This document shows, one piece after another, positions 1 to 64,000 of a stretch of DNA of 64,000 nucleotides. The position numbers were made by a program, and so were the translations under genes. Positions within the stretch are counted from its first letter, which is position 1. Every line of letters starts with the position of its first letter. Location: assembly GCA_030652805.1 (NCBI GenBank), contig JAUSPT010000032.1, positions 109,992-173,991 on the forward strand. The letters run 5' to 3'. The DNA comes from a bacterium (GTDB taxonomy: Bacteria; JAHJDO01). The notes below the pieces were generated by a model that saw only the letters and a list, made by a program, of their open reading frames with translations, was not told the DNA's origin and searched no databases.

Positions 1-1
1 A

Positions 2-538
2 TTCGGAAGAATTGATATCCTGGTGAACAATGCCGGTATAGCCTATATTGAACCCTTCTTCAAAGTTAGTGAAGAAACATGGGACAGAACTCTGGATGTG
101 AACCTAAAAGGCACCTTCTTCACCAGTCAAATAGTGGCTAATAAGATGATTAAAAAACAAATTGAAGGCAGGATTATTAATGTATCTGCCACTAATGGTC
201 AGGTGGCAGAAGTGGATACTGTCCACTACAATGCTTCCAAAGGGGGAATGGATATGGTAACTTGCTCCTTAGCTATTGAACTGGCTCCTTTTGGGATAAG
301 GGTCAATGGAATAGCTCCTGGCATCATTAAAACAGAGATAGATGTGGATTTCTTTGCCGACTCCAAATTCAAGGAACATTATCAACAGCATATTCCTATG
401 CGAAGATTTGGAGAAGTCGAAGAAGTGGGGAAGACAGCTGTATTCTTAGCCTCGGATGATTCTTCATATATCACGGGACACACAATAGTAATAGATGGCG
501 GTCTACTCTGTGAACAGGTTCCTAAATTACAAAACTGA
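2..538 (+). CDS. Short-chain dehydrogenase/reductase (SDR) family oxidoreductase, 5'-truncated by the window edge
   Basis: The frame is open from base 2 (FGRIDILVNNAGI = SDR NNAG motif). It carries the catalytic YNASK (YxxxK) and IAPGIIKTE. ORF track 23..538 is the same frame. Confidence 0.9.
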   Translation, partial: FGRIDILVNNAGIAYIEPFFKVSEETWDRTLDVNLKGTFFTSQIVANKMIKKQIEGRIINVSATNGQVAEVDTVHYNASKGGMDMVTCSLAIELAPFGIRVNGIAPGIIKTEIDVDFFADSKFKEHYQQHIPMRRFGEVEEVGKTAVFLASDDSSYITGHTIVIDGGLLCEQVPKLQN

Positions 539-552
539 GAGGAATTTAACAT

Positions 553-1875
553 ATGAATATTTTACTCATTATGCCTGAGGCTCTTAGACCTATGAATCTG
601 CACTGCTGCGGTTATGCAAAGCAAACAAGTCCTTTTATCGATAAATTAGCGCGTGAAGGAGTCTTGTTTAGGAACGCAATAGCTCAGACTGCTCACACCT
701 ATCCTGGCGTAGCTTCTATTTACACAGGCCTTTATCCTCATACTCACGAACTTGAAGCAGAAGAAAGCTATAACAGGATAAAAGAGATATCATGGAGTTA
801 TCTTAAATCTAGACGGGAATTTAAAAATTGGGAGACTCCATTAGATATCCTTAAAAGAAAGGATTATCGGATAATTGGGAAATATGGGGGAAGTATATCT
901 CAGCCTCTTGGGTGTACTACTGATATACATGATGAAGGAGGCATATTAAAAGCTATAGAAAAGTATAAGGACAATGAATTTCTCATAATGGATATGTCTT
1001 ATCGTACCCATATTGCATATCAGGCAGAACCGCCATATGATACGATGTTTCTTCCGGAAGGATATAAGGTTACAGATAATTTCAAAAAATACGAGCAGAT
1101 GGTTAAAGAAACCGGGCATGGATACATATTAAATCCAAAACTTGTTAGCAAGAAATATCAGAAAGCAAAGACAGCTACAGCGTGGAAAGTTTTTACTCTT
1201 TCCAAAGAGGACAGGCCTTCAATTATAGCGCGATATGACGGAGCTTTGAGAATGCTGGATATGGAAATAGAAACCTATATTAAAAAGCTTGAAGAGCTCG
1301 GTATTTTAGACGACACCCTGATTATAATAACCTCAGATCACGGAGAAGAAATACTGGAGCATGGATCCTTAGGGCATGCATCCTGCTCCATGGCAGGAAC
1401 TCTGTATGAAGAAAATGTAAGAATTCCTCTGATTATGAGATATCCTAAAGCATTACCACAAGGGAAAATAATAGACACACAGATTGGTCAGGTAGATATA
1501 ATGCCCACAATATTTGATATGCTCGGCCTCTCTATGCCTGAGGGGACAGAGGGGCATTCTCTTATGCCGCTTATCAAAGGAGAAAAAGTAGATTTTAATG
1601 AAGAAACTTATCTGGAAACGCTCAAATGTGGCTGGCAGACTTTGCCTGATGATGGAAGAATGTTGTGGGCAGTAAGAACGCCTGAATGGAAACTGATTTT
1701 TAACTATGATTATAAGAACGAAGAAGACAAGGGTTCTTACGAATTATATAATCTAAAAAATGACCCGGGAGAAAAACACAATCTTATTGATAAAGAACCA
1801 GAAATAGCAAAAACATTTGAAAATAAATTAAATAAGAAGATAAAAGACAGACTGGCATCACTTAACAGACGATAA
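553..1875 (+). CDS. Alkaline-phosphatase-superfamily hydrolase (sulfatase/phosphodiesterase-like) with a Thr rather than Cys/Ser nucleophile motif
   Basis: The C-terminal half is sulfatase-like (IIITSDHGEE..GH, YNLKNDPGEKHNL). Where sulfatases have CxPxR, it reads TAHTYPGVASIYTGLYPHTHE, resembling the T-F-P-N..S..TG.YP..HG motif of nucleotide pyrophosphatase/phosphodiesterases. An RBS gagg lies upstream. Confidence 0.75.
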   Translation: MNILLIMPEALRPMNLHCCGYAKQTSPFIDKLAREGVLFRNAIAQTAHTYPGVASIYTGLYPHTHELEAEESYNRIKEISWSYLKSRREFKNWETPLDILKRKDYRIIGKYGGSISQPLGCTTDIHDEGGILKAIEKYKDNEFLIMDMSYRTHIAYQAEPPYDTMFLPEGYKVTDNFKKYEQMVKETGHGYILNPKLVSKKYQKAKTATAWKVFTLSKEDRPSIIARYDGALRMLDMEIETYIKKLEELGILDDTLIIITSDHGEEILEHGSLGHASCSMAGTLYEENVRIPLIMRYPKALPQGKIIDTQIGQVDIMPTIFDMLGLSMPEGTEGHSLMPLIKGEKVDFNEETYLETLKCGWQTLPDDGRMLWAVRTPEWKLIFNYDYKNEEDKGSYELYNLKNDPGEKHNLIDKEPEIAKTFENKLNKKIKDRLASLNRR

Positions 1876-1890
1876 CAAGGGAGGTATGAT

Positions 1891-2925
1891 ATGGCTTATG
1901 AAGGGGTAATGGATGATATCCAAACATGTGTAAATCTGGGCGTTCCAAAGAGAGTTCCTGTATTTGCCAATAGTGAAGAATTTGATGTTAAATGGTATGG
2001 GAAATATATCTATGAAGATGTATGTCAGGATGCAGGCAAGTTAGCAGAGGTATGGATTGCGGCTGTAGAAGAGTTTGATTATGACTGGGCATGGCTGCAA
2101 ATTGATGATTGTATTGAATTCGAAGTATTAGGAATTGGATGTCACGGAGAAGGAAATATTCTTCGCGCAACAAAAGATTATCTGCCTGCAACACAGGATA
2201 CATTAAAAAACCTCAAAATACCTGATCCAGACAAAGATGGCAGAATGCCGATGAAACTTGAAGCAATAAGGAAAATAAGAAAGCATTTTGGAGAAAGAGT
2301 ATGTTTATGTGCCAGTAATGCAGCGCCTTTTTCTTCCGTGGCGCTTCTATACGGGCTTACTGAAACAATGATGCTCATTCACACAGATTCCAAGCTGCTT
2401 AAAGATACCTGCGATTTTTTTGTTGAACTTCAAAAAATGTGGGGAGTAGCTCAAATTAAAGCAGGTGCACATGCTATCTGGCTAGGCGACTGTAATTCAA
2501 TGAGTAATCTCATATCTGCGCAGCAGTATAAGGAATTTGCATTTGAACCATGCAAAAAAGTTACAACAGCATATAGAGAAGCAGGAGGTCTAACATTTCT
2601 ACATAATAGTGAGGAATCTGTTCCTCATATAGAATTAGAAACTCAGCTTGGAGTAAGCGCAATAAGCGTAGGACCTGGCATAGACATTGAAAAAGCAAAG
2701 GAAACAGTAAAAGGGAAAACATGTCTTCTGGGTAATCTGGACCCAATAAATATTTTGATGAATGGAACTCCTCAGCAGATAGCTAAAGAAACAGAGAGAA
2801 TCATGACTATTGGTAAAAAGGATGGTGGATATATATTCAATACCGGTGAGATGAATCCAAGTGATGTTCCTGTCGAGAATATGAAAACAATGATCCAAAC
2901 AGCAAAAAAATTTGGAAAGGATTAA
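1891..2925 (+). CDS. Uroporphyrinogen decarboxylase (URO-D) family protein (MtaA/CmuA-like fold)
   Basis: 344 aa. Overall pattern is typical of URO-D family proteins (FDYDWAWLQIDDC..EVLG, GLTFLHNSEE, LLGNLDP, GGYIFNTGE). RBS aagggagg. Its stop overlaps the next start (TAATG). Confidence 0.7.
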   Translation: MAYEGVMDDIQTCVNLGVPKRVPVFANSEEFDVKWYGKYIYEDVCQDAGKLAEVWIAAVEEFDYDWAWLQIDDCIEFEVLGIGCHGEGNILRATKDYLPATQDTLKNLKIPDPDKDGRMPMKLEAIRKIRKHFGERVCLCASNAAPFSSVALLYGLTETMMLIHTDSKLLKDTCDFFVELQKMWGVAQIKAGAHAIWLGDCNSMSNLISAQQYKEFAFEPCKKVTTAYREAGGLTFLHNSEESVPHIELETQLGVSAISVGPGIDIEKAKETVKGKTCLLGNLDPINILMNGTPQQIAKETERIMTIGKKDGGYIFNTGEMNPSDVPVENMKTMIQTAKKFGKD

Positions 2926-4649
2926 TGGCAGACTCAAATAAGAGCAAGGGGAATCTTGCAGTCTTAACAGTAATAGACAGCAGCAAGAAGGAATTCCCGT
3001 ATGTTAAGCAAGGATTCTTTCTTGCTTTTCGGCATTTAGGAATTCCTTACAGAACAATAGATTTATCAAAAGAAAATTTAACCCCGGGAAAAATCGCTGA
3101 CTGCCGAGCTGTTGTTATTGCTCAGGAAGGGATAGGAGAAAAGTTTTCTTCGGCTGATGGAGACAGTATCAAAAAGTCCGTAGAAGAGTCTGGTGTGGGG
3201 TTAATTAATTTTGATCATCGCCTGAATTCCTATCCTTCTGTCCTGCGTAACATACTTATCGGTACAAATAAAAATATTAAATTTAACGCATCAAAAGGGT
3301 TGAAAATAAAAGATACTCATCATTTTATCACTGAAACCTACCAAGAAAATCAAAAGACAGAATTTTTGCAGGATATTGAAGTGGCAATTCTATCATCGTC
3401 TTTTGAGAAAGATAATCTTATTAGCTCATTAGAAAATTATCCTGTTCTAAATTTATCGCGTCTTGGCAAAGGAAGAGTTATCCAATTTTTTATCTCTCCC
3501 AGGATGTGGCACTGTGAATATTTTGGGCACCTGCATGGGTTAGATGGGCTTTTTTATAAGTCAATTATCTGGGCAGCAAAAAAACCGTTTTTGATGATGG
3601 CGATGCCTCCGTTTGTTACAGCAAGGATAGATGACTGTTCCGGTTCAGAAAGTCATTACATAACAAATGGAAAAAGCGCAGCATTAAATTTCAGATACAT
3701 CGATACATTGAACAAGTATGGTTACATCCCTAATATCGGTCCATTCCTTGATGACATTACAGATAGTGATGGGAAAATCATAAAGAAAAAATATGATAAG
3801 AAACTTGCTGAATTTTCTCCACATGCATTTGGAGAGAGTAAGGATAGAAAAATTAAGAGTATGATATATATGAAGCATAACGGAGAAGAATATACCAAGA
3901 AAGAACTTACAAGAAATTTCGAGAAAGTAGACAGGAAGTTTTCTTCATGGGGAATAAAGCCATCAAGAGTGCTTAACGCGCATTACTGTGAAACAGGAAT
4001 TAACTCTATTCCCTTCCTGAAGAAAAGGGAACAAAACCTTCTAATGGGAATTTCTGTATTGTTTGGGAAAAGATACAGTGATCCTTCGCCAGAAAATTGG
4101 AAACCATACGGGATAAAGAGAAGAGACGGGAAATATGCTTTTATTGCTGATTATATGCCTGATTACCCGGAATTTTTCAATTTATCAAATGCATTCCCTT
4201 ATGAGGAGCGCATTGATTTTCTTCATGGGAACACAAAATTCGAAGGAGAAAACAAAAAAAATGCTATAGAGGATGCAATAAAAAAAGGAGTTGAAATAAT
4301 AACTCTGGGACTGGATAGTTTATTTTTTGGATGTCTCCTGACACATGAGCAGAGAATCTCTGCTATGAATGCTGAGGAATGGGAACAAGTTCTGAAGGGT
4401 ATAGACAAATTAACTTCAAAATATAAAAAGATATTTAAAGGATATGATTATATTGCTGAATACGCAAAGAGTAGATATGACACAAAAATAACAGAGGCAA
4501 ATTATAATTCCACAACAGAGCAGATGATATTAAAACTAAAAGGTAAATCCAGTTTGCCGTTAAAAGTTTATGTTTATAATGATGAAAGCTGTCAACATAA
4601 ATTTAAAGAGATACCAGTATTCGAGGGGGAGACGCAGATTAATTTTTAA
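2925..4649 (+). CDS. Hypothetical 574-aa protein, function unknown
   Basis: Long ORF translationally coupled to the URO-D gene. No motif I can assign. FVTARIDDCSG is only weakly reminiscent of the NodB TFDDG motif. Confidence 0.6.
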   Translation: MADSNKSKGNLAVLTVIDSSKKEFPYVKQGFFLAFRHLGIPYRTIDLSKENLTPGKIADCRAVVIAQEGIGEKFSSADGDSIKKSVEESGVGLINFDHRLNSYPSVLRNILIGTNKNIKFNASKGLKIKDTHHFITETYQENQKTEFLQDIEVAILSSSFEKDNLISSLENYPVLNLSRLGKGRVIQFFISPRMWHCEYFGHLHGLDGLFYKSIIWAAKKPFLMMAMPPFVTARIDDCSGSESHYITNGKSAALNFRYIDTLNKYGYIPNIGPFLDDITDSDGKIIKKKYDKKLAEFSPHAFGESKDRKIKSMIYMKHNGEEYTKKELTRNFEKVDRKFSSWGIKPSRVLNAHYCETGINSIPFLKKREQNLLMGISVLFGKRYSDPSPENWKPYGIKRRDGKYAFIADYMPDYPEFFNLSNAFPYEERIDFLHGNTKFEGENKKNAIEDAIKKGVEIITLGLDSLFFGCLLTHEQRISAMNAEEWEQVLKGIDKLTSKYKKIFKGYDYIAEYAKSRYDTKITEANYNSTTEQMILKLKGKSSLPLKVYVYNDESCQHKFKEIPVFEGETQINF

Positions 4650-4678
4650 TTATAAATTATTAATAGGAGAAATAGGAA

Positions 4679-5986
4679 ATGGGAAATGGGAAATCAGGAC
4701 ATGAGGCTACTGGAAGCAAACCAACAAGTTCCAAGCCGGATGACGGCGTTACACTAAGAGTTCCTTACTCTTATTTTGGTGCAATGTATGATGATGATGA
4801 AGAAAAAGCCGTCCTCAGGGCAATGAAACAGGACAGGCAGACAAAAGGACCTCATCTGGAACAATTCCAGAAAGAGTTTGCAGCTATGTGCGGAGTAAAA
4901 CATGCTCTTGCAACCTCTAACTGTACTACTGCGATGCATGCAGCAACTCAGGCTTTTGGTATTAAAGAAGGAGATGAAGTAATTATTACACCAAACACAT
5001 TTATTGCTACTTCTCTTGTGCTTTTAAAAGAAGGTGCAAGACCTGTATATTCAGATATTGACCCAAAAACATATAACATCGACCCAAAACAGATAGAAGA
5101 TAAGATAACTCCTAAAACAAAAGCGATTTATGTCGTTCATTATGGCGGGCAGATGTGTGATATGGACCCCATTATGGAGATAGCAAAAAAACATAATATC
5201 TATGTTTTGGAAGACTGCGCTCATACACCCGGAGCAGAATACAAAGGAAGAAAAGCAGGAAGTATCGGAGATATTGGATGTTTCAGTTTTCATTCTTTAA
5301 AAAACATGACTACATTAGGTGAGGGAGGCATGGTTACAACTAATAATGATGAAATAGCTGCAAGAGTAGCAAGGCTTCGCGCAATGAATACAGCAACGTG
5401 GGACTTCCCTGAAGGACAAAGCACATTCAGTTTTGCAGGGTACACATTGACAAAGACAGGTATATCCGATTACTGGATTCCCTCACATCATGATGTTGTA
5501 GATGACGATGGAAAGTGGGGAAATAACTACAGAATGAATGAAACCCAGGCTGCAGTCGGGATATGTCAGCTCAAAAAGTTAAAAAAGATGAATGAAAAAC
5601 GGAGAGAATTCGGGCGTTATATTAATGAGTCCATCAAAGATATTAAAGGCATAACTCCGGTATATGAAGACCCAAACTGTTACCATGTTTATCACCTTTA
5701 TACCGTTTGTGTCGAAGAAGAAATGGGCATAGAAAGAGACGCTTTTATGCGCGTTCTTTACAGAGAGTATGGGGTCCAACCAATATTGCACTATCAGCCA
5801 ACATATCACTATACCGGGTTAAAAAAGTTAGGTTATCCTGACAAGCTCTGTCCAGTTGCAGAAAAATTCTTTTACAAAAGAGAACTAAATCTTCCCATAC
5901 ATCCGAGATTAACGAAGGAAGACTGCAACATAATGATTGAAGGAATTAAGAAAGCTGCAAAAAAGGTGAGAAGATGCGAGCGCTAG
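4679..5986 (+). CDS. DegT/DnrJ/EryC1/StrS-family PLP-dependent sugar aminotransferase
   Basis: FQKEFAAMCGVKHALATSNCTTAMH, GDEVIITPNTFIATS, and FSFHSLKNMTTLGEGGMVTTN containing the PLP-lysine context. Confidence 0.88.
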   Translation: MGNGKSGHEATGSKPTSSKPDDGVTLRVPYSYFGAMYDDDEEKAVLRAMKQDRQTKGPHLEQFQKEFAAMCGVKHALATSNCTTAMHAATQAFGIKEGDEVIITPNTFIATSLVLLKEGARPVYSDIDPKTYNIDPKQIEDKITPKTKAIYVVHYGGQMCDMDPIMEIAKKHNIYVLEDCAHTPGAEYKGRKAGSIGDIGCFSFHSLKNMTTLGEGGMVTTNNDEIAARVARLRAMNTATWDFPEGQSTFSFAGYTLTKTGISDYWIPSHHDVVDDDGKWGNNYRMNETQAAVGICQLKKLKKMNEKRREFGRYINESIKDIKGITPVYEDPNCYHVYHLYTVCVEEEMGIERDAFMRVLYREYGVQPILHYQPTYHYTGLKKLGYPDKLCPVAEKFFYKRELNLPIHPRLTKEDCNIMIEGIKKAAKKVRRCER

Positions 5987-6768
5987 CGAAGCAATTTTGA
6001 GACAGAATCAAATTCTCTTTTTATCCCACTAAATCCCTTAGCCAGTAAAATAACAGCTGCGCCCCAGCAGAGAAATCTAGCCCCTTTCTCCAGAAACTTC
6101 TCAGCAGATTCAGCATTACCAATAGTAATTCCCCAGTGTTTGCCATGCCTTTTTGCCGCATCAGCAACCTTGTCTATAACCTGCTGAAGCTCAGGATTAT
6201 CAAAATCCAGAGGTCTGCCAAGACTCTGAGAAAGATCTGCAGGACCTACAAGTAATATATCTATCCCATTTACAGAGGCTATATCGTCAATTTTTTCTAC
6301 TGCCTCTTTATCCTCTATTTGAACAACAATAAAAGTTTCTTCATTGGACTGCGTCATAAATTCCTTCATTGGCTGTAATGAATGGTCAGTATGCGCTTCT
6401 ATCCCATCCATTCCTCTGAGTCCTATTGGCGCAAATTTTGTATTTCGTACTGCCCATTCTGCTTCTTCTCTACTCATACAATGCGGAACCATAATCCCGT
6501 TTGCACCGGATTCAATAGCTCGAAAATAGCTGAAGTATCCCGCTTTTCTGATTCTTACCATTGCATCAATATCTGTGGCACGACAGGCAAGACTCATATT
6601 CCAAATATCGCTATCATTGAAGTCCTGATGTTCATGGTCAATCCAGATACAGTCATACCCAACTTTACCTATCAGCTCACAGATTTTTGCTGATGGATAT
6701 GGTGTTGGGCTGCCAACTAAAACTGGTTTATTCTGCCGAAGTTTTTTTAATACGCTACTTTGTCTCAT
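5983..6768 (-). CDS. HpcH/HpaI-family aldolase
   Basis: GYDCIWIDHEHQDFN, VRIRK, MVPHCMSREEA and IVVQIEDKEAVE are typical of 2-keto-3-deoxy-acid aldolases of this family. Confidence 0.85.
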   Translation of the reverse strand: MRQSSVLKKLRQNKPVLVGSPTPYPSAKICELIGKVGYDCIWIDHEHQDFNDSDIWNMSLACRATDIDAMVRIRKAGYFSYFRAIESGANGIMVPHCMSREEAEWAVRNTKFAPIGLRGMDGIEAHTDHSLQPMKEFMTQSNEETFIVVQIEDKEAVEKIDDIASVNGIDILLVGPADLSQSLGRPLDFDNPELQQVIDKVADAAKRHGKHWGITIGNAESAEKFLEKGARFLCWGAAVILLAKGFSGIKREFDSVSKLLR

Positions 6769-6793
6769 ATTCGCTCCTTAAGTTTTTATGAAA

Positions 6794-7741
6794 TTATAAC
6801 CATCCGTTATTTGTCCATTTCTTCATATCAATAAATGATTGGTCCGGATATTTTAATTTTTTTAATCTGTCCACAGTTTCTGAGCTTAGAGGTTCTGTAT
6901 CTGCATTTTTAACTGCCCGATCAATATACTCCTTTTTATCCATTCCCAGAATGGTTGATGTTACTCCACTATTTGATAATACAAACTTTATAGCCAAATC
7001 AGAGAGCGATTCAATTTTCCCATTTATGAAAGAATTATATTTCTCTATGTGCTTTACAATTGGATTTAATTCTGATGAAATTTGAAATCTTTTATCAGTA
7101 AGAATACCTTTCATAAGCGCTGACCTTACAATTATGCCTACACCCTGCCTTTTTGCCATAAAAATAACATTTTCTGTCTGTTGCTCAATTAGATTGTATG
7201 CTACCTGCAGAGCATCAAATACTTCTTTTTCCAGAGCTTCTTTTGCCATACCAATACCATAAGTGGATGCACCAATTAATCTTACCTTCCCCTGCTTTTT
7301 AAACTTATATAAAGCATTTAAAACATCGCTACAATAGAGTTTTTTATCAGCTTCATGTATTTGCAATATATCAATATAATCTGTTTTTAATAACTTCAGG
7401 CTTTTATTGATACTATTATTAATTTTCTTTTCAATTACTGATTTTGAAGGAAGCATACCATTTTCTAGAATCAATGCTAATTTTGTCCCAATTACTACAC
7501 TGTGTCTTTTACCTTTTAATGCCTTACCTAGAATTTCTTCACTCCTGCCATATGCAGGTGCTGTATCAAAGAAATTTATTCCCTTATTTATAGCATAATC
7601 TACAAGTCTGGATGTTTCTTCCTCTAACAAAATACATGACTTACCATTAATTTTTATCCCATATTCACACCCAATAGAGGCACATCCAAATCCTATCCTA
7701 GATATTTTAACTCCTGTATTACCAATCTCTTTTAGTTGCAT
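6794..7741 (-). CDS. Aldo/keto reductase
   Basis: IGFGCASIG, INFFDTAPAYGRSEEILGKAL, IGTKL, YIDILQIHE. Confidence 0.88.
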   Translation of the reverse strand: MQLKEIGNTGVKISRIGFGCASIGCEYGIKINGKSCILLEEETSRLVDYAINKGINFFDTAPAYGRSEEILGKALKGKRHSVVIGTKLALILENGMLPSKSVIEKKINNSINKSLKLLKTDYIDILQIHEADKKLYCSDVLNALYKFKKQGKVRLIGASTYGIGMAKEALEKEVFDALQVAYNLIEQQTENVIFMAKRQGVGIIVRSALMKGILTDKRFQISSELNPIVKHIEKYNSFINGKIESLSDLAIKFVLSNSGVTSTILGMDKKEYIDRAVKNADTEPLSSETVDRLKKLKYPDQSFIDMKKWTNNGWL

Positions 7742-7755
7742 AAAATTTTACTCGG

Positions 7756-8823
7756 CTATATCTTGTGAAATTTTTCTATAACACGAAGAAAGGCATTATT
7801 CTCAGATGATTTTCCAACAGTAACTCGCAAACAATTCTTTAGCAATTTATTATCAGCTACATTGCGTATGAGAATACCGCCGGTAAGAAGCTTCTTAAAC
7901 ATAGTTTCTGACGAAATTTTTGGCCTGAATAGAATAAAGTTTGCTTCTGTCGGAAATGTATAGAGCATGCTGTTTTTTCCCATCTCTCCCAGGAGCCTAG
8001 CTTTTTCAGAGATAATAATTTTAATAGCTTCATTGCATTTTTTCTTATGTTTTAAGGCTATGATTCCTATGCGCTGTGAAATGGAATTCAAATTAAATGG
8101 TAACTTTACTTTGTTAACCTGTTGCACTACCTTTTCCGAAGCTATCATATAACCTATACGACAGCCTGCAAGGCCGTATGCTTTGGAAAACGTTCTTAGT
8201 ATAACCAGATTATCGTACTTATTAATTAGTGGTAAAAATGTTTTCTTTGAAAATTCTGAATAAGCTTCATCCATTACAACAAGCCCGGATGAACTTTTGA
8301 TAATACTTATTATTTTATCTTTTGAGAAGCAATTGCCTGTGGGATTATTAGGATATCCGATAAAAATGAGACTGGGTTGATTCTTCTTAATATATCTAAG
8401 CGTAGTATCTATATTAATATCAAACTTCTTATCAAGGCTTATAACTTTGCTCTTTGTGTTACATACTGTTGATATTATTCCATACATCGAAAACGATGGA
8501 TAAAAAACTAAAGAGGCCTTGCTGCCGAAAGCCAGTGTTAATGATTGTATCAATTCATCAGAACCATTCCCCAGTGTTATTCTATCTTTGTCTACTTTTA
8601 TTTCCCCAGCGAGTAATTCCTTTAGCAGAGATACATCAGGATCCGGATATCTATTAAATGGGTGTTTAAATAAATCCTTCAATATAATCTCTTTCAATTC
8701 CATGGGAAAATCAAAAGGATTTTCATTAGCATCAAGCTTGAGCTTACAATCAACTTTTTCAGTTGAATAAGGTTTTAGTTTTTTTATGTTTTCCCGAAGT
8801 ATTAAGTCAAAATTTGTTTTCAC
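7756..8823 (-). CDS. hisC: Histidinol-phosphate aminotransferase
   Basis: LDANENPF, YPDP, PNNPTG and RTFSKAYGLAGCRIGY (PLP lysine). Overlaps the hisD stop by 4 nt. Confidence 0.9.
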   Translation of the reverse strand: MKTNFDLILRENIKKLKPYSTEKVDCKLKLDANENPFDFPMELKEIILKDLFKHPFNRYPDPDVSLLKELLAGEIKVDKDRITLGNGSDELIQSLTLAFGSKASLVFYPSFSMYGIISTVCNTKSKVISLDKKFDINIDTTLRYIKKNQPSLIFIGYPNNPTGNCFSKDKIISIIKSSSGLVVMDEAYSEFSKKTFLPLINKYDNLVILRTFSKAYGLAGCRIGYMIASEKVVQQVNKVKLPFNLNSISQRIGIIALKHKKKCNEAIKIIISEKARLLGEMGKNSMLYTFPTEANFILFRPKISSETMFKKLLTGGILIRNVADNKLLKNCLRVTVGKSSENNAFLRVIEKFHKI

Positions 8824-10046
8824 AATTCATGTTCCAATCTTATTAGCAGAGATTTCTTGTGTGCATCCATTCCTTCTAAATCTGCCAGCAAACTCAATGA
8901 CCTCTTAACCTTCTTTAGTCCTTTTCTACTGTAACAGATAATAGAAGATTTTTTCAAAAAATCATCAATACTTAATGGAGAGGAAACCCTTGCCATGCCC
9001 CCGGTTGGCAAGACATGATTTGGCCCTGCAATGTAATCCCCTACTGCTACAGGACTGTATTCTCCAAGAAAGATTACTCCTGCATTCTTTATCTTCTTTG
9101 CTAGTTTCTGCGGCTTCGAAACATGAAGCTCCAGATGCTCAGGAGCTATTTGATTTACTATTAATACTGCTTTATCCAGGGTTTTTACAATTAATATCTC
9201 TTTCCCTTTATCCAGCGATTTCTCAATAGCTTTTCTTCCAGGCAATAAAGCAACTTGTTTTTTCATCAAAACATTGACTTTATCTGCAACAAGTTTTGAT
9301 GTTGTGATTAAGATAAACCTTCCGTTTTCTCCATGCTCAGCCTGAGAAATAAGGTCTGCTGTAATATATTTGGGATTTGCATCCTTATCTGCAATAATTA
9401 CTATTTCACTGGGTCCTGCAATCATATCAATATCAACTGCTCCATAAACTAGTTTCTTAGCAGTAGAAACATATATATTCCCAGGCCCAACAATTTTATC
9501 TACTTTTGGGATTATCTTTGTACCAAAAGCAAGCGCAGCAATTGCTTGCGCTCCTCCAACCTTATATACTTCTCTTACCCTTAAAAAATCAAGCACAGCT
9601 AATACATATTTATTGACCTGCCCATTCTTTTGTAGCGGCGTAACTGCAATAATCCTTCTAACTCCAGCTAACCTTGCAGGAATAACAGTCATTAATACAG
9701 AAGATATAAGAGGCGCAGTACCGCCTGGAATATACACCCCAACATTTTCAATAGGAGTATATTTTTCCCCTAGCAAAACAGTCTTTGGACTACCGCGATA
9801 CCAGGTTTTTCTTCCATGAATTTGCTTTTTATGAAAGTTCTCTATATTGCGTTTTGCTTCTTTTACTGCTTTGAGAACTTCACCTGCCAGAACAGACCTT
9901 GAGTCTTTTATCTCCTGTTTTGAAACCTTTAATTGGCTTTTCGTTAATAAAACCCCATCAAACTTCTTAGTGTAGCTTAAAAGCGCCTTATCACCATTGA
10001 TTCTGACATCATCAATAATCTTTTTTACTGTTTGCTCTATATTCAT
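8820..10046 (-). CDS. hisD: Histidinol dehydrogenase
   Basis: VYIPGGTAPLISSVLM, AGPSEIVIIAD, SQAEHGENG, DYIAGPNHVLPTGG. Confidence 0.93.
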   Translation of the reverse strand: MNIEQTVKKIIDDVRINGDKALLSYTKKFDGVLLTKSQLKVSKQEIKDSRSVLAGEVLKAVKEAKRNIENFHKKQIHGRKTWYRGSPKTVLLGEKYTPIENVGVYIPGGTAPLISSVLMTVIPARLAGVRRIIAVTPLQKNGQVNKYVLAVLDFLRVREVYKVGGAQAIAALAFGTKIIPKVDKIVGPGNIYVSTAKKLVYGAVDIDMIAGPSEIVIIADKDANPKYITADLISQAEHGENGRFILITTSKLVADKVNVLMKKQVALLPGRKAIEKSLDKGKEILIVKTLDKAVLIVNQIAPEHLELHVSKPQKLAKKIKNAGVIFLGEYSPVAVGDYIAGPNHVLPTGGMARVSSPLSIDDFLKKSSIICYSRKGLKKVKRSLSLLADLEGMDAHKKSLLIRLEHEL

Positions 10047-10103
10047 TATAACCTCTTTTCATAACTATACTTGTATACCTCAGTAAACCCCCGTCTGTCA
10101 AAT

Positions 10104-10661
10104 CTATGACAGTATTAAGATCTTACCAATACTTAATTTGCTTCTTATCATATTGGAATTCATTTCCTTAGCTTTTAGTCCTATTTGTTCCACCTTGAGT
10201 ATTTGCGAACAAGTTTGAATATTATAGATAAATTGAACAAGCGAGGACATCTGAGCCTCGCATTCAACCTCAACAGCCAATTTTTTATATCCTTCATTTT
10301 CTCCTGAGGTATCAATGAATGACACAGGCTTCATATTTAAGATACTTACATGATTATTTCTTGCAGCAGATTCTATTTCGCGAAAAATTCTGGCTATCTC
10401 CTCTTCCTCAGACCCTTTCTGCTTCACTCTATCAGCATAAACCTCATACTCAGAGAAAACCTTTTTTCTGTTTTTTACAGCTCTAATATTCTTCATTAAA
10501 CTCATTCTCTTTATCTGAATTTCCTTATTCGCCTTTAACCATTTCTTAGCTATAGGTTCAAATATAAAATTATACAGTAATGCGCACGCAATAATCGCCG
10601 CACAAAGGTAAAAAACGCCCTTCTCTCTCTTTGAAAGTGCAGCCATGGATTTTATTAACAT
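10104..10661 (-). CDS. PilO/GspM-like inner-membrane assembly protein of the T2SS/T4P-like machine
   Basis: 185 aa with an N-terminal TM (VFYLCAAIIACALLY), a coiled region, then a ferredoxin-like C-terminus (KLAVEVECEAQMSSLVQFIYNIQ). Last gene of the pseudopilin operon. Confidence 0.65.
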   Translation of the reverse strand: MLIKSMAALSKREKGVFYLCAAIIACALLYNFIFEPIAKKWLKANKEIQIKRMSLMKNIRAVKNRKKVFSEYEVYADRVKQKGSEEEEIARIFREIESAARNNHVSILNMKPVSFIDTSGENEGYKKLAVEVECEAQMSSLVQFIYNIQTCSQILKVEQIGLKAKEMNSNMIRSKLSIGKILILS

Positions 10662-10666
10662 TATTT

Positions 10667-12265
10667 TTAGCTCTCTATTTCACATTGAATATAAAAATCT
10701 GCAACTTCCATATCGCGAAGTCTTCGCATGTTAGAAGACTTTAACTGAACATTCTTAAAGTAAGACGACTTTTCCAGTATGTCTATAAGGCCTAATGCAT
10801 CGGATAATGCCTTAGACTGCCCTTTTATTTTAAGAGTATTGTTGAGCTGGTAATCAAGGATTGATAGGGAAATAGTATCAGGAATTATCTTATGTAATTC
10901 ATACAGAATATCTAAACATGAGTTTTTAGTATCTATTTGTTTCTTTATAACACGCAGCCTGTTAGCGCGCTTATTAACTTCTTTAGCAATTGGATCAGTT
11001 TTCCCGATCTCTATATCCAGCCATTTTGATGTATTCTGTTTGTCATAGATGATTCTTGTAGAAATACCTAAAATAAGAAGTAATATACCCGCGCATTGAG
11101 AGGCTAAAACAAGATAATGTTTTCGCTTTTCTCTGACTTGCCTCTGCTTTTTTATTCCATCCGGTAAAACATTAAGCAGAACATTAGGAAAGTTTCTAAT
11201 CAAGCCTATAATTGAACACAAAGAAGTTTCATGTTGATTTGCAATAGAAAATTTTTCTTCCTGCAATGTTAAATTCTCTACAGGATTAAATATTTCCACA
11301 GGCATGTTAAAACTCTTGGACAAATTCTCCACCAGTTTATTATGAACTTTTCCACTTAGAAAAACACTTGTTATCTCTCTATTATCTTTCTTATAAGAAT
11401 TGAGAGATTTTGTTATTTCTTCTAAAAGGAATTCTTGTGTTCTGTTCTCAGATAGAGAAATATTCCTCGTATAAACTAATTTCCCATTAAATATCACTTG
11501 AATATCAACTGAGAACATATCTATATCAATAAGGGCAACTGGTTGATTTATCTCAGGATGTTCTTTGATAAAGGCAGAAGCTGTAGCTTGAGAACTTAAT
11601 TCAATATATTCTGGATTTAATTTCAGATTCCTTAATAACTCAAGCTGCTTGTTTATAACATCTTGATGGACAAGAACTAGCATTACCCTGGAATAGCCAT
11701 CTTTATTGCTTCCTATAACCTTAAAAGCTGTAACAAGTTCCTCCTTAGAATATGGAAGCTGCTTTTCAGCTTGAAATTGCACCATATGTGCTATTTCTCC
11801 TTCACTAATTGACGGCAGATTTAAATATCTGACTGTTACAAGACTTCTCGGAATACAAGCTATAACCTTTTTAGGCTTGATCATCAGATTATTGATTATA
11901 TGCTTAAGTTTCTCTTGCTTTTCATCATTGTTTTTAATCTCTTCTGTTAAAAGAGTTATAATTTTTATCCTGGATTTTCTCCACTCAGAAATACCCTGGA
12001 CAACCTTTATGCTATTTTGGCCTATTTCAATCCCTGTAATTACACGTGTGTTTATTAAATTAGACCATAGAGGATAGATTTCTGACCATAGCGTCTTAGC
12101 TTTTTTCTTCGTGTAAATCCGAAATTCGAATATCGAAATCCGAAACAAATTCAAAATTCTAATTTTAAAAATTCTAAACATTGTTTTGAGCATTTGGATT
12201 TTTGTTATTTGATATTGTTTCGTATTTTGTGCTTCGTGCTTCGAGTTTGATTTTTTAACTTTCAT
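10667..12265 (-). CDS. PilM-PilN fusion protein (functional GspL equivalent); start codon uncertain
   Basis: Actin-like PilM region (ITGIEIGQNSIKVV, ALIDIDMFSVDIQVI), a TM segment (YLVLASQCAGILLLILGI), then a PilN-like periplasmic part. The first ~70 codons translate word repeats (FRIFKIRILNLFRISIFEFRIY) and are probably not coding. Confidence 0.75.
   Translation of the reverse strand: MKVKKSNSKHEAQNTKQYQITKIQMLKTMFRIFKIRILNLFRISIFEFRIYTKKKAKTLWSEIYPLWSNLINTRVITGIEIGQNSIKVVQGISEWRKSRIKIITLLTEEIKNNDEKQEKLKHIINNLMIKPKKVIACIPRSLVTVRYLNLPSISEGEIAHMVQFQAEKQLPYSKEELVTAFKVIGSNKDGYSRVMLVLVHQDVINKQLELLRNLKLNPEYIELSSQATASAFIKEHPEINQPVALIDIDMFSVDIQVIFNGKLVYTRNISLSENRTQEFLLEEITKSLNSYKKDNREITSVFLSGKVHNKLVENLSKSFNMPVEIFNPVENLTLQEEKFSIANQHETSLCSIIGLIRNFPNVLLNVLPDGIKKQRQVREKRKHYLVLASQCAGILLLILGISTRIIYDKQNTSKWLDIEIGKTDPIAKEVNKRANRLRVIKKQIDTKNSCLDILYELHKIIPDTISLSILDYQLNNTLKIKGQSKALSDALGLIDILEKSSYFKNVQLKSSNMRRLRDMEVADFYIQCEIES
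12114..12242. repeat. Cluster of short direct 'word' repeats at the gspK/pilMN junction
   Basis: AAATCCGAAA at 12115 and 12136. AAAATTCTA at 12153 and 12168. Tandem heptamer GTGCTTC at 12229 and 12236. Contains the ATTCGAAT palindrome. Confidence 0.7.
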
Positions 12266-13265
12266 GCCAGTATTCTATCTTTATATTATTATCTTCTTCT
12301 CTTTGTAAAACAACATCCACTTTTTTTGCAAGCTTACTATTATTTAACACACTTGTCACATTTGCTGTAAAAACACTTGAACATACTGTTAAATATTCTG
12401 TTTGTATGAGAGCAGTTAATATTTGCCTTTGTTCAGATGTTAATTGTTGATAATTATTTAAATTCGGGATAATACTCTCAAGTGTCTTGAAAGAATATAA
12501 ATCCTCCTCTCCGCCATCCTGCCCTCTGTAGTCCAAGATTTGCTGCGTGAGCGTATCATCCATTCCCAAAGCAGCAAAGACTTCCTTTCCAGCAGTGTTT
12601 ATATTAATCTTCCCATCTCCATAAATTGTGATATATGGTTTTAGCTTTTTAAATATCTCAGCCGTAATTCCCCTTATCAAATACATCTCCTCTAAACACT
12701 CAATTAAATCGTTTTTACAATTATAAGGTACACTTAACCCCTGATAGAAATCTTCTTCTCCATCTCCTAAAGAATCTGAATCAAGCCAGTCAACAATATA
12801 GTCTGCAATTACTGTATCTATATCAACTATCTCAAGAAGTTTTTTTATCTGGCTTAATCTAACTCCATCAACAACACCGTCTTTGACAAGTTTGTTAATA
12901 TTAAGCCTTCTCTCCTCGTCAATCATCCCATATACGCTAGTCATGTCTTTATTATCATCTTCAATCTGATAACTAACTGTAAATGTGCCATCTCCTACAC
13001 CTGCATTCTTAAATGCTTCTGGATTATTACTCCATGAATCATTAAGAGAGTCGTATATATATTCTTCCTCTGCTTTATCTCTATTTAGTTCATAACAGGC
13101 TCTCTTGATACCTGCCTTACATATATATAAGTTCTTGAGACTGCTGATATGATACTCAGTAAGCTTTATACCAACAGCTGTGTGATGGGCAAAACTAATT
13201 GCTAAAAGAGAAAGAATAGCTAAAATCCACAAGGTTATGATTAGGATAGAACCACGCCTATTCAT
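12255..13265 (-). CDS. gspK: GspK-like minor pseudopilin
   Basis: The N-terminus RGSILIITLWILAILSLLAI lacks the +5 Glu, as expected for GspK. HhH-like ININTAGKEVFAALG near the C-terminus. 336 aa. Sits after the J-like gene. Confidence 0.8.
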   Translation of the reverse strand: MNRRGSILIITLWILAILSLLAISFAHHTAVGIKLTEYHISSLKNLYICKAGIKRACYELNRDKAEEEYIYDSLNDSWSNNPEAFKNAGVGDGTFTVSYQIEDDNKDMTSVYGMIDEERRLNINKLVKDGVVDGVRLSQIKKLLEIVDIDTVIADYIVDWLDSDSLGDGEEDFYQGLSVPYNCKNDLIECLEEMYLIRGITAEIFKKLKPYITIYGDGKININTAGKEVFAALGMDDTLTQQILDYRGQDGGEEDLYSFKTLESIIPNLNNYQQLTSEQRQILTALIQTEYLTVCSSVFTANVTSVLNNSKLAKKVDVVLQREEDNNIKIEYWHES

Positions 13266-13818
13266 ACGTTATCCCTGTATCAAATATTGGAATTTCTGTT
13301 ATTGCCTCAAGAATATTATCCTCTTTACTCCTAATTGACAATTTCACTGCATATGGCAGGCTGCCTTCTTCCCATGAATCTTTCCATTCTTTCTCTACAT
13401 CACAATAAGAAAAAATTAGTTCTTGAATGCCAGAAACCAGCTCCCTTTTCTTGTTTTGTCCTCTTAAACTCTCAGGATATGTCTGGGCATCTCTCATTAT
13501 GTTACCGCTATCCAAATAATAGCTAACTTTATAGATCTGAGTTATTAGATCCTTATCTTGATACACATCCCTTATCACGGGCATTGAAATATTGTGCTTT
13601 TCTCCCTCAAACTTAATCTCAGAAAACCTAGTCACGTTTCTCAGGTCTTTTGTCATCCTATTAAGTGCCATTTGCGAAGATTCAGGGAAACGTGTTTTCG
13701 CATCACCTTCATTCCATACCTTGATGCCTGAATACAAAGTGCTGTATACTGCGCTGACAATTACAGCAAAAATCAGAATTGCAATTAACAATTCCAATAA
13801 TGTGAACCCTTTTCTCAT
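13258..13818 (-). CDS. GspJ-like minor pseudopilin (prepilin-type N-terminal cleavage/methylation domain)
   Basis: MRKG/FTLLELLIAILIF with Glu at +5. 186 aa. Confidence 0.8.
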   Translation of the reverse strand: MRKGFTLLELLIAILIFAVIVSAVYSTLYSGIKVWNEGDAKTRFPESSQMALNRMTKDLRNVTRFSEIKFEGEKHNISMPVIRDVYQDKDLITQIYKVSYYLDSGNIMRDAQTYPESLRGQNKKRELVSGIQELIFSYCDVEKEWKDSWEEGSLPYAVKLSIRSKEDNILEAITEIPIFDTGITYE

Positions 13819-14165
13819 TCTTCAGTCTCTCTTTCAAGATACGTCACCAGAGTTAATTTCTTTTCAATATTATTCTGATCCCATGACACGCTCAATACGG
13901 CTTCACTCAGGTCAGTATCTTCAATAACATTTGTATCCAGTTTCCATCTGTATTTCTCATCTTCTCCATGTGTATCTTCTAATCCATTTTCTATATCCCA
14001 CATCTTTCTTTCTAAATAAAAGCCGGCATCTACGTAATTTACAATTGCTCTTGTCCCATTCAAACAGCTAACAAATGAATGTATGATGATTACTAAACCA
14101 AGAGATAAAACAGCTACTGTTATCATTACCTCAAAAAGAAGAAAACCCTTTGAATATCTTGACAT
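13815..14165 (-). CDS. GspI-like minor pseudopilin
   Basis: SKG/FLLFEVMITVAVL with Glu at +5. 116 aa. Confidence 0.75.
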   Translation of the reverse strand: MSRYSKGFLLFEVMITVAVLSLGLVIIIHSFVSCLNGTRAIVNYVDAGFYLERKMWDIENGLEDTHGEDEKYRWKLDTNVIEDTDLSEAVLSVSWDQNNIEKKLTLVTYLERETEE

Positions 14166-14610
14166 AACCTGTGGTCTCTTTATTGGTTAAAGTATAAACT
14201 TCGCCATCTGCGCCTGATAAATGTATTGTTAATTCATCAGCTCTTCCATCTTGATAAAATACTGCATACGGTTTAGCACACTCCAGAAGTATGTTGGTGG
14301 AGAACCTCCTTTTTCTACCAAGCTTGTTATTTAGTGCAATAAATTTTTCTGGATTTAAGGGGTCTTTTGCTACACTGACCCAGTATTCTTTATTATTAAC
14401 ATCAAAATCTATCCTGTGAATTACCTGCTCCATAATTGCTCTCTCCTGCACATACTTAGTGAGCTTCGATATATCCCGACACAGGTTCCTAACCTGCAAA
14501 TTATCAAAAGTATGTCTAAACAAAGGAGTAGATATTGCTGTAAGGATACTGAGTATGCTAATAACTAGAATCAACTCAATAAAGGTAAACCCTTTCTCCC
14601 GCATCTTCAT
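14131..14610 (-). CDS. GspH-like minor pseudopilin
   Basis: MKMREKG/FTFIELILVISIL. I place the start at 14610 because ATGA overlaps the gspG stop (14607-14609). The track ORF extends to 14634. Confidence 0.78.
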   Translation of the reverse strand: MKMREKGFTFIELILVISILSILTAISTPLFRHTFDNLQVRNLCRDISKLTKYVQERAIMEQVIHRIDFDVNNKEYWVSVAKDPLNPEKFIALNNKLGRKRRFSTNILLECAKPYAVFYQDGRADELTIHLSGADGEVYTLTNKETTGYVKIFKGFSSF

Positions 14611-15017
14611 TCGTTTGACGCACTCTCTTCCCAATTAGTAATATCATCCCCTCCGCCAACTACTCCGTCCGGTCCACAGGAGAAGAGGTCATAATCATCG
14701 CCATGCTCTCCAGGACACTTGTACTGATATGAACTACCCCATGGATCCGCTGGCATTTTTTTCTTAATATAAGGTCCCTTCCATGTCTCAAGCTCTGAAG
14801 GTTTCTCACGTAATGCATTAAGCCCCTCTTCAGACGTAGGATATCTACCATTATCCAGTTCAAATAGCTCCAAGGCTACTGCAATATTTGCTTCAATATC
14901 TGCCTTCGCCGCTATAATCTTTGCCTGTTTGGACCTGCCTGCAAACCTTGGAGCCACCATTGCAATAAGCACACCAATAATAATAACAACAAGCATAAGC
15001 TCTATCAGAGTGAAACC

Positions 15018-15032
15018 ATGTATTTTCTGTGC
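15018..15032. repeat. Left inverted repeat of the IS (terminal)
   Basis: atgtattttctgtgc matches the reverse complement of 16419-16432 (atgattttctatgc): 13 matches, 1 mismatch, 1 indel. Confidence 0.6.
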
Positions 15033-15092
15033 TAGGATTGAAGAACGAAAACGATAAACAGGTAATTTAACCTTAAAACAGGAGGAAAAGGA

Positions 15093-16181
15093 ATGGATAC
15101 AATTACGTATGCTGGTGTGGATCTTCATAAAGATTCGATGACTATTGCTGTAACTAATTCTCTTTCTAACGACCCTTACAACGAAGCGAAGATTACTAAA
15201 ATTCACTGTAAATGCGTTAACAAAGTCTCTGCCTTTTTTGCTGATCTTCCTCATCCATGTACAGTTGCTGTTGAGGCTGTTGGCTTCTACCACTGGTTCT
15301 GGGATCTGGTCAGTCCTCTTGCCTCTGATATCTATCTCCTGAATGCTGTTGAAGTCAGACGTTACGCAGGCAGGGACCCTAAGACTGACTCCAGAGATGC
15401 CAGACTTATTGCGCGGCTTCTTGCTTCCAACGAAATTACTCATAATAGCAAGCTCTCTGTCTTTGTCCCCGACAATAACCTCAGACCTATCAGAGAACTT
15501 GCTCGCCATCGTCATCAAACTGCCCGTTCCCTTGCTTGCTCTAAAAATAGATTCAGACGTATCACTCTCAAAGAAAACCTTCCAGGACCAAAAACTCTTG
15601 ACGCTCATCATGCTCTTCGCTGGATCAGAGGCTTTGAAAACAAAACTTCTGATATCCATAAATTTCAGCTTAGACAGCTTACTGATCAAATAATTTCTTT
15701 TGAAAGAGATGTATCTGATATTGAAAGACAAATCCTTGACCTTACTAATAAAGCTGGTTATCAACCTCTTATGAAACTCCTTCAAACAATCCCAGGTATT
15801 GGTGATGTAGTTGCGTATACTATTATTGCAGAGATCGGCGATTTCTCCAGATTTCAAACTGCTGGACAAATCGCCTCTTTTGCAGGTCTTACTCCCAGAG
15901 TCTTTCAAAGTGGTGATTCCTGCAGGCATGGCAGTATTAATAAACAAGGACCTCCTAATCTTAGATGGGTTCTTCAGCAATCTGCATGGGTGGCTATTAG
16001 ACACAGCGAATTTATTAGAAAAATATTTAATAAAATTAGCAGGAAAGCCGGTAAGAAAAAGGCCGCTTGCGCTATTGCCAGAAAAATTCTTGTCTGGAGC
16101 TGGGCTATGGCTAAGAACAATACGGCTTTTAATAAAGACTTTATTAATAAAGATAAAGAAAAAACGGAAAGGGCAGCTTAA
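15093..16181 (+). CDS. IS110-family DEDD transposase/recombinase
   Basis: The N-terminus YAGVDLHKDSMTIAV is the DEDD_Tnp_IS110 type. The C-terminus LLQTIPGIGDVVAYTIIAEIGDFSRFQTAGQIASFAGLTPRVFQSGDS..GSINKQGPPNLRWVL is the Transposase_20 type. RBS aggagg 8 nt upstream. Confidence 0.92.
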   Translation: MDTITYAGVDLHKDSMTIAVTNSLSNDPYNEAKITKIHCKCVNKVSAFFADLPHPCTVAVEAVGFYHWFWDLVSPLASDIYLLNAVEVRRYAGRDPKTDSRDARLIARLLASNEITHNSKLSVFVPDNNLRPIRELARHRHQTARSLACSKNRFRRITLKENLPGPKTLDAHHALRWIRGFENKTSDIHKFQLRQLTDQIISFERDVSDIERQILDLTNKAGYQPLMKLLQTIPGIGDVVAYTIIAEIGDFSRFQTAGQIASFAGLTPRVFQSGDSCRHGSINKQGPPNLRWVLQQSAWVAIRHSEFIRKIFNKISRKAGKKKAACAIARKILVWSWAMAKNNTAFNKDFINKDKEKTERAA

Positions 16182-16442
16182 TAATGAAAATATTTCATAC
16201 TCTCTAGGATTACACCTGCAGCAGTGACCTTGAATTCGTTTATGAGTAAAAGGCTCAAGCCGTAAAGCTCGATAGCGTGAATAAGGCCTGCTGCAGGCGT
16301 ATTTGTTCTCGTGCGGCTCTTGACCGCGAATAGTTGATTGCGACCTTTGAGAGGTTTTGAGAATATGAAATACTACATTAAAAAGCTGTGAAATTGTTAT
16401 GTGAAAGTTTTTAAATACGCATAGAAAATCATAGTTAAACCC
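16182..16442 (+). ncRNA. Candidate IS-encoded guide RNA (bridge RNA / seekRNA) in the 3' non-coding end
   Basis: 261 nt of non-coding DNA lie after the transposase, against 75 nt before it. Long-range helix CCTGCAGCAG (16215-24) / CTGCTGCAGG (16288-97). GTGAAA occurs at 16388 and 16401, and GTGAAAgTTTTT resembles the target GTGAAAccTTTTTTT. Not folded or aligned. Confidence 0.3.
16419..16432. repeat. Right inverted repeat of the IS (subterminal, 8 nt from the CC core)
   Basis: gcatagaaaatcat is the reverse-complement partner of 15018-15032. Subterminal IRs are a described trait of the IS1111 subgroup. Confidence 0.6.
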
Positions 16443-16486
16443 TTTTTTTGACATTTGAACTTTGATTTTTGACATTTATTTTCCTC

Positions 16487-17698
16487 CTAGTGTATTAAAA
16501 TATTTATTTGAAATATTGGTAAAAGCATACTTATTACTATAAACCCTACAATAGACCCCATAATAAGGATCATTGCAGGTTCCAGTAATGAAGTTAAGGT
16601 CTTTGTTGCTCTATCAACCTGGCGAGCATATGTATCAGATATTTTCAATAAAGACTTCTCTAATGCCCCACCTTCCTCTCCAACAGCAATCATGTTTGTT
16701 GCAAAAACAGGAATCCACAGTCCTCTCCCAAGGCTGGCTGCAAGTTTATTGCCTTCTGAGACATCTTTAGCAGCTCTTTCTATCTCTCCGGATATAGCCC
16801 TATTAGTAATAGTATTCTTTACTATGTTCAGAGACTGCAGAATCGGTACTCCATTTTCAAGTAGGGTTGCAAGAGTTCTAGAAAAACGGCTTACTTCAAC
16901 CTTTTGAATAAGCTTACCGACCAGAGGAATTGCAAGCTTCCACCTGTCAATTACGAGACCTCCTTCTTTTGTATTCTTTAACCGTTTAAAAAGAATTATA
17001 ATTAGGAATATAACCGCGACGGGCACCCACCAGAATTCAACAATGAAATTACTTGAAGACACTAAAATCTGGGTTGGTAAAGGCAGTCTTTGTCCCATAT
17101 CTTCAAACATAACCACCAATTTAGGAATTACAAATGTCAAAAGCACTATAATCGTGCCTATTCCGGCAAAAAACATAAGTATAGGATAGGTGAGAGCCGC
17201 TTTTATCTTTGATTTTATTTCCTCTTCGCTCTCATAAAAATCCGCAAGTCTCAATAGAACGCTCTCTAATATCCCCCCTGTCTCGCCGGAAGCAACCATA
17301 TTAACATAAAGTGGAGAAAAGAGCTTTGGATATTGATCTAAGGATTCAGATAAGCTCTTGCCATCCTTAATATCAGTGTATATTTCATCCAGAACGGCGC
17401 TGAGAAGCGTATTGTCTGCTTGTTTAGATAATATGGCTATCGATTCTAAGAGAGGAACCCCAGCATCCAATAAATCTGATAATTGTCTGGTGAATAAACT
17501 AATATGCTTTAAACCGATACGCTGAAAAATTCCAAGGCTGGACTTAAAGCCTTTTTTCTCTTTACCTGCACCTATAGACAAGACAAAATAGCCCATTTTA
17601 TCCAGTCTGCTTAATGCAATGTCCTGATTTTCTGCTTCAATGACTCCTGATATTATTTTTTTAGGACCATGTTTCGCTTTGTATGAGAAAACAGGCAT
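16487..17698 (-). CDS. gspF: Type II secretion / type IV pilus platform protein GspF/PilC
   Basis: 403 aa, duplicated T2SSF domains (SLFTRQLSDLLDAGVPLLESI and FSRTLATLLENGVPILQSL), three TM segments. Confidence 0.92.
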   Translation of the reverse strand: MPVFSYKAKHGPKKIISGVIEAENQDIALSRLDKMGYFVLSIGAGKEKKGFKSSLGIFQRIGLKHISLFTRQLSDLLDAGVPLLESIAILSKQADNTLLSAVLDEIYTDIKDGKSLSESLDQYPKLFSPLYVNMVASGETGGILESVLLRLADFYESEEEIKSKIKAALTYPILMFFAGIGTIIVLLTFVIPKLVVMFEDMGQRLPLPTQILVSSSNFIVEFWWVPVAVIFLIIILFKRLKNTKEGGLVIDRWKLAIPLVGKLIQKVEVSRFSRTLATLLENGVPILQSLNIVKNTITNRAISGEIERAAKDVSEGNKLAASLGRGLWIPVFATNMIAVGEEGGALEKSLLKISDTYARQVDRATKTLTSLLEPAMILIMGSIVGFIVISMLLPIFQINILIH

Positions 17699-17700
17699 CG

Positions 17701-19395
17701 CTATTTCTCCTCTTGCTGCGTTACTCGAAGAACTTCTTCAATAGTAGTAATTCCCTTACAAACCTTGCCCAATCCATCCTGACGCAAAGTCTTCATTCCC
17801 TGAGAAATAGCCTTGTCTCTGATTATATTAGCTGATACCCGCTTTACTATAAGTTCACGGATTTCATCATTAATTACCAGCATCTCATGTATTGCAGTCC
17901 TACCTTTGAACCCTGTAAATCTACACTTCTCGCATCCTTTTCCCATGAATATTTTTGTTTCCTGTGGTATTCCCAAACTTTTTTTCTGTATAGTAGAATT
18001 TTTTACGATCTCTTTGCAATCCTCGCATATAACTCTCAGGAGTCTTTGCGCTATCACACACTCAAGAGATGATGCCAATAAATATGCCTCTATTCCCATG
18101 TCAAGAAGCCTTGTCATAGCTCCTGCAGCATCATTTGTGTGCAGTGTAGAGAAAACAAGGTGTCCTGTAAGAGCTGTTCGTATTGTTGTTTCAGCTGTCT
18201 CAAAATCCCGTATCTCTCCTACCATCATAATGTCAGGATCATGACGAAGCATTGAACGCAGGCCTCTAGCAAACGTTAGATCTATTTTTGGTAACACTTG
18301 AATCTGAGAAATCCCCCTTAACTGATACTCAATTGGGTCTTCTATTGTAACTATTTTTTTCTCACTATCGTTTATTTCGCTTAAACATGCATACAATGTT
18401 GTAGTCTTTCCACTCCCTGTAGGCCCTGTCAGGAGAATTATTCCATGTGGCTTATGTATCACAGATTTCAAAATTTCGAGATGTCCTGAAGAAAGACCCA
18501 AGACATCCAATCCCAGAAAAACATTGCTGGATAGTAACCTCATATTCACACTTTCCCCAAAAGACGTCGGAAGAACTGATATTCTTAAATCCAGCTCAGC
18601 ATTTCCTATCTTTACTTTTATTCTTCCATCCTGAGGCATACGTCTTTCAGCTATGTTGAGAGAGGACATTATTTTTATTCTGGAAACCAGAGCCTCTCGA
18701 AAGTGCTTAATAGATTTAGGCACCTTTGCGTCATGCAGTATGCCATCAATACGGTATCTTATACGCAACTCGTCTTCATATGGTTCTATATGAATGTCAG
18801 TAGCTCTATCTCTGTATGCTTCTAAAAGTATCTGATTAACAAACTTTATTATAGAAGCATCTGCAGCTAGCTCTTCTATATTATCAACAGAAGGCTCCAC
18901 CATTTTTATTGCCTCCGTTTGAGAGGTTTGCTTCATCATTTCCTCTATAGTTTCAGCGCCAATGCCATAATATTTTTTTAAACCCTTCATAATATCTAAC
19001 TCACCGGCAAGCATTGGTTTGATCTTATAGCCAAGAAGTAATGTTAAATCATCTATAAACTCAAGATTTGACGGATCAGTTAATGCAACAGTTAACACCT
19101 TCCCTTCCAATTTGATAGGAATCAGCTCATAGTGGCATGCAAACTTTGCAGGAACCTTTTTTATTACATCCGGGGGAATAGTAAGCTTCTTTATCTGAAT
19201 ATATGAAATATTTAGTTTCTTGGATAAAAGAGGCAAAACTTCTTCTTCGGAAGCGATTCCCATTTTAACAACTGTGCGGCCAAGGAATTCTCCCATCTTC
19301 TGATGCTGCGATAAAGCCTGCTCTAGTTGCTTATCTGAGATAATATCATTTGCAACAAGCAGCTCACCTAAACGCAAATTTTCTTTAAAAAGCAT
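17701..19395 (-). CDS. gspE: GspE/PilB-family secretion ATPase with N-terminal MshEN/T2SSE_N domain
   Basis: Walker A LLTGPTGSGKTTT, Asp box, Walker B IMMVGEIRD, His box TGHLVFSTLHTND, and the tetracysteine CEDC..CEKC. Confidence 0.93.
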   Translation of the reverse strand: MLFKENLRLGELLVANDIISDKQLEQALSQHQKMGEFLGRTVVKMGIASEEEVLPLLSKKLNISYIQIKKLTIPPDVIKKVPAKFACHYELIPIKLEGKVLTVALTDPSNLEFIDDLTLLLGYKIKPMLAGELDIMKGLKKYYGIGAETIEEMMKQTSQTEAIKMVEPSVDNIEELAADASIIKFVNQILLEAYRDRATDIHIEPYEDELRIRYRIDGILHDAKVPKSIKHFREALVSRIKIMSSLNIAERRMPQDGRIKVKIGNAELDLRISVLPTSFGESVNMRLLSSNVFLGLDVLGLSSGHLEILKSVIHKPHGIILLTGPTGSGKTTTLYACLSEINDSEKKIVTIEDPIEYQLRGISQIQVLPKIDLTFARGLRSMLRHDPDIMMVGEIRDFETAETTIRTALTGHLVFSTLHTNDAAGAMTRLLDMGIEAYLLASSLECVIAQRLLRVICEDCKEIVKNSTIQKKSLGIPQETKIFMGKGCEKCRFTGFKGRTAIHEMLVINDEIRELIVKRVSANIIRDKAISQGMKTLRQDGLGKVCKGITTIEEVLRVTQQEEK

Positions 19396-19415
19396 GATAT
19401 ATCCTTTCTAACTCA

Positions 19416-21314
19416 TCAATAGTGTTTTTCTGTCTCTTCATGAATAGTAAGCTCTTTTTTCTTAGCATCATCAAGAAGCTTAAGTATGTTGTCTTCGTGC
19501 TTTATTTCATCCTTTGCTTCTTTCTCGGCGGTAGTTAGCAAACCATATTCTCCAGTGACTATATGTGGCGTAAGAAAAATCACTATTTCCTGCTTAATTA
19601 TCTCCTTATCTATCTTGCCAAACAAATACCCAAATATAGGAATTTTTCTAAAAAAGGGAATCCCGCTGTTTGCGTCTGTTAACTCATCTTTTATAAGACC
19701 TGCCATAACTATTGTAACACCATCCTTTACCATAACTGTTGTTTCTGTCTCGGATTTTGAGACTATGGGTATAGTATTTCCCTCAGATGTTGTTACAGTG
19801 CCTGAAACTGAGCTTACTTCAGGCTTGATCTTCATTGTAATAAAACCATGTTCATTTATTGTTGGTGTAACAGAAAGCGTTACTCCTACATCAACATTTG
19901 TTACACTTTCTGCAGTCTCTGTTGTGGAAGAGCCCTGTGAGACAGTAGTAGTAACATAGGGTCTTGTTTCTCCTACATGTATTCTGGCTTCAGCATTGTT
20001 GATAACAGTTATTCTCGGGCTCTGGAGAAGATTTGTCTTACCGATTGTATTCAGTGCCTGAAGAAAGCCTGTATATTTATCTACAGCCAGCTTACCAAGA
20101 GAAAGGGTCATACCAGGAGAAAAGCTATCCTTTGCAGCCAGTTCAAATTTACCTATGATCTCTGCGCTTTTGTTCTTTGAGAAAAGATAATCCCAGTTTA
20201 CGCCCATTTTGTATTCATCAGTTAGAGTGATCTGGATAATTCTTGCTTCAATTAATACCTCTCTTGTTCTTGCATCAGCAGCCCTGATTATTTCAGAAAG
20301 TTTTCCCATATTTGAAGGCAGGTCTGTTATGATTATTTTATTTGTCGCCTTATCTCCAATGACACTGCCAATATTCTTGGTAACTTCTTTTGCAAGTTTT
20401 GCTTCTATATCTTCAACCTTAGCATAATTAAGTTCAAATACTTCTGTAACTGTTGCGGCTCTAGAATCACATTCCTCAATAACTCTTGCTGCTAGTTCAA
20501 CGTTTTCCGGTACATCAATAAGTATAATCTTACCTGCTTTCTGGTCTATCTGAATATGTCCCTTGCTGGAGATAATTTTTTTCAGCTTTCCCTCCATCTC
20601 CTTAGGATCTGTATACTCAAGTATAAAGGTTTTTGTGATATAAGGACTATCTAATTCCTTAATAATTTCGTCAAGTCTTGATTCTGCGTTAATAACATCA
20701 TTTATAATTAATGTGTTTGTTCTCTCATCAACAACAATTCTCCCAATCTTTGTTTTCATCTGATCCAGTGCTTTTTTTACATCAGTAGCCGTTGCATATT
20801 TTAGCTGATATATTTTAATTTCCCTCGGATCTTTGAATTGCCTGCCATGAATTGTCTCATATTCTCTCTCAGTCATTACTTTAATAATATCCCCTTTTTC
20901 TTCATAAGCAAGGTTATTTGTCTCAAATATCATTCTGAGCACATCCCATGCCTCCACATTTCTTAAAAAGATACTTATTTTCCCTTTTACACTATTACTG
21001 GCAACAATATTCACTCCGCTTTTTTTAGACAGAAGCTTAAATGCTTCCAGGATATCCATATTCTTGAGTTCCAAAAGAGTGATCTTTGAAGAAGATATAT
21101 TGTCTGTCTCTTTGATAGATGTTTTTGGAGACGTTCTGATGGGCATTTTTAAAGGCGTTTTTTTTACCTCTGGAGGTGTTCTCTCAGCTTCTTCAAAAGA
21201 TACTAGAGGAGGCGCCTCTAAAGGTTCTTCAGTTTGGGAAAACACTGATATTTTGGGTTGAGTACAAACAAATGCTACCATCAAAAACAAAACTATTATT
21301 CTCATAGTAAACAC
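19416..21314 (-). CDS. gspD: Secretin GspD/PilQ family
   Basis: Signal peptide, N-terminal secretin N-domains (LELKNMDILEAFKLLSKKSGVNIV), C-terminal secretin core (GIPFFRKIPIFGYLFG...IVIFLTPHIV). Confidence 0.9.
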   Translation of the reverse strand: MFTMRIIVLFLMVAFVCTQPKISVFSQTEEPLEAPPLVSFEEAERTPPEVKKTPLKMPIRTSPKTSIKETDNISSSKITLLELKNMDILEAFKLLSKKSGVNIVASNSVKGKISIFLRNVEAWDVLRMIFETNNLAYEEKGDIIKVMTEREYETIHGRQFKDPREIKIYQLKYATATDVKKALDQMKTKIGRIVVDERTNTLIINDVINAESRLDEIIKELDSPYITKTFILEYTDPKEMEGKLKKIISSKGHIQIDQKAGKIILIDVPENVELAARVIEECDSRAATVTEVFELNYAKVEDIEAKLAKEVTKNIGSVIGDKATNKIIITDLPSNMGKLSEIIRAADARTREVLIEARIIQITLTDEYKMGVNWDYLFSKNKSAEIIGKFELAAKDSFSPGMTLSLGKLAVDKYTGFLQALNTIGKTNLLQSPRITVINNAEARIHVGETRPYVTTTVSQGSSTTETAESVTNVDVGVTLSVTPTINEHGFITMKIKPEVSSVSGTVTTSEGNTIPIVSKSETETTVMVKDGVTIVMAGLIKDELTDANSGIPFFRKIPIFGYLFGKIDKEIIKQEIVIFLTPHIVTGEYGLLTTAEKEAKDEIKHEDNILKLLDDAKKKELTIHEETEKHY

Positions 21315-21322
21315 TCCTTTTT

Positions 21323-21976
21323 TTATAGAAATAAATCTATTGTTTCTGTTCCATAACTTAAAGTAACACTTGATTCTGAAATTTTGCTGACTTTTAACTC
21401 TCCCACAGTACTTCCTTCATTAACATAATGAACACTTTTTGTCTTTCCGTTTTCTATAATTGCCTGAGGGCTCTCATCTAAGACTATTCCAACCAGATTT
21501 AGATCCTTTACAAGCTGCTTCATATCTATCCCTACCTCTGGCAGAATAACAGGACTGGCTGTTAATTGCTTAAATAGATTACGCTTTTTTGCCATTGATG
21601 AATAGAATGAAGATGGTTCCAAATTCTGGATTTTTAGATCAATTTGTTGCTTTTTCTCTATGCTTTTTAAGGAAACGACTCTTGAGCTTGGGATTAATAT
21701 CTCTTCTGATGTTCCAGGTCTTATCCAGATATAAGCTGCATAAATAAGAAGCACAAAAACAACAACAGAAAGTATTTGATTAATTGACATGACTGGTTTT
21801 GTTTTTAATATAGAAAGCACCTGTTTTAACCGATCAGAGCGAACCGAAAATTTTACAAGCTCCCTAGAACCTGTTTGCTCCTTTTTTTCTCCTCTTATTA
21901 ATCTCAACAATCGATCTTCAGGATGAAAGTTATTCATTACGCTCAATAGTTTTAAGAACAAGTTCTTTATCAACAA
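21323..21976 (-). CDS. Membrane-anchored hypothetical protein, possibly GspC/PilP-like secretin-interacting component
   Basis: One TM (ILSVVVFVLLIYAAYIWI) and a beta-rich C-terminus (VHYVNEGSTVGELKVSKISESSVTLSY). Sits between the ExeA-like gene and the secretin. The likely start is the ATG at 21937 (ATGAATAA overlap with the upstream stop). Confidence 0.4.
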   Translation of the reverse strand: MLIKNLFLKLLSVMNNFHPEDRLLRLIRGEKKEQTGSRELVKFSVRSDRLKQVLSILKTKPVMSINQILSVVVFVLLIYAAYIWIRPGTSEEILIPSSRVVSLKSIEKKQQIDLKIQNLEPSSFYSSMAKKRNLFKQLTASPVILPEVGIDMKQLVKDLNLVGIVLDESPQAIIENGKTKSVHYVNEGSTVGELKVSKISESSVTLSYGTETIDLFL

Positions 21977-22742
21977 TCTTCTTGCCCTCTATAATCAAAT
22001 TCTCTAATGTATCGTGACACAATAGGGCTATTCTTCTGGGATATCCAAGAGAGTATTTATATATCTCATCCATAGCGTCATCTGTAAAAACATCTCTAAA
22101 ATTATCCACTCCTGCCTGCCTGAGACGAAACAGAATCAGTTTCTTTGTATCCTCCTGGCCTAGAGGGTTGATAATATATTTTAAACTAACTCTGTCAGTA
22201 AAATTCCTGACATGTTTTATCTTAGGAAGCAATTCCAGCTGAGCCATGATAATAAGCTGTAAGAGCTTATATTTATTAGTTTCATAATTCAAAAGAGTGC
22301 GCAAAATCTCCAAAAAAGGCAGTGACAGCTTTTGTCCTTCATCAATTAATAGAACTATTGTTCTCTCTTCATCTACGCCTTTCTGGAACAGGTACCTTTC
22401 AATAGCATCCTGACAATCCATTGCTGAACGGATGCCTTCATTTATGCCAAAACGCCTTGCTAAGGAATTAAGGAATTGAAATTCTGATTTATAGTTTGGA
22501 TTCAATATCATATGAAAAATAAAGCTATTTTCGTTATGAAAAGATTGTATAAGAATTCTGCTCAATGTAGTCTTTCCAACACCAACATCCCCAAGAATTA
22601 AGCTTAGTCCTCTTTTTAGGCGAATTGCAATCTCAAGTCTTCTTAATGCACTGCCATGTTCTCGCGATTGATAAAAGAAATTAGGATCCGGACTCGTAGA
22701 AAAGGGTTCTTCTTTTAATCCTAATTCATTAAAATAACTCAT
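21930..22742 (-). CDS. ExeA/GspA-like AAA ATPase
   Basis: FF.S..H..AL..L, LILGDVGVGKTTL (Walker A), VLLIDEGQ (Walker B). COG3267-type architecture. Confidence 0.82.
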   Translation of the reverse strand: MSYFNELGLKEEPFSTSPDPNFFYQSREHGSALRRLEIAIRLKRGLSLILGDVGVGKTTLSRILIQSFHNENSFIFHMILNPNYKSEFQFLNSLARRFGINEGIRSAMDCQDAIERYLFQKGVDEERTIVLLIDEGQKLSLPFLEILRTLLNYETNKYKLLQLIIMAQLELLPKIKHVRNFTDRVSLKYIINPLGQEDTKKLILFRLRQAGVDNFRDVFTDDAMDEIYKYSLGYPRRIALLCHDTLENLIIEGKKIVDKELVLKTIERNE

Positions 22743-22975
22743 TTTAATGCCTCTTCTTTTATCCTGCTCTGTATTTTCCCTATAGAAATCCCCTCTTTTC
22801 TCAATCTTCTTATTTCAGCTAACTGCTTAACTGTAGAATCATCAAAGTATCTGTAGTTTAATTGAGACGTTCGCCCAACTTCTTTTATTAAGCCAAGTTT
22901 TAAGTAATACTTTATTGTATAAACAGAGATACTTGTCGCACATGATAAGTCTTTAACAAGATAAATATTTTCCAT
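22739..22975 (-). CDS. MerR-family helix-turn-helix protein
   Basis: YLVKDLSCATSISVYTIKYYLKLGLI...RYFDDSTVKQLAEIRRLRKEGISI. First gene of the secretion operon. Confidence 0.8.
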   Translation of the reverse strand: MENIYLVKDLSCATSISVYTIKYYLKLGLIKEVGRTSQLNYRYFDDSTVKQLAEIRRLRKEGISIGKIQSRIKEEALK

Positions 22976-22984
22976 AATTCCAAT

Positions 22985-23204
22985 CTACTCTCTAGGTGAA
23001 GAGTAGTTTAGCAAAACACTCATTGCTTGTCAAGTCAGTCTGTTGTCCCCTCAACCGCCTGCTTGAACTCACCCTGACCCTCTCTCCCCCTCAACCGCCT
23101 GCTTTAGCTGGCGGTTATTGTAGGGGTATTGTAGGAGCACAATATCTTGTGCCCAATCTCGTTTGTCATTCTACGATTTGATTGGGAAATTCAGGTGGTT
23201 GAGG
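22985..23204. repeat. Repeat- and hairpin-dense intergenic region between the secretion operon and the defense operon
   Basis: IR CTACTCT-N8-AGAGTAG (22985-23006). CCCCTCAACCGCCTGCTT occurs twice, at 23047 and 23087. Hairpin AACCGCC-N9-GGCGGTT (23094-23116). TATTGTAGG occurs twice in tandem. Palindrome GCACAAtatcTTGTGC (23137-52). CCCAATC/GATTGGG arms. An inverted copy CAGGTGGTTGAGG lies at 23192-23204. Confidence 0.75.
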
Positions 23205-23229
23205 ATTTGAGTGTGTTTTTTCTGTATTT

Positions 23230-24630
23230 TTATTTTGGTCGCAGTTTTTTTGTTTGAAAGTATTTGTTGATAGCATTACTTTTCGTCTCACATTTAATAA
23301 TAAAATCATATTCTCGAATTATGCCCATCAAACTCCAAACAAGAGCTATCTTCAAAGCAAGCAAATCTTCCCAGCAGTTTTTATTTTCCTCAAAATCTTT
23401 GCCGTGGTGAATAATTTTATTACGCCAATCTAAAAGTTTTCTATATTTGGCATAGTTTTCAATTCTTTTCTCAAGATCCATTGAGGTTAATAATGAAACG
23501 TTTTCTGCTATAATATGACTGTTGGTACCTGATTCTCCTGTAGAAAACAACGTCTCTAATGAGATGAAATAGTCGAGTGCAGAATCCGTGTTGTCTTCTT
23601 CTATAATTGCCCTAAGAAACCAGTCGAGAGAACGAAGTATTTTCTTTGGAAGCGTTTTGTTCTGAGATTCTATGCAAATTTGGTTAAATTTTCCAAGATG
23701 ACATTTATTCATGAGTTCTGTTACTGTTTCGTTAGTTATAATTATTTTTTCCCTTGAAAGCATTAATTTTTCAAATCGTGTATTAATTTGTATAATTGCC
23801 TTTTCTTTTCCTATTTCGTGTATAAAATATTTCTGGTATCCAGTTTGATTGTTTGTTACAAAAAGTCCTGTAGTAACAGTCTCTTTTTTTATTTCAAACC
23901 CCTTTTGCGCATTTCCAAGAAATGTGTCACAGACATGCAAAAAGGAGAAAAGTGTTTTAAATTCAGTCAAAGCATGTTCAAATACTGATGAAAGCTCATC
24001 GCTCAGGTGAAACCCATTAATATTTATCTCAAGAGCTGTATGCCCTTTCAATGCCTCTCGTTTTAGTGGGGATGAGATAGATGGAAATAACTTGGAAAAA
24101 TCCAATCCCCCTTCAATATTTTTAGGTAGTTTTTGTATGTAACCGTCATCAACATCGTTGAGAGATATGTTCCCAATTTTTAATTTTTTGGGACCATGTA
24201 AAATTACCAGATCAGTAAAAAGCAATACTTTATACTTGGCGCTATTTTTCTTGAGAGTATCTTTAATAAATTTTTCAGCAAAATAAACATCTTCTTGTTC
24301 TAGATACTTGTTTAACACGTCAGTAGGCGAGTGCTCTCGAGAAATTATTCGCTTTGTTAAGTTATGTATTAGTGAACGATAAAGGGCTGAAGCAGACGCA
24401 TTATTAATTTTTTCTTTATATTTAGGTAGTTCGTCAATGACAAAATTTTTAAACGCATAGGGAAGATAGAGAAATTGTTTGTTGTCGTATTTTAAATTTC
24501 CATCGAATACATCTAAACTTTCTCTCTTTTCTTCATCAAATGAATTTTCAAGTCCAATGCAATTTAAACCGATTCGTGTGATAGCAATTAATTTGTGTTC
24601 AAATTTATTCTTTCCTTTGAAAATTTTCAC
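23230..24630 (-). CDS. 466-aa hypothetical protein with a C-terminal HEPN-like region (candidate ApeA-like abortive-infection RNase)
   Basis: The C-terminal helical region ALDYFISLETLFS...IAENVSLL...LLDWRNKIIHHG contains an Rx4H motif (R403..H408, nt 23407-23424). No recognisable N-terminal domain. Last gene of the methyltransferase-nuclease operon. Confidence 0.5.
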   Translation of the reverse strand: MKIFKGKNKFEHKLIAITRIGLNCIGLENSFDEEKRESLDVFDGNLKYDNKQFLYLPYAFKNFVIDELPKYKEKINNASASALYRSLIHNLTKRIISREHSPTDVLNKYLEQEDVYFAEKFIKDTLKKNSAKYKVLLFTDLVILHGPKKLKIGNISLNDVDDGYIQKLPKNIEGGLDFSKLFPSISSPLKREALKGHTALEININGFHLSDELSSVFEHALTEFKTLFSFLHVCDTFLGNAQKGFEIKKETVTTGLFVTNNQTGYQKYFIHEIGKEKAIIQINTRFEKLMLSREKIIITNETVTELMNKCHLGKFNQICIESQNKTLPKKILRSLDWFLRAIIEEDNTDSALDYFISLETLFSTGESGTNSHIIAENVSLLTSMDLEKRIENYAKYRKLLDWRNKIIHHGKDFEENKNCWEDLLALKIALVWSLMGIIREYDFIIKCETKSNAINKYFQTKKLRPK

Positions 24631-24699
24631 GCTTTTTCTCCATCTGATGTCTACTTTAAAGCAAATCGGGAAAATGTCAGGTGGAACGATTTAATAGAA

Positions 24700-25308
24700 T
24701 CATATTTTTATAAACTCTTTGAGAAATTTTGGTCTTGCATAAAAAGCTCTTGATGTAGATCCATGACCTGCGCCTTTTGTTCTTGGCTGAATATAAACAC
24801 CCATTGCACCTGTTAATGAATCAAATCCCCGAGAAGAATCAAGCAAAGCGTCTCTAACAAGATCATAGTCTGCTTTTACTGCTTCGTACAAGCTATCGTG
24901 CAAATCAAATTCAACGATAGAATGAATATAGCTTGGATCATTTACGGTATTCCCAACTATTCTTGCGACAACAACTGCTTTTTTAAGCTTTGCCAACAAG
25001 TGACTATCCTTAAACTTTTTCTGACAAACATTGACAGGATCAATCATCGTAATAGCCATAGTCTCTTTGAATGCAAGTTTTCCACTCTTTAGATATTTCA
25101 ATGGAATTGATTTTAACTCCCAAGAACCAAAATTAGGTGATTGGGCAGAATTTATAGGCAATTCTAAAAACCGCTCAAAGACATGACCAGCCCAACCTTT
25201 ATTTACTTTCATGTTTCGATATATAGTAATTCCATATTCATTAGCTAATTCGTGAAGTTCTTTACCTACAAGTTGCTGTAATTTCTCTACGGCTTCCGTT
25301 CTTTTCAT
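24700..25308 (-). CDS. MutH/Sau3AI-fold type II restriction endonuclease-like protein
   Basis: NKGWAGHVFERFLELPINSAQSPNFGSWELKSIPL aligns by eye to E. coli MutH [36 protein letters not shown]. ExK is conserved, but the D70 position reads N. Confidence 0.75.
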   Translation of the reverse strand: MKRTEAVEKLQQLVGKELHELANEYGITIYRNMKVNKGWAGHVFERFLELPINSAQSPNFGSWELKSIPLKYLKSGKLAFKETMAITMIDPVNVCQKKFKDSHLLAKLKKAVVVARIVGNTVNDPSYIHSIVEFDLHDSLYEAVKADYDLVRDALLDSSRGFDSLTGAMGVYIQPRTKGAGHGSTSRAFYARPKFLKEFIKI

Positions 25309-25325
25309 TTTTAATTTCTCCTACA

Positions 25326-26180
25326 TTATGGCAATAAGCCGTATTCACTTTCTTTTTCTCGAACTTCATTATTTGAAGATAATGATAATTTATTGTTAAC
25401 AAGCTCGTCTTTCAACCTTGGAATAGCATACTTATCAAAATATTCCTGTTCCAAATCTATGCCAGCAAATTTGCGCTTATGTTTTAATGCTGCGACTCCA
25501 GTGGTTGCACTGCCACAAAAAGGGTCTAATATGATGTCTCCTTCATTACTTGTGGCTAATATCACTCTTTCTAATAAGGATTCTGGTTTTTGAGTTGGGT
25601 GCTTACCATATTTTTTTTCGCCATTTTTTGGTGTTCCAATCGCCCAAATACTTCTCATCTGCTTTTTGGATTTCTTAATAAAATCATTTGGGAAGCAGCC
25701 ATCTCTCATTACATCATAATTAAAAGTATGTTTTGCTTTTTTATCTTTTCTAGCCCATAACAAAGTTTCGTGACTTGCTGTAAACATTCTGCACGAAAGA
25801 TTAGGCGCAGCATTTGGTTTATACCAACAAATATCATTTACGATATGCCAACCTTGTTTTTGAAGGGCGAAACCACACGCATATATTGAATGATAAGTCC
25901 CTGAAATCCATAAAGAACCATTTGGTTTCAATACACGTTTACACGCTTTGATCCAGTTATAATGGAATTTGAAATCTTCTTCTATCCCTTGGCTTTTATC
26001 CCATTTCCCTTTGTTGACACTCACTCTTTTTCCAGCATGGCAGGTAAATCCGTCATTTGACAGGTTGTATGGCGGATCTGCAAAAATCAAATCAATGACT
26101 TTTTCTGGCAGTTGGTTGAGTGTTTTAACTACATCGCCAAGAAATAATCTGACGTTTATTTCTTTAAAATAGGCTTCCAT
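25326..26180 (-). CDS. Beta-class DNA methyltransferase (DPPY; probably N6-adenine, N4-cytosine not excluded)
   Basis: Motif IV IFADPPYNLS lies near the N-terminus. Motif I ILDPFCGSATTG lies near the C-terminus (beta-class order). Confidence 0.88.
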   Translation of the reverse strand: MEAYFKEINVRLFLGDVVKTLNQLPEKVIDLIFADPPYNLSNDGFTCHAGKRVSVNKGKWDKSQGIEEDFKFHYNWIKACKRVLKPNGSLWISGTYHSIYACGFALQKQGWHIVNDICWYKPNAAPNLSCRMFTASHETLLWARKDKKAKHTFNYDVMRDGCFPNDFIKKSKKQMRSIWAIGTPKNGEKKYGKHPTQKPESLLERVILATSNEGDIILDPFCGSATTGVAALKHKRKFAGIDLEQEYFDKYAIPRLKDELVNNKLSLSSNNEVREKESEYGLLP

Positions 26181-26311
26181 TCTTTATTCCTAAATTTTTC
26201 TCTTCTCTCAATACCTTATTATACCCCACCATCCCAAAATCATAAAGGATAAATTAAGGATAAATGGAGAAGGAGGAAGGAAAAGGGCACAGATAGATTA
26301 TGAAATACTCT

Positions 26312-28639
26312 CTATTGCGGAGGTCTAAACTTCTGGATTCTGCTATTGATAAGTTGACGTCTATTTCCAGTATCAGTTACATAAACATATCCTTTTGAGT
26401 CAAAAGCTATGCCGGTTGGTGAATTAAATTGACCGTCACCTCCCCCACGGCTTCCCCACTTAGTTATATAATTGCCGCTTGCATCAAAGACCTGAATCAT
26501 ATTTGCAGCACTAACTACAAACATATAGCCATTATTTATAGCTATTTTTTGCGGCCGCTGCCCAAGTCTACCGAACTTTAATAGAAAATTCCCTGCACTG
26601 TCAAACTTCTGAACATTGCCTAATTTATAATCCAGAGCATACACATTTCCTGATTCATCTGCTGCTACATCCCATATATAGCTAAACTGCGAATTGCCCG
26701 CGCCGCGTTTGCCCCAGGCAGTCAAATAGTTCCCATCTTTATCAAATTTTTGTATTCTGTAATGCCGGGTGTCTGCCACATAAACATTCCCCTCTTTATC
26801 TACTGCCACACCACGGGGTTGGTCAAGTTGACCTTTGCCATGCCCCCGCTTCCCAATGCTTGCAACCAACGTCCCTTCCGGACTAAACTTATTAATGGAA
26901 TATGTGGACATATTACAAATATAAACATTGCCCTCTTTATCAATATCAATATCCATTGGTCTGCCAATATCCTTATTCTGCCAGGCTGCCAAAAGATCCC
27001 CTTTGGGACTGAGTTTAAGGACACTGCTGTTTTGCTTGCCTACTGTATCTATTACATAAATATTATCTGAATTATCAATTGTTATACCCTGAATAAAATT
27101 TATCTGCGTATTCTGGCCAATAACACTATCAAATCTAAACAGTCCTCCTATTGGAATCTTCTTGCCGACAGGCCAAATCACTTTGTCTTTATCTACCTTA
27201 GCTAATTTCTCTTGCTTTTTCTGCTCCTTCTCCTCTACTCGTTCTTTAGGCTTTGCTTTTGCCTGCATTTCTGCTCTAATAATTCCCTCCATGGCAAGAC
27301 GTTTATACTCTCTGGCTTCTATATTGTCAGGAGAAAGCTCCAGAACAGCTTCAAAATTTTCTATGGCTAATTTGTATTCACCGGAATTTTGCGCGCCTAA
27401 GTTGAAATGTATCTTTCCCCTGGTAAGACTTGACTTTATCTTCTCTTCATTTTTCTTTCTCATCTCCACCAATCGCGAATCTTCTGCTTCAAGGACCTTT
27501 TTCTTTTCCGGCTCTTCTTCTTTAGTAACGACAGGTTTCTGCGATTCTATGTCTTTAGCGATTGTTTCTTCTACTTTCTTTTCCGCTGTTTTTACTTTAT
27601 CAATAGTGGACTTTTCAACAACATGCGGAGAAGGAATGTCTTTTTTGCCGGTACTTATTGCTATGTAAATACCAATAATTATAACCACTAACAAAACTGC
27701 TGGAACAATAGCCTTGATTGGTATCTTTGTTTTCTTAACAATATCCTTTGCCATAACAGTGACTCCTGCATCTCCAGGAATAGCTACCGTTTTGCCATCA
27801 GCTGTAGCAGGCTGACGAAGAAGCCTCTTAAGGAGTTGTATAACATCATTCATATCCTGATAACGCTGATTCTTATCTTTTTTCATGCACTTTAATACCA
27901 TTTCTTCTGTTTCAAGAGATATCTTGGGATTTTTAGCGCGCGGGCTGGGAATATCCTCATGCAGGTGTTTATAAGCAGTTGCAAATGGATCCTTGCCTTT
28001 AAAAGGGAGTTCCCCGGCTAACATGCGGTATGAGAGAACTCCAAAAGCATACATATCAGATTTGGAATCAACACCCGTGCCCTTGACCTGCTCAGGGGAC
28101 ATGTATTCCGGAGTTCCTATACTCATCCCTGTTTTGGTTTTAACGCTTGAATCCTGCACTTTGGCAATACCAAAATCCATTACCTTTATACTGCCGTCCG
28201 CTGCAATCATGATATTGCCGGGCTTAACATCGCGGTGAACAACTCCATGCTTATGAGCGTAGGAAAGAGCCATTCCAACCTGCTGCAGGATTTCTAAAGT
28301 AAAATCCAATGGAAGCGCTTTCTTTCTCTTTAACAACTCATCCAGTGTCTCGCCTTCAATGTACTCCATAATAATAAAATAATTGCCTTCCAACTGTTCA
28401 GTATCATATACTTGTATAATATTACGGTGATTCAGCTTGGCCACAGATAAAGCCTCCTGCTTGAACCTTGTTACAAAATCCTTATCTGAGGCTAGATTTT
28501 GAGGCAACATCTTCATAGCTACAGGACGATTAAGAGAAATCTGAATTCCCTTATACACAATCCCCATACCGCCTTCCCCAATCTTTTCTACAATCTTATA
28601 CTTGCCTACAATCTTCCCAACTAAATCTTCTTTTGACAT
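26312..28639 (-). CDS. Ser/Thr protein kinase with TM segment, TPR-like linker and C-terminal NHL-repeat beta-propeller
   Basis: GEGGMGIVYKG, VAMK, HRDVKPGNIM, DFGIAK, GTPEYMSPEQ. TM segment AIVPAVLLVVIIIGIYIAI. Repeated NHL units (P.GVAVDKEGNVYVADT...RIQKF). Confidence 0.92.
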   Translation of the reverse strand: MSKEDLVGKIVGKYKIVEKIGEGGMGIVYKGIQISLNRPVAMKMLPQNLASDKDFVTRFKQEALSVAKLNHRNIIQVYDTEQLEGNYFIIMEYIEGETLDELLKRKKALPLDFTLEILQQVGMALSYAHKHGVVHRDVKPGNIMIAADGSIKVMDFGIAKVQDSSVKTKTGMSIGTPEYMSPEQVKGTGVDSKSDMYAFGVLSYRMLAGELPFKGKDPFATAYKHLHEDIPSPRAKNPKISLETEEMVLKCMKKDKNQRYQDMNDVIQLLKRLLRQPATADGKTVAIPGDAGVTVMAKDIVKKTKIPIKAIVPAVLLVVIIIGIYIAISTGKKDIPSPHVVEKSTIDKVKTAEKKVEETIAKDIESQKPVVTKEEEPEKKKVLEAEDSRLVEMRKKNEEKIKSSLTRGKIHFNLGAQNSGEYKLAIENFEAVLELSPDNIEAREYKRLAMEGIIRAEMQAKAKPKERVEEKEQKKQEKLAKVDKDKVIWPVGKKIPIGGLFRFDSVIGQNTQINFIQGITIDNSDNIYVIDTVGKQNSSVLKLSPKGDLLAAWQNKDIGRPMDIDIDKEGNVYICNMSTYSINKFSPEGTLVASIGKRGHGKGQLDQPRGVAVDKEGNVYVADTRHYRIQKFDKDGNYLTAWGKRGAGNSQFSYIWDVAADESGNVYALDYKLGNVQKFDSAGNFLLKFGRLGQRPQKIAINNGYMFVVSAANMIQVFDASGNYITKWGSRGGGDGQFNSPTGIAFDSKGYVYVTDTGNRRQLINSRIQKFRPPQ

Positions 28640-28645
28640 AACTAA

Positions 28646-30619
28646 TCACCTATGTTTTTTAATTTGTTTTTTGGCTTTTATGTAATACTCATCGTCAGGA
28701 GACGCAATCTCCAGTACCTGCTTCCATTTTTCTACAGCTCTATTGATATTAATATCCTTAAGAGTGTATCCTTGAATGTATAATTCCCTGGCTTTCTCCT
28801 TTATATGAACCTGAAGCTCGTTAATGTTCTCCAGCGCTTCTTTATGATCAGGCTCTACTGTTAAGACAAACTGAAATTCCAAAAGAGCTTCCTTAAATTT
28901 TTCTTCCTGAACAAAATTCTTGCCTTTCTCCATGTGCTGATGAAGTGTTTCTATTAGATAAGGCCTCACTGTTTTAATATACTGGATAGCCTCTGCATGA
29001 TAGAAATTATCTCTGTCCTGTTCCAGAGAAAGCACCTGCCTCCACTCATCAACAGCTTTCATAAGCTGCTGACTGGCGGAAAAAGACATGCCTCTGTCAA
29101 ATGCCTGAGTAACATCCTTTACTTTATCCAGAAACTCCTGCGCCTCTGTATAATCTTTGTTTATATCTAAGACCATTTGCATTAACTCAATGGCTTGAGA
29201 AGCACTTCCTTTTTGATAGAGTTTCTTTGCCTCGTCAAAAAACTTTTCCGCTTTTTGCAGATCTCCAATCTGAGCTACCAATCTTTTGGCTTCATTGGCA
29301 TATTTAGATTGTGCAGATATTTTTTCTAGTTCTACTAAGGCATTCGCATAATTCCCTTTTTCAAAAAACTCCTTCCCTTTTTCAAAGTGTCTAAGAGACA
29401 GCAGCTTATGTTCAATAAGATTAAGCTTTTCCCTTATATGAGCGTATTCAGGTTTTAAATCGAGTGCATTATTTAACTCTGTCTGCGCTTTAAGGAGTTC
29501 CTCAGCAATGATATACTCATCTGCCAGTTTAAGAGCTTTTTGAATCTGGATTTCTTTCTTGGTCTTGTTAAAGTATTCTATTCCTCTGCTATTCTCAGGA
29601 TCCAGGCTCAATACTCTTTCAAACTGGCGCAGAGCATTTTCCCATTGAGCCTTTTGATAAAGTTCAAGACCTCGTGTAAGGTAGCGAGCAATCTCTTCAT
29701 CACCTCTTGATTTTTCCACATAGATCTGCGCATCAAGATTATCCGGATCCATCTGCAAAACTTTGTTAAAAACTTCAAGCGCTTTGATTTTTTGGTCTGC
29801 TTCGTGTAATTTTTTACCCTGTTTGATGAGATTTGCAACAGTATTATCTGAGACCTCAATTATGCCCCTCTTTTCCGGAGAACGAGTTGGAATAAGACTC
29901 ATGATCAATATAATAGCCAAGATGACGCCAAACCCAATTATTCCTAACCTTATGGGTGTTTTTTTCCATGCCTCCACAAGCAGCCCCGCCTCTGAACATG
30001 ACCCCTCTGTTACAAACTTCAGAACAAATTTCCCAACTTTAATTTCATCTCCTTTAGAGAGCGCTTTTTCCTTGATCTTATTATTATTAACAAAAGTCCC
30101 ATTGCTGCTTCCAAGGTCTGCTATTTTATATTGATTATTCTCCTTCTTAACTATGGCATGTTTTCGAGATACTGTCTCATTTTTAAGAACTATTTTATTT
30201 TCTTCAGCCCTGCCAATAGTCAATTCATCTTCGTCCAACTGATACTCCTCTTTAACTCTCGCCCCTTCCATTAACATCAGTCTATATTTTGGAGACGTAT
30301 AAGACCCGGGTGCCATTCTGGTTTTTTCTCCATCGTCACTTTTTAGTTCTAAACTATATTTCCCGATCTGAACAGTATCTCCTTCATTAATGGTCTCTTT
30401 TTCTATTTGTTCCCCATTTACAAAGACTCCATTGGCAGAGTTCAAATCCTGGATAGTCACATTCTCTGCCTTAATTTCTAATTGGGCATGTTGTCTTGAA
30501 ACACTCTTATCAGGAAGAACTATGCGGTTTCCTTCCTTTCTTCCAATGAGATATACTCCGTCTTCCAAAGATAACTCTTGAACTGATTTTTCGTTTTCTT
30601 TAATGATAAAAAATTTCAT
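28646..30619 (-). CDS. Double-FHA, single-TM, multi-TPR protein
   Basis: Two FHA domains (YLIGRKEGNRIVLPDKSVSRQHAQL...SANGVFVNG and LTIGRAEENKIVLKNETVSRKHAIV..SSNGTFVNN). TM segment LGIIGFGVILAIILIMSLI. About 400 aa of TPR-like repeats. Confidence 0.88.
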   Translation of the reverse strand: MKFFIIKENEKSVQELSLEDGVYLIGRKEGNRIVLPDKSVSRQHAQLEIKAENVTIQDLNSANGVFVNGEQIEKETINEGDTVQIGKYSLELKSDDGEKTRMAPGSYTSPKYRLMLMEGARVKEEYQLDEDELTIGRAEENKIVLKNETVSRKHAIVKKENNQYKIADLGSSNGTFVNNNKIKEKALSKGDEIKVGKFVLKFVTEGSCSEAGLLVEAWKKTPIRLGIIGFGVILAIILIMSLIPTRSPEKRGIIEVSDNTVANLIKQGKKLHEADQKIKALEVFNKVLQMDPDNLDAQIYVEKSRGDEEIARYLTRGLELYQKAQWENALRQFERVLSLDPENSRGIEYFNKTKKEIQIQKALKLADEYIIAEELLKAQTELNNALDLKPEYAHIREKLNLIEHKLLSLRHFEKGKEFFEKGNYANALVELEKISAQSKYANEAKRLVAQIGDLQKAEKFFDEAKKLYQKGSASQAIELMQMVLDINKDYTEAQEFLDKVKDVTQAFDRGMSFSASQQLMKAVDEWRQVLSLEQDRDNFYHAEAIQYIKTVRPYLIETLHQHMEKGKNFVQEEKFKEALLEFQFVLTVEPDHKEALENINELQVHIKEKARELYIQGYTLKDININRAVEKWKQVLEIASPDDEYYIKAKKQIKKHR

Positions 30620-31674
30620 CTTTTTCCCTCTGCTGATCCTTTTGCTAAATGTTCCTCTACCTGCTTTAGACGTTTTAGCACTGTTTTATGCCTCTCATCC
30701 TTTCTATCAGATATCAAAGCCATACATATTTTGAGCTCTTTTTTAACCTGTTTCCAATCTTTCACACGAATATCCTTTTCAGCTTCAAATTTATGAATGC
30801 GATATTCGCTGTCCAGGTATTCCTTAGCTTCCTTTAGATTCAGGAGCGTCTGATGGAAATAATCCGGCTTTGGCTCCAGATGTCTCTGATAAGCCAGAGA
30901 CTTTTGATATGCTTCAATTGCCTTATAGGTATTCTCATAACTTATCATGCGTTCATTATAAAGAGCTTCCCCGTATTTAAAAGCCTCTTTTGCTTTATCT
31001 CTAATATTCCCAACGGGTTCACCGGTTCCTCTATCAATTTTTTCTATTATCTGTGGTTTTTTAGCACTTGTCTCCCCCTGGCTTTTTTCGGAAGACTTGT
31101 GCCCTGGCAGAAGCACATAAATTAGACCGGATATTACAGCTGCTATGAGTATAATCTTTGTGATGTTTTTTTTAGCATAAGTTGGATTCTTTATATTGGC
31201 GAGGATTTTTTCTTTAGACTTTTGAGCTTTTTGGGAGATACTGGGTTCTGCTAGTACCTTTCTGGAGACAGGGGTAGGCACAGGTTTAATAGCGAAATAC
31301 TCGGTTTTTCCATCTTGCTCAGATATTTCCTCCCCGACTATCGTTGCACTGGTCTCTCCTGATGAATTAACCTGCTCAGGGATTACTTCAAAAGCGAGAC
31401 CAACTCCTCCAACTTCAATTTTATCACGATCCTTCAACTCCTGACGCGATACTTTCCTGTCATTTACCTTTGTGCCATTCTTGCTCTCCAGGTCAACCAA
31501 TATCAGTTTTTCATCTTCTAAAACTATCTTGGCATGATGACGAGAGACCGTATCATTTCCTTCCAATACAATATTATTATCCTGCACTCTTCCAATAGTA
31601 CAGGGTTCATTATCAAACTCAAAACATTCCCCTGCTTTTAACCCGTTCCTTATAGAGACCTTATATCCTGGCAT
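30616..31674 (-). CDS. FHA-domain, single-TM protein with TPR-like C-terminus
   Basis: CTIGRVQDNNIVLEGNDTVSRHHAKI..SKNGTKVND. TM segment IILIAAVISGLIYVLL. Overlaps neighbours on both sides. Confidence 0.85.
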   Translation of the reverse strand: MPGYKVSIRNGLKAGECFEFDNEPCTIGRVQDNNIVLEGNDTVSRHHAKIVLEDEKLILVDLESKNGTKVNDRKVSRQELKDRDKIEVGGVGLAFEVIPEQVNSSGETSATIVGEEISEQDGKTEYFAIKPVPTPVSRKVLAEPSISQKAQKSKEKILANIKNPTYAKKNITKIILIAAVISGLIYVLLPGHKSSEKSQGETSAKKPQIIEKIDRGTGEPVGNIRDKAKEAFKYGEALYNERMISYENTYKAIEAYQKSLAYQRHLEPKPDYFHQTLLNLKEAKEYLDSEYRIHKFEAEKDIRVKDWKQVKKELKICMALISDRKDERHKTVLKRLKQVEEHLAKGSAEGKR

Positions 31675-32023
31675 TAACCATATCTCCTATACGAACCTGA
31701 GCGCTACTAATGGTGTCAGAGGGAAGTTCCAGCACATGCCGTACGCTTCTTCCTCCAAAAGCCAGCCGAAATGGTTTTAACTGAGATATAGTCTTTACAA
31801 CACAATAATTCTTATCCATAAAAACCACATCAATCGGGAACCTCATAAACCACGTATGTATGGCTTTGCAGTTTTTAATCAGTAATCCCTCTCCAGAATC
31901 AAGTTTAGCGCGTCCAATCAGCCCCTTAGTTCTCATTTGCCATGTATCTGCAACAACCACTCGTTGTCCTAAAATCTGATTATTACCAAAACTGATCACT
32001 ATAGTTGTCTCTCTAGAATCCAC
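31661..32023 (-). CDS. DUF192 (COG1430) family protein
   Basis: RTKGLIGR..L..GEGLLI..CKAIHTWFMRFPIDVVFMD. Confidence 0.75.
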   Translation of the reverse strand: MDSRETTIVISFGNNQILGQRVVVADTWQMRTKGLIGRAKLDSGEGLLIKNCKAIHTWFMRFPIDVVFMDKNYCVVKTISQLKPFRLAFGGRSVRHVLELPSDTISSAQVRIGDMVNARI

Positions 32024-32930
32024 CCTGCAAAAGCTTTATAATGATAGGGCCAAAAAGCATTACAAAAACTGCTGGAAAGATAAATCCTACAAGGGGCAGC
32101 AGCATTTTTACCGGCGCCTGCATTGCTGTTTTCTCTGCTATCTGCATCCTCTTGGTCCGCATCTGATCAGATAAGACCCTGAGTATAGGCCCAAGACTTG
32201 TTCCCAGTTGATCTGCCTGTATAAGCGATGTGCAAATAGCAGAAAGATCCGGCATATTAACTCTGTCTGCCATTGCTTTTAAAGCGTCGCGCCTTGTTGA
32301 CCCAAGCTTAATCTGCTGCTGCATGTGAAAAAGCTCCTCTACAAGTGGGCCTGCTTTCATCTTGTCAACCACTTTATTAATAGCTGCTGAGAAATCCAAT
32401 CCTGCCTCTACTGAAAGAGTTATCAAGTCCAGGCTGTAAGGAAGGCCTCTCCAGATCCCTTTATGCCTTTTCTTAATCTGATCCTTCAACCATTGATCAG
32501 GATAGAAATAAGCAAGCATGAACAGGATAATGTAATACCAAGCAATTTCAATAGACAGCATCTTAAGTATTAAAAGCCCGACGATTGGCGCAAGTATTAA
32601 TAGTAATTCTTTTATAGCCAAAAATTCTAGAGCGCTTATAGCTCCTGGATTTCCAGCTGAGGTTAGTTTTTGCGTGATATTATTCTGATATTCTTTAAGC
32701 CCAAACCGCTCGTGCAATTTCGCTAGTTTCCCGACCCATGGCATTAAGAAGCGATATAATGGATAGGTACGCATAAACTTTTCTCTTTTTTTCTCCAGCT
32801 GACCTAACATATCCAGATCTATCGCCTCCTCTTCCTTCTTCTCAAATAACGAGAGTATTCCTGCGCCTATAAAATAGAAAGCTGTAAAAATAAAAATATA
32901 AATTAGTGCTAAAATTATTATACTACCCAT
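32013..32930 (-). CDS. tadC: Tad pilus platform protein TadC
   Basis: T2SSF-domain membrane protein (LPYSLDLITLSVEAGLDFSAAI). Paired with the tadB-like gene downstream of the CpaF gene. Confidence 0.85.
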   Translation of the reverse strand: MGSIIILALIYIFIFTAFYFIGAGILSLFEKKEEEAIDLDMLGQLEKKREKFMRTYPLYRFLMPWVGKLAKLHERFGLKEYQNNITQKLTSAGNPGAISALEFLAIKELLLILAPIVGLLILKMLSIEIAWYYIILFMLAYFYPDQWLKDQIKKRHKGIWRGLPYSLDLITLSVEAGLDFSAAINKVVDKMKAGPLVEELFHMQQQIKLGSTRRDALKAMADRVNMPDLSAICTSLIQADQLGTSLGPILRVLSDQMRTKRMQIAEKTAMQAPVKMLLPLVGFIFPAVFVMLFGPIIIKLLQGGF

Positions 32931-32935
32931 TTTCC

Positions 32936-32972
32936 CCTTTGTGCCTTTGTGCCTTTGCCACTTTGTTTCTTT
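32936..32972. repeat. Degenerate tandem octamers directly upstream of tadC
   Basis: ccttt GTGCCTTT GTGCCTTT GCCACTTT GTTTCTTT. On the gene strand this is AAAGGCAC repeats ending in the RBS aaggggaaaATG. Confidence 0.7.
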
Positions 32973-32975
32973 ATC

Positions 32976-33830
32976 CTAAACATCAATATTAACAATTTTA
33001 TAAATCAGGAATCCACCTATTAGCTCCAGGAAAACAACTGTTGCAAGAAACGCCCAGCCAATAGCAGAAGTAAACATTATCTTCATTGTTGCCGGGTCCA
33101 GAAAATACATTATTATGCCAAGTCCTATAGGAAGCAAACCTACTACCAATCCCTGCATCTTGCCCTGAGATGTGAGCGCAGCAATCTTGCCATGCATTTT
33201 ATCTCTCTCCCTTATTGTATTTGCAATTCTATCAAATATCTCAGAAAGATTACCCCCTAATTGCCTGGAGATATTAATTGAGGTGACAACCAATTCCATC
33301 TGTTCACTGGGCATTCTCTTTCCCAATCTTTTCAACGCTTCTTCCATTGAAACCCCTAACTTAGTAGACCGGATAACCAGACTAAATTCCTGAGACAAAG
33401 GAGCCTCAGATTCCTTAATTAAAAAATCCAGTGCTTGTTGCAGACTTAAACCTGCCTTAAGAGAATTTGACACCGTTGTTAAAGCCCCTGTTAATTGAGT
33501 GTCAAACTTTTTCTTGCGATTCTTCTTTAACTGTCTGAGATAAATTCTTGGCAGAGAGAATCCAACGGCTCCAAATGCTAAGCATATTAGCAAACTATGA
33601 CTGAGCAAGTAACCAACCATTGCCATAACTAGAACACCAAGAATACTAAAATAAGCAATCTTTTCTGCTGGAATAAAAACAAACATCTCATCCAGCTCTT
33701 TTTCAGTTCCTGCAGCTACTTTCTTTTCATACTGTTTAATTCCCTTCTTAAAAGTCTGATAACCTGCCTGCGCCAGTATAAACACTGCTAAAAATGTAAG
33801 CCCAAGTATTAATAGCTCAATTATCTGCAT
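32976..33830 (-). CDS. tadB: Tad pilus platform protein TadB
   Basis: T2SSF domain (LTGALTTVSNSLKAGLSLQQAL) and TM segments at both ends. Confidence 0.85.
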   Translation of the reverse strand: MQIIELLILGLTFLAVFILAQAGYQTFKKGIKQYEKKVAAGTEKELDEMFVFIPAEKIAYFSILGVLVMAMVGYLLSHSLLICLAFGAVGFSLPRIYLRQLKKNRKKKFDTQLTGALTTVSNSLKAGLSLQQALDFLIKESEAPLSQEFSLVIRSTKLGVSMEEALKRLGKRMPSEQMELVVTSINISRQLGGNLSEIFDRIANTIRERDKMHGKIAALTSQGKMQGLVVGLLPIGLGIIMYFLDPATMKIMFTSAIGWAFLATVVFLELIGGFLIYKIVNIDV

Positions 33831-35530
33831 TATTTTCCAGTCCTCTCTTCTTCAAATATCTTCATATCCAGGTGCATTCCCTTTGCTTCCAACTGAGGAA
33901 CAAAACTTGGAATATTGCCAGTAGCTACAAAAGTTCCCTGCACTTTACCATCCTGGCCAATTCCTGTTTGTTTGAAAACAAAAATATCCTGTAAAGTAAT
34001 GACTTCTCCCTCCATGCCTGTAACTTCAGTCACAGCAATAATCCTGCGGCTTCCGTCACTCAAACGAGACTCCTGAATTATTATGTTAATAGCTGAAGAT
34101 ACCTGTTCTCTGATAGCTCGGACAGGCAGATCCATACCTGACATTAAAACCATAGTTTCCAGACGCGAAAGAACATCACGAGGAGAATTGGCATGAGCAG
34201 TAGTAAGAGAGCCATCATGGCCAGTGTTCATAGCCTGAAGCATGTCCAGAGCCTCTCCACCCCTGCATTCTCCTACCACTATTCTATCAGGACGCATACG
34301 AAGAGCATTCTTTACCAGATCTCTAATAGCAATAGCTCCTTTGCCTTCAATATTTGGAGGCCGGGCTTCCAGAGAAACAACATGCTCCTGCGGTAGCTTA
34401 AGCTCTGCAGCATCCTCAATAGTTACTATTCTTTCGTCTTTAGGAATATAGGAAGACACTACATTAAGCAGTGTTGTCTTTCCTGATCCTGTTCCTCCTG
34501 ATATAATAATGTTCTTGCGTGAAAGCACACATATCTCAAGGAACTTCGCAGTATCTTTATTCAATGTTCCAAAACCTATCAAATCATCTATAGTAAAAGG
34601 AGTTTTGGAGAACTTGCGAATAGTTATACTTGGTCCTTTTAGAGCTAGAGGCGGAATGATCGCATTTACTCTGGATCCATCCTTTAATCTTGCATCTACC
34701 AGTGGCATGCTTTCATCTATTCTGCGGCCAATAGGCCCTACTATCCTCTCTATCACAGCCATAACCTGTTCATCGCTGGCAAAGGTTTTCTCGCAGAGCT
34801 GAAGCTTGCCTTTCTTTTCAATATAAATCTGATCCTTTCTGTTAACCATTATTTCTGTTACATCATCATCCTTTAACAGATCCTCCAGAGCTCCCAAACC
34901 CAGCGCTTCATCCAGCACGTCCTTTACCAAATCCTCTATATTCACCCGCTTAGGAATAGAGTCAGCCATTTCCTTAATTATGCCTCTGGTAGCTTTTTCA
35001 GTGCGGCTCCTGACTTCCTGCTCCTTTCCCTTTTCAAATGTTAAACTCTTTAAGTCAATACGCTGAATGAGCTGCTTATGAATTTTGATTCTTATATCAG
35101 AAAGCTGGCTAACCTTCCCTTTAGAAGCTGCTTTATCAGAAGGCATGGATGCAGGCGCTGGTACACGAACTTGTTTTACCTCTGTCTTTTCATCCTCATC
35201 TCTATCTTTTTTAGCTTCCTGCAACAAGCTGCCCTCAGAAATACCTGCATCTTCTAAAACCATGCTCAAGTGCCCTATTTTGACTTCTTCTCCCAGCGGC
35301 CAAAGCTCTTCCTTAGCTATTTTTTTCCCATTAAGATATGTGCCATTGCCACTGTCCAAATCTTTAATATATACCTGATTATCCTTCAGTCTGAGACTGG
35401 TATGATGTCTTGAAGCCCTTGGATCAGAAATCATCAAATCACAGTCTTTCTCCCTGCCAATGGTTACAGCTTCCCCCTCCAATTTAAAAATTCTTTCCTT
35501 ACCTGAAGCTTCTTTAATAACTATTCTCAT
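33830..35530 (-). CDS. cpaF: FHA-domain / CpaF(TadA) secretion ATPase fusion
   Basis: N-terminal FHA ([34 protein letters not shown]). A linker follows, then the CpaF core ([15 protein letters not shown] Walker [13 protein letters not shown] Walker [13 protein letters not shown] His box). Confidence 0.92.
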
Positions 35531-35533
35531 TCA

Positions 35534-36892
35534 CTATTCTCCCTGCAGTAATTGCATAGCCTTTCCTGTTTTTTGGGCAGGAATAAAGGTCGGAGTAGTA
35601 GGAGTCACCAGAACTATAATCTGTTTCTTCTCCTTTTCTGCCTGCTTCTTGGAAAATAACAGCCCCAGTACTGGAATTTGCCCTATACCAGGAGTGTACT
35701 TTTTGAAATCTGAAGCAAGCACGTCTGTAACACCTGAAAGAATCACTGACTGGCCCGGTTTAATAACTACATCAGACTCAGAACGATAAACCTTAAGTCC
35801 TGTTCTATCCTCGACTGTAGGATCAACCTGACTGACCTCCAGATTGATATGCATAGTTACCTCTCCAAAACTGTCCACCTCCGGCTTAACCTTAAGCAAC
35901 ATTCCATACTTCTTCCATTTAACATCTGCAGAACCACTTCCTGCTACTTTATATCCAATTTCGCCTCCATGTTCAAAAACAGCTTCTCCGCCGCTTAATG
36001 CAGACTGATGCAAAGACTTCCTTATAGTAGCATTCCCCTTAGAATGAGTAAAATTTAATGCCTTGGTCAGGTTATATCCTATATTCCAGCTGGGTCCGGC
36101 TCCCCCTGTACTTGCAAGACCTGCTCCGCCAGCTAATGTGCCTCCAAGCAGATTCATTCCCATATCCTTTCCTGCTACAGCGTTTATTTCTGCAAATTGG
36201 ACATCTACTTCTATCATAACCTTTTTTACTTTTAGAAGATTGATAACGTTTTCAGCAAATGCGCCTGCTATTTTTTCAACCTCCTTGGACTCTTCTTCTC
36301 CCACTACAAAACCTCTCAGAATAACCCTGTTTCCAATAATCTTAACATTCACATTTGGGATCCCGATATTCTTTTTAATTTCCTCTGCCAGAATTTCATT
36401 ATGAATCCCAGTGCGTATCTTCACCAGATTTATTACCTCTGGGTATGCTGCAGCAACTTTTTCTACTCTTTCTTTATCAGAAGCAGTCAAAACGGATCCA
36501 TCAATAACCACTTTACCCCCGACTACCTTGACTTTTATTCCTTCTACATCGCTTAATAACTGACGAACTTCTTCAGCAAACTGCCTTGGGTCTCTTGAAA
36601 TAACATAGATAGCATGGGTAACTTTTTCCTCTTTGCTGTCCCATATAATAAGATCTGTAGTTCCAACTTTTATGCCTGTAATAATTATCTGCTCACCACC
36701 AGCAACCACCTGAACATTAGCTACTTTATCATCTCCAACTGAAACACGCGCCAACTTCTTCACATCCACTACCTGCTGCTGCCCAACAGAAACAGTAATC
36801 GCTTTCTGTCCATAGACAACGCTTCCCATAAATAGTATGCAGATCGCTGCTGTCCATACTCCGACCAATCCTGTCTTTTGCTTAGTGTTCAT
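35534..36892 (-). CDS. cpaC: Tad secretin CpaC/RcpA
   Basis: Signal peptide, pilus N-terminal domain (ITVSVGQQQVVDV...VGTTDLIIWD), BON-like repeats, secretin core (GIGQIPVLGLLFS....IIVLVTPT). Confidence 0.9.
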   Translation of the reverse strand: MNTKQKTGLVGVWTAAICILFMGSVVYGQKAITVSVGQQQVVDVKKLARVSVGDDKVANVQVVAGGEQIIITGIKVGTTDLIIWDSKEEKVTHAIYVISRDPRQFAEEVRQLLSDVEGIKVKVVGGKVVIDGSVLTASDKERVEKVAAAYPEVINLVKIRTGIHNEILAEEIKKNIGIPNVNVKIIGNRVILRGFVVGEEESKEVEKIAGAFAENVINLLKVKKVMIEVDVQFAEINAVAGKDMGMNLLGGTLAGGAGLASTGGAGPSWNIGYNLTKALNFTHSKGNATIRKSLHQSALSGGEAVFEHGGEIGYKVAGSGSADVKWKKYGMLLKVKPEVDSFGEVTMHINLEVSQVDPTVEDRTGLKVYRSESDVVIKPGQSVILSGVTDVLASDFKKYTPGIGQIPVLGLLFSKKQAEKEKKQIIVLVTPTTPTFIPAQKTGKAMQLLQGE

Positions 36893-36919
36893 GTTTTTTC
36901 CTCCTTGTTTTTGTTTTAA

Positions 36920-37750
36920 TCAGAATTGTTCAATAGTTTTAACTCCGCCCTTAATTACTTCCACCTTGATTCTGTCCTGACGCTGGATAGTAAGTTTTTT
37001 AACCTGCTCCAGCTGCAAAATAGAACTCATTGTAATTTTCGGCATGTCTGGTATCACCTCTAAGTCTTCCGGATTGCGCAGAACAAGTGTTATTTTCCCT
37101 CTTGCTTGAGCAAAGATAATCATTTCCGCCTCCTGGAGCGTTAAAGAGAGAGTTACAGTATTATATCCTCTCCTTAGCATTGCTGCTGTAGAGTGCGTTT
37201 CCTCTACATCCACTCTTTTGCGTCCTACTTCCTGCCCTACAGCCAGAACAGTTACATTCTGAAGAAGAGTGAGAGTTGTTATCCCTGCTGCTTTTTCTCC
37301 TTCCACTGTAAAATTTGCAGCAAGATCTACATGATCATTCGGCTGGATATGTCCACCTACCCCTGTTACTTCATCTACAGAAATGGTTACTGCTCTCTCT
37401 TTCTGCCTTATGAGCGGAGATAATCCTTCCATCTTCTCCATCCCAAGACAGAGCCATGTTAACTGCTGACCTTTTTTTAGTAAAAACAACGTCTTCTGAC
37501 CTTGTATTATCTCAATATCATCAGGGTTTAATGCATTGGGATCTTTAAACTTACGAGGCACCTGCGAAATTTCTACCATTCCCTTAGAAATTTTCTCTTT
37601 TGCCTTTATATCCTTTGCTGCTACAAGAACGCTTACCAGCTCCTTTCCCTTAAAAATTGGTCTTGTAACACCTTGAATATAAAAATGCACCATGACTATC
37701 GCTAAAAGACCTAATACAACTCCCATTATTAATGAAGCTTTATTCTGCAT
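36920..37750 (-). CDS. cpaB: Flp pilus assembly protein CpaB/RcpC (SAF domain)
   Basis: N-terminal TM, then VLVAAKDIKAKEKISKGMVE (SAF). The C-terminal TLSLTLQEAEMIIFAQARGKITLVLR is typical of CpaB. Confidence 0.88.
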   Translation of the reverse strand: MQNKASLIMGVVLGLLAIVMVHFYIQGVTRPIFKGKELVSVLVAAKDIKAKEKISKGMVEISQVPRKFKDPNALNPDDIEIIQGQKTLFLLKKGQQLTWLCLGMEKMEGLSPLIRQKERAVTISVDEVTGVGGHIQPNDHVDLAANFTVEGEKAAGITTLTLLQNVTVLAVGQEVGRKRVDVEETHSTAAMLRRGYNTVTLSLTLQEAEMIIFAQARGKITLVLRNPEDLEVIPDMPKITMSSILQLEQVKKLTIQRQDRIKVEVIKGGVKTIEQF

Positions 37751-37768
37751 ATCTACCTCCCTTTTTTA

Positions 37769-38527
37769 TTAACTTATTTTAATTATTGTAGCATAGTTAT
37801 TCGTTTTGTCATTATTTTCATCTGGAAAAACAATCAAACATTTTCCATCCTTTTTCTGAGCGCTGAGTAAATCGCCACTATCATCCAGCTTCCACCCATT
37901 CATTTTTAATCGGCTCTGATAAAAGAACTTCTGTGTGGTTGAGGAAGCAAGGCTTTTATACATTAGCACTTTATAATTTACGCCTCCAACTCCAAGCTCA
38001 AAGCTGAGCGCCTCAGAATTTAGCGGGTAGATAGGTATATCCTTGATAAAATCCTCCTCAACATTTGATTCTCTCCATTCCTCAAAACTTAAACAAAAAA
38101 TATGGCTTCCCGAGAGGTTGGTATCCCTCATAGGCAAGACAGCTATGCCAAGACTTGGCGATTTCAATTTTTTAGCCATAATAAACTCACTGCCGCCTAT
38201 ATTCTTCCTGCAATGAAGACCAAAATTTCTCGTTTTCAGGTCATTTGAAAATTGTTTTATTAGTGTTTGAGCGGATAATGGGGAATGGTATATGCCAATT
38301 AAAGCGGGCTTAGAGTTAATCTTCACACGATAAGACTTGCCTGCCATATCTCTCATCATATCCGGAAGATTGAAACGTTTTTGGTTAATCTTATCCTGCA
38401 GTTCATAAATAAGCCCATAAACCTTATCTTGTCGACCGCCCTTTATTAAACCGTAACAACTCAAAGCAATAGTCAAAATAGCTATTAGAAGAACCTTCCC
38501 TGTGATTTTTGTTACTTGCCTTATCAT
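37769..38527 (-). CDS. Hypothetical membrane-anchored protein inside the Tad operon
   Basis: 252 aa, N-terminal TM (VLLIAILTIALSCYGL), no recognisable motif. Abuts the TadG-like gene with no intergenic gap. Confidence 0.55.
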   Translation of the reverse strand: MIRQVTKITGKVLLIAILTIALSCYGLIKGGRQDKVYGLIYELQDKINQKRFNLPDMMRDMAGKSYRVKINSKPALIGIYHSPLSAQTLIKQFSNDLKTRNFGLHCRKNIGGSEFIMAKKLKSPSLGIAVLPMRDTNLSGSHIFCLSFEEWRESNVEEDFIKDIPIYPLNSEALSFELGVGGVNYKVLMYKSLASSTTQKFFYQSRLKMNGWKLDDSGDLLSAQKKDGKCLIVFPDENNDKTNNYATIIKIS

Positions 38528-39463
38528 TTAGTGCACCATTAGTATCCTATCAAAACCTGTTTTGTCAAATTTTGCCTTGTAGTTTGGATCGGGAAGTATA
38601 TTGAATTTAACTTTGCTTCCGATATGCCCTTTTGTTTTATCTTTATCCTCCTTCCATAAGCTTTCTATCCATGAGAAAATAAGATCAGCACCTTTAGTAA
38701 CTTTAGGAATTTCTCCTCCAAGACTTCCTCCATATGGAACAGCCTTGGCTGTTGTATAAATAGATGGTATATTAATACCCAGAAGAGAGCCGCCTATCAG
38801 GACTGGTTGAGAACCCTTGTAAGCAAGAGAAAAGGTATAGACATCTTCTCCGCCTGTCATAAATCCCAACCAGCCACTGGCGCAAAGAAAATACTTAGCC
38901 CTGTCTACATTTAACCAGCATGGAATTAACGAGGTGAGAGAGCTCCAGCCAAAATTCCCTCCTTTTATATCATCGTAAAAGCTTTTACCGTCATCATAAA
39001 TTCCTTTTACGTCCTCTATACTGCTCATATTTACAAGACGCTCTGCCAAAGCAGTCGGCAGGGGAACAGCTGCATCAGCCTTATTAGCTCTGCCATATGT
39101 AAACACCTGAGTAATAGCAATAACAGGAACAGCATACTTCATAACATCCTGAATGGTTTGGACAATATTAGTAATAGTAAAATTCACATCTCCAGTGAAC
39201 CAGAGTTTAATGAGGTCAATAATAAATGCAGGAACCCATAGAATATTGAGCATTGCTATTACATTAAGTCCCCTTGCCTGCCATACTGCGCCTGCCATAG
39301 CAGCAGAATCAGTTGCATTCTGCATTCTGATGCGCCAGCTTACAAGCTGTCCCACGTCCACAACCAGCATTATGAACATAACCAGCACCAGAAGCATCAG
39401 CGCTGCAAAAACGGCAGCCTGCCCGCCGTTATCTTTTCTGAGCTTATGAATTTGAATAAACAT
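38528..39463 (-). CDS. TadG-like pseudopilin/anchor protein (Tad N-terminal domain)
   Basis: GGQAAVFAALMLLVLVMFIMLVVDVGQLVSWRIRMQNATDSAAMAGA. I place the start at 39463 (TAATG overlap with the upstream stop). The track ORF extends to 39505. Confidence 0.75.
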   Translation of the reverse strand: MFIQIHKLRKDNGGQAAVFAALMLLVLVMFIMLVVDVGQLVSWRIRMQNATDSAAMAGAVWQARGLNVIAMLNILWVPAFIIDLIKLWFTGDVNFTITNIVQTIQDVMKYAVPVIAITQVFTYGRANKADAAVPLPTALAERLVNMSSIEDVKGIYDDGKSFYDDIKGGNFGWSSLTSLIPCWLNVDRAKYFLCASGWLGFMTGGEDVYTFSLAYKGSQPVLIGGSLLGINIPSIYTTAKAVPYGGSLGGEIPKVTKGADLIFSWIESLWKEDKDKTKGHIGSKVKFNILPDPNYKAKFDKTGFDRILMVH

Positions 39464-39951
39464 TATAAGAGACTCGCTATTTCCCCTAACTGTTGTTTTA
39501 TCCACTTGATTATTTCATCCTTGGAGAAGCAGAACCCTAGAAAACGGCAGCTCCCCTTCACTGTAGTTCCTCCACCAAATATGGCTGATAAATAAGGTCC
39601 TGCTGGCACAGTATATGTTACATCCATCTTCGCGCTTCCTTTCGCCATCACATACGAGAGAAAACTTGCAAGGTAATTAGTTCCCGGGATAAAACTCATA
39701 TCCGGGAGCCCTGCTTCTCTTAACAAATCAAAGCTGGTATTGACATTTCCATGACCAAAGAATACAGCACCGGCTCCTCCGCCATCTCTCGTTTCCTTTA
39801 GAGCTCCTTCTCTGGCTGCTATGTAAACCTTTGATTGAGCCACCATAACCTTTCCAAAGTGAACAACAATCATCATAATGAGTATAAAAATCGGCAGGAC
39901 AATTGCTGCTTCTACTGCTGCCTGACCACTGTTAGATCTAATTAGCTTCAT
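39463..39951 (-). CDS. TadE/TadF-like minor pilin
   Basis: MKLIRSNSGQAAVEAAIVLPIFILIMMIVV (TadE N-terminal motif). The start at 39951 is 1 nt after the upstream stop. The track ORF extends to 39966. Confidence 0.78.
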   Translation of the reverse strand: MKLIRSNSGQAAVEAAIVLPIFILIMMIVVHFGKVMVAQSKVYIAAREGALKETRDGGGAGAVFFGHGNVNTSFDLLREAGLPDMSFIPGTNYLASFLSYVMAKGSAKMDVTYTVPAGPYLSAIFGGGTTVKGSCRFLGFCFSKDEIIKWIKQQLGEIASLL

Positions 39952-39952
39952 T

Positions 39953-40456
39953 CTAGTCCTCCACATTTATATTACAGCTTTGAGTAACTGGAAGATAATA
40001 TCTATCGCCATCCTGAATCCCAATTATTCTGCCAACCATGGGCATATTCAGTTTAAACTTGTATTTGACAGTAGTGGTATTACCCGATTGGCTAACTGTA
40101 GTATTAGATTGAGCATAAGAATACTGCTTAATTATTGTTGCTAGGTTCTGTGCCCAATCAGGAATGGGAATTTTTTCAAGAATTTCAGAAATTGCCGAAT
40201 CTAGAACCCCTCCCGAAGATTGACTGGAAATAGGTATCAGCGCAATGCTGGCAGCAAGTTTTGCTTTGTCCGCATCCTGATGCACAGAATATGAACGAGC
40301 TGCTGAAAAGGCAGCATAATTAGTTACTATATTGGCAGTTGCTATCAAAGCAAGCTGCATAATAGCCATGGCAAAGAGAATTAAAACAGGCATAACAATG
40401 ACAAATTCAACCATTGACTGGCCTCTGTTATTTATTCGCCTAAAGCATTTCTTCAT
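39953..40456 (-). CDS. TadE/TadF-like minor pilin
   Basis: NRGQSMVEFVIVMPVLILFAMAIMQLAL. Confidence 0.78.
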   Translation of the reverse strand: MKKCFRRINNRGQSMVEFVIVMPVLILFAMAIMQLALIATANIVTNYAAFSAARSYSVHQDADKAKLAASIALIPISSQSSGGVLDSAISEILEKIPIPDWAQNLATIIKQYSYAQSNTTVSQSGNTTTVKYKFKLNMPMVGRIIGIQDGDRYYLPVTQSCNINVED

Positions 40457-40956
40457 CTAAAAATCCATGCAATAAAGGTTCCAACACTCAGAGCCGCTCC
40501 ATAAGGAATCCTTTCACTGTTAGACAGCTTTAAAGCTTCCGTTTTTAACCCGGGCATAATAAAACTCAAAATAAGACGAAAAATATTTTTTAGCCCTCTC
40601 CAGAATGTCCCTTTCCATATCATTACCGCTATTGCCAGTATTCCGCCTGTCAGGATTCCATAAAAACAAGCATTCAAGATAAATGGATACCCTCCAACAG
40701 CTCCAACAGCAGCCATTAATTTAACGTCTCCTCCTCCTACTCCGCCAAAGACAAATACTATGGCAAAAACACAAAACCCAATAGCGAGCCCCAGCATACT
40801 GTTAACCAACCCGCCAACGCCATGATTCCAAACGTTAAGCAACAGCCCTACCGCCACAGCAGGAAAGGTTACACAATTGTATATCTTGTGTGTAATCAAG
40901 TCTGTAACCGCTGATACCAGCAAAAGCAATATTAGTAATATGTCTGAAAATGCCAT
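40453..40956 (-). CDS. cpaA: Prepilin peptidase CpaA/TadV (A24 family, no methyltransferase domain)
   Basis: 167 aa, polytopic. Two Asp contexts (SAVTDLITHKIYN and GVGGGDVKLMAAVG). Confidence 0.88.
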   Translation of the reverse strand: MAFSDILLILLLLVSAVTDLITHKIYNCVTFPAVAVGLLLNVWNHGVGGLVNSMLGLAIGFCVFAIVFVFGGVGGGDVKLMAAVGAVGGYPFILNACFYGILTGGILAIAVMIWKGTFWRGLKNIFRLILSFIMPGLKTEALKLSNSERIPYGAALSVGTFIAWIFR

Positions 40957-40964
40957 AAAGTTAA

Positions 40965-41165
40965 TTATTGCGCTGATTCTAAATCATCAGCTGCTTTTTC
41001 AACTTTTGCTGATAACTTGTCTCTAAAATACTGGAACGCAACTATAGCAGCAATGGCTATTAACACCACTATCAGAATATATTCTGTCATGCCCTGCCCT
41101 TCTTCTCCGAATATAATCCCTTTCATTAAGTTTTTAAGCTTCTTCATTTTGTCACCCCCTTTCAT
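40965..41165 (-). CDS. flp: Flp/Fap-family pilin 1
   Basis: EEG/QGMTEYILIVVLIAIAAIVAF carries the Flp processing motif G/xxxxEY. The real start is probably the internal MKKLKNL. Confidence 0.85.
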   Translation of the reverse strand: MKGGDKMKKLKNLMKGIIFGEEGQGMTEYILIVVLIAIAAIVAFQYFRDKLSAKVEKAADDLESAQ

Positions 41166-41169
41166 TCAT

Positions 41170-41349
41170 TTATGGAATAGGTAAACTAATAAGACTTGCG
41201 ATTCTATTGTAATAAGTTTTTAGCGCCTTACGAAACATCTCAAAACAACCTGCCAGACAAAGAACAGCTATTACTGTTACAAGAACATACTCTGTCATCG
41301 CTTGCCCTTTTTCGTCCAGCAACAAGTTTTTTAAACTCTGTACAAACAT
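41170..41349 (-). CDS. flp: Flp/Fap-family pilin 2 (59 aa, below the ORF-track length cut-off)
   Basis: Own translation: MFVQSLKNLLLDEKGQAMTEYVLVTVIAVLCLAGCFEMFRKALKTYYNRIASLISLPIP. It has the same G/Q[GA]MTEY motif as pilin 1. ATG at 41349 and stop at 41170-41172. Confidence 0.8.
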   Translation of the reverse strand: MFVQSLKNLLLDEKGQAMTEYVLVTVIAVLCLAGCFEMFRKALKTYYNRIASLISLPIP

Positions 41350-41355
41350 TAATTG

Positions 41356-42147
41356 CTACCTATAAGCTTCTACCAAAACAACTGTAATGTTATCAACTCC
41401 TCCAGCTTTATTAGCATAGTCTATCATTTCTTCTGCTGCTTTTGAAAGGTTATCTATATGTTTTTTTATAATATCCTCCATTGTCTTTCTTTCCAGCATA
41501 CCGCTCAGCCCATCGGAACATATGAGAAAAATATCTACAGGAACAATATCCTCTTCCTGTAGATCAACCTTGACCTCTTTCTCACTACCCAGAGCCCGTG
41601 TAATAACATTCTTCCAGCGATGCTGTTTGGCTTCCTCTTTCGTTATTACATTCTCTTTAAGTTGCTCATTAACCCATGAATGATCCTCTGTAATCTGCTT
41701 CAGCCTTCCATTTCTCATTAAATACACCCTGCTGTCGCCTACATGCACAACATACCCTTTCGCCTCAGCAATGGATAACCCTGCTATAGTTGTTCCCATT
41801 CCTTTAAGTTCAGGGTTAGAAAATGACATCTCATATATTTTCTTATTAGCAATTCGTACTGCGGTAAGGAGCTTATTAGCCTCAGGCGCTAGTTCTGGGT
41901 TCATCTCAAATGGCCAGGTAATATCATTGTCTTTGGCTGTGCGTTCAATAAAGGCCTTTATTAATTCGATAGATTTGCGACTTGCTACATCACCTGCTGC
42001 ATGCCCACCCATGCCATCAGCTACAAGATAAAGCTTCAGATCATCACTGACCAGAAAGCTATCTTCATTTAGCTTGCGCACTCTGCCTAAATCTGATAAG
42101 CCGTATGCTCTGAACTTCATCTCTAATTTTACTCCTGTAACTGCCAT
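41356..42147 (-). CDS. PP2C-family Ser/Thr phosphatase
   Basis: GRVRKLNEDSF, VADGMGGHAAG, GTT, LICSDGL, GGVDNITVVLV. Confidence 0.92.
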   Translation of the reverse strand: MAVTGVKLEMKFRAYGLSDLGRVRKLNEDSFLVSDDLKLYLVADGMGGHAAGDVASRKSIELIKAFIERTAKDNDITWPFEMNPELAPEANKLLTAVRIANKKIYEMSFSNPELKGMGTTIAGLSIAEAKGYVVHVGDSRVYLMRNGRLKQITEDHSWVNEQLKENVITKEEAKQHRWKNVITRALGSEKEVKVDLQEEDIVPVDIFLICSDGLSGMLERKTMEDIIKKHIDNLSKAAEEMIDYANKAGGVDNITVVLVEAYR

Positions 42148-42198
42148 ACTGGTTAATTCTAATACTTTTTCTATGCCTTTGTCAATTTTTTATACCAC

Positions 42199-43629
42199 CT
42201 AGCGCTTGAGCTTTCCGTTTGCTGTTTTGTCTAATCGGGCTACACATAGAAATTCTTTTGGAACCTTATATGAAGCTAATCTCTGATAGCAAAATTTGCG
42301 CACACTATTGATATCAAAATCTGTTTTTGCTTTATTTTGCAGAACGATCATTGCACAGGGAAGCTGCCCATACTGAGGATGGGTAATGCCATACACAAGA
42401 GACTCCTTGATGTCAGGATGCTGATTGAGAACTGATTCCACTTCATAGGGAAAGACTTTCATGCCGGCAAAATTAATGATATGTTTTTCTCTGCCAACAA
42501 GAAACAGAAAGCCTTCTTTATCAAGTCTAGCTAGATCCCCTGTCTTAAACCAGCCGTTATGCAATACCTGCTTTTTACTTTGCCATGGAGAAAAGTATGC
42601 ATCAAACATTCCTTTTCCTTTAAGATAAACTTCACCAATCCCCTTAGCATCAGCATTTACTATTTTCACTTCGTAATCTGGTAGAATTCTGCCTACTGAC
42701 TCTTGCTTCGTTTTATCCTCAGAACAATTGAGAAACGGCAGGCCCACTTCAATAATTCCATACGCTTCAGTCAGTTGAAAACCAAACTTTTTATGAAAAT
42801 CATTTGCTATATCAACAGGCAGCTTTACTGCTGTACACACAGCCATACGGATACGACTTAACATATGGGAAGAAAGCATATCCGATTTTGTCAGCATATG
42901 ATAATGGAAAGGTGAAGCGTATATAAATGTTCCTCTGTGGGTTTTCAATTTCTCAAGCAGTAATTCAGGGAATGCGCGGCTGCAGAGAATAATTGTTGCC
43001 CCACGCCGCAGGAAAAGCAGAATCGTTACTACAAAATGAAAACTCATGGAAAGAACCCATATCACTATATCATTTGAAGTGATATTTAACCCTTTATCTG
43101 CAGCATTGGTTCTTTGAATAATGGCTTCATGGGAAATTACTACTCCTTTGCTTACCCCGGTTGTGCCTGATGAAAACCGGATAAAAGCAGGATTTAATGT
43201 ATAATAATCCGCTGGAACCTGTTTCTTCGCTGCGCGTTGATATAGAAAAAACTTTCTTTCACACACACAATCAGAAAAAATTCGAAGGCTGCCATGTTTG
43301 ATACACCTTTCTTTATTAGAGAGCAAAGCATTCACATCAATTTTTTCCAGTATATCATCAACTTCATACATGGATAACGACGTAGATACTGGAACAATAA
43401 CTGCAGGTAAAGACAGTACAGCCAGACTAATAATAATATAATCAATACTATCTTCACATAGTAATGCTACACGTTGAGCTGGCTGAACTCCATATGACTT
43501 TAATTCATCTGTAAGTTTCTCTACAGAAGCAAACAACTCGCCATAAGAAACCTGTTTATTCCCGTCAATGACAGCAATTTTCTTCTGAAGCTTTTTTGTT
43601 TCGCTCTTTATTACATCTACAATATTCAT
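42199..43629 (-). CDS. Acyl-AMP/acyl-CoA ligase (ANL adenylating enzyme)
   Basis: FSSGTTGVSKGV (A3), YGIIE (A5), GWFKTGDLA (A7), GREKHIINFAGMKV (A8), and a C-terminal GKLKR lysine. Confidence 0.88.
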   Translation of the reverse strand: MNIVDVIKSETKKLQKKIAVIDGNKQVSYGELFASVEKLTDELKSYGVQPAQRVALLCEDSIDYIIISLAVLSLPAVIVPVSTSLSMYEVDDILEKIDVNALLSNKERCIKHGSLRIFSDCVCERKFFLYQRAAKKQVPADYYTLNPAFIRFSSGTTGVSKGVVISHEAIIQRTNAADKGLNITSNDIVIWVLSMSFHFVVTILLFLRRGATIILCSRAFPELLLEKLKTHRGTFIYASPFHYHMLTKSDMLSSHMLSRIRMAVCTAVKLPVDIANDFHKKFGFQLTEAYGIIEVGLPFLNCSEDKTKQESVGRILPDYEVKIVNADAKGIGEVYLKGKGMFDAYFSPWQSKKQVLHNGWFKTGDLARLDKEGFLFLVGREKHIINFAGMKVFPYEVESVLNQHPDIKESLVYGITHPQYGQLPCAMIVLQNKAKTDFDINSVRKFCYQRLASYKVPKEFLCVARLDKTANGKLKR

Positions 43630-44927
43630 AAGTCATCATCCCATATCTGCAATGGGGTGTCTTCTGTTCCCTCTGGGACAACAGGTGTTTCAGGATCGCT
43701 GCCGTCAAGATAGACGCCTTGTTGAATAAGCGATTTTCTCACTGCGGCAACAGCAATATGCCTAGGTTGGATGCTTTGTCGTGCCGCCAGTGATGCTGCG
43801 ACACCGGCAGCCTGCCCCGTGGCAAAGCATGGTACTATAAGACGCAAGGAGTTGTCGGCAAGATAGTCAGACGAAATACAACGTCCAGCAACAAGCAATC
43901 CGTCAACGTTCTTCGGAACAAGACATCGAAAAGGAATGTCATAGTTCAACCTTGGCGGATCGTAGAGTTTGTAGCCGAGAAGATACGAGCCCAATCGCGC
44001 AATTGAGTCTTCAAAATGTCGGCTTGATCTGAGGTCATCATCGGTCAGAGTGTATTCCCCTCGGATACGACGGCTCTGCCGTACCCCAAACTGCGGCAGT
44101 GTCTCTTTGATGCGCGCATTCTCCCAACCGGGCATATGAGTGCGCAGATAGTATAAGGAGCGAAAATAATCGCGGCGCATTTGTGTCTCTGCCTTACTAA
44201 CTTCCTCAGCATCTGTCACATCAACCCCTTGTAGATACCGATGACGGTCCAGCATGACACCTCCGTTCAGCCTGCTAGCTTCTGCCACAACTTTCAGGAA
44301 GTGTTCAGGGGACTTCTTCTTAAACACCGCAACTTTTGCGCAGTCTATGCCATCAACTGTTACGCCCAGCGTCACATCGTGAGTATCACTGTCACACTTG
44401 CATCCTGCGCGAAACGCAACATCTGCGTCAGCAGTGCAGTCTATTACAACCTTGGCAAGAATGGCCCTGCGGCCGCTCTTACTCTCGGTGAAGAAACCGC
44501 GAACGTATGCACCATCAGTGATTGGATCACACACCAACGTGTGCAGGAGCAACTCTGCTCCTGCTTCTTCCAGCATTTCTGCAGCCTGCCACTTAAAAAC
44601 CTCTGGGTCAACCGCGTAATCGCCACAGCGATTTGGACCTTGAATTGCGTCAAACGTCTCCATTCGCTTCCTGATATCCAAAGCAATACCGCCAGCTTTG
44701 GGACGAACTCCATCCCCCATACCAAACACCCAGAGAACGTGAGCGCCTGTAATCATCCCTCCAAGATATCCATATCGTTCAACGACGAGCGTTTTCGCTC
44801 CTTCACGCGCGGCAGCAATACCGGCAGCAATACCGGCAGGACCGCCTCCAGCAACAAGCACGTCAACTGTCCTCTCAACTGGAATGCGCTGTTGTGGTTC
44901 AACTTCAATATCGTTATTGTGCATCAT
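43626..44927 (-). CDS. FAD-dependent oxidoreductase (GG-motif FAD_oxidored type), compositionally foreign
   Basis: VDVLVAGGGPAGIAAGIAAAREGAKTLVVERYGYLGGM. GC is clearly higher than in the neighbours. Overlaps both neighbours by 4 nt. Confidence 0.82.
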   Translation of the reverse strand: MMHNNDIEVEPQQRIPVERTVDVLVAGGGPAGIAAGIAAAREGAKTLVVERYGYLGGMITGAHVLWVFGMGDGVRPKAGGIALDIRKRMETFDAIQGPNRCGDYAVDPEVFKWQAAEMLEEAGAELLLHTLVCDPITDGAYVRGFFTESKSGRRAILAKVVIDCTADADVAFRAGCKCDSDTHDVTLGVTVDGIDCAKVAVFKKKSPEHFLKVVAEASRLNGGVMLDRHRYLQGVDVTDAEEVSKAETQMRRDYFRSLYYLRTHMPGWENARIKETLPQFGVRQSRRIRGEYTLTDDDLRSSRHFEDSIARLGSYLLGYKLYDPPRLNYDIPFRCLVPKNVDGLLVAGRCISSDYLADNSLRLIVPCFATGQAAGVAASLAARQSIQPRHIAVAAVRKSLIQQGVYLDGSDPETPVVPEGTEDTPLQIWDDDL

Positions 44928-46249
44928 AGATTCTGTTCCTCCTCTTTTGCCTCTCCTTCTAAGAGAGTGTGAGTTAATACTCCTAGTCCAGAACGCAAAG
45001 TGTGTATAATTGAATCTATCTCATCCTTTTCCAACATCTCATCTAAATAGGAAAAGACCACATTTAGCTTGCCCTGAAACTGGTTGAAGAATATTCCAAG
45101 CCCCGGAGGAATTGGAACTCTGGGCATATGGAAAATATTATGGATTTTTTTTCCCATAAACATCGGAGAATCGTATGCAGATTCGCCAATATAGGAAAAA
45201 CAAAAAGAAGCAATCTGCCCTTTTAACGGCATCCGCATTAGATAACTTAAAACAGGTAAAGGTGCAATTCGCATCAAAAGACTTGCTTTCTCAATATCCG
45301 CAGGTAAGTCTGCCTTTATCTGATCGTAGATCTGCTGTTTAATTGATTGCAAAAGAACAGAAAAACTATCAGCCTCATTTGCTTTCACTCGAAGCAGGAA
45401 AAAGGACATATGATTAAAGAAAATCTCTTGATGTACCTTTTCTACTGGACGCGTATCAATAGACACAGGAATTATATAATCACCTGTGAGTATACCCCTT
45501 TTGAGAAAAATGCTGTGCAAAGCCTCCATGGAAATTGCCAATGCATACGGCATAAGCATTAAATAACCTGCTTTATTATATGCAGTTTCGATAATTGCAG
45601 ATGTCTGGCGTTTATCAAGCGAGATTATCTTAAATTTAAATCCCTGATTGTTAACCACTGAATGTAAAGGCAAAAAGCGGGATTTATTCTCTGACAATTG
45701 TACCAGCTTCCTATTTACACGCTTACCTGCTTCAAATTTTTCCTGCCACTTACATAGATGAGCTGGTTCTGTAAGAGAAATCCTCTGGGAATAATCCATA
45801 TTCAAGAATGCTTCAGCTCCTCTGACGTCAAACAAACAATGGTCAAACACTACCCCTAGAAAACTTGTTTCTCCCGTATGGACAAGATGAAATGCAAGAT
45901 GCTCCTTAATACTGTTAAAGGGCATGTTTACTCCTTGCTCCAGTGTAAAGAGCACTTTGCTAAATGTTGCATTATCATCAAGGCGGTAAGTCCTGATGTT
46001 CGGAGAGAGCATTTTATTATTGGAATAAATCTTCCAGTATGGAGCAAGGTTGTAATTCCGCATCGGTCTGCCATTTACAACCGGAAATTTTTTAATGAAT
46101 TTGTTCAGGCATTCCCGAAGTGTTGTCTCATCAAGCGTGCCTTTCAGTTGAAGAACAACCTGAAACATGTTCCCAACGCCAGTTTCCTTTTTGTTAATAT
46201 GGTTAATTGTATGAATGATCCAGTCAACACCAGTTAAATAGCGTTTCAT
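44924..46249 (-). CDS. Condensation/acyltransferase-like protein (HxxxD superfamily)
   Basis: 441 aa. VVFDHCLFDVRGAEAF holds an HxxxD motif in the position expected for C-domain or WS/DGAT-type acyltransferases. Sits between the ACP and FAD-enzyme genes. Confidence 0.5.
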   Translation of the reverse strand: MKRYLTGVDWIIHTINHINKKETGVGNMFQVVLQLKGTLDETTLRECLNKFIKKFPVVNGRPMRNYNLAPYWKIYSNNKMLSPNIRTYRLDDNATFSKVLFTLEQGVNMPFNSIKEHLAFHLVHTGETSFLGVVFDHCLFDVRGAEAFLNMDYSQRISLTEPAHLCKWQEKFEAGKRVNRKLVQLSENKSRFLPLHSVVNNQGFKFKIISLDKRQTSAIIETAYNKAGYLMLMPYALAISMEALHSIFLKRGILTGDYIIPVSIDTRPVEKVHQEIFFNHMSFFLLRVKANEADSFSVLLQSIKQQIYDQIKADLPADIEKASLLMRIAPLPVLSYLMRMPLKGQIASFCFSYIGESAYDSPMFMGKKIHNIFHMPRVPIPPGLGIFFNQFQGKLNVVFSYLDEMLEKDEIDSIIHTLRSGLGVLTHTLLEGEAKEEEQNL

Positions 46250-46250
46250 T

Positions 46251-46496
46251 CTAACTCATTCTGCTGATATATGACGCCAGCAAGTGGATGGTTTGAGAGT
46301 TTTCTCGTGTTAGTCCTGATTCCATTAACTTTAGATTAAATGTTTTTTCAATAAACACCAGAAGCTCCACAAAGCTAAATGAATCAACTCCTAGTGTGTG
46401 AAGAGGAGCATTTGAAGAAATTGTTGAAGAGTCTACATCTAATATTGTAGCAATCTCTTGGATCAGTGTTTCCTCGATATGTTTTACAGTCAACAT
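46251..46496 (-). CDS. Acyl carrier protein
   Basis: 81 aa with LGVDSFSFVEL (phosphopantetheine Ser in DS). Confidence 0.85.
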   Translation of the reverse strand: MLTVKHIEETLIQEIATILDVDSSTISSNAPLHTLGVDSFSFVELLVFIEKTFNLKLMESGLTRENSQTIHLLASYISRMS

Positions 46497-46511
46497 GCAG
46501 CTTGTATCCTT

Positions 46512-47552
46512 TTACACAGTCAATTTAATAACAGCTTTTTCTCCTCCACAATTATACCTAATACAACTGATTCTCCGTATTTGAGCAGGTTCAGTCTTTG
46601 TGCATAGATTTATATTGTAGGGATTATGGCTAACTAGGCATGCGTAGTGTAGCTGCTTTTTTAACATGAGAGCAGCAGCAGCACAATTAAAACTTGTTCC
46701 AGTCATCATACTGCCGAATATTGGCGAATACCCTGAGATGCAAACACCTGATTCTGCAGCCTTTTGATATTCTTTCTCGTCTCCTGCAATACCGTCGGCA
46801 TCAAGAATGAACATATCCGGTCTATTTTTTTCAACCTCTTTATCATTTAAAGAGATGGCTGTTATTTCACAATATTTCTTATGAGATTTCTCCAGTGTCA
46901 TCAGAAAGAATACACTTCCCTCTCCTGGTACTGCTACAGGCGTTTTTGAAAAATTAAATGGTTTGATTCTGCCATCTCCAGCAATTCGCAACTTTTGCCT
47001 GCAGATGTATTCCATAACTGTGCCGCATTCATCAACGCTTCCAACAAGAACATATTCACACCGTTTCTCATAAAGCCAGGCTCGCGCAAGGATAAGAGCC
47101 TGGTGAAACGAAAATGCAAACTGAGTAAGTGTAATGGTTGGGCCACGGCTATCTAACACAGATGTAATATAAGACGCTGCTGCATTATGGACAGAATGAG
47201 AAAATATGGTTGGAGAAGCATTCCTATCACCATATTCAAGCATATCATCCAGAAAGCGGAATGTTGTTACATGCGGACCAAATGCTGTTGAGACAATAAT
47301 ACCAAGAGAAGATTTCTTTTTATTAAAATTAATGCCACTATCCACTACAGCGTCACTGGCTGCTAATACTGCCATTTTACTGAATCTATCCGCACGACGT
47401 ATCCCGCCCAAAATTCTTTTGTCTGTGATTGATTCTTCCTTCACATGATAACCAGAATCTTCAGGCTTTATCCATCCATGCCTCAATGCGTCATCATAGC
47501 GGTTAATTCCCCGTCCCCCGCTAAAAACAACACCTATTCCAAAAATATTCAT
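46512..47552 (-). CDS. Beta-ketoacyl synthase-like protein lacking the active-site Cys (chain-length-factor-like partner)
   Basis: Thiolase-fold pattern (RRADRFSKMAVLAA, GIIVSTAFG). The Cys position reads TLTQFAFSFHQA and there are no HGT / GH motifs. Its start overlaps the stop of the upstream KS gene (47549-48673) by 4 nt. Confidence 0.7.
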   Translation of the reverse strand: MNIFGIGVVFSGGRGINRYDDALRHGWIKPEDSGYHVKEESITDKRILGGIRRADRFSKMAVLAASDAVVDSGINFNKKKSSLGIIVSTAFGPHVTTFRFLDDMLEYGDRNASPTIFSHSVHNAAASYITSVLDSRGPTITLTQFAFSFHQALILARAWLYEKRCEYVLVGSVDECGTVMEYICRQKLRIAGDGRIKPFNFSKTPVAVPGEGSVFFLMTLEKSHKKYCEITAISLNDKEVEKNRPDMFILDADGIAGDEKEYQKAAESGVCISGYSPIFGSMMTGTSFNCAAAALMLKKQLHYACLVSHNPYNINLCTKTEPAQIRRISCIRYNCGGEKAVIKLTV

Positions 47553-48673
47553 GCTCCTCTCCCAATAACAATCGCAGCATTGTTGCCGCCAAAGGCAAGG
47601 GACGTAGAAAGGGCAAAAGATCCGTGTATGCTCGTCTTCTCTCTAACCGGCGTTATAGGTATTTCATCATCCTGATTTACAAAACCAGCGCTTGCAGGTA
47701 TCCATCCTTCCAGAAGCGCAGCACCTGTAAAAACAGCTTCCAATCCTCCTGCGCCGCCAAGTGTATGCCCCGTAAATCCCTTTGTAGAAAGAACCTTAAT
47801 ATCCTTACCAAAAACCCTTGCTAGAACCATACCCTCAACTTTATCATTATCCCGGGTTGCAGTGCCGTGAGCATTAACAAAACAGACCTCTTGAGAACTA
47901 ATGCATGCTTCAGAAAGCGCTCTCTGAATCGCTGCTTCCAATCCTGTACCATCAGGTCTTGGAGCAGTAAGATGATAGGCGTCTGCTGAAGCGCCGTATC
48001 CAGCAAGATACAATCTAGGGGCATTGCCCGAGGCATTGCCTCTCTTACAAGCACATGCTTCTCTCTCAAGCACAAGAATTCCAGCACCTTCCCCTAAGTT
48101 TAATCCTTTACGATCTCTGTCAAATGGAGCGCATAATGATTCACTGACAATCCCAAGTGCCCCAAAACCGCATATAGGAATACGGTTCAATTCGTCTGCG
48201 CCACCGGCAATAGCGATATCACACTCTCCATTCCTTAACCAGGATAACGCTACTCCAATCGCATCAGCGCCTGAAGAACATGCATTAACCACAGTAACAC
48301 GTGGACCTTTTGCTCCTATAGTATTTGCAACAGCTTGGGCAAGGTTTCCTTTTAAAAATCGGTCGACAGAATCCATCGGGGCTTTTCCCGAACTCCTGTA
48401 CGAATGATAGAAGTCAACATCATTTAACTGGCTTGCCACAGTAGTCCCAAGACATACTCCTACACGAAAATCCTCAATGCGTTTTTTTAGTTCTGCCTTA
48501 TTTAGGGCTTCCTCTACTGCGCACAAAGCAAGACTTAAAGTGCTCATTCTGTGTTCAAAGACTGGTTTTTTATTTACTTGTCCGCGCTGAAATGTATCCA
48601 GTGTTTCTGTGAGATTTGTACCTGCAGCAGAAATCGCACCCATGCCTGTTATTATTATGTTTGTTTTCTCCAT
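47549..48673 (-). CDS. Beta-ketoacyl-ACP synthase (FabF/FabB-like, catalytically complete)
   Basis: VVNACSSGADAIG (Cys), VNAHGTATRDND (His), FTGHTLGGAGG (His). Confidence 0.9.
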   Translation of the reverse strand: MEKTNIIITGMGAISAAGTNLTETLDTFQRGQVNKKPVFEHRMSTLSLALCAVEEALNKAELKKRIEDFRVGVCLGTTVASQLNDVDFYHSYRSSGKAPMDSVDRFLKGNLAQAVANTIGAKGPRVTVVNACSSGADAIGVALSWLRNGECDIAIAGGADELNRIPICGFGALGIVSESLCAPFDRDRKGLNLGEGAGILVLEREACACKRGNASGNAPRLYLAGYGASADAYHLTAPRPDGTGLEAAIQRALSEACISSQEVCFVNAHGTATRDNDKVEGMVLARVFGKDIKVLSTKGFTGHTLGGAGGLEAVFTGAALLEGWIPASAGFVNQDDEIPITPVREKTSIHGSFALSTSLAFGGNNAAIVIGRGA

Positions 48674-48700
48674 GAAACTCCGTTGAGAGAAAATGCGAAT

Positions 48701-48982
48701 TTATGCTGCTGTATTCTCGTATATATATTGTGCCAGAGTGTCGATTGAATAAAATATTTTTCTGCCCTGATCCATATCTTTGATTTCTAACCCAAAATTC
48801 CGCTGCAATAGCACAACAATTTCTACTGCATCTAAAGAATCCAGTCCAAGTCCTTCGCCAAACAGAACCTCGTCATCTTTAATATCTTCAGGTTTTACAT
48901 TCTCTAATGATAGGCTGCTTACAAGCAGTTTTTTTAACTTGTTTCGTATTTCCTTCAATTCTTTTTGTTTCTGCTCTGCCAT
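48701..48982 (-). CDS. Acyl carrier protein
   Basis: 93 aa with GLGLDSLDAVEIVVLL. Confidence 0.88.
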   Translation of the reverse strand: MAEQKQKELKEIRNKLKKLLVSSLSLENVKPEDIKDDEVLFGEGLGLDSLDAVEIVVLLQRNFGLEIKDMDQGRKIFYSIDTLAQYIYENTAA

Positions 48983-49093
48983 TTAATCTTCTCCTATATT
49001 TAGCGGTATTCAACAAGCGATATCATATCCTCTTATTGCTCTTTTTTCAAGGAACAATTCCAACACGGTATAAGAGTGGATTTTTGGCAACCA

Positions 49094-49711
49094 TTAGAAT
49101 GGGAAACTGATTCCGATAATGATTTTGCTTGAATTAAGTGGTACGTTGGGTTGCTTCATGCCAGCGTTAGATATGTGATGAAATCTATATTCTAACACAA
49201 ATGAACGGCCTTTTCTGGTCTTGTAACTAAGTCCTAGTCCCGCTTGATAATTCCCGCAGATATTGGCGCCCATGCCAGGTATGTTCGCTTCCGTATAGAC
49301 AGGACCGCCGCCCACGAAGAAATATGGCATGTATCTTTGCGATGTCTTCAGCGTCCAGGATGAAAGAAAGTTCAAGCCAAAAATCCGGCCATCATCAGGC
49401 TTAATAAGATAAGACACAGGTAGTTCTATCAGGAAGTTATGACTTCCGCGGTACCAGTCACGTCCAGTATCTTTGAGTTTTCGCCTATATCGCAGAATTA
49501 CATCCACTGTCTCAACATGTTCACGAGTTTTGCCGAGTCCCGGATGCGTGGTACTGTAGCCGCTCAGCAACATCCATGATTCATCAGTTTGATCCGTATC
49601 GGCAAAGGCAACGTTAATTGCAACAACTGTGAACAGCAGTATCAGGCAGATTAATTTCATGGCGCACACCAAATCACTGAAGAGCATCTTTGTTCTGTTC
49701 ATTCTTCCCAT
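49094..49711 (-). CDS. Acyloxyacyl hydrolase / PagL-like outer-membrane lipid A deacylase
   Basis: Signal peptide, beta-barrel periodicity, a C-terminal YRFHHISNAG motif (His/Ser pair of the PagL family), and a terminal aromatic F. Confidence 0.72.
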   Translation of the reverse strand: MGRMNRTKMLFSDLVCAMKLICLILLFTVVAINVAFADTDQTDESWMLLSGYSTTHPGLGKTREHVETVDVILRYRRKLKDTGRDWYRGSHNFLIELPVSYLIKPDDGRIFGLNFLSSWTLKTSQRYMPYFFVGGGPVYTEANIPGMGANICGNYQAGLGLSYKTRKGRSFVLEYRFHHISNAGMKQPNVPLNSSKIIIGISFPF

Positions 49712-50619
49712 ACATCACGAAATAAAAAATATTGATAAGGGTGTTTGTGTGTATATGCTTCAAGCAACGCGGCAAATTTTTGAACCCATTGCTGTAGTTG
49801 ATGGTGTTTATCCTTTTCACTAATATAGCATGGATACAGCACATTAGATACATCAACAATGTACTGATAAGTAGATACTTTCTCTGACAATAGAACAACC
49901 ACCGGACATCCTGCCGCTGCTGCAATTGTAAAGCCGCCGTATGGGAACCAGGCTTTCTCTCCAAGAAATGAAACTTCTACGGCTTTAAACCCATATCTGC
50001 GGTCACCCATAATGGACACAATATGTTTTTCCTTTAATTTATTCATGATTTCAACAATTCCACCAAGATCTTGTTCAGGAGAAATAATCTTGATATGGTT
50101 CTGTTCCCTGCTGATACGCAGTGAACTTTGCACTGCAGGGTTATCTTCCGGACGCATAACAAGATACACCGTTTTTTCCAGTTTTTTTAATGCTGTCATA
50201 GCGACCTGCCAGTTACCAACATGAGCAGTTAGTAAAATTATTCCATGAGGAGAATTCTGAATCAGGGACATCAATTGTTCATATCCATGTAATTGGATAT
50301 CAAATATTTCCTGCCCTGAAACAATAGCGTATCGATCAATAAGCTGTTTTCCCTGACTTACAAACAATCTATATACGTGTCTCAGCCTTTTTACAAAACC
50401 ATGTGATGGAAACCTTCTGTTAATATACGCCAAAGCTCCACAAACAGCTGCTTGGTCAAACAGCACATAATAGATACAGACAATATATAATAATCCATAC
50501 GCTCCTCTTAACCCAAAAAAGCGCAGAGAAATCCTAAAAAACCAGAATCCAAGGGCATTCCCTCTTTTTTTTGCTTCAATTTTTCGAGATGCTTTAGCTT
50601 TTTTCATTTTTACCATCAA
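49699..50619 (-). CDS. LpxL/HtrB-family lysophospholipid/lipid A acyltransferase
   Basis: N-terminal TM, IILLTAHVGNWQV (H-x-x-N-W motif region), IMGDR. Confidence 0.82.
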   Translation of the reverse strand: MMVKMKKAKASRKIEAKKRGNALGFWFFRISLRFFGLRGAYGLLYIVCIYYVLFDQAAVCGALAYINRRFPSHGFVKRLRHVYRLFVSQGKQLIDRYAIVSGQEIFDIQLHGYEQLMSLIQNSPHGIILLTAHVGNWQVAMTALKKLEKTVYLVMRPEDNPAVQSSLRISREQNHIKIISPEQDLGGIVEIMNKLKEKHIVSIMGDRRYGFKAVEVSFLGEKAWFPYGGFTIAAAAGCPVVVLLSEKVSTYQYIVDVSNVLYPCYISEKDKHHQLQQWVQKFAALLEAYTHKHPYQYFLFRDVWEE

Positions 50620-50755
50620 CTTTTTTTGCGTTCAAGTCTGTTTTTTCTATGTAAAGATTATCAAGCGGGCTTTTGACCCCAAACTGATATAATAAGCATA
50701 ACTACACAAAGTGGCAAAATCAAGCCTAAAACTCGTATTTTCGCACAAAAATCCT

Positions 50756-50809
50756 TTGACACATATAAAATTATTCGCTATCTTGAACACAATAAAGGTA
50801 ACTGTTCAA
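50756..50809 (+). promoter_or_regulatory. Candidate sigma70-type promoter plus inverted-repeat operator upstream of hcp
   Basis: TTGACA (50756-61), 17 nt, TATCTT (50779-84). IR TTGAACA-N13-TGTTCAA (50783-50809) overlaps the -10 element and downstream sequence. Confidence 0.35.
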
Positions 50810-50858
50810 TGATGTACGTTATATATGGCTTAACACAAAATCGAAAGGAGGAACGATC

Positions 50859-52502
50859 ATGTTTTGTTTTCAATGTCAGGAAACGGCTAAAAACCAAGGC
50901 TGCACCGTAAAAGGCGTGTGCGGAAAACCCGAGGAGACCGCGGACCTGCAGGATCTGCTCATTTACGTGTGTAAAGGAATCTCGATCTATGGTGAAAAGT
51001 TAAAGGAAATGGGCACTATGGGCAAGAACGCAGCCCACTTCGTGTGCAAGGCACTTTTTACCACCATCACCAATGTGGCATGGGACGATGATGTCGTCAT
51101 CGGCCGGATCAAGGAGGGTTTCAGGGTTCGGGACGCAGTCAGGGAAAAGGCCGGAGCCGCCATGTCCGGCGCGCTTCCGGATTGCGCCACCTGGTTCTCA
51201 GAGGACAAGGAGGCCATCATGGCCAAGGCCATGTCCGATGAAGTGCGCATCACCACCGCTGAAAACGAGGACGTGCGCTCCCTCAGAGAGCTGCTCATCA
51301 TCGGCTGCAAGGGAATCGCAGCTTATGCCGATCATGCCGCGATTCTTGGTCATGAGAAGGATGATATCTACGGCTTCCTCATGGAGGCCCTGGCATCCAC
51401 CACCAAGGATCTTTCAACGGATGAGATGATCGCCATGGTCATGAAGGCAGGGGAGATGGCTGTAAATACTATGGCCCTTCTGGATGAGGCCAATACAACT
51501 GCCTATGGCAATCCCGAGATCACGGAGGTCAACATCGGCGTCAGAAACAATCCCGGAATCCTGATCTCCGGCCACGACTTGAAAGACATGGAAGAACTGC
51601 TCAGGCAAACCAAAGACGGGTGTGATGTTTACACCCACGGGGAAATGCTGCCGGCCAACTACTATCCGGCCTTTAAGAAGTATGACCATTTCGTGGGCAA
51701 CTACGGCGGGTCGTGGTGGCATCAGAACAAGGAATTCGAATCCTTTAACGGCCCCATCATTCTGACAACCAACTGCCTGATTCCCATCAAAAAGGAAAAC
51801 ACCTATCTGAAACGGCTCTTTACTACCGGCGTCGTCAACTATCCCGGGGCCAAACACATCGCGGACAGGCCGGAAGGCGGGACAAAGGATTTCTCCCCGG
51901 TCGTGGCGCTGGCGAAAACATGCAAGTCACCGGAAGAGATAGAATCTGGCAAGATCGTTGGTGGGTTCGCCCATAACCAGGTCCTGGCCCTGGCTGACAA
52001 AGTGATCGACGCCGTTAAGTCAGGAGCCATCAAACGCTTTGTTGTCATGGCCGGGTGCGACGGCCGCCAAAAAGCCCGAAGTTATTTTACTGAAGTGGCC
52101 GAGAAGCTGCCCGAAGACACGGTAATTCTCACCGCCGGATGCGCCAAATACCGCTACAACAAGCTGGCACTGGGTGACATCGGCGGTATTCCCCGCGTGC
52201 TGGACGCCGGTCAGTGCAACGACTCCTACTCCCTGGCGGTGATCGCCTTGAAACTCAAGGAAGCATTCGGACTGAACGACATCAATGAGCTACCCGTCTC
52301 TTACGACATCGCCTGGTACGAGCAAAAAGCAGTGACCGTGTTGCTGGCCCTGCTGTTTCTCGGCGTCAAAGGAATTCGCCTGGGTCCCACATTGCCGGCC
52401 TTCCTGTCTCCCAATGTGGCCAAGGTCCTGGTGGAAAAATTCGACATCAAACCTATTGGAACCGTGCAGGATGATATTGTGGCAATGATGAAAGGAGAAT
52501 AA
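50859..52502 (+). CDS. hcp: Hydroxylamine reductase / hybrid-cluster protein
   Basis: [23 protein letters not shown] (N-terminal Cys cluster). 547 aa with conserved blocks throughout. RBS aaaggagg. GC is much higher than the window average. Confidence 0.95.
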
Positions 52503-52540
52503 TACGGTTTGAATGAAAAATACGATATAACAAGGCGCTC

Positions 52541-52602
52541 CACCGGACGGCAATTCCGCTGCGCTCCATTGCCGCCGGTGAGCTTGGTCGTTCTACTTTT
52601 TT
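52541..52602 (+). terminator. GC-rich hairpin after hcp (possible terminator or REP-like element)
   Basis: CACCGGaCGGCAAT (52541-54), a 13-nt loop, then ATTGCCGCCGGTG (52568-80). The T6 run comes only 17 nt later (52597-52602), so this is not a canonical intrinsic terminator. Confidence 0.4.
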
Positions 52603-52648
52603 CACATAGAAATCTTAACAGATTATTTTTCTCTTTTCAATTGCCTAA

Positions 52649-52682
52649 GAACCAGGTTGGTTCAAAAGAACCAAATTGGTTC
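52649..52682. promoter_or_regulatory. Two tandem 15-bp palindromes (candidate operator pair) upstream of the oxidoreductase gene
   Basis: GAACCAggtTGGTTC (52649-63) and GAACCAaatTGGTTC (52668-82). Centre-to-centre spacing is 19 bp, about 95 bp upstream of the ATG at 52778. Confidence 0.5.
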
Positions 52683-52777
52683 AAATAGGAAATAAACAAA
52701 GTAGCTCGCTTATTTCAACTTGATATTGTTGAAGCTTTTCTTTAAAGTAATATCTAATTTTACTATAAAGATAGAAG

Positions 52778-54367
52778 ATGATACAGGCGAATAATCAAGT
52801 TCCGGACAGGTGTGATGTTGTAGTCATCGGAGCAGGGGCAGGTGGACTCACCGCAGCAGGGCTTCTCTCAAGGGTTGGTCTTCAAACAGTAGTTCTTGAG
52901 ACTCAGCCACAGCCGGGGGGATACCTGGCAGGTTTTCAGCGACAGGGCTTTCAGTTCAACACTTCCATCCAATGGCTCAATCAATGCGGTCCCGGCGGAT
53001 TCGTCTACAACATCTGGCGTCATTTAGGCGGCGAGTTTCCAACCTGCGCACCGTTGACTCGCATACACAGATATAAAAGCGATTCGTTCGACTATTTGCT
53101 GAGTTCCAATCCTATCGACTTACAGGATTGCCTTATCAAGGACTTTCCTGATGATGAGAGCGGTATCAGAGCTTTTTTCAAGGATGGGGAAAGACTTGGA
53201 CAGCGGCTGAATGTCCTGAACAGCAGGACAATGGCGAAAGAGACCATGCCATTCTTTGAAAGAGTTATTCGCAACTTACAAATGCTGTTTTGGGCAATTC
53301 CTGTCGCTAAATACGTGATGAGCCCTGTCGAGAAAGGGCTGCGCCGCTATTTCAGTACGGAGGGTGCTCAAAAGATATTCTGCAGTCAAGAATCCTTTAT
53401 GTCCGTTATGGTGCCTATCGCTTGGGCATTCGCCGGAAATTTTCAAACTTGTCCCAAAGGAGGAAGTCGCACACTGGCTTTATGGCTGTGTGAGAGAATC
53501 AGATCTGCCGGGTCGAAAGTATTGCTGAACCAGCACGTGGAAAGAGTGCTGTTAAACGCTAGAAAAGAAGCGACCGGTGTATTACTGGCAGACGGAAGTT
53601 CTCTGAGAGCTCGATACGTGATTGCAGCCTGCGACGTACAGATGCTCTATGAAAAGATGCTGCCGGACGGCTGTATTCCGGTACGGATGCGAAAAGCACT
53701 GCATAATGCCGATATTTATCATTCCAGCTTCAGCATATTTCTGGGACTGGATTGCGATGCTTCTTCTTTGGGATTCGGAGAAGAAGTATTGAATCTCACT
53801 AGGAGCGATGTATCACGTGAAGATCACATGAGTGGTGACCCACATCGCACGATCATGGTCGTCATCGCGCCTTCAGTTCGTGATTCTTCTCTGGCACCGG
53901 AAGGCAAGGGAACCCTTATGATACATTGTCCGGCGTATCTCGATTACGAAGACAATTGGAGAACCGGCAAGGGGCTGGCGAGGGGCGAGCCCTACAGAGC
54001 ATTGAAAAGAAAGTTTGCCGACATCCTGCTGGCCCGGATTGAGAAAACCTTCGCTCCCGGGCTGAGGAAGCACATAGAGGTGATGGAGATTGCAACACCT
54101 GTAACATACTGGCGATATACGGGCAACACCAAGGGAAGCATTTCAGGGATTAAACCAACGGGAAGAAATATCAGAATCAGTGTAGCACGTTACAAAACGC
54201 CTGTGAAGAATTTATTGTTGGGAGGTCATTGTGCAGAATACGGCGGGGGTGTTCCAATGGCTGTAAAGGCCGGTGCGAATGCTAGTCTCATCGTCATGAA
54301 AGACATGAAAAGAGCGGCTTACGATGAACTGAAAGACGTAATAAACGGCGTAGAAAGGCACCACTGA
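52778..54367 (+). CDS. NAD(P)/FAD-dependent oxidoreductase of the phytoene desaturase (CrtI)-like family
   Basis: DVVVIGAGAGGLTAAGLLSRVGLQTVVLE.....GG (Rossmann dinucleotide motif). 529 aa with a C-terminal GG....G..GV motif. Confidence 0.82.
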   Translation: MIQANNQVPDRCDVVVIGAGAGGLTAAGLLSRVGLQTVVLETQPQPGGYLAGFQRQGFQFNTSIQWLNQCGPGGFVYNIWRHLGGEFPTCAPLTRIHRYKSDSFDYLLSSNPIDLQDCLIKDFPDDESGIRAFFKDGERLGQRLNVLNSRTMAKETMPFFERVIRNLQMLFWAIPVAKYVMSPVEKGLRRYFSTEGAQKIFCSQESFMSVMVPIAWAFAGNFQTCPKGGSRTLALWLCERIRSAGSKVLLNQHVERVLLNARKEATGVLLADGSSLRARYVIAACDVQMLYEKMLPDGCIPVRMRKALHNADIYHSSFSIFLGLDCDASSLGFGEEVLNLTRSDVSREDHMSGDPHRTIMVVIAPSVRDSSLAPEGKGTLMIHCPAYLDYEDNWRTGKGLARGEPYRALKRKFADILLARIEKTFAPGLRKHIEVMEIATPVTYWRYTGNTKGSISGIKPTGRNIRISVARYKTPVKNLLLGGHCAEYGGGVPMAVKAGANASLIVMKDMKRAAYDELKDVINGVERHH

Positions 54368-54463
54368 AAGCAGAGAAAACGTTTCAGCCAAAGCAGATGG
54401 TAATTTCTTGTGAATCATCAGGGTTTATGGTAACATGTTTTTACAGCATGAGAAGGAGATGTT

Positions 54464-54646
54464 ATGTCTATACTACAGGTAGATAATAGTAGTGAAAAAA
54501 GAGAAATGGAGTTTGAACTGGACTACTTGAAAAAGCTCTCTATTGGTGAACGAATGCAAATGATGCTTCAAAAATCTAAAGAGATGGCAAAAATTCTTAG
54601 AAGAAATGAAGATAGAAAAACTACTTTCATTACTCAGAGACAATAA
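54464..54646 (+). CDS. Small 60-aa protein, possible partner or antitoxin of the downstream nucleotidyltransferase-fold protein
   Basis: RBS gaaggagatgttATG. Charged helical sequence. Overlaps the next ORF by 41 nt. Confidence 0.4.
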   Translation: MSILQVDNSSEKREMEFELDYLKKLSIGERMQMMLQKSKEMAKILRRNEDRKTTFITQRQ

Positions 54647-55055
54647 GGTAGAATTTGTCCTGATTGGCGCAGTCACCTTCCCTGTCTATGGTTACTCAAG
54701 ATCCACATTAGATACTGATATCTTTATAAGACCAACAATCGAGAATGCAAAAAACACACTGATAAGCCTGGAAGAATTTGGTTATGATGTGTCATGCTTA
54801 ACTCCTGAATCGCTTCTGAAGAAAAAAACTCTTATCCGTCAATATATTGTGGAAACAGACATTCATCCATTTGTCAAAGGTATTTCATTTGAAGAGGTTT
54901 GGGAGAATAAAGTTGAGAACTTCTTTGGTAAACAGAAAGTTTATTTTGCTTCTCTAGAAGATATTATAAAAATGAAGAAAGCTGCTGGAAGAGTTAAAGA
55001 TAGAGAAGATTTGAAAGTCCTCAAAAGATTATTAAAGCAAGAAAGACCTAATTAG
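54606..55055 (+). CDS. Small nucleotidyltransferase-fold protein (DUF2204/DUF6036-like)
   Basis: VEFVLIGAVTFPVYGYSRSTLDTDIFI (G..x..G....T.D.D pattern). C-terminal SLEDIIKMKKAAGRVKDREDLKVL. Confidence 0.55.
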   Translation: MKIEKLLSLLRDNKVEFVLIGAVTFPVYGYSRSTLDTDIFIRPTIENAKNTLISLEEFGYDVSCLTPESLLKKKTLIRQYIVETDIHPFVKGISFEEVWENKVENFFGKQKVYFASLEDIIKMKKAAGRVKDREDLKVLKRLLKQERPN

Positions 55056-55197
55056 CAGTTTCTATTCTGTAATTCCTACAATAACTACTAATATCGGCGC
55101 AGCAATAAGAGAATAAAAGAGGGCTCAAATCTTTTTTTGCATGTATTTGCAAAATATTGCTTGTATTTGCTTAATTTTTCTGCTAGAATCTTGAATT

Positions 55198-55479
55198 ATG
55201 AATAAAGAGATTATGAGTATAGTTGGGATTTCAAGATATCTCGGATTTAGCCAGAGAAAAATTTATCAGTTAATAAAAGAAGGGAAGATTCCTGTCTCAA
55301 AAATCGGCGGGCAGTATCGCTTTATAAAAGATGAAATATATTTGTGGCTGAGAAGATCCAAACCTACAAATAAGTTAAATAACATTGATTTAGTAAATAA
55401 AATAAAAAAAGCCTGTGAGGAAAAGACAGCTGACGAACTGAATAATATTCTGAAGGAAATTTCCAATGAGAAGACATAA
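55198..55479 (+). CDS. Excisionase/MerR-type helix-turn-helix DNA-binding protein
   Basis: IVGISRYLGFSQRKIYQLIKEGKIPVSKIGGQYRFIKDEIYLWL. Confidence 0.75.
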   Translation: MNKEIMSIVGISRYLGFSQRKIYQLIKEGKIPVSKIGGQYRFIKDEIYLWLRRSKPTNKLNNIDLVNKIKKACEEKTADELNNILKEISNEKT

Positions 55480-56461
55480 AAAAATAGGACTTGCCCTGGG
55501 AGGCGGGGCTGCAAGAGGTCTGGCCCACATTGGAGTTCTGAAAGCTTTAGTGGAAAACAATGTTCCTGTCGACATGATAGCTGGAACAAGCATTGGAGCA
55601 TTAGTGGGCGCCTGTTTCGCTAAAGATGGCGAAATAAATACTCTTGAAGAAATCGTATTAAACATAGATTGGAGACAATTAGCTCTTTTACTTGATCCGA
55701 ATTTAGCTCTATTGAAAAAAGGATTTATTCACGGAGAAAAGATTAAAGAGCTTCTGTGTTCCATTATCGGAGACATAGAATTCAAGGATTTAAAAATTCC
55801 ATTTAGAGTCATAGCCACTGATGTCATTACAGGGGAAGAAGTAGTGATTGACAGCGGTTCTGTAGCTGAAGCTGTAAGAGCAAGTATTTCAATTCCTGTG
55901 TTGTTTACGCCTGTAAAATTTGAAAACAAGTTTTTAGTAGATGGAGGCATAGTAAATCCTGTTCCTGTAAATATAGTAAGAAATATGGGAGCAGAATTTA
56001 TTATTGCCTGTAATGTAATACCTGAGCCGCAAAAAAGAGGACATATTACTTCTGAGGTAATTAATAAACAACCTCTTACTCTGCCCCAACATTCCCGAAA
56101 TCACACGATAAGCAAATCCCTTGCAAAATTAAATAATAAAATAGATAAGCTTATTAAGGCAAATAAAGATAGGATAGAAACCATCCGTGAATTTACTTCT
56201 ATATTAAAAAATAAAATATATAAAGGGCAACAAGTAGATTCAAACACTCCCAATATAATTGATGTTTTAATACACTCATTCTATATTATGGAGCATAAAA
56301 TAGCTGCTTCAAACTTAAAGAAAGCTGACATAATAATTAATCCTGAGGTGAATCATATCTCCACCTTGGAATTTCACAAAGGAGCAGAAGCTATATCAGA
56401 AGGTTATAAATCAGTATTAGATATGTTACCAAAGATCAAAAAAAAAGCTAATATATGTTAA
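55466..56461 (+). CDS. Patatin-like phospholipase
   Basis: GLALGGGAARGLAHIGVL (oxyanion), GTSIGALVG (GxSxG), LVDGG (catalytic Asp). Confidence 0.9.
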   Translation: MRRHKKIGLALGGGAARGLAHIGVLKALVENNVPVDMIAGTSIGALVGACFAKDGEINTLEEIVLNIDWRQLALLLDPNLALLKKGFIHGEKIKELLCSIIGDIEFKDLKIPFRVIATDVITGEEVVIDSGSVAEAVRASISIPVLFTPVKFENKFLVDGGIVNPVPVNIVRNMGAEFIIACNVIPEPQKRGHITSEVINKQPLTLPQHSRNHTISKSLAKLNNKIDKLIKANKDRIETIREFTSILKNKIYKGQQVDSNTPNIIDVLIHSFYIMEHKIAASNLKKADIIINPEVNHISTLEFHKGAEAISEGYKSVLDMLPKIKKKANIC

Positions 56462-57615
56462 AAAAAATCTTCGTATTCGTTTTATTGTGTGTATTTCTTA
56501 CAGGTTGCATCACTTCCTTAAGACTTACCAGAAAAGAAAGTAAAAATAATAATATTCTTGAGGAGTTTGGAATAAAGTATAAACCAGATTATATAATATC
56601 CTCTTTTCTTTATAAAGACCCTCCTAAGATTGTGGCAATACTTCCATTCGAAAATATTACAAGAGAAATAAAGAAAGATGGAAACATTCAAACAAAAAAT
56701 AACAATCTACCAAAAGATATAGCTGACCTCCTAAGAGATACATTCTTCAGACACATAAGTACAAAATCCTATACATATATGAAACTTAAAAAGAGTGATG
56801 CTTTACTTAAAGAACAAGGCTTGTTAAATCCTGAAAAAACCTTGCCTGCTGATGCCCTGATCTACGGAAAGGTTACCCATTACAGAAAATTTTATGGGGT
56901 AATTTATTCCCAGGTAGGTATTGGGGTTTCTGTAAAAATGGTTGATTCACACACAGGCAACTTATTATGGCAGGCAAGCGGTATATCTACAAGTCATGAA
57001 GGCAGACTATATCTATCTCCACAGGACTTAGTGATGGGAAGTCTTAAAGCGGCTTTGCATATGAGAAAGACATGGATATATCGGGTTTCTGATCAGCTTT
57101 TTAGAGATATATCCATAACCTTGCCGGATGTAGGAACTCCTGTGATTCCCACAGTTATCATAAATAATAAAACTGCTTCAATTTACTCCGAACCATCAAG
57201 GAATGCTGAAATTATCGCAAGCGCGTCCAGAAAAACAAAATTTGATATGATCAGCAGACTGGATGACTGGTATTTTATAAAAATCGCTGAAGATAAGGAG
57301 TTGCAACCTCCTAGGTTTGGATGGATATATAAAGAGGATGTTGTTTCTCATTTTATCAAGATTGAAACAGCAAAAAAATTGCAGCGTCTTAGCAAAAAAC
57401 AAGCTGCTCTTTACCCAAAAGAACATATTAATACAGAAAAATACCCTGCCAGATACTATATGGTTAAAAAAGGAGATACATTACACAGCATAGCCGGAAA
57501 TCCTGATATATATGGAGACAGAGCAAAATGGAAACTAATCTATGATGCAAACAGGGAAAGAGTGCCGCAAATTAAGCTCTTAAATCCAGGCCAGATTTTA
57601 ATAATTCCTCACTGA
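56455..57615 (+). CDS. Lipoprotein with DUF799/LpoB-like, SH3-like and C-terminal LysM domains
   Basis: Lipobox LTGC. ILPFENIT...ALIYGKVTHY...VSVKMVDSHTGNLLW. SH3-like DDWYFIKI. LysM YYMVKKGDTLHSIAG...LNPGQILIIP. Confidence 0.75.
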   Translation: MLKKIFVFVLLCVFLTGCITSLRLTRKESKNNNILEEFGIKYKPDYIISSFLYKDPPKIVAILPFENITREIKKDGNIQTKNNNLPKDIADLLRDTFFRHISTKSYTYMKLKKSDALLKEQGLLNPEKTLPADALIYGKVTHYRKFYGVIYSQVGIGVSVKMVDSHTGNLLWQASGISTSHEGRLYLSPQDLVMGSLKAALHMRKTWIYRVSDQLFRDISITLPDVGTPVIPTVIINNKTASIYSEPSRNAEIIASASRKTKFDMISRLDDWYFIKIAEDKELQPPRFGWIYKEDVVSHFIKIETAKKLQRLSKKQAALYPKEHINTEKYPARYYMVKKGDTLHSIAGNPDIYGDRAKWKLIYDANRERVPQIKLLNPGQILIIPH

Positions 57616-57623
57616 TATTATAG

Positions 57624-58613
57624 TTATTTTTCAACTATAGTTTCTTCAATCTTCATTCCAAAATGCCTGCCAGACTTTTCTATGTGCCCGAGCACTTCAT
57701 CTCCGGGCTTCAAGCTGACGACAGAAACTGGTTTTCCTTCCGGAGTTACTAATCTTATTGTTTCTGCATTTTGCAATACAAGTGACACTTCCTGTTTGTT
57801 GCAGGTTCCTTCTACAAGAAGCATAGGCCTTTTCTCAATCTTTATTCTGCCAACAATCACCTCTTGTGTCTTTCCTTCCCAGTTTACAATCAGTGCCTTA
57901 TCCCCTGCTTTAAGATCCGAAAGATATCGTGTTTTTCCATCTGTAACCATCACATATGCATGCACTCCTCCTGCATTTACACGAAAAGGTCTTTGATCAA
58001 CATACGGATTTTCTACTGATTCTGAATGCAAAAGAAACATGCTCGAGCTTGTATTACCAACCAGCATTCCTTCTCCAATAGTCATATTAGTACAGGTATC
58101 TACACAAACCCTATCTCCAACGCCTAATGACTTTACAGACTTGATCTTTATTTTTTTAATAGATAGCAAGACACTTTCTATTTTTAGCTGTTTAATCACT
58201 TTTCTTAATTCAGCAGGATTTTTTATATCCAATAAAACACCATCTACCCCTTTCTCAAGGGTATTCAAGGCTGCTTCTGCTTCTTGTAAATTCTTAACTT
58301 CTGCTATTAACCCTTTTGTTTGGGCAATAAGATTTTCCAGAGGGATAATCTTCCAGTCATGCGTCTTAATAACTATCCATTTGTTATGTATCGTTGCTGC
58401 TTTGATTTCATCCTCTTTTTTCTTAATTTCTATTTGCGCAACATCCTTGTCTATTTGCAGATCTCCATCCTCAGAAACAGTTTGTATTTTTCCCAGTTCC
58501 TTTACCTTCCCGTTAAATCCTTTATCAACAACAACAAAATCTGCTCCACATTCCAGAGCTGCAACAACGATCTCTTTATTCCACGGTCTCGCATTAACCC
58601 AAACTTGTTTCAC
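57624..58613 (-). CDS. 3-dehydroquinate synthase II (archaeal-type, EC 1.4.1.24)
   Basis: KQVWVNARPWNKEIVVAALECGADFVVV, with the C-terminal half VHAYVMVTDGKTRYLSDLKAGDKALIV. 329 aa. Adjacent to the ADH synthase gene. Confidence 0.85.
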   Translation of the reverse strand: MKQVWVNARPWNKEIVVAALECGADFVVVDKGFNGKVKELGKIQTVSEDGDLQIDKDVAQIEIKKKEDEIKAATIHNKWIVIKTHDWKIIPLENLIAQTKGLIAEVKNLQEAEAALNTLEKGVDGVLLDIKNPAELRKVIKQLKIESVLLSIKKIKIKSVKSLGVGDRVCVDTCTNMTIGEGMLVGNTSSSMFLLHSESVENPYVDQRPFRVNAGGVHAYVMVTDGKTRYLSDLKAGDKALIVNWEGKTQEVIVGRIKIEKRPMLLVEGTCNKQEVSLVLQNAETIRLVTPEGKPVSVVSLKPGDEVLGHIEKSGRHFGMKIEETIVEK

Positions 58614-58628
58614 TATTTATCATCCTTA

Positions 58629-59426
58629 TTAATTTAAAATTTTTAACGCTTCCTCTACAGAGACATCTTCATGCACAATCTTGCATATTGCCTCAACCAT
58701 CTTTTTAGGATGCTTATGCTGAAATGCATTTCTTCCAATAGAAACCCCTGCCCCGCCTGCTTCCAGCGAGTTTTTAACATTTTCAAGCACTTCGCTGTCA
58801 TTAGACGCCTTTTCTCCTCCGGCAATAACTACTGGTATTGGACATCCTTCAACAACCTCGGAAAAAGTCTCCTTTGATCCTGTGTATGTAACCTTAACAA
58901 TATCTGCGCCTAATTCTGCTGCAATCCTTGCTGCATGTTTAACTCCTTCAACCTCTGATTCACTCTTGAACTTCTTCCCACGTATATACATCATTGCAAG
59001 AAGAGGCATTCCCCAGTTCATACATGCAACACTGACCATGCCAAGATCCCTTAGCATCTCTGCCTCGTTCTCAGCACCAATATTTATATGAACAGATACT
59101 CCATCAGCGCCCATTTTCAGAGCATTTTCAACTGTGTTTACCAATACCTTTGCATTTGGGTCAGGACTCCAGAGAGTACTACCAGAAAGATGCAAAATTA
59201 ATCCTATGTCTTTACCATGTCTTCTGTGACCATGCTTGGGAAGACCAACATGTCCTAAAACTGCATTTGCACCGCCTTCAGCAATGTCATTTACCATATC
59301 CCGCATATTCACAATTCCCTTGATCGGCCCTACAGTTACACCATGGTCCATTGGCACAATAACAGTTCTTCCAGTATTTCTATTAATTATCCTCTCCAAA
59401 CGTATACTCTTTCCTAATCTGGACAT
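58629..59426 (-). CDS. 2-amino-3,7-dideoxy-D-threo-hept-6-ulosonate synthase (class I aldolase, DhnA family)
   Basis: [44 protein letters not shown] (Schiff-base Lys context), IAGG. Confidence 0.82.
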
Positions 59427-59502
59427 ATTGCAGTCTCCTTTATACAGATTCCCTAATTAAACTATTAAATCGGTGGTATGATATTAAATTTTATGTGCTG
59501 TG

Positions 59503-60441
59503 TCAAATTTCTCGCAATCCTGCTAATCTGAGAATGTTATGACAAATCAAGTCAATTTCTCTATCTGTACTGCTTATTTCTATCCACTTAGTCCTTGAAT
59601 CCTTCTTGAACCAAGTCATCTGTCTTTTTGCAAAATGACGGGTATTTTTCTTGAGGAGTGCTTTTGCTTCATCAAGACCATAATGTCCATTTATGTATCC
59701 CAAAACTTCCCTATATCCTAAACTCTGCATAGGCAAAAGGTCTTCGTCATATCCTTTTTTTATGAGCCGTCTAACCTCTCTCGTAAGCCCTTTTTTGAAC
59801 ATAAAATCCACTCTGCTCTCAATTCTCCTATAAAGATTTTTGCGTTCTGCCTTAAGCCCTATTATGCGATATTGACAATCTATGGACTCGGCTTTAGTTT
59901 TACTCTGAAGACTTGAAATAGTCTCTCCTGTTGATAAAAAAACTTCCAGAGCTCTGATTATTCTTCTCCAATCATTTGGATGAATCCTTGCTGCAGCTAT
60001 AGGATCAACTTTTTTAAGCTTTCCATACATATAACGAGAACCCTTATTAGCCAGCTGAGCTCTTACTCTTTTTTTAATAGTCTCTTTGACCATAGGTTCA
60101 GAGAAAAGACCGTCAATTACCGCTCTTATATATAAACCTGAACCCCCGACAAGTATCGGAGTTTTGCCTGAGTTAATAATTCTATTTATTTTGTCTCTTG
60201 CCATTTTCGCATATTCCCCTGCACTGAAATATTGATCAGGATAAATAATATCTATCATGTGATGAGGAACTGCTCTTCTCTCTTCTCTTGACGGTTTTGC
60301 TGTTCCAATATTCATGTATTTATATACTTGCATGGAATCTGCTGATACAATTTCTGAAGGGAAGAATGCAGAAAGGCTTACAGCAATTTTACTTTTGCCT
60401 ATACCTGTAGGGCCTACAAGGACTATAACGGAGGAATTCAT
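59503..60441 (-). CDS. miaA: tRNA dimethylallyltransferase
   Basis: VLVGPTGIGKSKIA, DSMQVYKYMNIGTAKPS, HHMID, VGGSGLY. Confidence 0.93.
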   Translation of the reverse strand: MNSSVIVLVGPTGIGKSKIAVSLSAFFPSEIVSADSMQVYKYMNIGTAKPSREERRAVPHHMIDIIYPDQYFSAGEYAKMARDKINRIINSGKTPILVGGSGLYIRAVIDGLFSEPMVKETIKKRVRAQLANKGSRYMYGKLKKVDPIAAARIHPNDWRRIIRALEVFLSTGETISSLQSKTKAESIDCQYRIIGLKAERKNLYRRIESRVDFMFKKGLTREVRRLIKKGYDEDLLPMQSLGYREVLGYINGHYGLDEAKALLKKNTRHFAKRQMTWFKKDSRTKWIEISSTDREIDLICHNILRLAGLREI

Positions 60442-60644
60442 CTATTCTTTGACTTTGTCTCAGAGTTTCCTTCTTGCTCAATTGCAAGCATAAATTTATC
60501 TACATCCTCATATTTAAACACAATGCAATTGTCTAGGCGATAGGCTTTCAGCTTTTGCTCAGTAATAAGTTTCAGCATCTCTTCTCTACTAAACTTTAAC
60601 ATTCGCTGAACTTGTTTTCTTGTTAGATACCTATCTTCGATCAT
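60438..60644 (-). CDS. Small helix-turn-helix (excisionase-type) protein
   Basis: YLTRKQVQRMLKFSREEMLKLITEQKLKAYRLDNCIVFKYEDV. The ATG immediately follows the kinase stop codon with no intergenic gap. Confidence 0.6.
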   Translation of the reverse strand: MIEDRYLTRKQVQRMLKFSREEMLKLITEQKLKAYRLDNCIVFKYEDVDKFMLAIEQEGNSETKSKNR

Positions 60645-61442
60645 CTACATGCCCTTTTTTATATCTAAAACCAATTCTTCTACGCTCTGGTACCTTTTTG
60701 CAGGATCAACATTAAGAGTTCTTAGAATAATATTCTCAAGATCCTTAGACATCTCTTGATTATGAAATCGAGGGGATTTAACAAGCATATTCACTTGCTG
60801 AGTAACAATTTCATCGAATGAATTTCCTTCAAATGGTCTCCTGCCTGTTATAAGTTCATACATAACAACACCAAGAGAGTAAATATCAGATCTTTCATCT
60901 CCTCTATAGCCTTTTATTTGTTCAGGCGACATATAATGTGGAGTACCAGCCCGTTCTCTAATCCTTACATTAGATTTATTCTTTTCATAAGCTAAACCAA
61001 AATCTATTATTTTTACATCCATGTCTCTTGTCAAAATCATATTTCTGCTTTTTATGTCCTGATGGATAATGCCCCTTTTGTGAATATATTCAAGTGTCTC
61101 GCATACATTCAAAATTATATCAATATAGTTTTTTAACAGAGTATGATGCCTACTTATCAGCTCCCTGAGATTGTGTCCATCAAAATATTCTAATACAATA
61201 TAACAAATATCATCTTCTCTGTTAGAATTATACACCTCAGGAATATTTTTATGATTTAATTTCTGCATTATCTCGGCTTCATAAAAAAATCTATTGATAT
61301 GCTTCTTTTCAGTATCCGGTTTTATTCGCAGCACCTTGATGGCTACCTTTCTCTTGTCTCTAATCCCCAAATAAACATCAGTAAGACTAGTAGAAGAAAG
61401 ACGTTTGCTTATTTTGTATTCTGATATGTACGTGCCAATCAT
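60645..61442 (-). CDS. Stand-alone Ser/Thr protein kinase domain
   Basis: VAIKVL, HQDIKSRNMIL, DFGLA, GTPHYMSPEQ. 265 aa with no extra domain. Confidence 0.88.
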   Translation of the reverse strand: MIGTYISEYKISKRLSSTSLTDVYLGIRDKRKVAIKVLRIKPDTEKKHINRFFYEAEIMQKLNHKNIPEVYNSNREDDICYIVLEYFDGHNLRELISRHHTLLKNYIDIILNVCETLEYIHKRGIIHQDIKSRNMILTRDMDVKIIDFGLAYEKNKSNVRIRERAGTPHYMSPEQIKGYRGDERSDIYSLGVVMYELITGRRPFEGNSFDEIVTQQVNMLVKSPRFHNQEMSKDLENIILRTLNVDPAKRYQSVEELVLDIKKGM

Positions 61443-61445
61443 AAT

Positions 61446-61916
61446 TTATAACTGTTGTTGTATTTTTTTTATTATATCGGTTGTTGAATGGTTTTTCTTA
61501 TCTCCAGTTATTGCAATCTGTCCACCATAGGAAAGAACAATATCTCGTTCTGGAACAGTCTCAGCTGTATAATCTGTTCCTTTTGCATGTATTGCTGGTT
61601 TTATAATCTTTAACAAATTTTCTACAGTAAGGTCTGAAAAAAGCACTACATAATTCACGCATTCTAAAGCTGCTACAATCTCTATTCTATCTTCCTCCTG
61701 CATAATTGGTCTGCCATGCCCTTTCAATTGTGATTCAGATTCATCATCATTGATCCCTACAATTAATATATCGCCCAAAGACTTTGCTTGCTCAAGATAT
61801 CTGGTATGCCCTACATGCAGAATATCAAAACAGCCGTTTGCAAAAACTATTTTTTTGTTATCTTTTTTAAGTTCTTTTACCAGATTAGGAAGGTTATTTA
61901 GACTATAAACCTTCAT
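61446..61916 (-). CDS. hldC: D-glycero-beta-D-manno-heptose 1-phosphate adenylyltransferase
   Basis: VFANGCFDILHVGHTRYLEQA (cytidylyltransferase HxGH). 156 aa. Confidence 0.9.
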   Translation of the reverse strand: MKVYSLNNLPNLVKELKKDNKKIVFANGCFDILHVGHTRYLEQAKSLGDILIVGINDDESESQLKGHGRPIMQEEDRIEIVAALECVNYVVLFSDLTVENLLKIIKPAIHAKGTDYTAETVPERDIVLSYGGQIAITGDKKNHSTTDIIKKIQQQL

Positions 61917-62911
61917 GATTTTTTTGCGTATTTTACAACATCAATCAACTCTTTTTGTGTGGCTGTAGCTGCACCTGTTTTCATAACAACAATACTGCCC
62001 GCATAGTTTGCCAGTCTTGCAGCCTCAATTGCGCTTGCTCCTGCTGAAAGAGCCAGAGTTACTACGGCAGAAACCGTATCCCCTGCACCAGTAACATCAA
62101 CCACGTCTGTACTTCCGTGTATTGGTATAAATGTACTTTTACTGTGTTTGTCTAATACCATCATGCCTTTACTGCCGCGCGTTATGATTGTATTCTCGCA
62201 CTCTATCTCGGATTTAAGCCTCTCTGCTATGCTGCACAGGGATTTTTCTCCATTAATGCTGCAATGAAAAACATCTTCAACCTCTGTCTCATTCGGTGTT
62301 ACTGCTGTTGCATACTTATAGTTGAGTAATCCATACCTGGAATCAACAACCAGAACAAGTTTCTTCTCCTTTGCATACTTAGATATTGCAGAATACACCG
62401 CTTTTGAGATAGTCTTGTATCCATAATCTGAAATAAGTACAGCATCCATAGTATCTAGCACTTCGTCAAGATAAGTAAGCATTTTTGTTTCGCTAATTGA
62501 ACTTATGCGAAAATTCTTTTCTTTATCTATTCGTATGACCTGCTGCTTTGCTGTATGGTAACTACCTGCCATAATCCGTGTTTTTGTAATTGTTGAACAG
62601 GATTTATCAATAATAATTCCGTCTGTGTCCACCCTCATTTTCCCGAGAAAGGAAACAACCTCTTTCCCAGCATTATCATTCCCTATCACACCAACGGGAT
62701 ATACTCTTGCACCTAACGCTTTTAGGTTTGATATCGCATTTGCTGCTCCTCCCACCTTGAACATGTTTGAATCAAACTTTAAAATCAATACAGGTGCTTC
62801 CCTTGATATGCGAGAGACCTCCCCATATACATATTCGTCACATATCATATCCCCAATGCTAAGCACTCTTTTACCGCTGAACTCTTTAGTAATACCTGCT
62901 AAATCACTCAT
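61913..62911 (-). CDS. hldA: D-glycero-beta-D-manno-heptose 7-phosphate kinase (PfkB family)
   Basis: VLSIGDMICDEY, VGGAANA, DVTGAGDTV. Confidence 0.9.
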   Translation of the reverse strand: MSDLAGITKEFSGKRVLSIGDMICDEYVYGEVSRISREAPVLILKFDSNMFKVGGAANAISNLKALGARVYPVGVIGNDNAGKEVVSFLGKMRVDTDGIIIDKSCSTITKTRIMAGSYHTAKQQVIRIDKEKNFRISSISETKMLTYLDEVLDTMDAVLISDYGYKTISKAVYSAISKYAKEKKLVLVVDSRYGLLNYKYATAVTPNETEVEDVFHCSINGEKSLCSIAERLKSEIECENTIITRGSKGMMVLDKHSKSTFIPIHGSTDVVDVTGAGDTVSAVVTLALSAGASAIEAARLANYAGSIVVMKTGAATATQKELIDVVKYAKKS

Positions 62912-63485
62912 TTTTTTCTCTGTTTATATTTCTTATTATCCATTTTACAGCATCATATAAATTTTCTGCAATATGGGCAGGCACAATACCCGCCTTCCTT
63001 AGCTTATTTTGCTCTAGTTTTCCATAACCTGTTCTAACCAGTATTCCCATTGCAGATATATTATGGGCAACTTTAATATCTGTTAATTTATCTCCTATAA
63101 TATAACATTTATTGAGTTTTAAATCAAAATCCTTTGCAGCCAGTTTGAACATCCCCTTTTTAGGTTTTCTACAAGAGCATTCCTCATCAGGATGGTGTGG
63201 GCAATAGTATATTGCGTCTATATAAGCACCATTCCTACGCAATCTTCTCTTTAATTCATTATGCACATTATCTAAATCGTCTATAGAGAATAGACCTCGG
63301 CCAATGCCTGACTGGTTGGTAACAATAATAACTTTAATCTTATTCTGATTTAAAAATCTGATAGCCTTTGCAGCATCTCTGATGAGTCTTAAATCCTTCA
63401 CACTCTTTAAATAATCAACCTCTGTATTAATTGTCCCATCTCTATCTAAAAAAACTGCTCTATGTGGATATATATTGTCAGTCAC
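62904..63485 (-). CDS. gmhB: D-glycero-D-manno-heptose 1,7-bisphosphate phosphatase
   Basis: AVFLDRDGTIN (HAD motif I), VTNQSG, Zn site CPHHP...C.CRKP, GDKLTD. Confidence 0.92.
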   Translation of the reverse strand: MTDNIYPHRAVFLDRDGTINTEVDYLKSVKDLRLIRDAAKAIRFLNQNKIKVIIVTNQSGIGRGLFSIDDLDNVHNELKRRLRRNGAYIDAIYYCPHHPDEECSCRKPKKGMFKLAAKDFDLKLNKCYIIGDKLTDIKVAHNISAMGILVRTGYGKLEQNKLRKAGIVPAHIAENLYDAVKWIIRNINREKNE

Positions 63486-63496
63486 CTAAATCATCC

Positions 63497-63766
63497 CTAA
63501 AATCTAATTTCAAATTCTTTATATTCTTCTGTTGCAGGCTCCCAATGCTTTTCAACATTCCTTATATAATCACGAAGACTGCTGCATATAGAGTCTATGA
63601 AGCTTTCAACGACTTCTCTATCGCCTTCTGCCACTACTTCTACCCGCCCGTTTGGAAGATTTTTGACAAAACCTGTAACTTCATACTGCTCGGCAATTCT
63701 TCTTGCAGTAAATCTAAATCCTACTCCCTGAACTGTCCCTGAAAAATTTGCATGCAAGCGTATCAC
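63497..63766 (-). CDS. acyP: Acylphosphatase
   Basis: GTVQGVGFRFTARRIAEQYEVTGFVKNLPNGRVEVVAEG. Confidence 0.9.
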   Translation of the reverse strand: MIRLHANFSGTVQGVGFRFTARRIAEQYEVTGFVKNLPNGRVEVVAEGDREVVESFIDSICSSLRDYIRNVEKHWEPATEEYKEFEIRF

Positions 63767-64000
63767 CCCTTTATTACTCCCAATGGTCTGAGCTTAATAA
63801 TAACCTCAACCAAATCACTCTGACTTTCAATAACTGCATCAATATCCTTATATGCCTGCGGTGCTTCGCTCAAATCAATATTGCCCCTTCTGTCTTTGCT
63901 CCACTGAGCGTAAACAATACCATGCATAGCCTTATTGCATTCTTCAACAGAGCAGATTTTATTAAACTTTGTCCTGCTCATACACCGACCTGCTCCATGC
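63763..64000 (-). CDS. rtcB: RNA ligase RtcB, C-terminal part (gene continues beyond the window)
   Basis: The reverse complement of the window end reads HGAGRCMSRTKF. The C-terminus is EAPQAYKDIDAVIESQSDLVEVIIKLRPLGVIKG, typical of RtcB. Confidence 0.85.
   Translation of the reverse strand, partial: HGAGRCMSRTKFNKICSVEECNKAMHGIVYAQWSKDRRGNIDLSEAPQAYKDIDAVIESQSDLVEVIIKLRPLGVIKG

Follow-up and report, generated by a model that had tools for sequence, protein, structure and literature searches.

An FHA-bearing CpaF/TadA motor in a Kil-like Tad locus that encodes its own kinase and phosphatase

The Tad pilus locus described here lies in a 64-kb window (the whole 64,000-nucleotide stretch analysed) of a metagenome-assembled genome and encodes a CpaF/TadA motor ATPase with an FHA domain at its N terminus. 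This motor belongs to the FHA-CpaF lineage and has an intact phosphopeptide pocket, and the content and order of the surrounding genes are those of a Tad system without TadZ. The explanation that best fits the locus as a whole, and that is probably correct, is a Kil-like, TadZ-less Tad (type IVc) machine whose single hexameric motor, a class III CpaF/TadA, would be recruited through phosphorylation; the steps that we infer, namely phosphorylation, its ligands and recruitment, are the most likely ones. The FHA-CpaF architecture is not new, having been published as class III CpaF (PMC12019362) and as KilF (PMC8460266), and the novelty implied in an earlier note on this DNA therefore does not stand. 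What is notable here is mainly that the operon encodes its own kinase and phosphatase alongside this known design. The locus is also an unusually complete and compact example, in that a single operon holds the machine with its pilins and FHA-motor, both FHA scaffolds, the phosphatase and the sensor kinase.

Domain architecture of the motor

The 566-aa motor combines on one chain an FHA domain (residues 1-96), a disordered tether of about 40 aa, a three-helix bundle, an N-terminal domain and an ATPase domain. The T2SSE domain (PF00437, residues 211-486, E 2.9e-62 in Pfam) contains Walker A, Asp box, Walker B and His box, with GHDGSLTT among the columns that are invariant across 58 homologues. 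The closest solved relatives are the CpaF hexamer subunits 9e24 and 8rkd (phmmer, E about 3e-122, 2.8e-122 for 9e24, motor residues 150-543), and the non-FHA part of the structural model matches the CpaF structure 9e24_A from C. crescentus at 48% identity (Foldseek, E 7.6e-38). The alignment to PDB CpaF begins at residue 150, inside the three-helix bundle of residues ~137-210. The earlier note had described a linker of ~100 aa in front of the ATPase; only residues 97-136 are disordered, and the remainder of that gap is the CpaF three-helix bundle.

The N-terminal domain, which the earlier note had recognised from its residue pattern, is confirmed as a canonical FHA domain and, judged from sequence and model, is a predicted phosphothreonine reader. 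Pfam FHA (PF00498) matches residues 22-79 with E 2.7e-18 and scores 66.6 bits, where 20.7 would suffice, the quoted pattern is found literally in the motor, and the phosphopeptide pocket is complete (G25-R26, S40-R41-x-H43, N62-G63-T64), with the conserved Arg, Ser, His and Asn all present. Residues 1-96 are modelled as a beta-sandwich with pLDDT 88-94 (AlphaFold2), and the model superposes on the FHA domains of GarA (6i2r_B, TM 0.88, rmsd 1.4 Å), OdhI and FhaA (Foldseek).

An FHA fold can also serve without phosphorylation, and the domain may be a plain protein-protein or ring-forming module that docks the motor on membrane FHA/TPR scaffolds, with the kinase and phosphatase acting elsewhere. 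The FHA-like cytoplasmic domains of the T3SS proteins SctD/YscD/PrgH are phospho-independent interaction or ring-forming modules of this kind, and Pfam Yop-YscD_cpl matches the motor N-terminal domain too (E 9.3e-17). The pocket is moreover incomplete in a minority of homologues: of 58, 14 have E, D or A in place of S40 and 10 have another residue in place of R26, and per-site substitutions at R26, S40 or N62 range from 10 to 16 of the 58. The family therefore does not rely on phosphothreonine throughout, and for it a role of the domain without phosphorylation is a serious alternative. In the present locus, however, the canonical pocket residues are kept in all four FHA domains, that of the motor and the three others, and the nearest solved folds, GarA, OdhI and FhaA, are true phosphothreonine binders.

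Since the source is a metagenome-assembled genome, the joining of a separate small FHA gene to cpaF by frameshift, mis-assembly or a wrong start was also considered. No point was found in favour of this reading, which can be regarded as refuted and has practically no probability left: the ORF is uninterrupted, with its ATG 3 nt past the stop codon of the upstream secretin gene, the fusion of FHA and T2SSE recurs in 118 of the 120 best database clusters from many sources, the motor protein is also encoded in independent assemblies (L081-L085), and the fusion has been published for cultured organisms (PMC12019362, PMC8460266). As to taxonomic spread, which the earlier note had proposed to survey, the sampled FHA-CpaFs come from Myxococcota, Lentisphaeria, Planctomycetia, Spirochaetaceae, and Gamma- and Betaproteobacteria. 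They cluster as one lineage when the ATPase cores are placed in a neighbour-joining tree, which carries no bootstrap support, and multiple separate origins of the fusion were rejected on this grouping.

The gene block and its signalling proteins

The motor gene lies within one co-directional block of 17 genes separated by short gaps or overlapping, with a PP2C phosphatase at one end and a kinase at the other (Table 1). In this tad locus it is adjoined by TadB/TadC, a CpaC secretin, CpaB, a prepilin peptidase and Flp/TadE pilins, both Flp candidates scoring below the Pfam gathering score. Pfam finds no Secretin_N in the short secretin, and the 252-aa protein has no match in either Pfam or NCBIfam. 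A search for TadZ with phmmer, using five seeds, and with a 39-sequence HMM returned no TadZ-like ORF in the 64-kb window, and Rfam and tRNA scans over the same window gave no matches. The top sigma70-like site of the region (42185-42156) falls in the gap upstream of the PP2C gene; this is weak evidence, as promoter and terminator counts in the scan of the region were not above those of shuffles and only the position of this top site is suggestive. HisD homologues are 81-90% identical at their closest and about 55% at the next level (Clostridia, Nitrospirota).

Table 1. Features of the motor and of the gene block, in order of transcription (positions in the window)
Feature	Position	Strand	Evidence and remarks
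PP2C Ser/Thr phosphatase (Stp1/IreP family), first gene of block	41356..42147	-	Pfam PP2C; NCBIfam NF033484, 257.8 bits vs cut-off 230
Flp-type pilin candidate 1, 59 aa	41170..41349	-	G/QAMTEY motif; Pfam Flp_Fap weak, E 0.042
Flp-type pilin candidate 2, 66 aa	40965..41165	-	G/QGMTEY motif; Pfam Flp_Fap E 1.8e-4
Prepilin peptidase (Peptidase_A24; CpaA/TadV/KilA-like)	40453..40956	-	
Three minor pilin genes	38528..40456	-	two TadE-like (39953-40456, 39463-39966), one TadG-like (38528-39505)
252-aa protein, N-terminal hydrophobic segment	37769..38527	-	also in relatives L081, L083, L084
RcpC/CpaB	36920..37750	-	
Short secretin, KilC-like	35534..36892	-	directly upstream of motor; pil_N PF13629, BON PF04972, Secretin PF00263
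FHA-CpaF/TadA motor ATPase, 566 aa	33830..35530	-	single ORF; Pfam FHA + T2SSE; identical to NCBI MDO9464297.1
Motor: FHA domain, residues 1-96	35243..35530	-	G25 R26 S40 R41 H43 N62 G63 T64; Pfam, pocket alignment, AlphaFold2, Foldseek
Motor: disordered linker, residues 97-136, ~40 aa	35123..35242	-	pLDDT about 30 (AlphaFold2), helices from residue 133; T116 at 35183-35185
Motor: three-helix bundle, N-terminal domain and C-terminal ATPase domain, residues 137-566	33833..35122	-	alignment to PDB CpaF, AlphaFold2, Foldseek
Motor: Walker motif	34472..34498	-	invariant catalytic columns
Platform protein TadB (T2SSF)	32976..33830	-	start overlaps stop codon of motor
Platform protein TadC (T2SSF)	32013..32930	-	
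DUF192 protein	31661..32023	-	often adjoins TadBC in related loci
FHA-TM protein, 352 aa	30616..31674	-	FHA, one TM (residues 169-193), helical C-terminal domain; linker T124 in EQDGKTEYF
2xFHA-TM-TPR protein, 657 aa, KilD-like	28646..30619	-	two FHA, TM residues 220-248, TPR repeats; inter-FHA linker T100 in DDGEKTRMA
Transmembrane Hanks-type Ser/Thr kinase	26312..28639	-	kinase domain 14-261, TM 303-333, NHL beta-propeller; juxtamembrane T284 in ADGKTVAIP

The kinase (Pkinase E 5.9e-59) keeps VAMK, HRD and DFG together with a Thr-rich activation loop. Catalytic motifs can be read in the PP2C sequence too, and both enzymes look active. With single predicted TM segments, the FHA and kinase domains would be cytoplasmic and the NHL propeller periplasmic. 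The earlier note had assigned the other three FHA domains to membrane-anchored TPR scaffolds; the anchor is found in both proteins concerned, the TPR match in Pfam only in the 657-aa one.

Related loci, candidate acceptor sites and a proposed mechanism

Across 80 related loci, TadZ occurs at the motor, as a separate or fused protein, in none of 25 FHA-CpaF loci vs 54 of 55 FHA-less ones, counts that cover the sampled flanks, beyond which a TadZ gene could sit. Weak ParA/receiver-like matches (E 1e-12 to 1e-14), at a distance of several kb, are all that three of the 25 contain. Because the FHA-CpaFs form one lineage, this exclusivity amounts to roughly one evolutionary event; in a literature search on TadZ with FHA, no paper stating it was found. 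FHA-TM and 2xFHA-TM proteins come after TadBC in distant phyla as well (L004, L005, L023, L028, L029, L088).

Of 18 FHA-CpaF loci, 6 have a kinase gene no more than 10 kb away, vs 0 of 44 FHA-less loci; it is absent at that distance from the other 12 and from L086-L088, and with a phosphatase in just 1 of the 18, neither enzyme qualifies as a constant neighbour of FHA-CpaF. The lack of a nearby kinase in most of these loci favours the use of the FHA domain as a phospho-independent adaptor, against which it has to be set that kinase and phosphatase bracket the operon here, in the close relatives L081 and L084, and in the distant L029. For the present locus such an adaptor is considered unlikely. 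The claim of the earlier note that a phosphothreonine reader couples the motor to Ser/Thr phosphorylation agrees with all that sequence analysis could probe and is partly supported: the pocket, the PP2C gene, the kinase gene and the missing TadZ speak for it, and the 12 kinase-less loci and the pocket losses in part of the family limit it. Recruitment or activation of the motor through phosphorylation would suit the context of the locus and is a plausible reading.

Candidate ligands are suggested by the linkers. EKTEV around T116 of the motor does not vary among homologues that are 87-96% identical, although the linker on either side of it shows indels and substitutions. A related motif, [DE][GE]E?[KR]T, occurs in four of the five interdomain linkers of the signalling proteins of the locus, at a background of 2.7e-4 per residue, and none of 20,000 shuffles match this count, the motif having been defined after inspection of the sequences. 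It is shared by the motor, the FHA-TM protein, the 2xFHA-TM-TPR protein and the kinase, with T116, T124, T100 and T284, respectively, as candidate acceptor threonines, and is conserved in L081 and L083. In distant FHA-CpaF loci the D-G-K-T motif was looked for and is absent, being confined to close relatives; a phospho-acceptor in the tether common to the family was ruled out, as the Pro/Ala/Glu-rich tethers there vary in length between 18 and 220 aa and have no motif in common.

T116 could also act within its own protein, the motor FHA domain binding this phosphothreonine in its own tether and so toggling the motor between auto-inhibited and active states instead of recruiting it. GarA and OdhI FHA domains bind their own phosphorylated tails, and these are the proteins that the motor FHA domain most resembles. 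The invariance of T116 amid a variable linker agrees with such a switch, as does the in vitro ATPase activity of C. crescentus CpaF, which tends upward once the N-terminal disordered region is trimmed (PMC12019362). It is nonetheless rather improbable: the spacing from the FHA domain to T116 is only about 20 residues, the tethers of distant FHA-CpaFs have no conserved Thr, and the acceptor motif is carried by three further proteins, which argues for binding between proteins.

In the favoured mechanism, recruitment by phosphorylation, the kinase would sense an envelope or contact cue via its NHL propeller and phosphorylate its own threonines, those in the linkers of the two FHA proteins anchored in the membrane, or both. 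The resulting phosphothreonines would be bound by the FHA domains, that of the motor among them, so that the soluble ATPase would gather at the platform of TadB and TadC and pilus assembly would start; the PP2C phosphatase would reset the system. The FHA/phosphothreonine module would then take, in the FHA-CpaF lineage, the recruitment role of the ParA-like TadZ/CpaE of classical Tad systems. A further and more speculative proposal, tentative when all its parts are taken together, is that in this lineage a multivalent phosphothreonine/FHA network replaced TadZ as spatial determinant, assembly occurring where the transmembrane kinase fires, for example on envelope contact, and not at a fixed pole; with a reader and the shared D-G/E-K/R-T acceptor motif on each of motor, two scaffolds and kinase in this particular family, one kinase could seed a cluster that would assemble by itself and trap the motor.

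The spatial determinants of Kil machine assembly are an open question according to the Kil papers (PMC8460266, PMC12075869), and the role of CpaF N-terminal extensions was left open by the CpaF structure paper (PMC12019362). Two testable leads emerge from the present locus, the exclusivity of FHA and TadZ and the candidate ligands T116, T124, T100 and T284, and both could guide work in tractable relatives, for example on Myxococcus kilF and kilD.

Comparison with known systems

Class III CpaF proteins, exemplified by Achromobacter xylosoxidans E3HIW0 (Nat Commun 2025, PMC12019362), are organised as FHA-IDR-3HB-NTD-CAD. The motor has the same domain order, with a disordered tether between FHA domain and three-helix bundle in both. 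The class was reported as mostly betaproteobacterial and its locus context was not discussed, whereas the motor described here comes from an unclassified lineage, and in the wider sample of the class considered here it goes with the absence of TadZ.

Classical Tad systems such as those of C. crescentus and A. actinomycetemcomitans share the core machine, and a partner that is attached to the motor or encoded just before it, between secretin and TadB. TadZ is the usual localiser of Tad, and TadZ-TadA fusions occur in Bdellovibrio (bioRxiv 10.64898/2026.07.08.737194). The motor partner in these systems is thus a ParA-like ATPase, separate or fused, whereas here it is an FHA domain; the two were never found together at the motor in the 80 sampled loci.

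The M. xanthus Kil system comprises KilF (an FHA-ATPase), KilC, KilA, KilD and MXAN_4648/4649 (eLife 2021, PMC8460266; Nat Commun 2025, PMC12075869); KilF and KilD cluster at prey contact sites, where the FHA proteins have been proposed to signal. Both systems lack TadZ and have a single FHA-fused ATPase, accessory proteins of the FHA-TPR and the FHA-only kind, and a short secretin of the same make-up (pil_N, BON and secretin, no N0). The ATPase core of the motor shows 64% identity to that of a KilF-like protein from Myxococcaceae, the secretin aligns from end to end with the KilC-like protein of Citreicoccus (L012) at 29% identity, and the 2xFHA-TM-TPR protein is collinear with the KilD-like protein of the same locus (E 2e-21). 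KilD has been described as cytoplasmic, whereas its homologues here and in Citreicoccus have a predicted TM segment. The Kil genes form two clusters for which no dedicated kinase/phosphatase pair is listed, whereas the present genes form one block bracketed by PP2C and kinase, and as the genes are not split here the locus is termed Kil-like and not a Kil system. Kil carries out contact-dependent prey killing in co-operation with a needleless T3SS (T3SS*).

The threonine phosphorylation pathway of the P. aeruginosa H1-T6SS consists, as far as it is cited in PMC8460266, of the kinase PpkA, the PP2C phosphatase PppA and Fha1. It serves a different machine, its FHA protein is, on that account, a separate scaffold and not fused to an ATPase, and the present kinase has an NHL propeller as its sensor. 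In both cases, the genes of a secretion or pilus nanomachine are accompanied by those for FHA proteins, a PP2C phosphatase and a transmembrane Hanks kinase, and by analogy with what is cited of that pathway, the expected logic of the present locus would be post-translational, signal-gated assembly.

Domain architecture of the motor ATPase

The Tad motor ATPase of the window (CpaF/TadA), hereafter FHA-CpaF, carries an N-terminal FHA domain (residues 22-79; Pfam, E 2.7e-18, score 66.6 bits, curated cut-off 20.7 bits) and a T2SSE secretion-ATPase domain (residues 211-486; Pfam, E 2.9e-62). In PDB searches, the FHA domains of GarA, OdhI, Rv1747 and FhaA align to residues 3-92 (E 1e-8 to 1e-5), and the cryo-EM chains of C. 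crescentus CpaF to residues 150-543 (E about 3e-122). An AlphaFold2 model with 58 homologues as input folds residues 1-96 into a confident beta-sandwich (pLDDT 88-94), has little confidence in residues 97-136 (pLDDT about 30) and shows helices that begin at residue 133. Foldseek matches the N-terminal domain to the GarA FHA domain (TM 0.88, rmsd 1.4 A) and superposes the rest of the model on CpaF (E 7.6e-38). Hydropathy scanning found no transmembrane segment in the protein. The phosphopeptide-pocket residues G25-R26, S40-R41-x-H43 and N62-G63-T64 are complete, and the residue pattern quoted for this domain in the earlier note is literally found in the sequence. The observation of an FHA-fused motor made there is correct, being borne out by profile, PDB alignment and predicted fold; since the FHA profile is passed and the pocket residues are kept, the refutation proposed there, by profile failure or missing pocket residues, does not refute it. 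The low-complexity linker of ~100 residues, however, is really a disordered tether of about 40, with the CpaF three-helix bundle taking up the rest of the sequence between the FHA and T2SSE matches.

The ATG lies 3 nt past the stop codon of the upstream secretin gene, the FHA-CpaF stop overlaps the start of tadB, and the protein is identical to NCBI MDO9464297.1. The suggested survey of FHA+T2SSE architectures and their spread found both domains in 118 of the 120 best clusters of a large protein collection, with source names including Deltaproteobacteria, Myxococcaceae, Archangium, Lentisphaerae, Kiritimatiellia, Planctomycetota, Schekmanbacteria and Aureabacteria; a fusion artefact is excluded by this recurrence and by the unbroken reading frame. 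The phosphate-contacting S40 is replaced by Glu or Asp in 12 of the 58 homologues in alignment A1, a change that could either supply a built-in phosphomimic or mean that some family members no longer bind phosphothreonine. Seven homologues with long, acidic, otherwise hypervariable tethers (P0064, P0091, P0094, P0097, P0099, P0117, P0119; two with Myxococcaceae or Archangium source names) conserve [TS]RMPAS[LM]xxALAKK at the tether end that adjoins the three-helix bundle; this stretch may be a short linear interaction motif.

The operon and its signalling proteins

From 42147 down to 26312 every gene is encoded on the minus strand, neighbours either overlapping or standing a short distance apart. 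The top-scoring sigma-70-like site of the region falls in the 51-nt gap that precedes the PP2C gene, in a scan that overall did no better than on shuffled sequence.

Genes of the block in order, candidate acceptor threonines and neighbouring features (window positions)
Feature	Position	Strand	Remarks
PP2C phosphatase (gene 1)		-	Stp1/IreP family; NCBIfam 257.8 bits, cut-off 230
Two small Flp-like pilin candidates		-	G/xxxxEY motifs; Pfam below gathering score
Prepilin peptidase		-	
Minor pilins		-	two TadE-like, one TadG-like
Conserved 252-aa protein	37769-38527	-	no family assignment
RcpC/CpaB		-	
Short secretin		-	pil_N, BON and secretin domains; directly before FHA-CpaF
FHA-CpaF	33830..35530	-	single unbroken ORF, 566 aa
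TadB, TadC		-	
DUF192 protein		-	
352-aa protein		-	one FHA domain
657-aa protein		-	two FHA domains, TPR repeats
775-aa Hanks-type Ser/Thr kinase (last)		-	NHL repeats
T116	35183-35185		CpaF tether
T124	31303-31305		linker of 352-aa FHA-TM protein
T100	30320-30322		inter-FHA linker of 657-aa protein
T284	27788-27790		kinase juxtamembrane segment
DNA methylase, MutH/MvaI-like nuclease	24700-26180		directly after kinase gene
Second type II secretion/type IVa-pilus-like cluster	10667-22742	-	separate, adjoins Tad locus
High-GC stretch	50001-54400		GC 0.46-0.49, about 0.38 elsewhere
Hydroxylamine reductase/prismane	50859-52502		in high-GC stretch
Amine-oxidase-like flavoprotein	52778-54367		in high-GC stretch

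Exactly one transmembrane segment was found by hydropathy scan in each of the 352-aa (residues 169-193), 657-aa (220-248) and 775-aa (303-333) proteins, which places their FHA and kinase domains in the cytoplasm and their TPR-like and NHL domains outside it. Of the two downstream FHA proteins, described in the earlier note as membrane-anchored TPR scaffolds, only the 657-aa one has recognisable TPR repeats. Each of the four FHA domains encoded here retains the canonical pocket residues, and on inspection the kinase catalytic motifs and the phosphatase DGxGG motif are kept. Starting from these genes and intact pockets, the evidence best fits a signal-gated Tad machine, whose later steps we infer: the transmembrane kinase would sense through its NHL propeller and phosphorylate threonines, to which the FHA domains on the motor and on the two membrane scaffolds would bind, keeping the soluble hexameric ATPase at the TadB/TadC platform until PP2C reverses the process. 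Phospho-dependent recruitment or activation of the motor, as first proposed, appears reasonable, and the locus backs it better than was stated because a kinase and a phosphatase belong to the operon itself.

The motif [DE][GE]E?[KR]T occurs once in each of four interdomain linkers of these signalling proteins, that is, 4 times in 196 linker residues versus 4 in 14,595 residues of other window proteins, a count matched by 0 of 20,000 composition-preserving shuffles, the motif having been defined post hoc on sequences already inspected. The sites are conserved in close relatives although the linkers otherwise vary, and the motif is absent from distant loci. With its post hoc definition, this makes the threonines lineage-specific candidates for FHA ligands, as a hypothesis; T116, in the motor's own tether, might alternatively serve a GarA-like intramolecular switch.

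The PP2C-to-kinase gene order is kept on contigs of close relatives (CpaF 89-96% identical), broken by differing restriction-modification or toxin-antitoxin-like insertions. Such inserts (L081 6776-8870 and 12721-14765; L083 9621-15328) comprise a DUF4160/DUF2442 pair, a methyltransferase, an NTP_transf_2 pair, ORF6N and a DUF1016/methylase/helicase set, which suggests that mobile cassettes of the defence type are tolerated in, or attracted to, this operon. L081 also has an extra unannotated 875-aa protein between RcpC and secretin (2631-5258). The window's HisD has relatives at 81-90% identity, after which values fall to about 55%. The second secretion cluster encodes a PilM-PilN fusion, T2SSK, T2SSJ, pseudopilins, a GspG-like protein, GspF, GspE with an MshEN domain, a GspD secretin with Secretin_N domains and an AAA_22 ATPase; the high-GC stretch is possibly of foreign origin.

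FHA and TadZ across related loci

Among 80 loci from species-representative genomes, 25 encode an FHA-fused CpaF. Searches with five seed sequences, then with an HMM from 39 TadZ proteins, found a gene for the ParA-like localiser TadZ/CpaE at 54 of the 55 FHA-less loci, either separate (about 410 aa) or as a TadZ-TadA fusion with the ATPase, versus none at the motor in the 25 FHA-CpaF loci and none in the window or in the extra contigs (L081-L088). Weak matches several kb from the motor at three FHA-CpaF loci (L011, L013, L022; E 1e-12 to 1e-14) resemble ordinary ParA or receiver proteins. At FHA-CpaF loci, the motor gene is directly abutted by a secretin or CpaB gene. Neighbour-joining on the ATPase core puts the FHA-CpaFs into one cluster, distinct from both the TadZ-fused and the TadZ-separate group, and the exclusivity therefore amounts to about one ancient event, not many independent observations. 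A literature search found no paper stating it.

The TadZ-TadA fusions, of about 700-810 aa (L003, L015, L016, L019, L020, L026, L045, L047, L053, L064, L067), extend beyond Bdellovibrio to Oligoflexia, Omnitrophota, Elusimicrobiales, WOR-3 and unclassified MAGs; FHA proteins and PP2C adjoin the Oligoflexia system (L020). The CpaF of Acidithiobacillus ferrianus (L032 9929-11647), a locus with no TadZ, begins with an extra 150 aa in which no FHA profile is detected, and that of its sister A. sulfurivorans (L035) keeps a weak FHA signal; together they suggest a decaying FHA domain.

Where enough flank was available, 6 of 18 FHA-CpaF loci have a kinase gene no more than 10 kb away, versus 0 of 44 FHA-less ones, and 7 of 18 versus 1 of 44 have extra FHA proteins. 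That most FHA-CpaF loci have no nearby kinase supports a rival reading in which the motor's FHA domain would serve phospho-independent docking, as do the additional match of the FHA region to Yop-YscD_cpl and the loss of the pocket in part of the family. For the window, the signal-gated machine is the better-supported of the two.

Relation to known Tad systems

The FHA-CpaF architecture has been published twice before and is not a new kind. Class III CpaF, described as FHA-IDR-3HB-NTD-CAD, is 'mostly found in betaproteobacteria' (CpaF cryo-EM, Nat Commun 2025, PMC12019362), and Seef et al. (eLife 2021, PMC8460266) reported the FHA-fused ATPase (KilF) of the Myxococcus Kil system together with over-represented FHA proteins, just one ATPase and a short secretin lacking N0; in their supplementary table KilD appears as FHA + TPR and MXAN_4648/4649 as FHA proteins. 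A literature search found no experimental work on a CpaF FHA domain. Myxococcus KilF and KilD cluster at prey contacts, the spatial cue being stated as unknown (PMC12075869; bioRxiv 10.64898/2026.07.08.737194). What the present analysis adds is a compact locus with all parts together, the pattern of FHA versus TadZ, and candidate acceptor threonines. The window's gene products resemble those of a Myxococcaceae Kil cluster, its ATPase core being 64% identical to that of FHA-CpaF, its secretin alignable with the window's over the full length at 29% identity, and its KilD-like protein collinear with the window's 2xFHA-TM-TPR protein (E 2e-21).

Follow-up and report, generated by a model that had tools for sequence, protein, structure and literature searches.

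A stripped-down nine-gene operon, most likely for a specialised acyl chain of an envelope lipid, from a large uncharacterised cluster family

Nine co-directional genes on the minus strand (positions 50619 to 42199) of a 64-kb stretch of bacterial DNA, termed the window, form an operon that is a stripped-down member of a large uncharacterised cluster family in anaerobes. The most likely product of the operon is a specialised acyl chain destined for an envelope lipid. In this reading, which we hold with moderate confidence, the chain is built on dedicated carriers before being installed on the lipid, and the parent family is horizontally mobile among anaerobic diderm bacteria; the chemical steps and the product are those that we infer from gene content. 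An earlier note on this DNA had likewise suggested an unusual acyl chain for lipid A or another envelope lipid, an interpretation that is partly supported by the results described here.

Operon organization

All nine genes listed in the earlier note, with their domain types, were recovered on this strand at the same positions, and the identical nine were obtained by an independent gene call on the source contig. Domains were assigned with Pfam, all matches being above the gathering score, and NCBIfam equivalog cutoffs were also checked. Successive genes are separated by −13, 111, 27, −4, 15, 1, −4 and −4 nt, with the 4-nt overlaps located between the ketosynthase (KS) and its CLF-like partner, between the condensation-family (C-family) protein and the FAD oxidoreductase, and between the latter and the ligase. 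This spacing (−13 to 111 nt) and the recurrence of the gene order in ~80 unrelated genomes indicate that the nine genes are a single compact unit, well past chance expectation. The sole plausible site for an operon promoter is the divergent intergenic region separating the operon from hcp (50620 to 50858). A sigma-70-like match (10/12) is present at 50717 to 50689 on the minus strand, with counts of promoter-type sites not above those of shuffled sequence, and a terminator scan gave no informative signal. This region has ~200 bp in common with a second genome (L091) that are absent from the closest relative (L007). In agreement with the earlier note, the scanned ORFs and the flanks yielded no ketoreductase (KR), dehydratase (DH), thioesterase or exporter.

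Acyltransferase and PagL-like barrel

The first gene (49699 to 50619, minus strand) encodes an LpxL-family (PF03279) membrane acyltransferase with a Pfam Lip_A_acyltrans score of 61.5 bits (cutoff, 22.3); comparison of the start region with those of L007 and L091 indicated that the true start is probably an ATG at ~50607. The protein scored under all NCBIfam LpxL/PatA equivalog cutoffs and has the motif H133-x-G-N-W-Q, invariant across 39 orthologs, rather than HX4D/E, with Gln at the acidic-residue position of LpxL and LpxM. A hydrophobic N terminus was read by eye from the translation as a membrane anchor.

The next gene (49094 to 49711, minus strand) encodes a putative PagL-like outer-membrane esterase (Pfam PagL, 60.7 bits). 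The likely start is an ATG at ~49660, which would give a 188-aa form, the orthologs in L007 and L091 also being 188 aa, and the translation shows what looks, by eye, like a signal peptide (...VAINVAFA/D). The protein aligns with Pseudomonas aeruginosa PagL (2erv) over the HxSNAG..N region and has a His179/Ser181/Asn193 triad, with H, S and N invariant across 16 orthologs. The third triad residue is thus not Glu but Asn, at the position of PagL Glu140. As the acyltransferase has Gln for the acidic residue and the PagL-like protein lacks this Glu, the activities of both proteins may differ from those of their namesakes. The genome carries ADP-heptose genes and secretins which, together with the PagL-like barrel, suggest a diderm, LPS-type host envelope; these genes, the signal peptide and the acyltransferase N terminus make the proposed envelope destination plausible.

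Carrier proteins and ketosynthase pair

The first acyl carrier protein, ACP1 (48701 to 48982, minus strand; Pfam PP-binding), has a glycine-rich loop (GEGLGLDS), passes the NCBIfam PRK09184 cutoff (77 bits versus 70) and has ApeE (9LS6) as its top PDB match (2.3e-11). The GxGxGxxS motif was detected in 44 of 47 ACP1 orthologs and in 0 of 82 ACP2s. ACP2 (46251 to 46496, minus strand; Pfam PP-binding and ACP_SdgA_C) has a GVDS motif, and its gene is always directly upstream of the C-family gene.

The KS (47549 to 48673, minus strand) is predicted to be active. It contains the Pfam ketoacyl-synt N and C domains and the catalytic residues Cys132/His269/Lys298/His303, invariant across 52 orthologs; as a correction to its earlier description as complete, ~21 residues of the N-terminal region are missing relative to its orthologs. 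The CLF-like partner (46512 to 47552, minus strand), a full-length protein of 346 aa, has only the ketoacyl-synt N domain, and its gene starts 4 nt before the KS gene ends. It is Cys-less, as the earlier note had recognized, with Ala at the Cys position (variable among 57 orthologs), and with His1 replaced by Asp (55/57 orthologs) and His2 by Ser (54/57). Judged by these residues, the partner is catalytically dead.

The top PDB match of the KS was 9s5h_B (1.5e-54), with ApeO (6qsp) at 8.6e-47, and the KS scored higher against FabF and 9s5h_B than against ApeO. The partner matched 9s5h_C best, albeit weakly (2.5e-5), so that the two proteins top-match different chains of one solved heterodimer. 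This heterodimer is probably the anammox amxFabF 'ladderane' pair; in its dead subunit the Cys is replaced by Val, which agrees with the description of amxFabFmut. By sequence comparison, 9s5h and FabF are no more distant from the KS/CLF pair than are ApeO/ApeC. The likeness to aryl-polyene (APE) clusters proposed earlier is retained for ACP1, the ligase of acyl-ACP type, the membrane acyltransferase and the presence of a KS/CLF pair but is not specific for that pair itself.

C-family protein and ligase

The standalone C-family protein (44924 to 46249, minus strand) has an invariant DH137xxxD141 motif, in line with the condensation-like HxxxD assignment. Its fold is nearest to AzeD, WS/DGAT, a starter C domain and PapA5. 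As the structurally nearest of these is AzeD, a standalone C-family dehydratase, the protein may, by analogy, supply the 'missing' DH activity instead of acyl transfer.

The last gene (42199 to 43629, minus strand; Pfam AMP-binding and AMP-binding_C) encodes an AMP-forming ligase of the acyl/aryl-acid type that scores under all NCBIfam equivalog cutoffs. The top PDB matches were malonyl-CoA synthetase, MenE and oxalyl-CoA synthetase. Reading of the translation revealed an A4 motif of SFHF, in which His stands where amino-acid adenylation domains have Asp, and a C-terminal GKLKR with its Lys in place. The ligase is probably a carrier-protein loader.

Replacement of the flavoenzyme

The PF12831 flavoenzyme (43626 to 44927, minus strand; Pfam FAD_oxidored, 300.7 bits) is a xenolog in the native flavoenzyme slot. 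It is only 25% identical to the protein in the same slot of L007, whereas the flanking DNA is 89 to 92% identical, and has a GC content of 51% versus ~36 to 46% for the other eight genes. It overlaps its neighbors by 4 nt at both ends, these start/stop overlaps having been preserved through the swap, and the last 18 C-terminal residues of the C-family protein arose through this event. These comparisons point to a recent ORF-for-ORF replacement of the native enzyme by a foreign paralog. As its closest relatives (65 to 76% identity) are located among glycoside hydrolases, the enzyme may not carry out the reaction of the native one; its fold is generic, with a TM of ~0.4 against any solved flavoprotein.

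A tenth gene (52778 to 54367, plus strand), encoding a phytoene-desaturase-like (PF01593) flavoenzyme (Pfam Amino_oxidase, 67.6 bits), is probably associated with the operon as an accessory member of the cluster. In the window it is separated from the operon by hcp; in L007 it adjoins the acyltransferase gene, in divergent orientation, and its product is 94% identical (aa). Homologs were detected near the cluster in 10 loci, including the window. Neither this gene nor the foreign origin of the flavoenzyme, the widespread syntenic family or its reduced state in the window had featured in the earlier note.

Cluster family and reduction

The core order of ACP, KS, Cys-less partner, ACP, C-family protein, flavoenzyme and AMP-ligase was found in ~80 (at least 80) species-level genomes of at least eight phyla, with hosts among Desulfobacterales, Nitrospirota, Omnitrophota, Geobacteraceae and PVC bacteria. 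The core is usually joined by an LpxL-family acyltransferase and sometimes by a PagL-like barrel. For 35 fully covered loci, excluding the window, ACP2, the C-family protein and the flavoenzyme were present in 100%, the ligase in 97% (34/35), KS plus CLF in 86%, ACP1 in 80%, the acyltransferase in 69% and PagL in 31%. Typical members also encode three B12-radical-SAM enzymes and a GT2, as well as a secreted small protein and a second KS that has a half-size partner. The gene families recurring in and around the cluster included no KR or DH. B12-radical-SAM genes were present in 35/35 of these loci but not in the 64 kb of the window, indicating that the window holds a reduced variant; GT2 is also absent.

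This loss raises the possibility of a decaying remnant that now makes no product, having lost the radical-SAM/GT2 part and the native flavoenzyme. The closest relative retains rSAM_a, rSAM_b and GT2, and the foreign paralog of carbohydrate context and the KS deletion could also be signs of decay. However, none of the nine ORFs is disrupted, the catalytic residues are retained, the 4-nt overlaps survived the swap and L091 has the same reduced form, including the swapped flavoenzyme. The dN/dS values between the window and L091 were 0.04 to 0.29 over all nine genes (0.26 for the swapped flavoenzyme), and those against L007 were 0.12 to 0.25 for eight genes, the swapped one being left out as not comparable. 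All nine genes are, thus, under purifying selection. The shared gene set and low dN/dS indicate that the reduced form is likely functional, and decay is considered unlikely. The pathway in the window may be incomplete, or genes beyond the 64 kb may complete it, whether from the rest of the 184-kb contig or from other parts of the genome.

Proposed pathway and alternatives

For an envelope acyl chain, the AMP-ligase would adenylate a carboxylic acid other than an alpha-amino acid as starter and load it onto a carrier, which gene linkage suggests to be ACP2 and analogy with ApeE suggests to be ACP1. The KS and its dead partner would act as a heterodimer extending the starter with malonyl-ACP. 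As the operon lacks KR and DH, the chain would either be extended for one or a few rounds and remain beta-keto, or be reduced by housekeeping FabG/FabZ/FabI. The flavoenzyme, and possibly the phytoene-desaturase-like enzyme, could then oxidise or desaturate the ACP-bound chain, while the C-family protein would transfer it to a hydroxyl or amine, like WS/DGAT and PapA5, or dehydrate a beta-hydroxy intermediate, like AzeD. From ACP, the LpxL-family enzyme would pass the completed acyl group to an acceptor at the inner membrane, either a membrane glycolipid or one of the lipid A type, and the PagL-like barrel, with its OMPLA-type His-Ser-Asn triad, may trim or re-transfer ester-linked chains in the outer membrane.

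Production of a small released or secreted metabolite or signal is also improbable. Here a short acid on an ACP would undergo one KS/CLF extension, as for cispentacin and coronafacic acid, followed by amidation or esterification by the C-family protein. Sub-threshold NCBIfam matches to cispentacin proteins were detected (AmcB for both ACPs, ~42 bits; AmcF, 216 bits versus a cutoff of 325; AmcG, 27 versus 80), the top solved relatives of the ligase activate small dicarboxylic acids (malonate, o-succinylbenzoate and oxalate) and the absence of KR and DH is compatible with a single non-reducing extension. All of the Amc matches are, however, under cutoff, no exporter is present, the apparently anchored acyltransferase and the PagL-like barrel are tightly linked and recur across the family, and typical members add GT2 and a secreted small protein.

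A divergent APE/flexirubin-type pigment cluster is very unlikely. The ApeE-like ACP1, the KS/CLF pair, the ligase and the acyltransferase fit such a cluster, as do the GT and the second KS with a half-size partner resembling ApeO/ApeC in the wider family. Against this, the window lacks the defining DH (ApeI/P), KR (ApeQ), RND transporter (ApeM) and LolA/LolB-like proteins, none of which was seen in the gene families recurring around the cluster, the KS scores higher against FabF and 9s5h_B than against ApeO, and the APE gene list contains no C-family protein, PF12831 flavoenzyme or B12-radical-SAM enzymes.

Less likely still is a ladderane-lipid pathway outside anammox bacteria, or genuine orthology to the anammox cluster. 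In its favor are the top matches to 9s5h with its Val-bearing dead subunit; the nearby phytoene-desaturase-like gene and the B12-radical-SAM genes of relatives fit the anammox Cluster I parts list, and antiSMASH 'ladderane' clusters have been reported in Desulfobacterota, Omnitrophota and other phyla. However, neither a radical-SAM gene nor a FabZ variant is present in the window, the CLF protein gives a weak match and 9s5h is itself a putative amxFabF pair. Ladderanes have been reported only from anammox bacteria, with none in Desulfotalea despite similar genes. The anammox ligase has been described as phenylacetyl-CoA-ligase-like, and the part of Rattray 2009 (PMC2649909) describing the cluster mentions no condensation-like protein.

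Least probable, and already contradicted, are separate housekeeping fatty-acid-synthesis and lipid A genes lying side by side: FabF-like KS, ACP, LpxL-like and PagL-like domains singly also occur in primary metabolism, but no gene reaches the NCBIfam equivalog cutoff for FabF, AcpP or LpxL, the nine-gene block contains no FabD/G/Z/I/H, one KS partner is dead, genes overlap, and the order is conserved across phyla with a patchy distribution.

Comparison with known systems

No characterised pathway orthologous to the whole block was found. For the proposed envelope acyl-chain operon, the APE clusters (E. coli CFT073 apeA-R, Xenorhabdus and A. baumannii) are similar in being type II PKS-like, with a KS and dead partner, two dedicated ACPs (one ApeE-like with a GxGxGxxS loop), an acid-activating ligase, a membrane acyltransferase and an apparent envelope destination; relatives of the operon also carry a glycosyltransferase. 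The operon lacks ApeK thioesterase and the Lol-like ApeL/N, along with ApeI/P, ApeQ and ApeM, but has in addition the C-family protein, PF12831 flavoenzyme and PagL-like barrel, with B12-radical-SAM enzymes added in relatives; its KS is no closer to ApeO than to FabF.

PagL and the PagL-like protein have an aligned HxSN motif and an identical 14-residue spacing to the third triad residue, which is Glu140 in PagL. The triad of OMPLA (Ser144-His142-Asn156) has Asn in third place, like that of the PagL-like protein. Unlike PagL and OMPLA, the PagL-like gene is embedded in a biosynthetic operon.

Anammox Cluster I, as described in Rattray 2009 (PMC2649909) and bioRxiv 10.64898/2026.05.19.726425, comprises amxACP, amxFabZ, amxFabF2/amxFabFmut, a phytoene-dehydrogenase homolog and B12-radical-SAM, and similar clusters have been noted in Desulfotalea, Geobacter and Pelobacter. 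Shared with the operon are a KS/dead-KS heterodimer (a likeness drawn from the matches to chains B and C of 9s5h, a putative amxFabF pair), a dedicated ACP, a phytoene-desaturase-like flavoenzyme nearby and, in relatives, B12-radical-SAM; both occur in anaerobes and both are uncharacterised as to product. The operon ligase is of the standard ANL type, and the C-family, LpxL-like and PagL-like genes lie outside the quoted anammox parts list.

AzeD is the founding standalone C-family ('C_standalone') dehydratase (PDB 8S6L; bioRxiv 10.64898/2026.07.17.738954). It has only 13% sequence identity to the operon protein, and its substrate, within an NRPS pathway, is a free bicyclic carbamate; the gene for the operon protein lies in a FAS/PKS-like setting, flanked by those for an ACP and a flavoenzyme.

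The cispentacin/coronafacic-acid machinery (AmcB, AmcF-AmcG and AmcH) resembles the operon in having an ACP loaded by a ligase, in the non-catalytic partner of its KS and in possibly needing only one non-reducing extension, with weak NCBIfam matches under the cutoffs. The operon has no AmcC/D/E equivalents; its KS partner is full-length at 346 aa versus 157 positions in the AmcG model, and membrane and outer-membrane enzymes are attached to it.

Organization of the operon

Nine ORFs were located on the minus strand between positions 50619 and 42199, and a second, independent set of gene calls for the same public contig (Logan SRR13727525; NCBI Q7J67_03335) agreed with these assignments. Pfam scores exceeded the gathering threshold for eight of the nine genes, the exception being gene 7. 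Coordinates, domain matches and the second gene call established that the nine co-directional genes described in the earlier note are real. In gene order, these encode an LpxL-family acyltransferase (49699-50619; PF03279), a PagL-like protein (49094-49711; PF09411), a PP-binding carrier protein termed ACP1 (48701-48982), a ketosynthase (KS) matching both halves of the domain (47549-48673), a KS-like partner termed CLF with a match to the N-terminal domain only (46512-47552), a second PP-binding carrier protein, ACP2 (46251-46496), the C-family protein of gene 7 (44924-46249; no Pfam match), a PF12831 flavoenzyme (43626-44927) and an AMP-binding ligase (42199-43629). The two PP-binding matches and those to PF12831 and AMP-binding upheld the previous assignment of two ACPs, an FAD oxidoreductase and an AMP ligase.

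Successive genes were separated by −13, 111, 27, −4, 15, 1, −4 and −4 nt. The flanks were unrelated to the operon, with an opposite-strand hybrid-cluster protein gene (hcp) upstream and a PP2C phosphatase gene (Stp1 equivalog) and a Tad pilus locus downstream. None of the nine genes reached an NCBIfam equivalog cutoff, the sole pass being that of ACP1 for the generic PRK09184 subfamily. A promoter and terminator scan gave site counts equal to the shuffled expectation, and an Rfam search of the window gave no matches.

Residue-level analysis of the encoded proteins

The KS catalytic residues Cys132, His269, Lys298 and His303 were invariant in 52 orthologs. The corresponding Cys position of CLF was occupied by Ala in the window and varied across 57 orthologs, while the first His was replaced by Asp in 55 and the second by Ser in 54 of these 57 proteins. 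These residues and the overlap of the two genes confirmed the proposal of a complete KS with a Cys-less, CLF-like partner, the KS being active and the partner dead. Approximately 21 residues near the N terminus were missing from the window KS and from one other KS (locus L010) relative to the remaining orthologs. In PDB searches, the KS matched chain B of 9s5h, a solved KS/dead-KS heterodimer, most strongly (1.5e-54), followed by FabF proteins (e-53 to e-49) and, lower, by ApeO (8.6e-47 and 2.2e-43), the ishigamide protein Iga11 (7e-45) and the act KS (1e-32). The best match of CLF was a weak one to 9s5h chain C (2.5e-5), with ApeC at 1.6e-3. As chain C has a Val at the Cys position, as has been reported for amxFabFmut of anammox bacteria, 9s5h is probably the amxFabF heterodimer of a 2026 preprint.

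The best solved relative of ACP1 was ApeE of A. baumannii (9LS6; E value of 2.3e-11). A GxGxGxxS loop of the ApeE type was present in 44 of 47 ACP1 orthologs versus none of 82 ACP2 orthologs, ACP2 being distinct. The translated ligase contained an A4 motif, SFHF, of the acyl/aryl type, with His rather than Asp, and its best solved relatives were malonyl-CoA synthetase, MenE and oxalyl-CoA synthetase. This His ruled out an NRPS-like A-PCP-C reading, with an amino acid substrate, of the ligase, ACP2 and the C-family protein.

Two assignments held in part. The LpxL-like acyltransferase contained a PF03279 domain (61.5 bits versus a cutoff of 22.3) and an invariant HxGNWQ motif, but the HX4(D/E) motif of LpxL and LpxM was absent and the score was far below all LpxL and PatA equivalog cutoffs of NCBIfam (at best 56.8 bits versus 248). 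The putative deacylase matched PF09411 (60.7 bits versus a cutoff of 23) and could be aligned to PagL of P. aeruginosa along HxSNAG...N, with the invariant H179 and S181 corresponding to H126 and S128 of PagL. This His-x-Ser pair agreed with the assignment but the third triad residue did not, as Glu140 of PagL is replaced, at an identical spacing of 14 residues, by Asn193, which was invariant in 16 orthologs. His179, Ser181 and Asn193 presumably form an OMPLA-type triad.

The gene 7 protein, previously described as an HxxxD enzyme, exhibited a CAT-type fold of two lobes, the active-site motif being situated where these meet. This motif reads D-H137-C-L-F-D141-V-R-G, as compared to HHxxxDG; the second His and the Asp were invariant and the first His was an Asp family-wide. 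The invariant H137 and D141 and the condensation-superfamily fold are in line with the description, to which can be added that this "condensation" enzyme is AzeD-like in nature, similar motif variation being found in AzeD, a standalone C-family dehydratase. There was no match of window gene 7 to PF00668 at an E value of ≤0.01, and a few homologs have a precomputed PF00668 match. Homologs formed 386 clusters in a 90% database, all unnamed or annotated as "NRPS condensation-like," and 304 clusters at 50% identity (E value of ≤1e-30) in a library of 1.84 billion proteins. The best 150 of these 304 clusters were all of ≤471 amino acids, and hence none of these relatives lies within a megasynthase. 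A plasmid collection contained no gene 7 homolog.

Distribution and gene order of the cluster family

Among GTDB species genomes, 105 loci with gene 7 were detected, of which 80 were fetched. On the Thermodesulfobacteriota side, these derived from Desulfobacterales and others; Nitrospirota (Thermodesulfovibrionia), Omnitrophota, Geobacteraceae, Planctomycetia, Verrucomicrobiota, Kiritimatiellae, Victivallales and further taxa were also represented, such that the family extends to at least 80 species-level genomes and at least eight phyla. Gene 7 exhibited 39 to 89% identity to the family members that were aligned or fetched as loci, with ACP2 located 1 nt upstream. A phmmer survey revealed a strongly conserved order of (thioesterase), KS3, unk223, the B12-radical-SAM genes rSAM_a and rSAM_b, the glycosyltransferase gene GT2, acyltransferase, ACP1, KS and CLF, followed by (unk228), ACP2, C-family, flavoenzyme, (rSAM_c), ligase, (PagL-like) and (polysaccharide deacetylase).

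Component frequencies were determined for 35 loci that were fully covered on both sides. ACP2, the C-family protein and the flavoenzyme were present in all of these, as was at least one B12-radical-SAM gene (35/35 complete loci other than the window). The ligase was found in 97%, the KS and CLF in 86%, ACP1 in 80%, GT2 in 71%, the acyltransferase in 69% and the PagL-like gene in 31%. Five of the 35 loci retained the unit of ACP2, C-family protein, flavoenzyme and ligase though KS, CLF and ACP1 were missing; loci without KS and CLF include L031, L032, L046 and L077, around which the ORF calls are noisy. The product of unk223, found between KS3 and rSAM_a in about 20 loci (L002, L013, L018 and others), is a half-size protein with a KS N-terminal domain that, by analogy to ApeC and ApeO, probably partners KS3. 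The product of unk228, located between CLF and ACP2, is a conserved protein of about 210 amino acids with a GMSKKAV..GYPP motif and an N terminus that reads as a signal peptide; it had neither a Pfam nor a PDB match. No ketoreductase (KR) or dehydratase (DH) was present among the recurrent gene families of 86 related loci. No characterisation of this cluster was found in the literature on PagL with aryl polyenes, on ladderanes with Desulfobacterota, Nitrospirota or Geobacter, and on Desulfotalea.

Gene loss and rearrangement upstream of the operon

No homologs of the radical-SAM, GT2 or KS3 genes were detected in the 64-kb window, which stood alone among complete loci in having no radical-SAM gene. 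The B12-radical-SAM enzymes, otherwise family-wide, have been lost from this variant. The closest relative, L007, exhibited 89 to 92% nucleotide identity along the operon and carries, in succession, rSAM_a, rSAM_b, GT2, a phytoene-desaturase-like gene (PF01593) of divergent orientation and the acyltransferase gene. The PF01593 gene is retained in the window (52778-54367, plus strand; 94% amino acid identity to L007), but lies 2 kb upstream of the operon with hcp between, while adjoining the operon in L007. The hcp gene (50859-52502, plus strand) has a GC content of 54% and a GC3 of 0.68 amid DNA of about 38 to 40% GC, and no L007 gene is present at this position. This gene has the look of foreign DNA that was inserted recently and that now shares with the lipid operon a divergent promoter region of 240 bp. 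A simple model of hcp insertion for the upstream rearrangement was partly withdrawn: in L091, a second genome with the reduced form, the 200 bp proximal to the acyltransferase gene is common to the window, yet a GH43 fragment is found upstream of the operon at the position of hcp.

Beyond the PF01593 gene, positions 54606-57615 (plus strand) encode a DUF6036/DUF2204 nucleotidyltransferase, a patatin-like phospholipase and a GNA1162-like lipoprotein with SH3 and LysM domains, at the site where L007 has GT2, rSAM_b and rSAM_a. A second lipid hydrolase, the patatin-like one, adjoins the cluster, perhaps by coincidence and perhaps not. Separately, an AT-rich stretch of 134 nt (12115-12248) was 83% identical to positions 2603-2736 of L091, a segment inserted between the ACP1 and KS genes of that genome. 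The window spacer between these two genes is only 27 nt, and the 134-nt stretch, single copy within the window, could be a short, intergenic mobile element.

Displacement of the flavoenzyme gene and selection on the operon

The window flavoenzyme exhibited only 25% identity to the L007 protein in the same slot, although both belong to one superfamily. It scored ≤128 bits with the native flavoenzymes at the other loci from GTDB genomes, versus 990 bits against its own sequence in the source-contig locus L001. Its gene has a GC content of 51%, as compared to approximately 36 to 46% for the remaining eight genes of the cluster. The junctions of the swap were situated exactly at the gene 7 stop codon and the ligase start, with both 4-nt overlaps being kept; at the first junction, a change of TGA to TTA has lengthened gene 7 by 18 residues. 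The closest relatives of the flavoenzyme (65 to 76% identity) were found among GH123, GH2 and GH106 genes of other genomes. PDB sequence and fold searches (model pLDDT of 85) gave generic flavoprotein matches only, with TM scores of about 0.4, and the predicted fold is that of a generic two-domain flavoprotein. Judged from these comparisons, the native flavoenzyme has been displaced in situ, ORF for ORF, by a 25%-identical paralog, making this operon a clear-cut natural case of such a gene displacement.

The same arrangement with the swapped flavoenzyme was present in L091 (GCA_018812485.1), which has all nine genes, and in two further metagenome contigs. The dS values between the window and L091 were mosaic, being 0.047 for the flavoenzyme and 0.09 for the ligase as against 0.29 to 0.37 for the acyltransferase, both ACPs and gene 7; this pattern is consistent with recombination having spread the swapped segment recently. 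The dN/dS ratios were 0.04 to 0.29 for all nine genes in the comparison with L091 and 0.12 to 0.25 for eight genes, leaving out the swapped flavoenzyme, in that with L007, with similar values for neighbouring pilus genes. The nine-gene minimised version is still under selection. That it represents a decaying remnant of a larger cluster is accordingly improbable, since its genes are intact, translational coupling is preserved and purifying selection is evident in two genomes with the same reduced form.

Other loci in the window

Positions 61446-63485 (minus strand) encode, in a row, a PfkB-type kinase, a cytidylyltransferase-like protein and a HAD phosphatase, which look like a split HldE and GmhB for ADP-heptose synthesis. 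These genes, and hence an LPS-type core, together with two secretins, suggest that the organism is a diderm with LPS-type core sugars. A 3-dehydroquinate synthase II gene (PF01959) adjoins one for a DeoC/LacD-family aldolase at 57624-59426 (minus strand), an archaeal-type entry into the shikimate pathway in a bacterium. The Tad pilus locus (26312-42147, minus strand) encodes a prepilin peptidase, TadE-like proteins, an RcpC/CpaB-like protein and a secretin, with CpaF, TadB and TadC recognized by eye, and is interleaved with genes for several FHA-domain proteins, a Ser/Thr kinase with NHL-like repeats and the Stp1-type PP2C phosphatase. The latter was 100% identical in protein sequence to its L007 counterpart, the neighbours being 85 to 97% identical. 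A separate T2SS/T4P-like set, including a 622-amino-acid GspG-domain fusion, is located upstream of the Tad locus (14607-21314, minus strand). A DNA methyltransferase-like ORF (DPPY motif, by eye) beside a small ORF at 24700-26180 (minus strand) is a candidate type II restriction-modification pair. HisD (8820-10046, minus strand) did not place the lineage, since the next relatives after a tight group at 81 to 90% identity were at ≤55% (Clostridia and Nitrospirota).

Proposed pathway

The ligase would activate a carboxylic acid and load it onto a carrier protein. This carrier could be ACP2, because the ACP2, C-family, flavoenzyme and ligase unit persists without KS, CLF and ACP1, or it could be ACP1, because of the resemblance to ApeE, the starter ACP that is loaded by ApeH. 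The KS/CLF pair would elongate the starter with malonyl-ACP and, as the cluster lacks a KR and a DH, the chain might undergo one or a few unreduced extensions or be processed by housekeeping Fab enzymes. One or more flavoenzymes could oxidise or desaturate the chain. For the C-family step, acyl transfer to an alcohol or amine has a slightly better than even chance of being correct; dehydration of a β-hydroxy intermediate, with AzeD as the precedent, is possible, and some other activity is unlikely. The LpxL-family enzyme would be a natural means of off-loading from acyl-ACP to a membrane acceptor, with the PagL-like barrel acting later, in the outer membrane.

We tentatively propose, as a reading with well under an even chance, that the family is a cross-phylum pathway of anaerobic diderms in which a KS/CLF-ACP chain without its own KR or DH would be tailored by B12-radical-SAM enzymes and flavoenzymes and anchored to an envelope glycolipid or lipid A, the window and L091 having a minimal version, devoid of radical-SAM and glycosyltransferase genes, that would make the untailored scaffold. 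A small released metabolite is a doubtful alternative product given the tight linkage of membrane and outer membrane enzymes. If the proposal of a minimal version is true, the nine genes are an entry point to the chemistry; an envelope lipid, should that be the product, could serve in sediments as a new biomarker of sulfate reducers, Nitrospirota and Omnitrophota.

Relation to described pathways

APE (aryl-polyene) clusters are defined by a KS (apeO/R), ACPs (apeE/F), a CLF (apeC), a DH (apeI/P), a KR (apeQ) and a transporter (apeM), and the polyene is attached to a GalNAc-phosphate-glycerolipid through ApeD and ApeJ. The operon shares with these clusters a KS/CLF pair, although ApeO and ApeC were not the best PDB matches, and two ACPs, with ACP1 being of the ApeE type. 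Its ANL ligase, in which the A4 motif has the His of the acyl/aryl type, may be a counterpart of ApeH, the acyl-ACP synthetase that loads an aryl acid as the APE starter. Neither an ApeI/ApeP-type DH nor an ApeQ-type KR was found in the operon, flanks or scanned ORFs of the window (10104-13818 and 21323-24630 being covered by cluster-gene queries instead of Pfam), in agreement with the earlier note, and the flanks and scanned ORFs contained no RND/MMPL transporter resembling ApeM and no LolA/LolB-like ApeL or ApeN. The suggested resemblance to APE clusters thus extends to the KS/CLF, ACP, ligase and acyltransferase logic but not to the DH, KR and transporter, the absence of which makes a true APE cluster highly unlikely.

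Matches of operon genes to the cispentacin proteins AmcB, AmcF and AmcG were all below the cutoff, and no characterised pathway was found to be an ortholog of the block. The cautious interpretation of the earlier note was partly right; added here are a large conserved family and its invariant core, the family-wide absence of KR and DH, the presence of B12-radical-SAM enzymes throughout the rest of the family, the AzeD-like enzyme and the flavoenzyme displacement.

Cluster I of anammox bacteria contains amxACP, amxFabZ, two FabFs, a phytoene-dehydrogenase homolog and a B12-radical-SAM enzyme. Rattray et al. (PMC2649909) described comparable sets of genes from Desulfotalea, Geobacter and Pelobacter, in the absence of ladderanes. 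antiSMASH "ladderane" calls have been reported from Desulfobacterota, Omnitrophota and other phyla, and metagenome surveys of anoxic habitats have time and again labelled clusters of this broad kind "ladderane" or "aryl polyene." The operon shares with Cluster I a nearby phytoene-dehydrogenase-like flavoenzyme (the PF01593 gene), and its KS/dead-KS pair, for which 9s5h_B and 9s5h_C were the best matches, may be of the amxFabF2/amxFabFmut type. However, Cluster I has a variant FabZ, while no FabZ or hotdog-fold match was found in the operon or flanks, and a B12-radical-SAM enzyme, of which the 64-kb window has none. With these defining features failing, a ladderane pathway is more improbable still than an APE cluster, and housekeeping FAS or lipid A genes, the defining features of which likewise failed, are the least probable of all. 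The toolkits of Cluster I and the operon do overlap at the level of individual parts. The family may be a non-anammox sister of the ladderane machinery and, if its product is an envelope lipid, possibly offers a tractable route into the KS/CLF chemistry that is common to the unsolved ladderane pathway.
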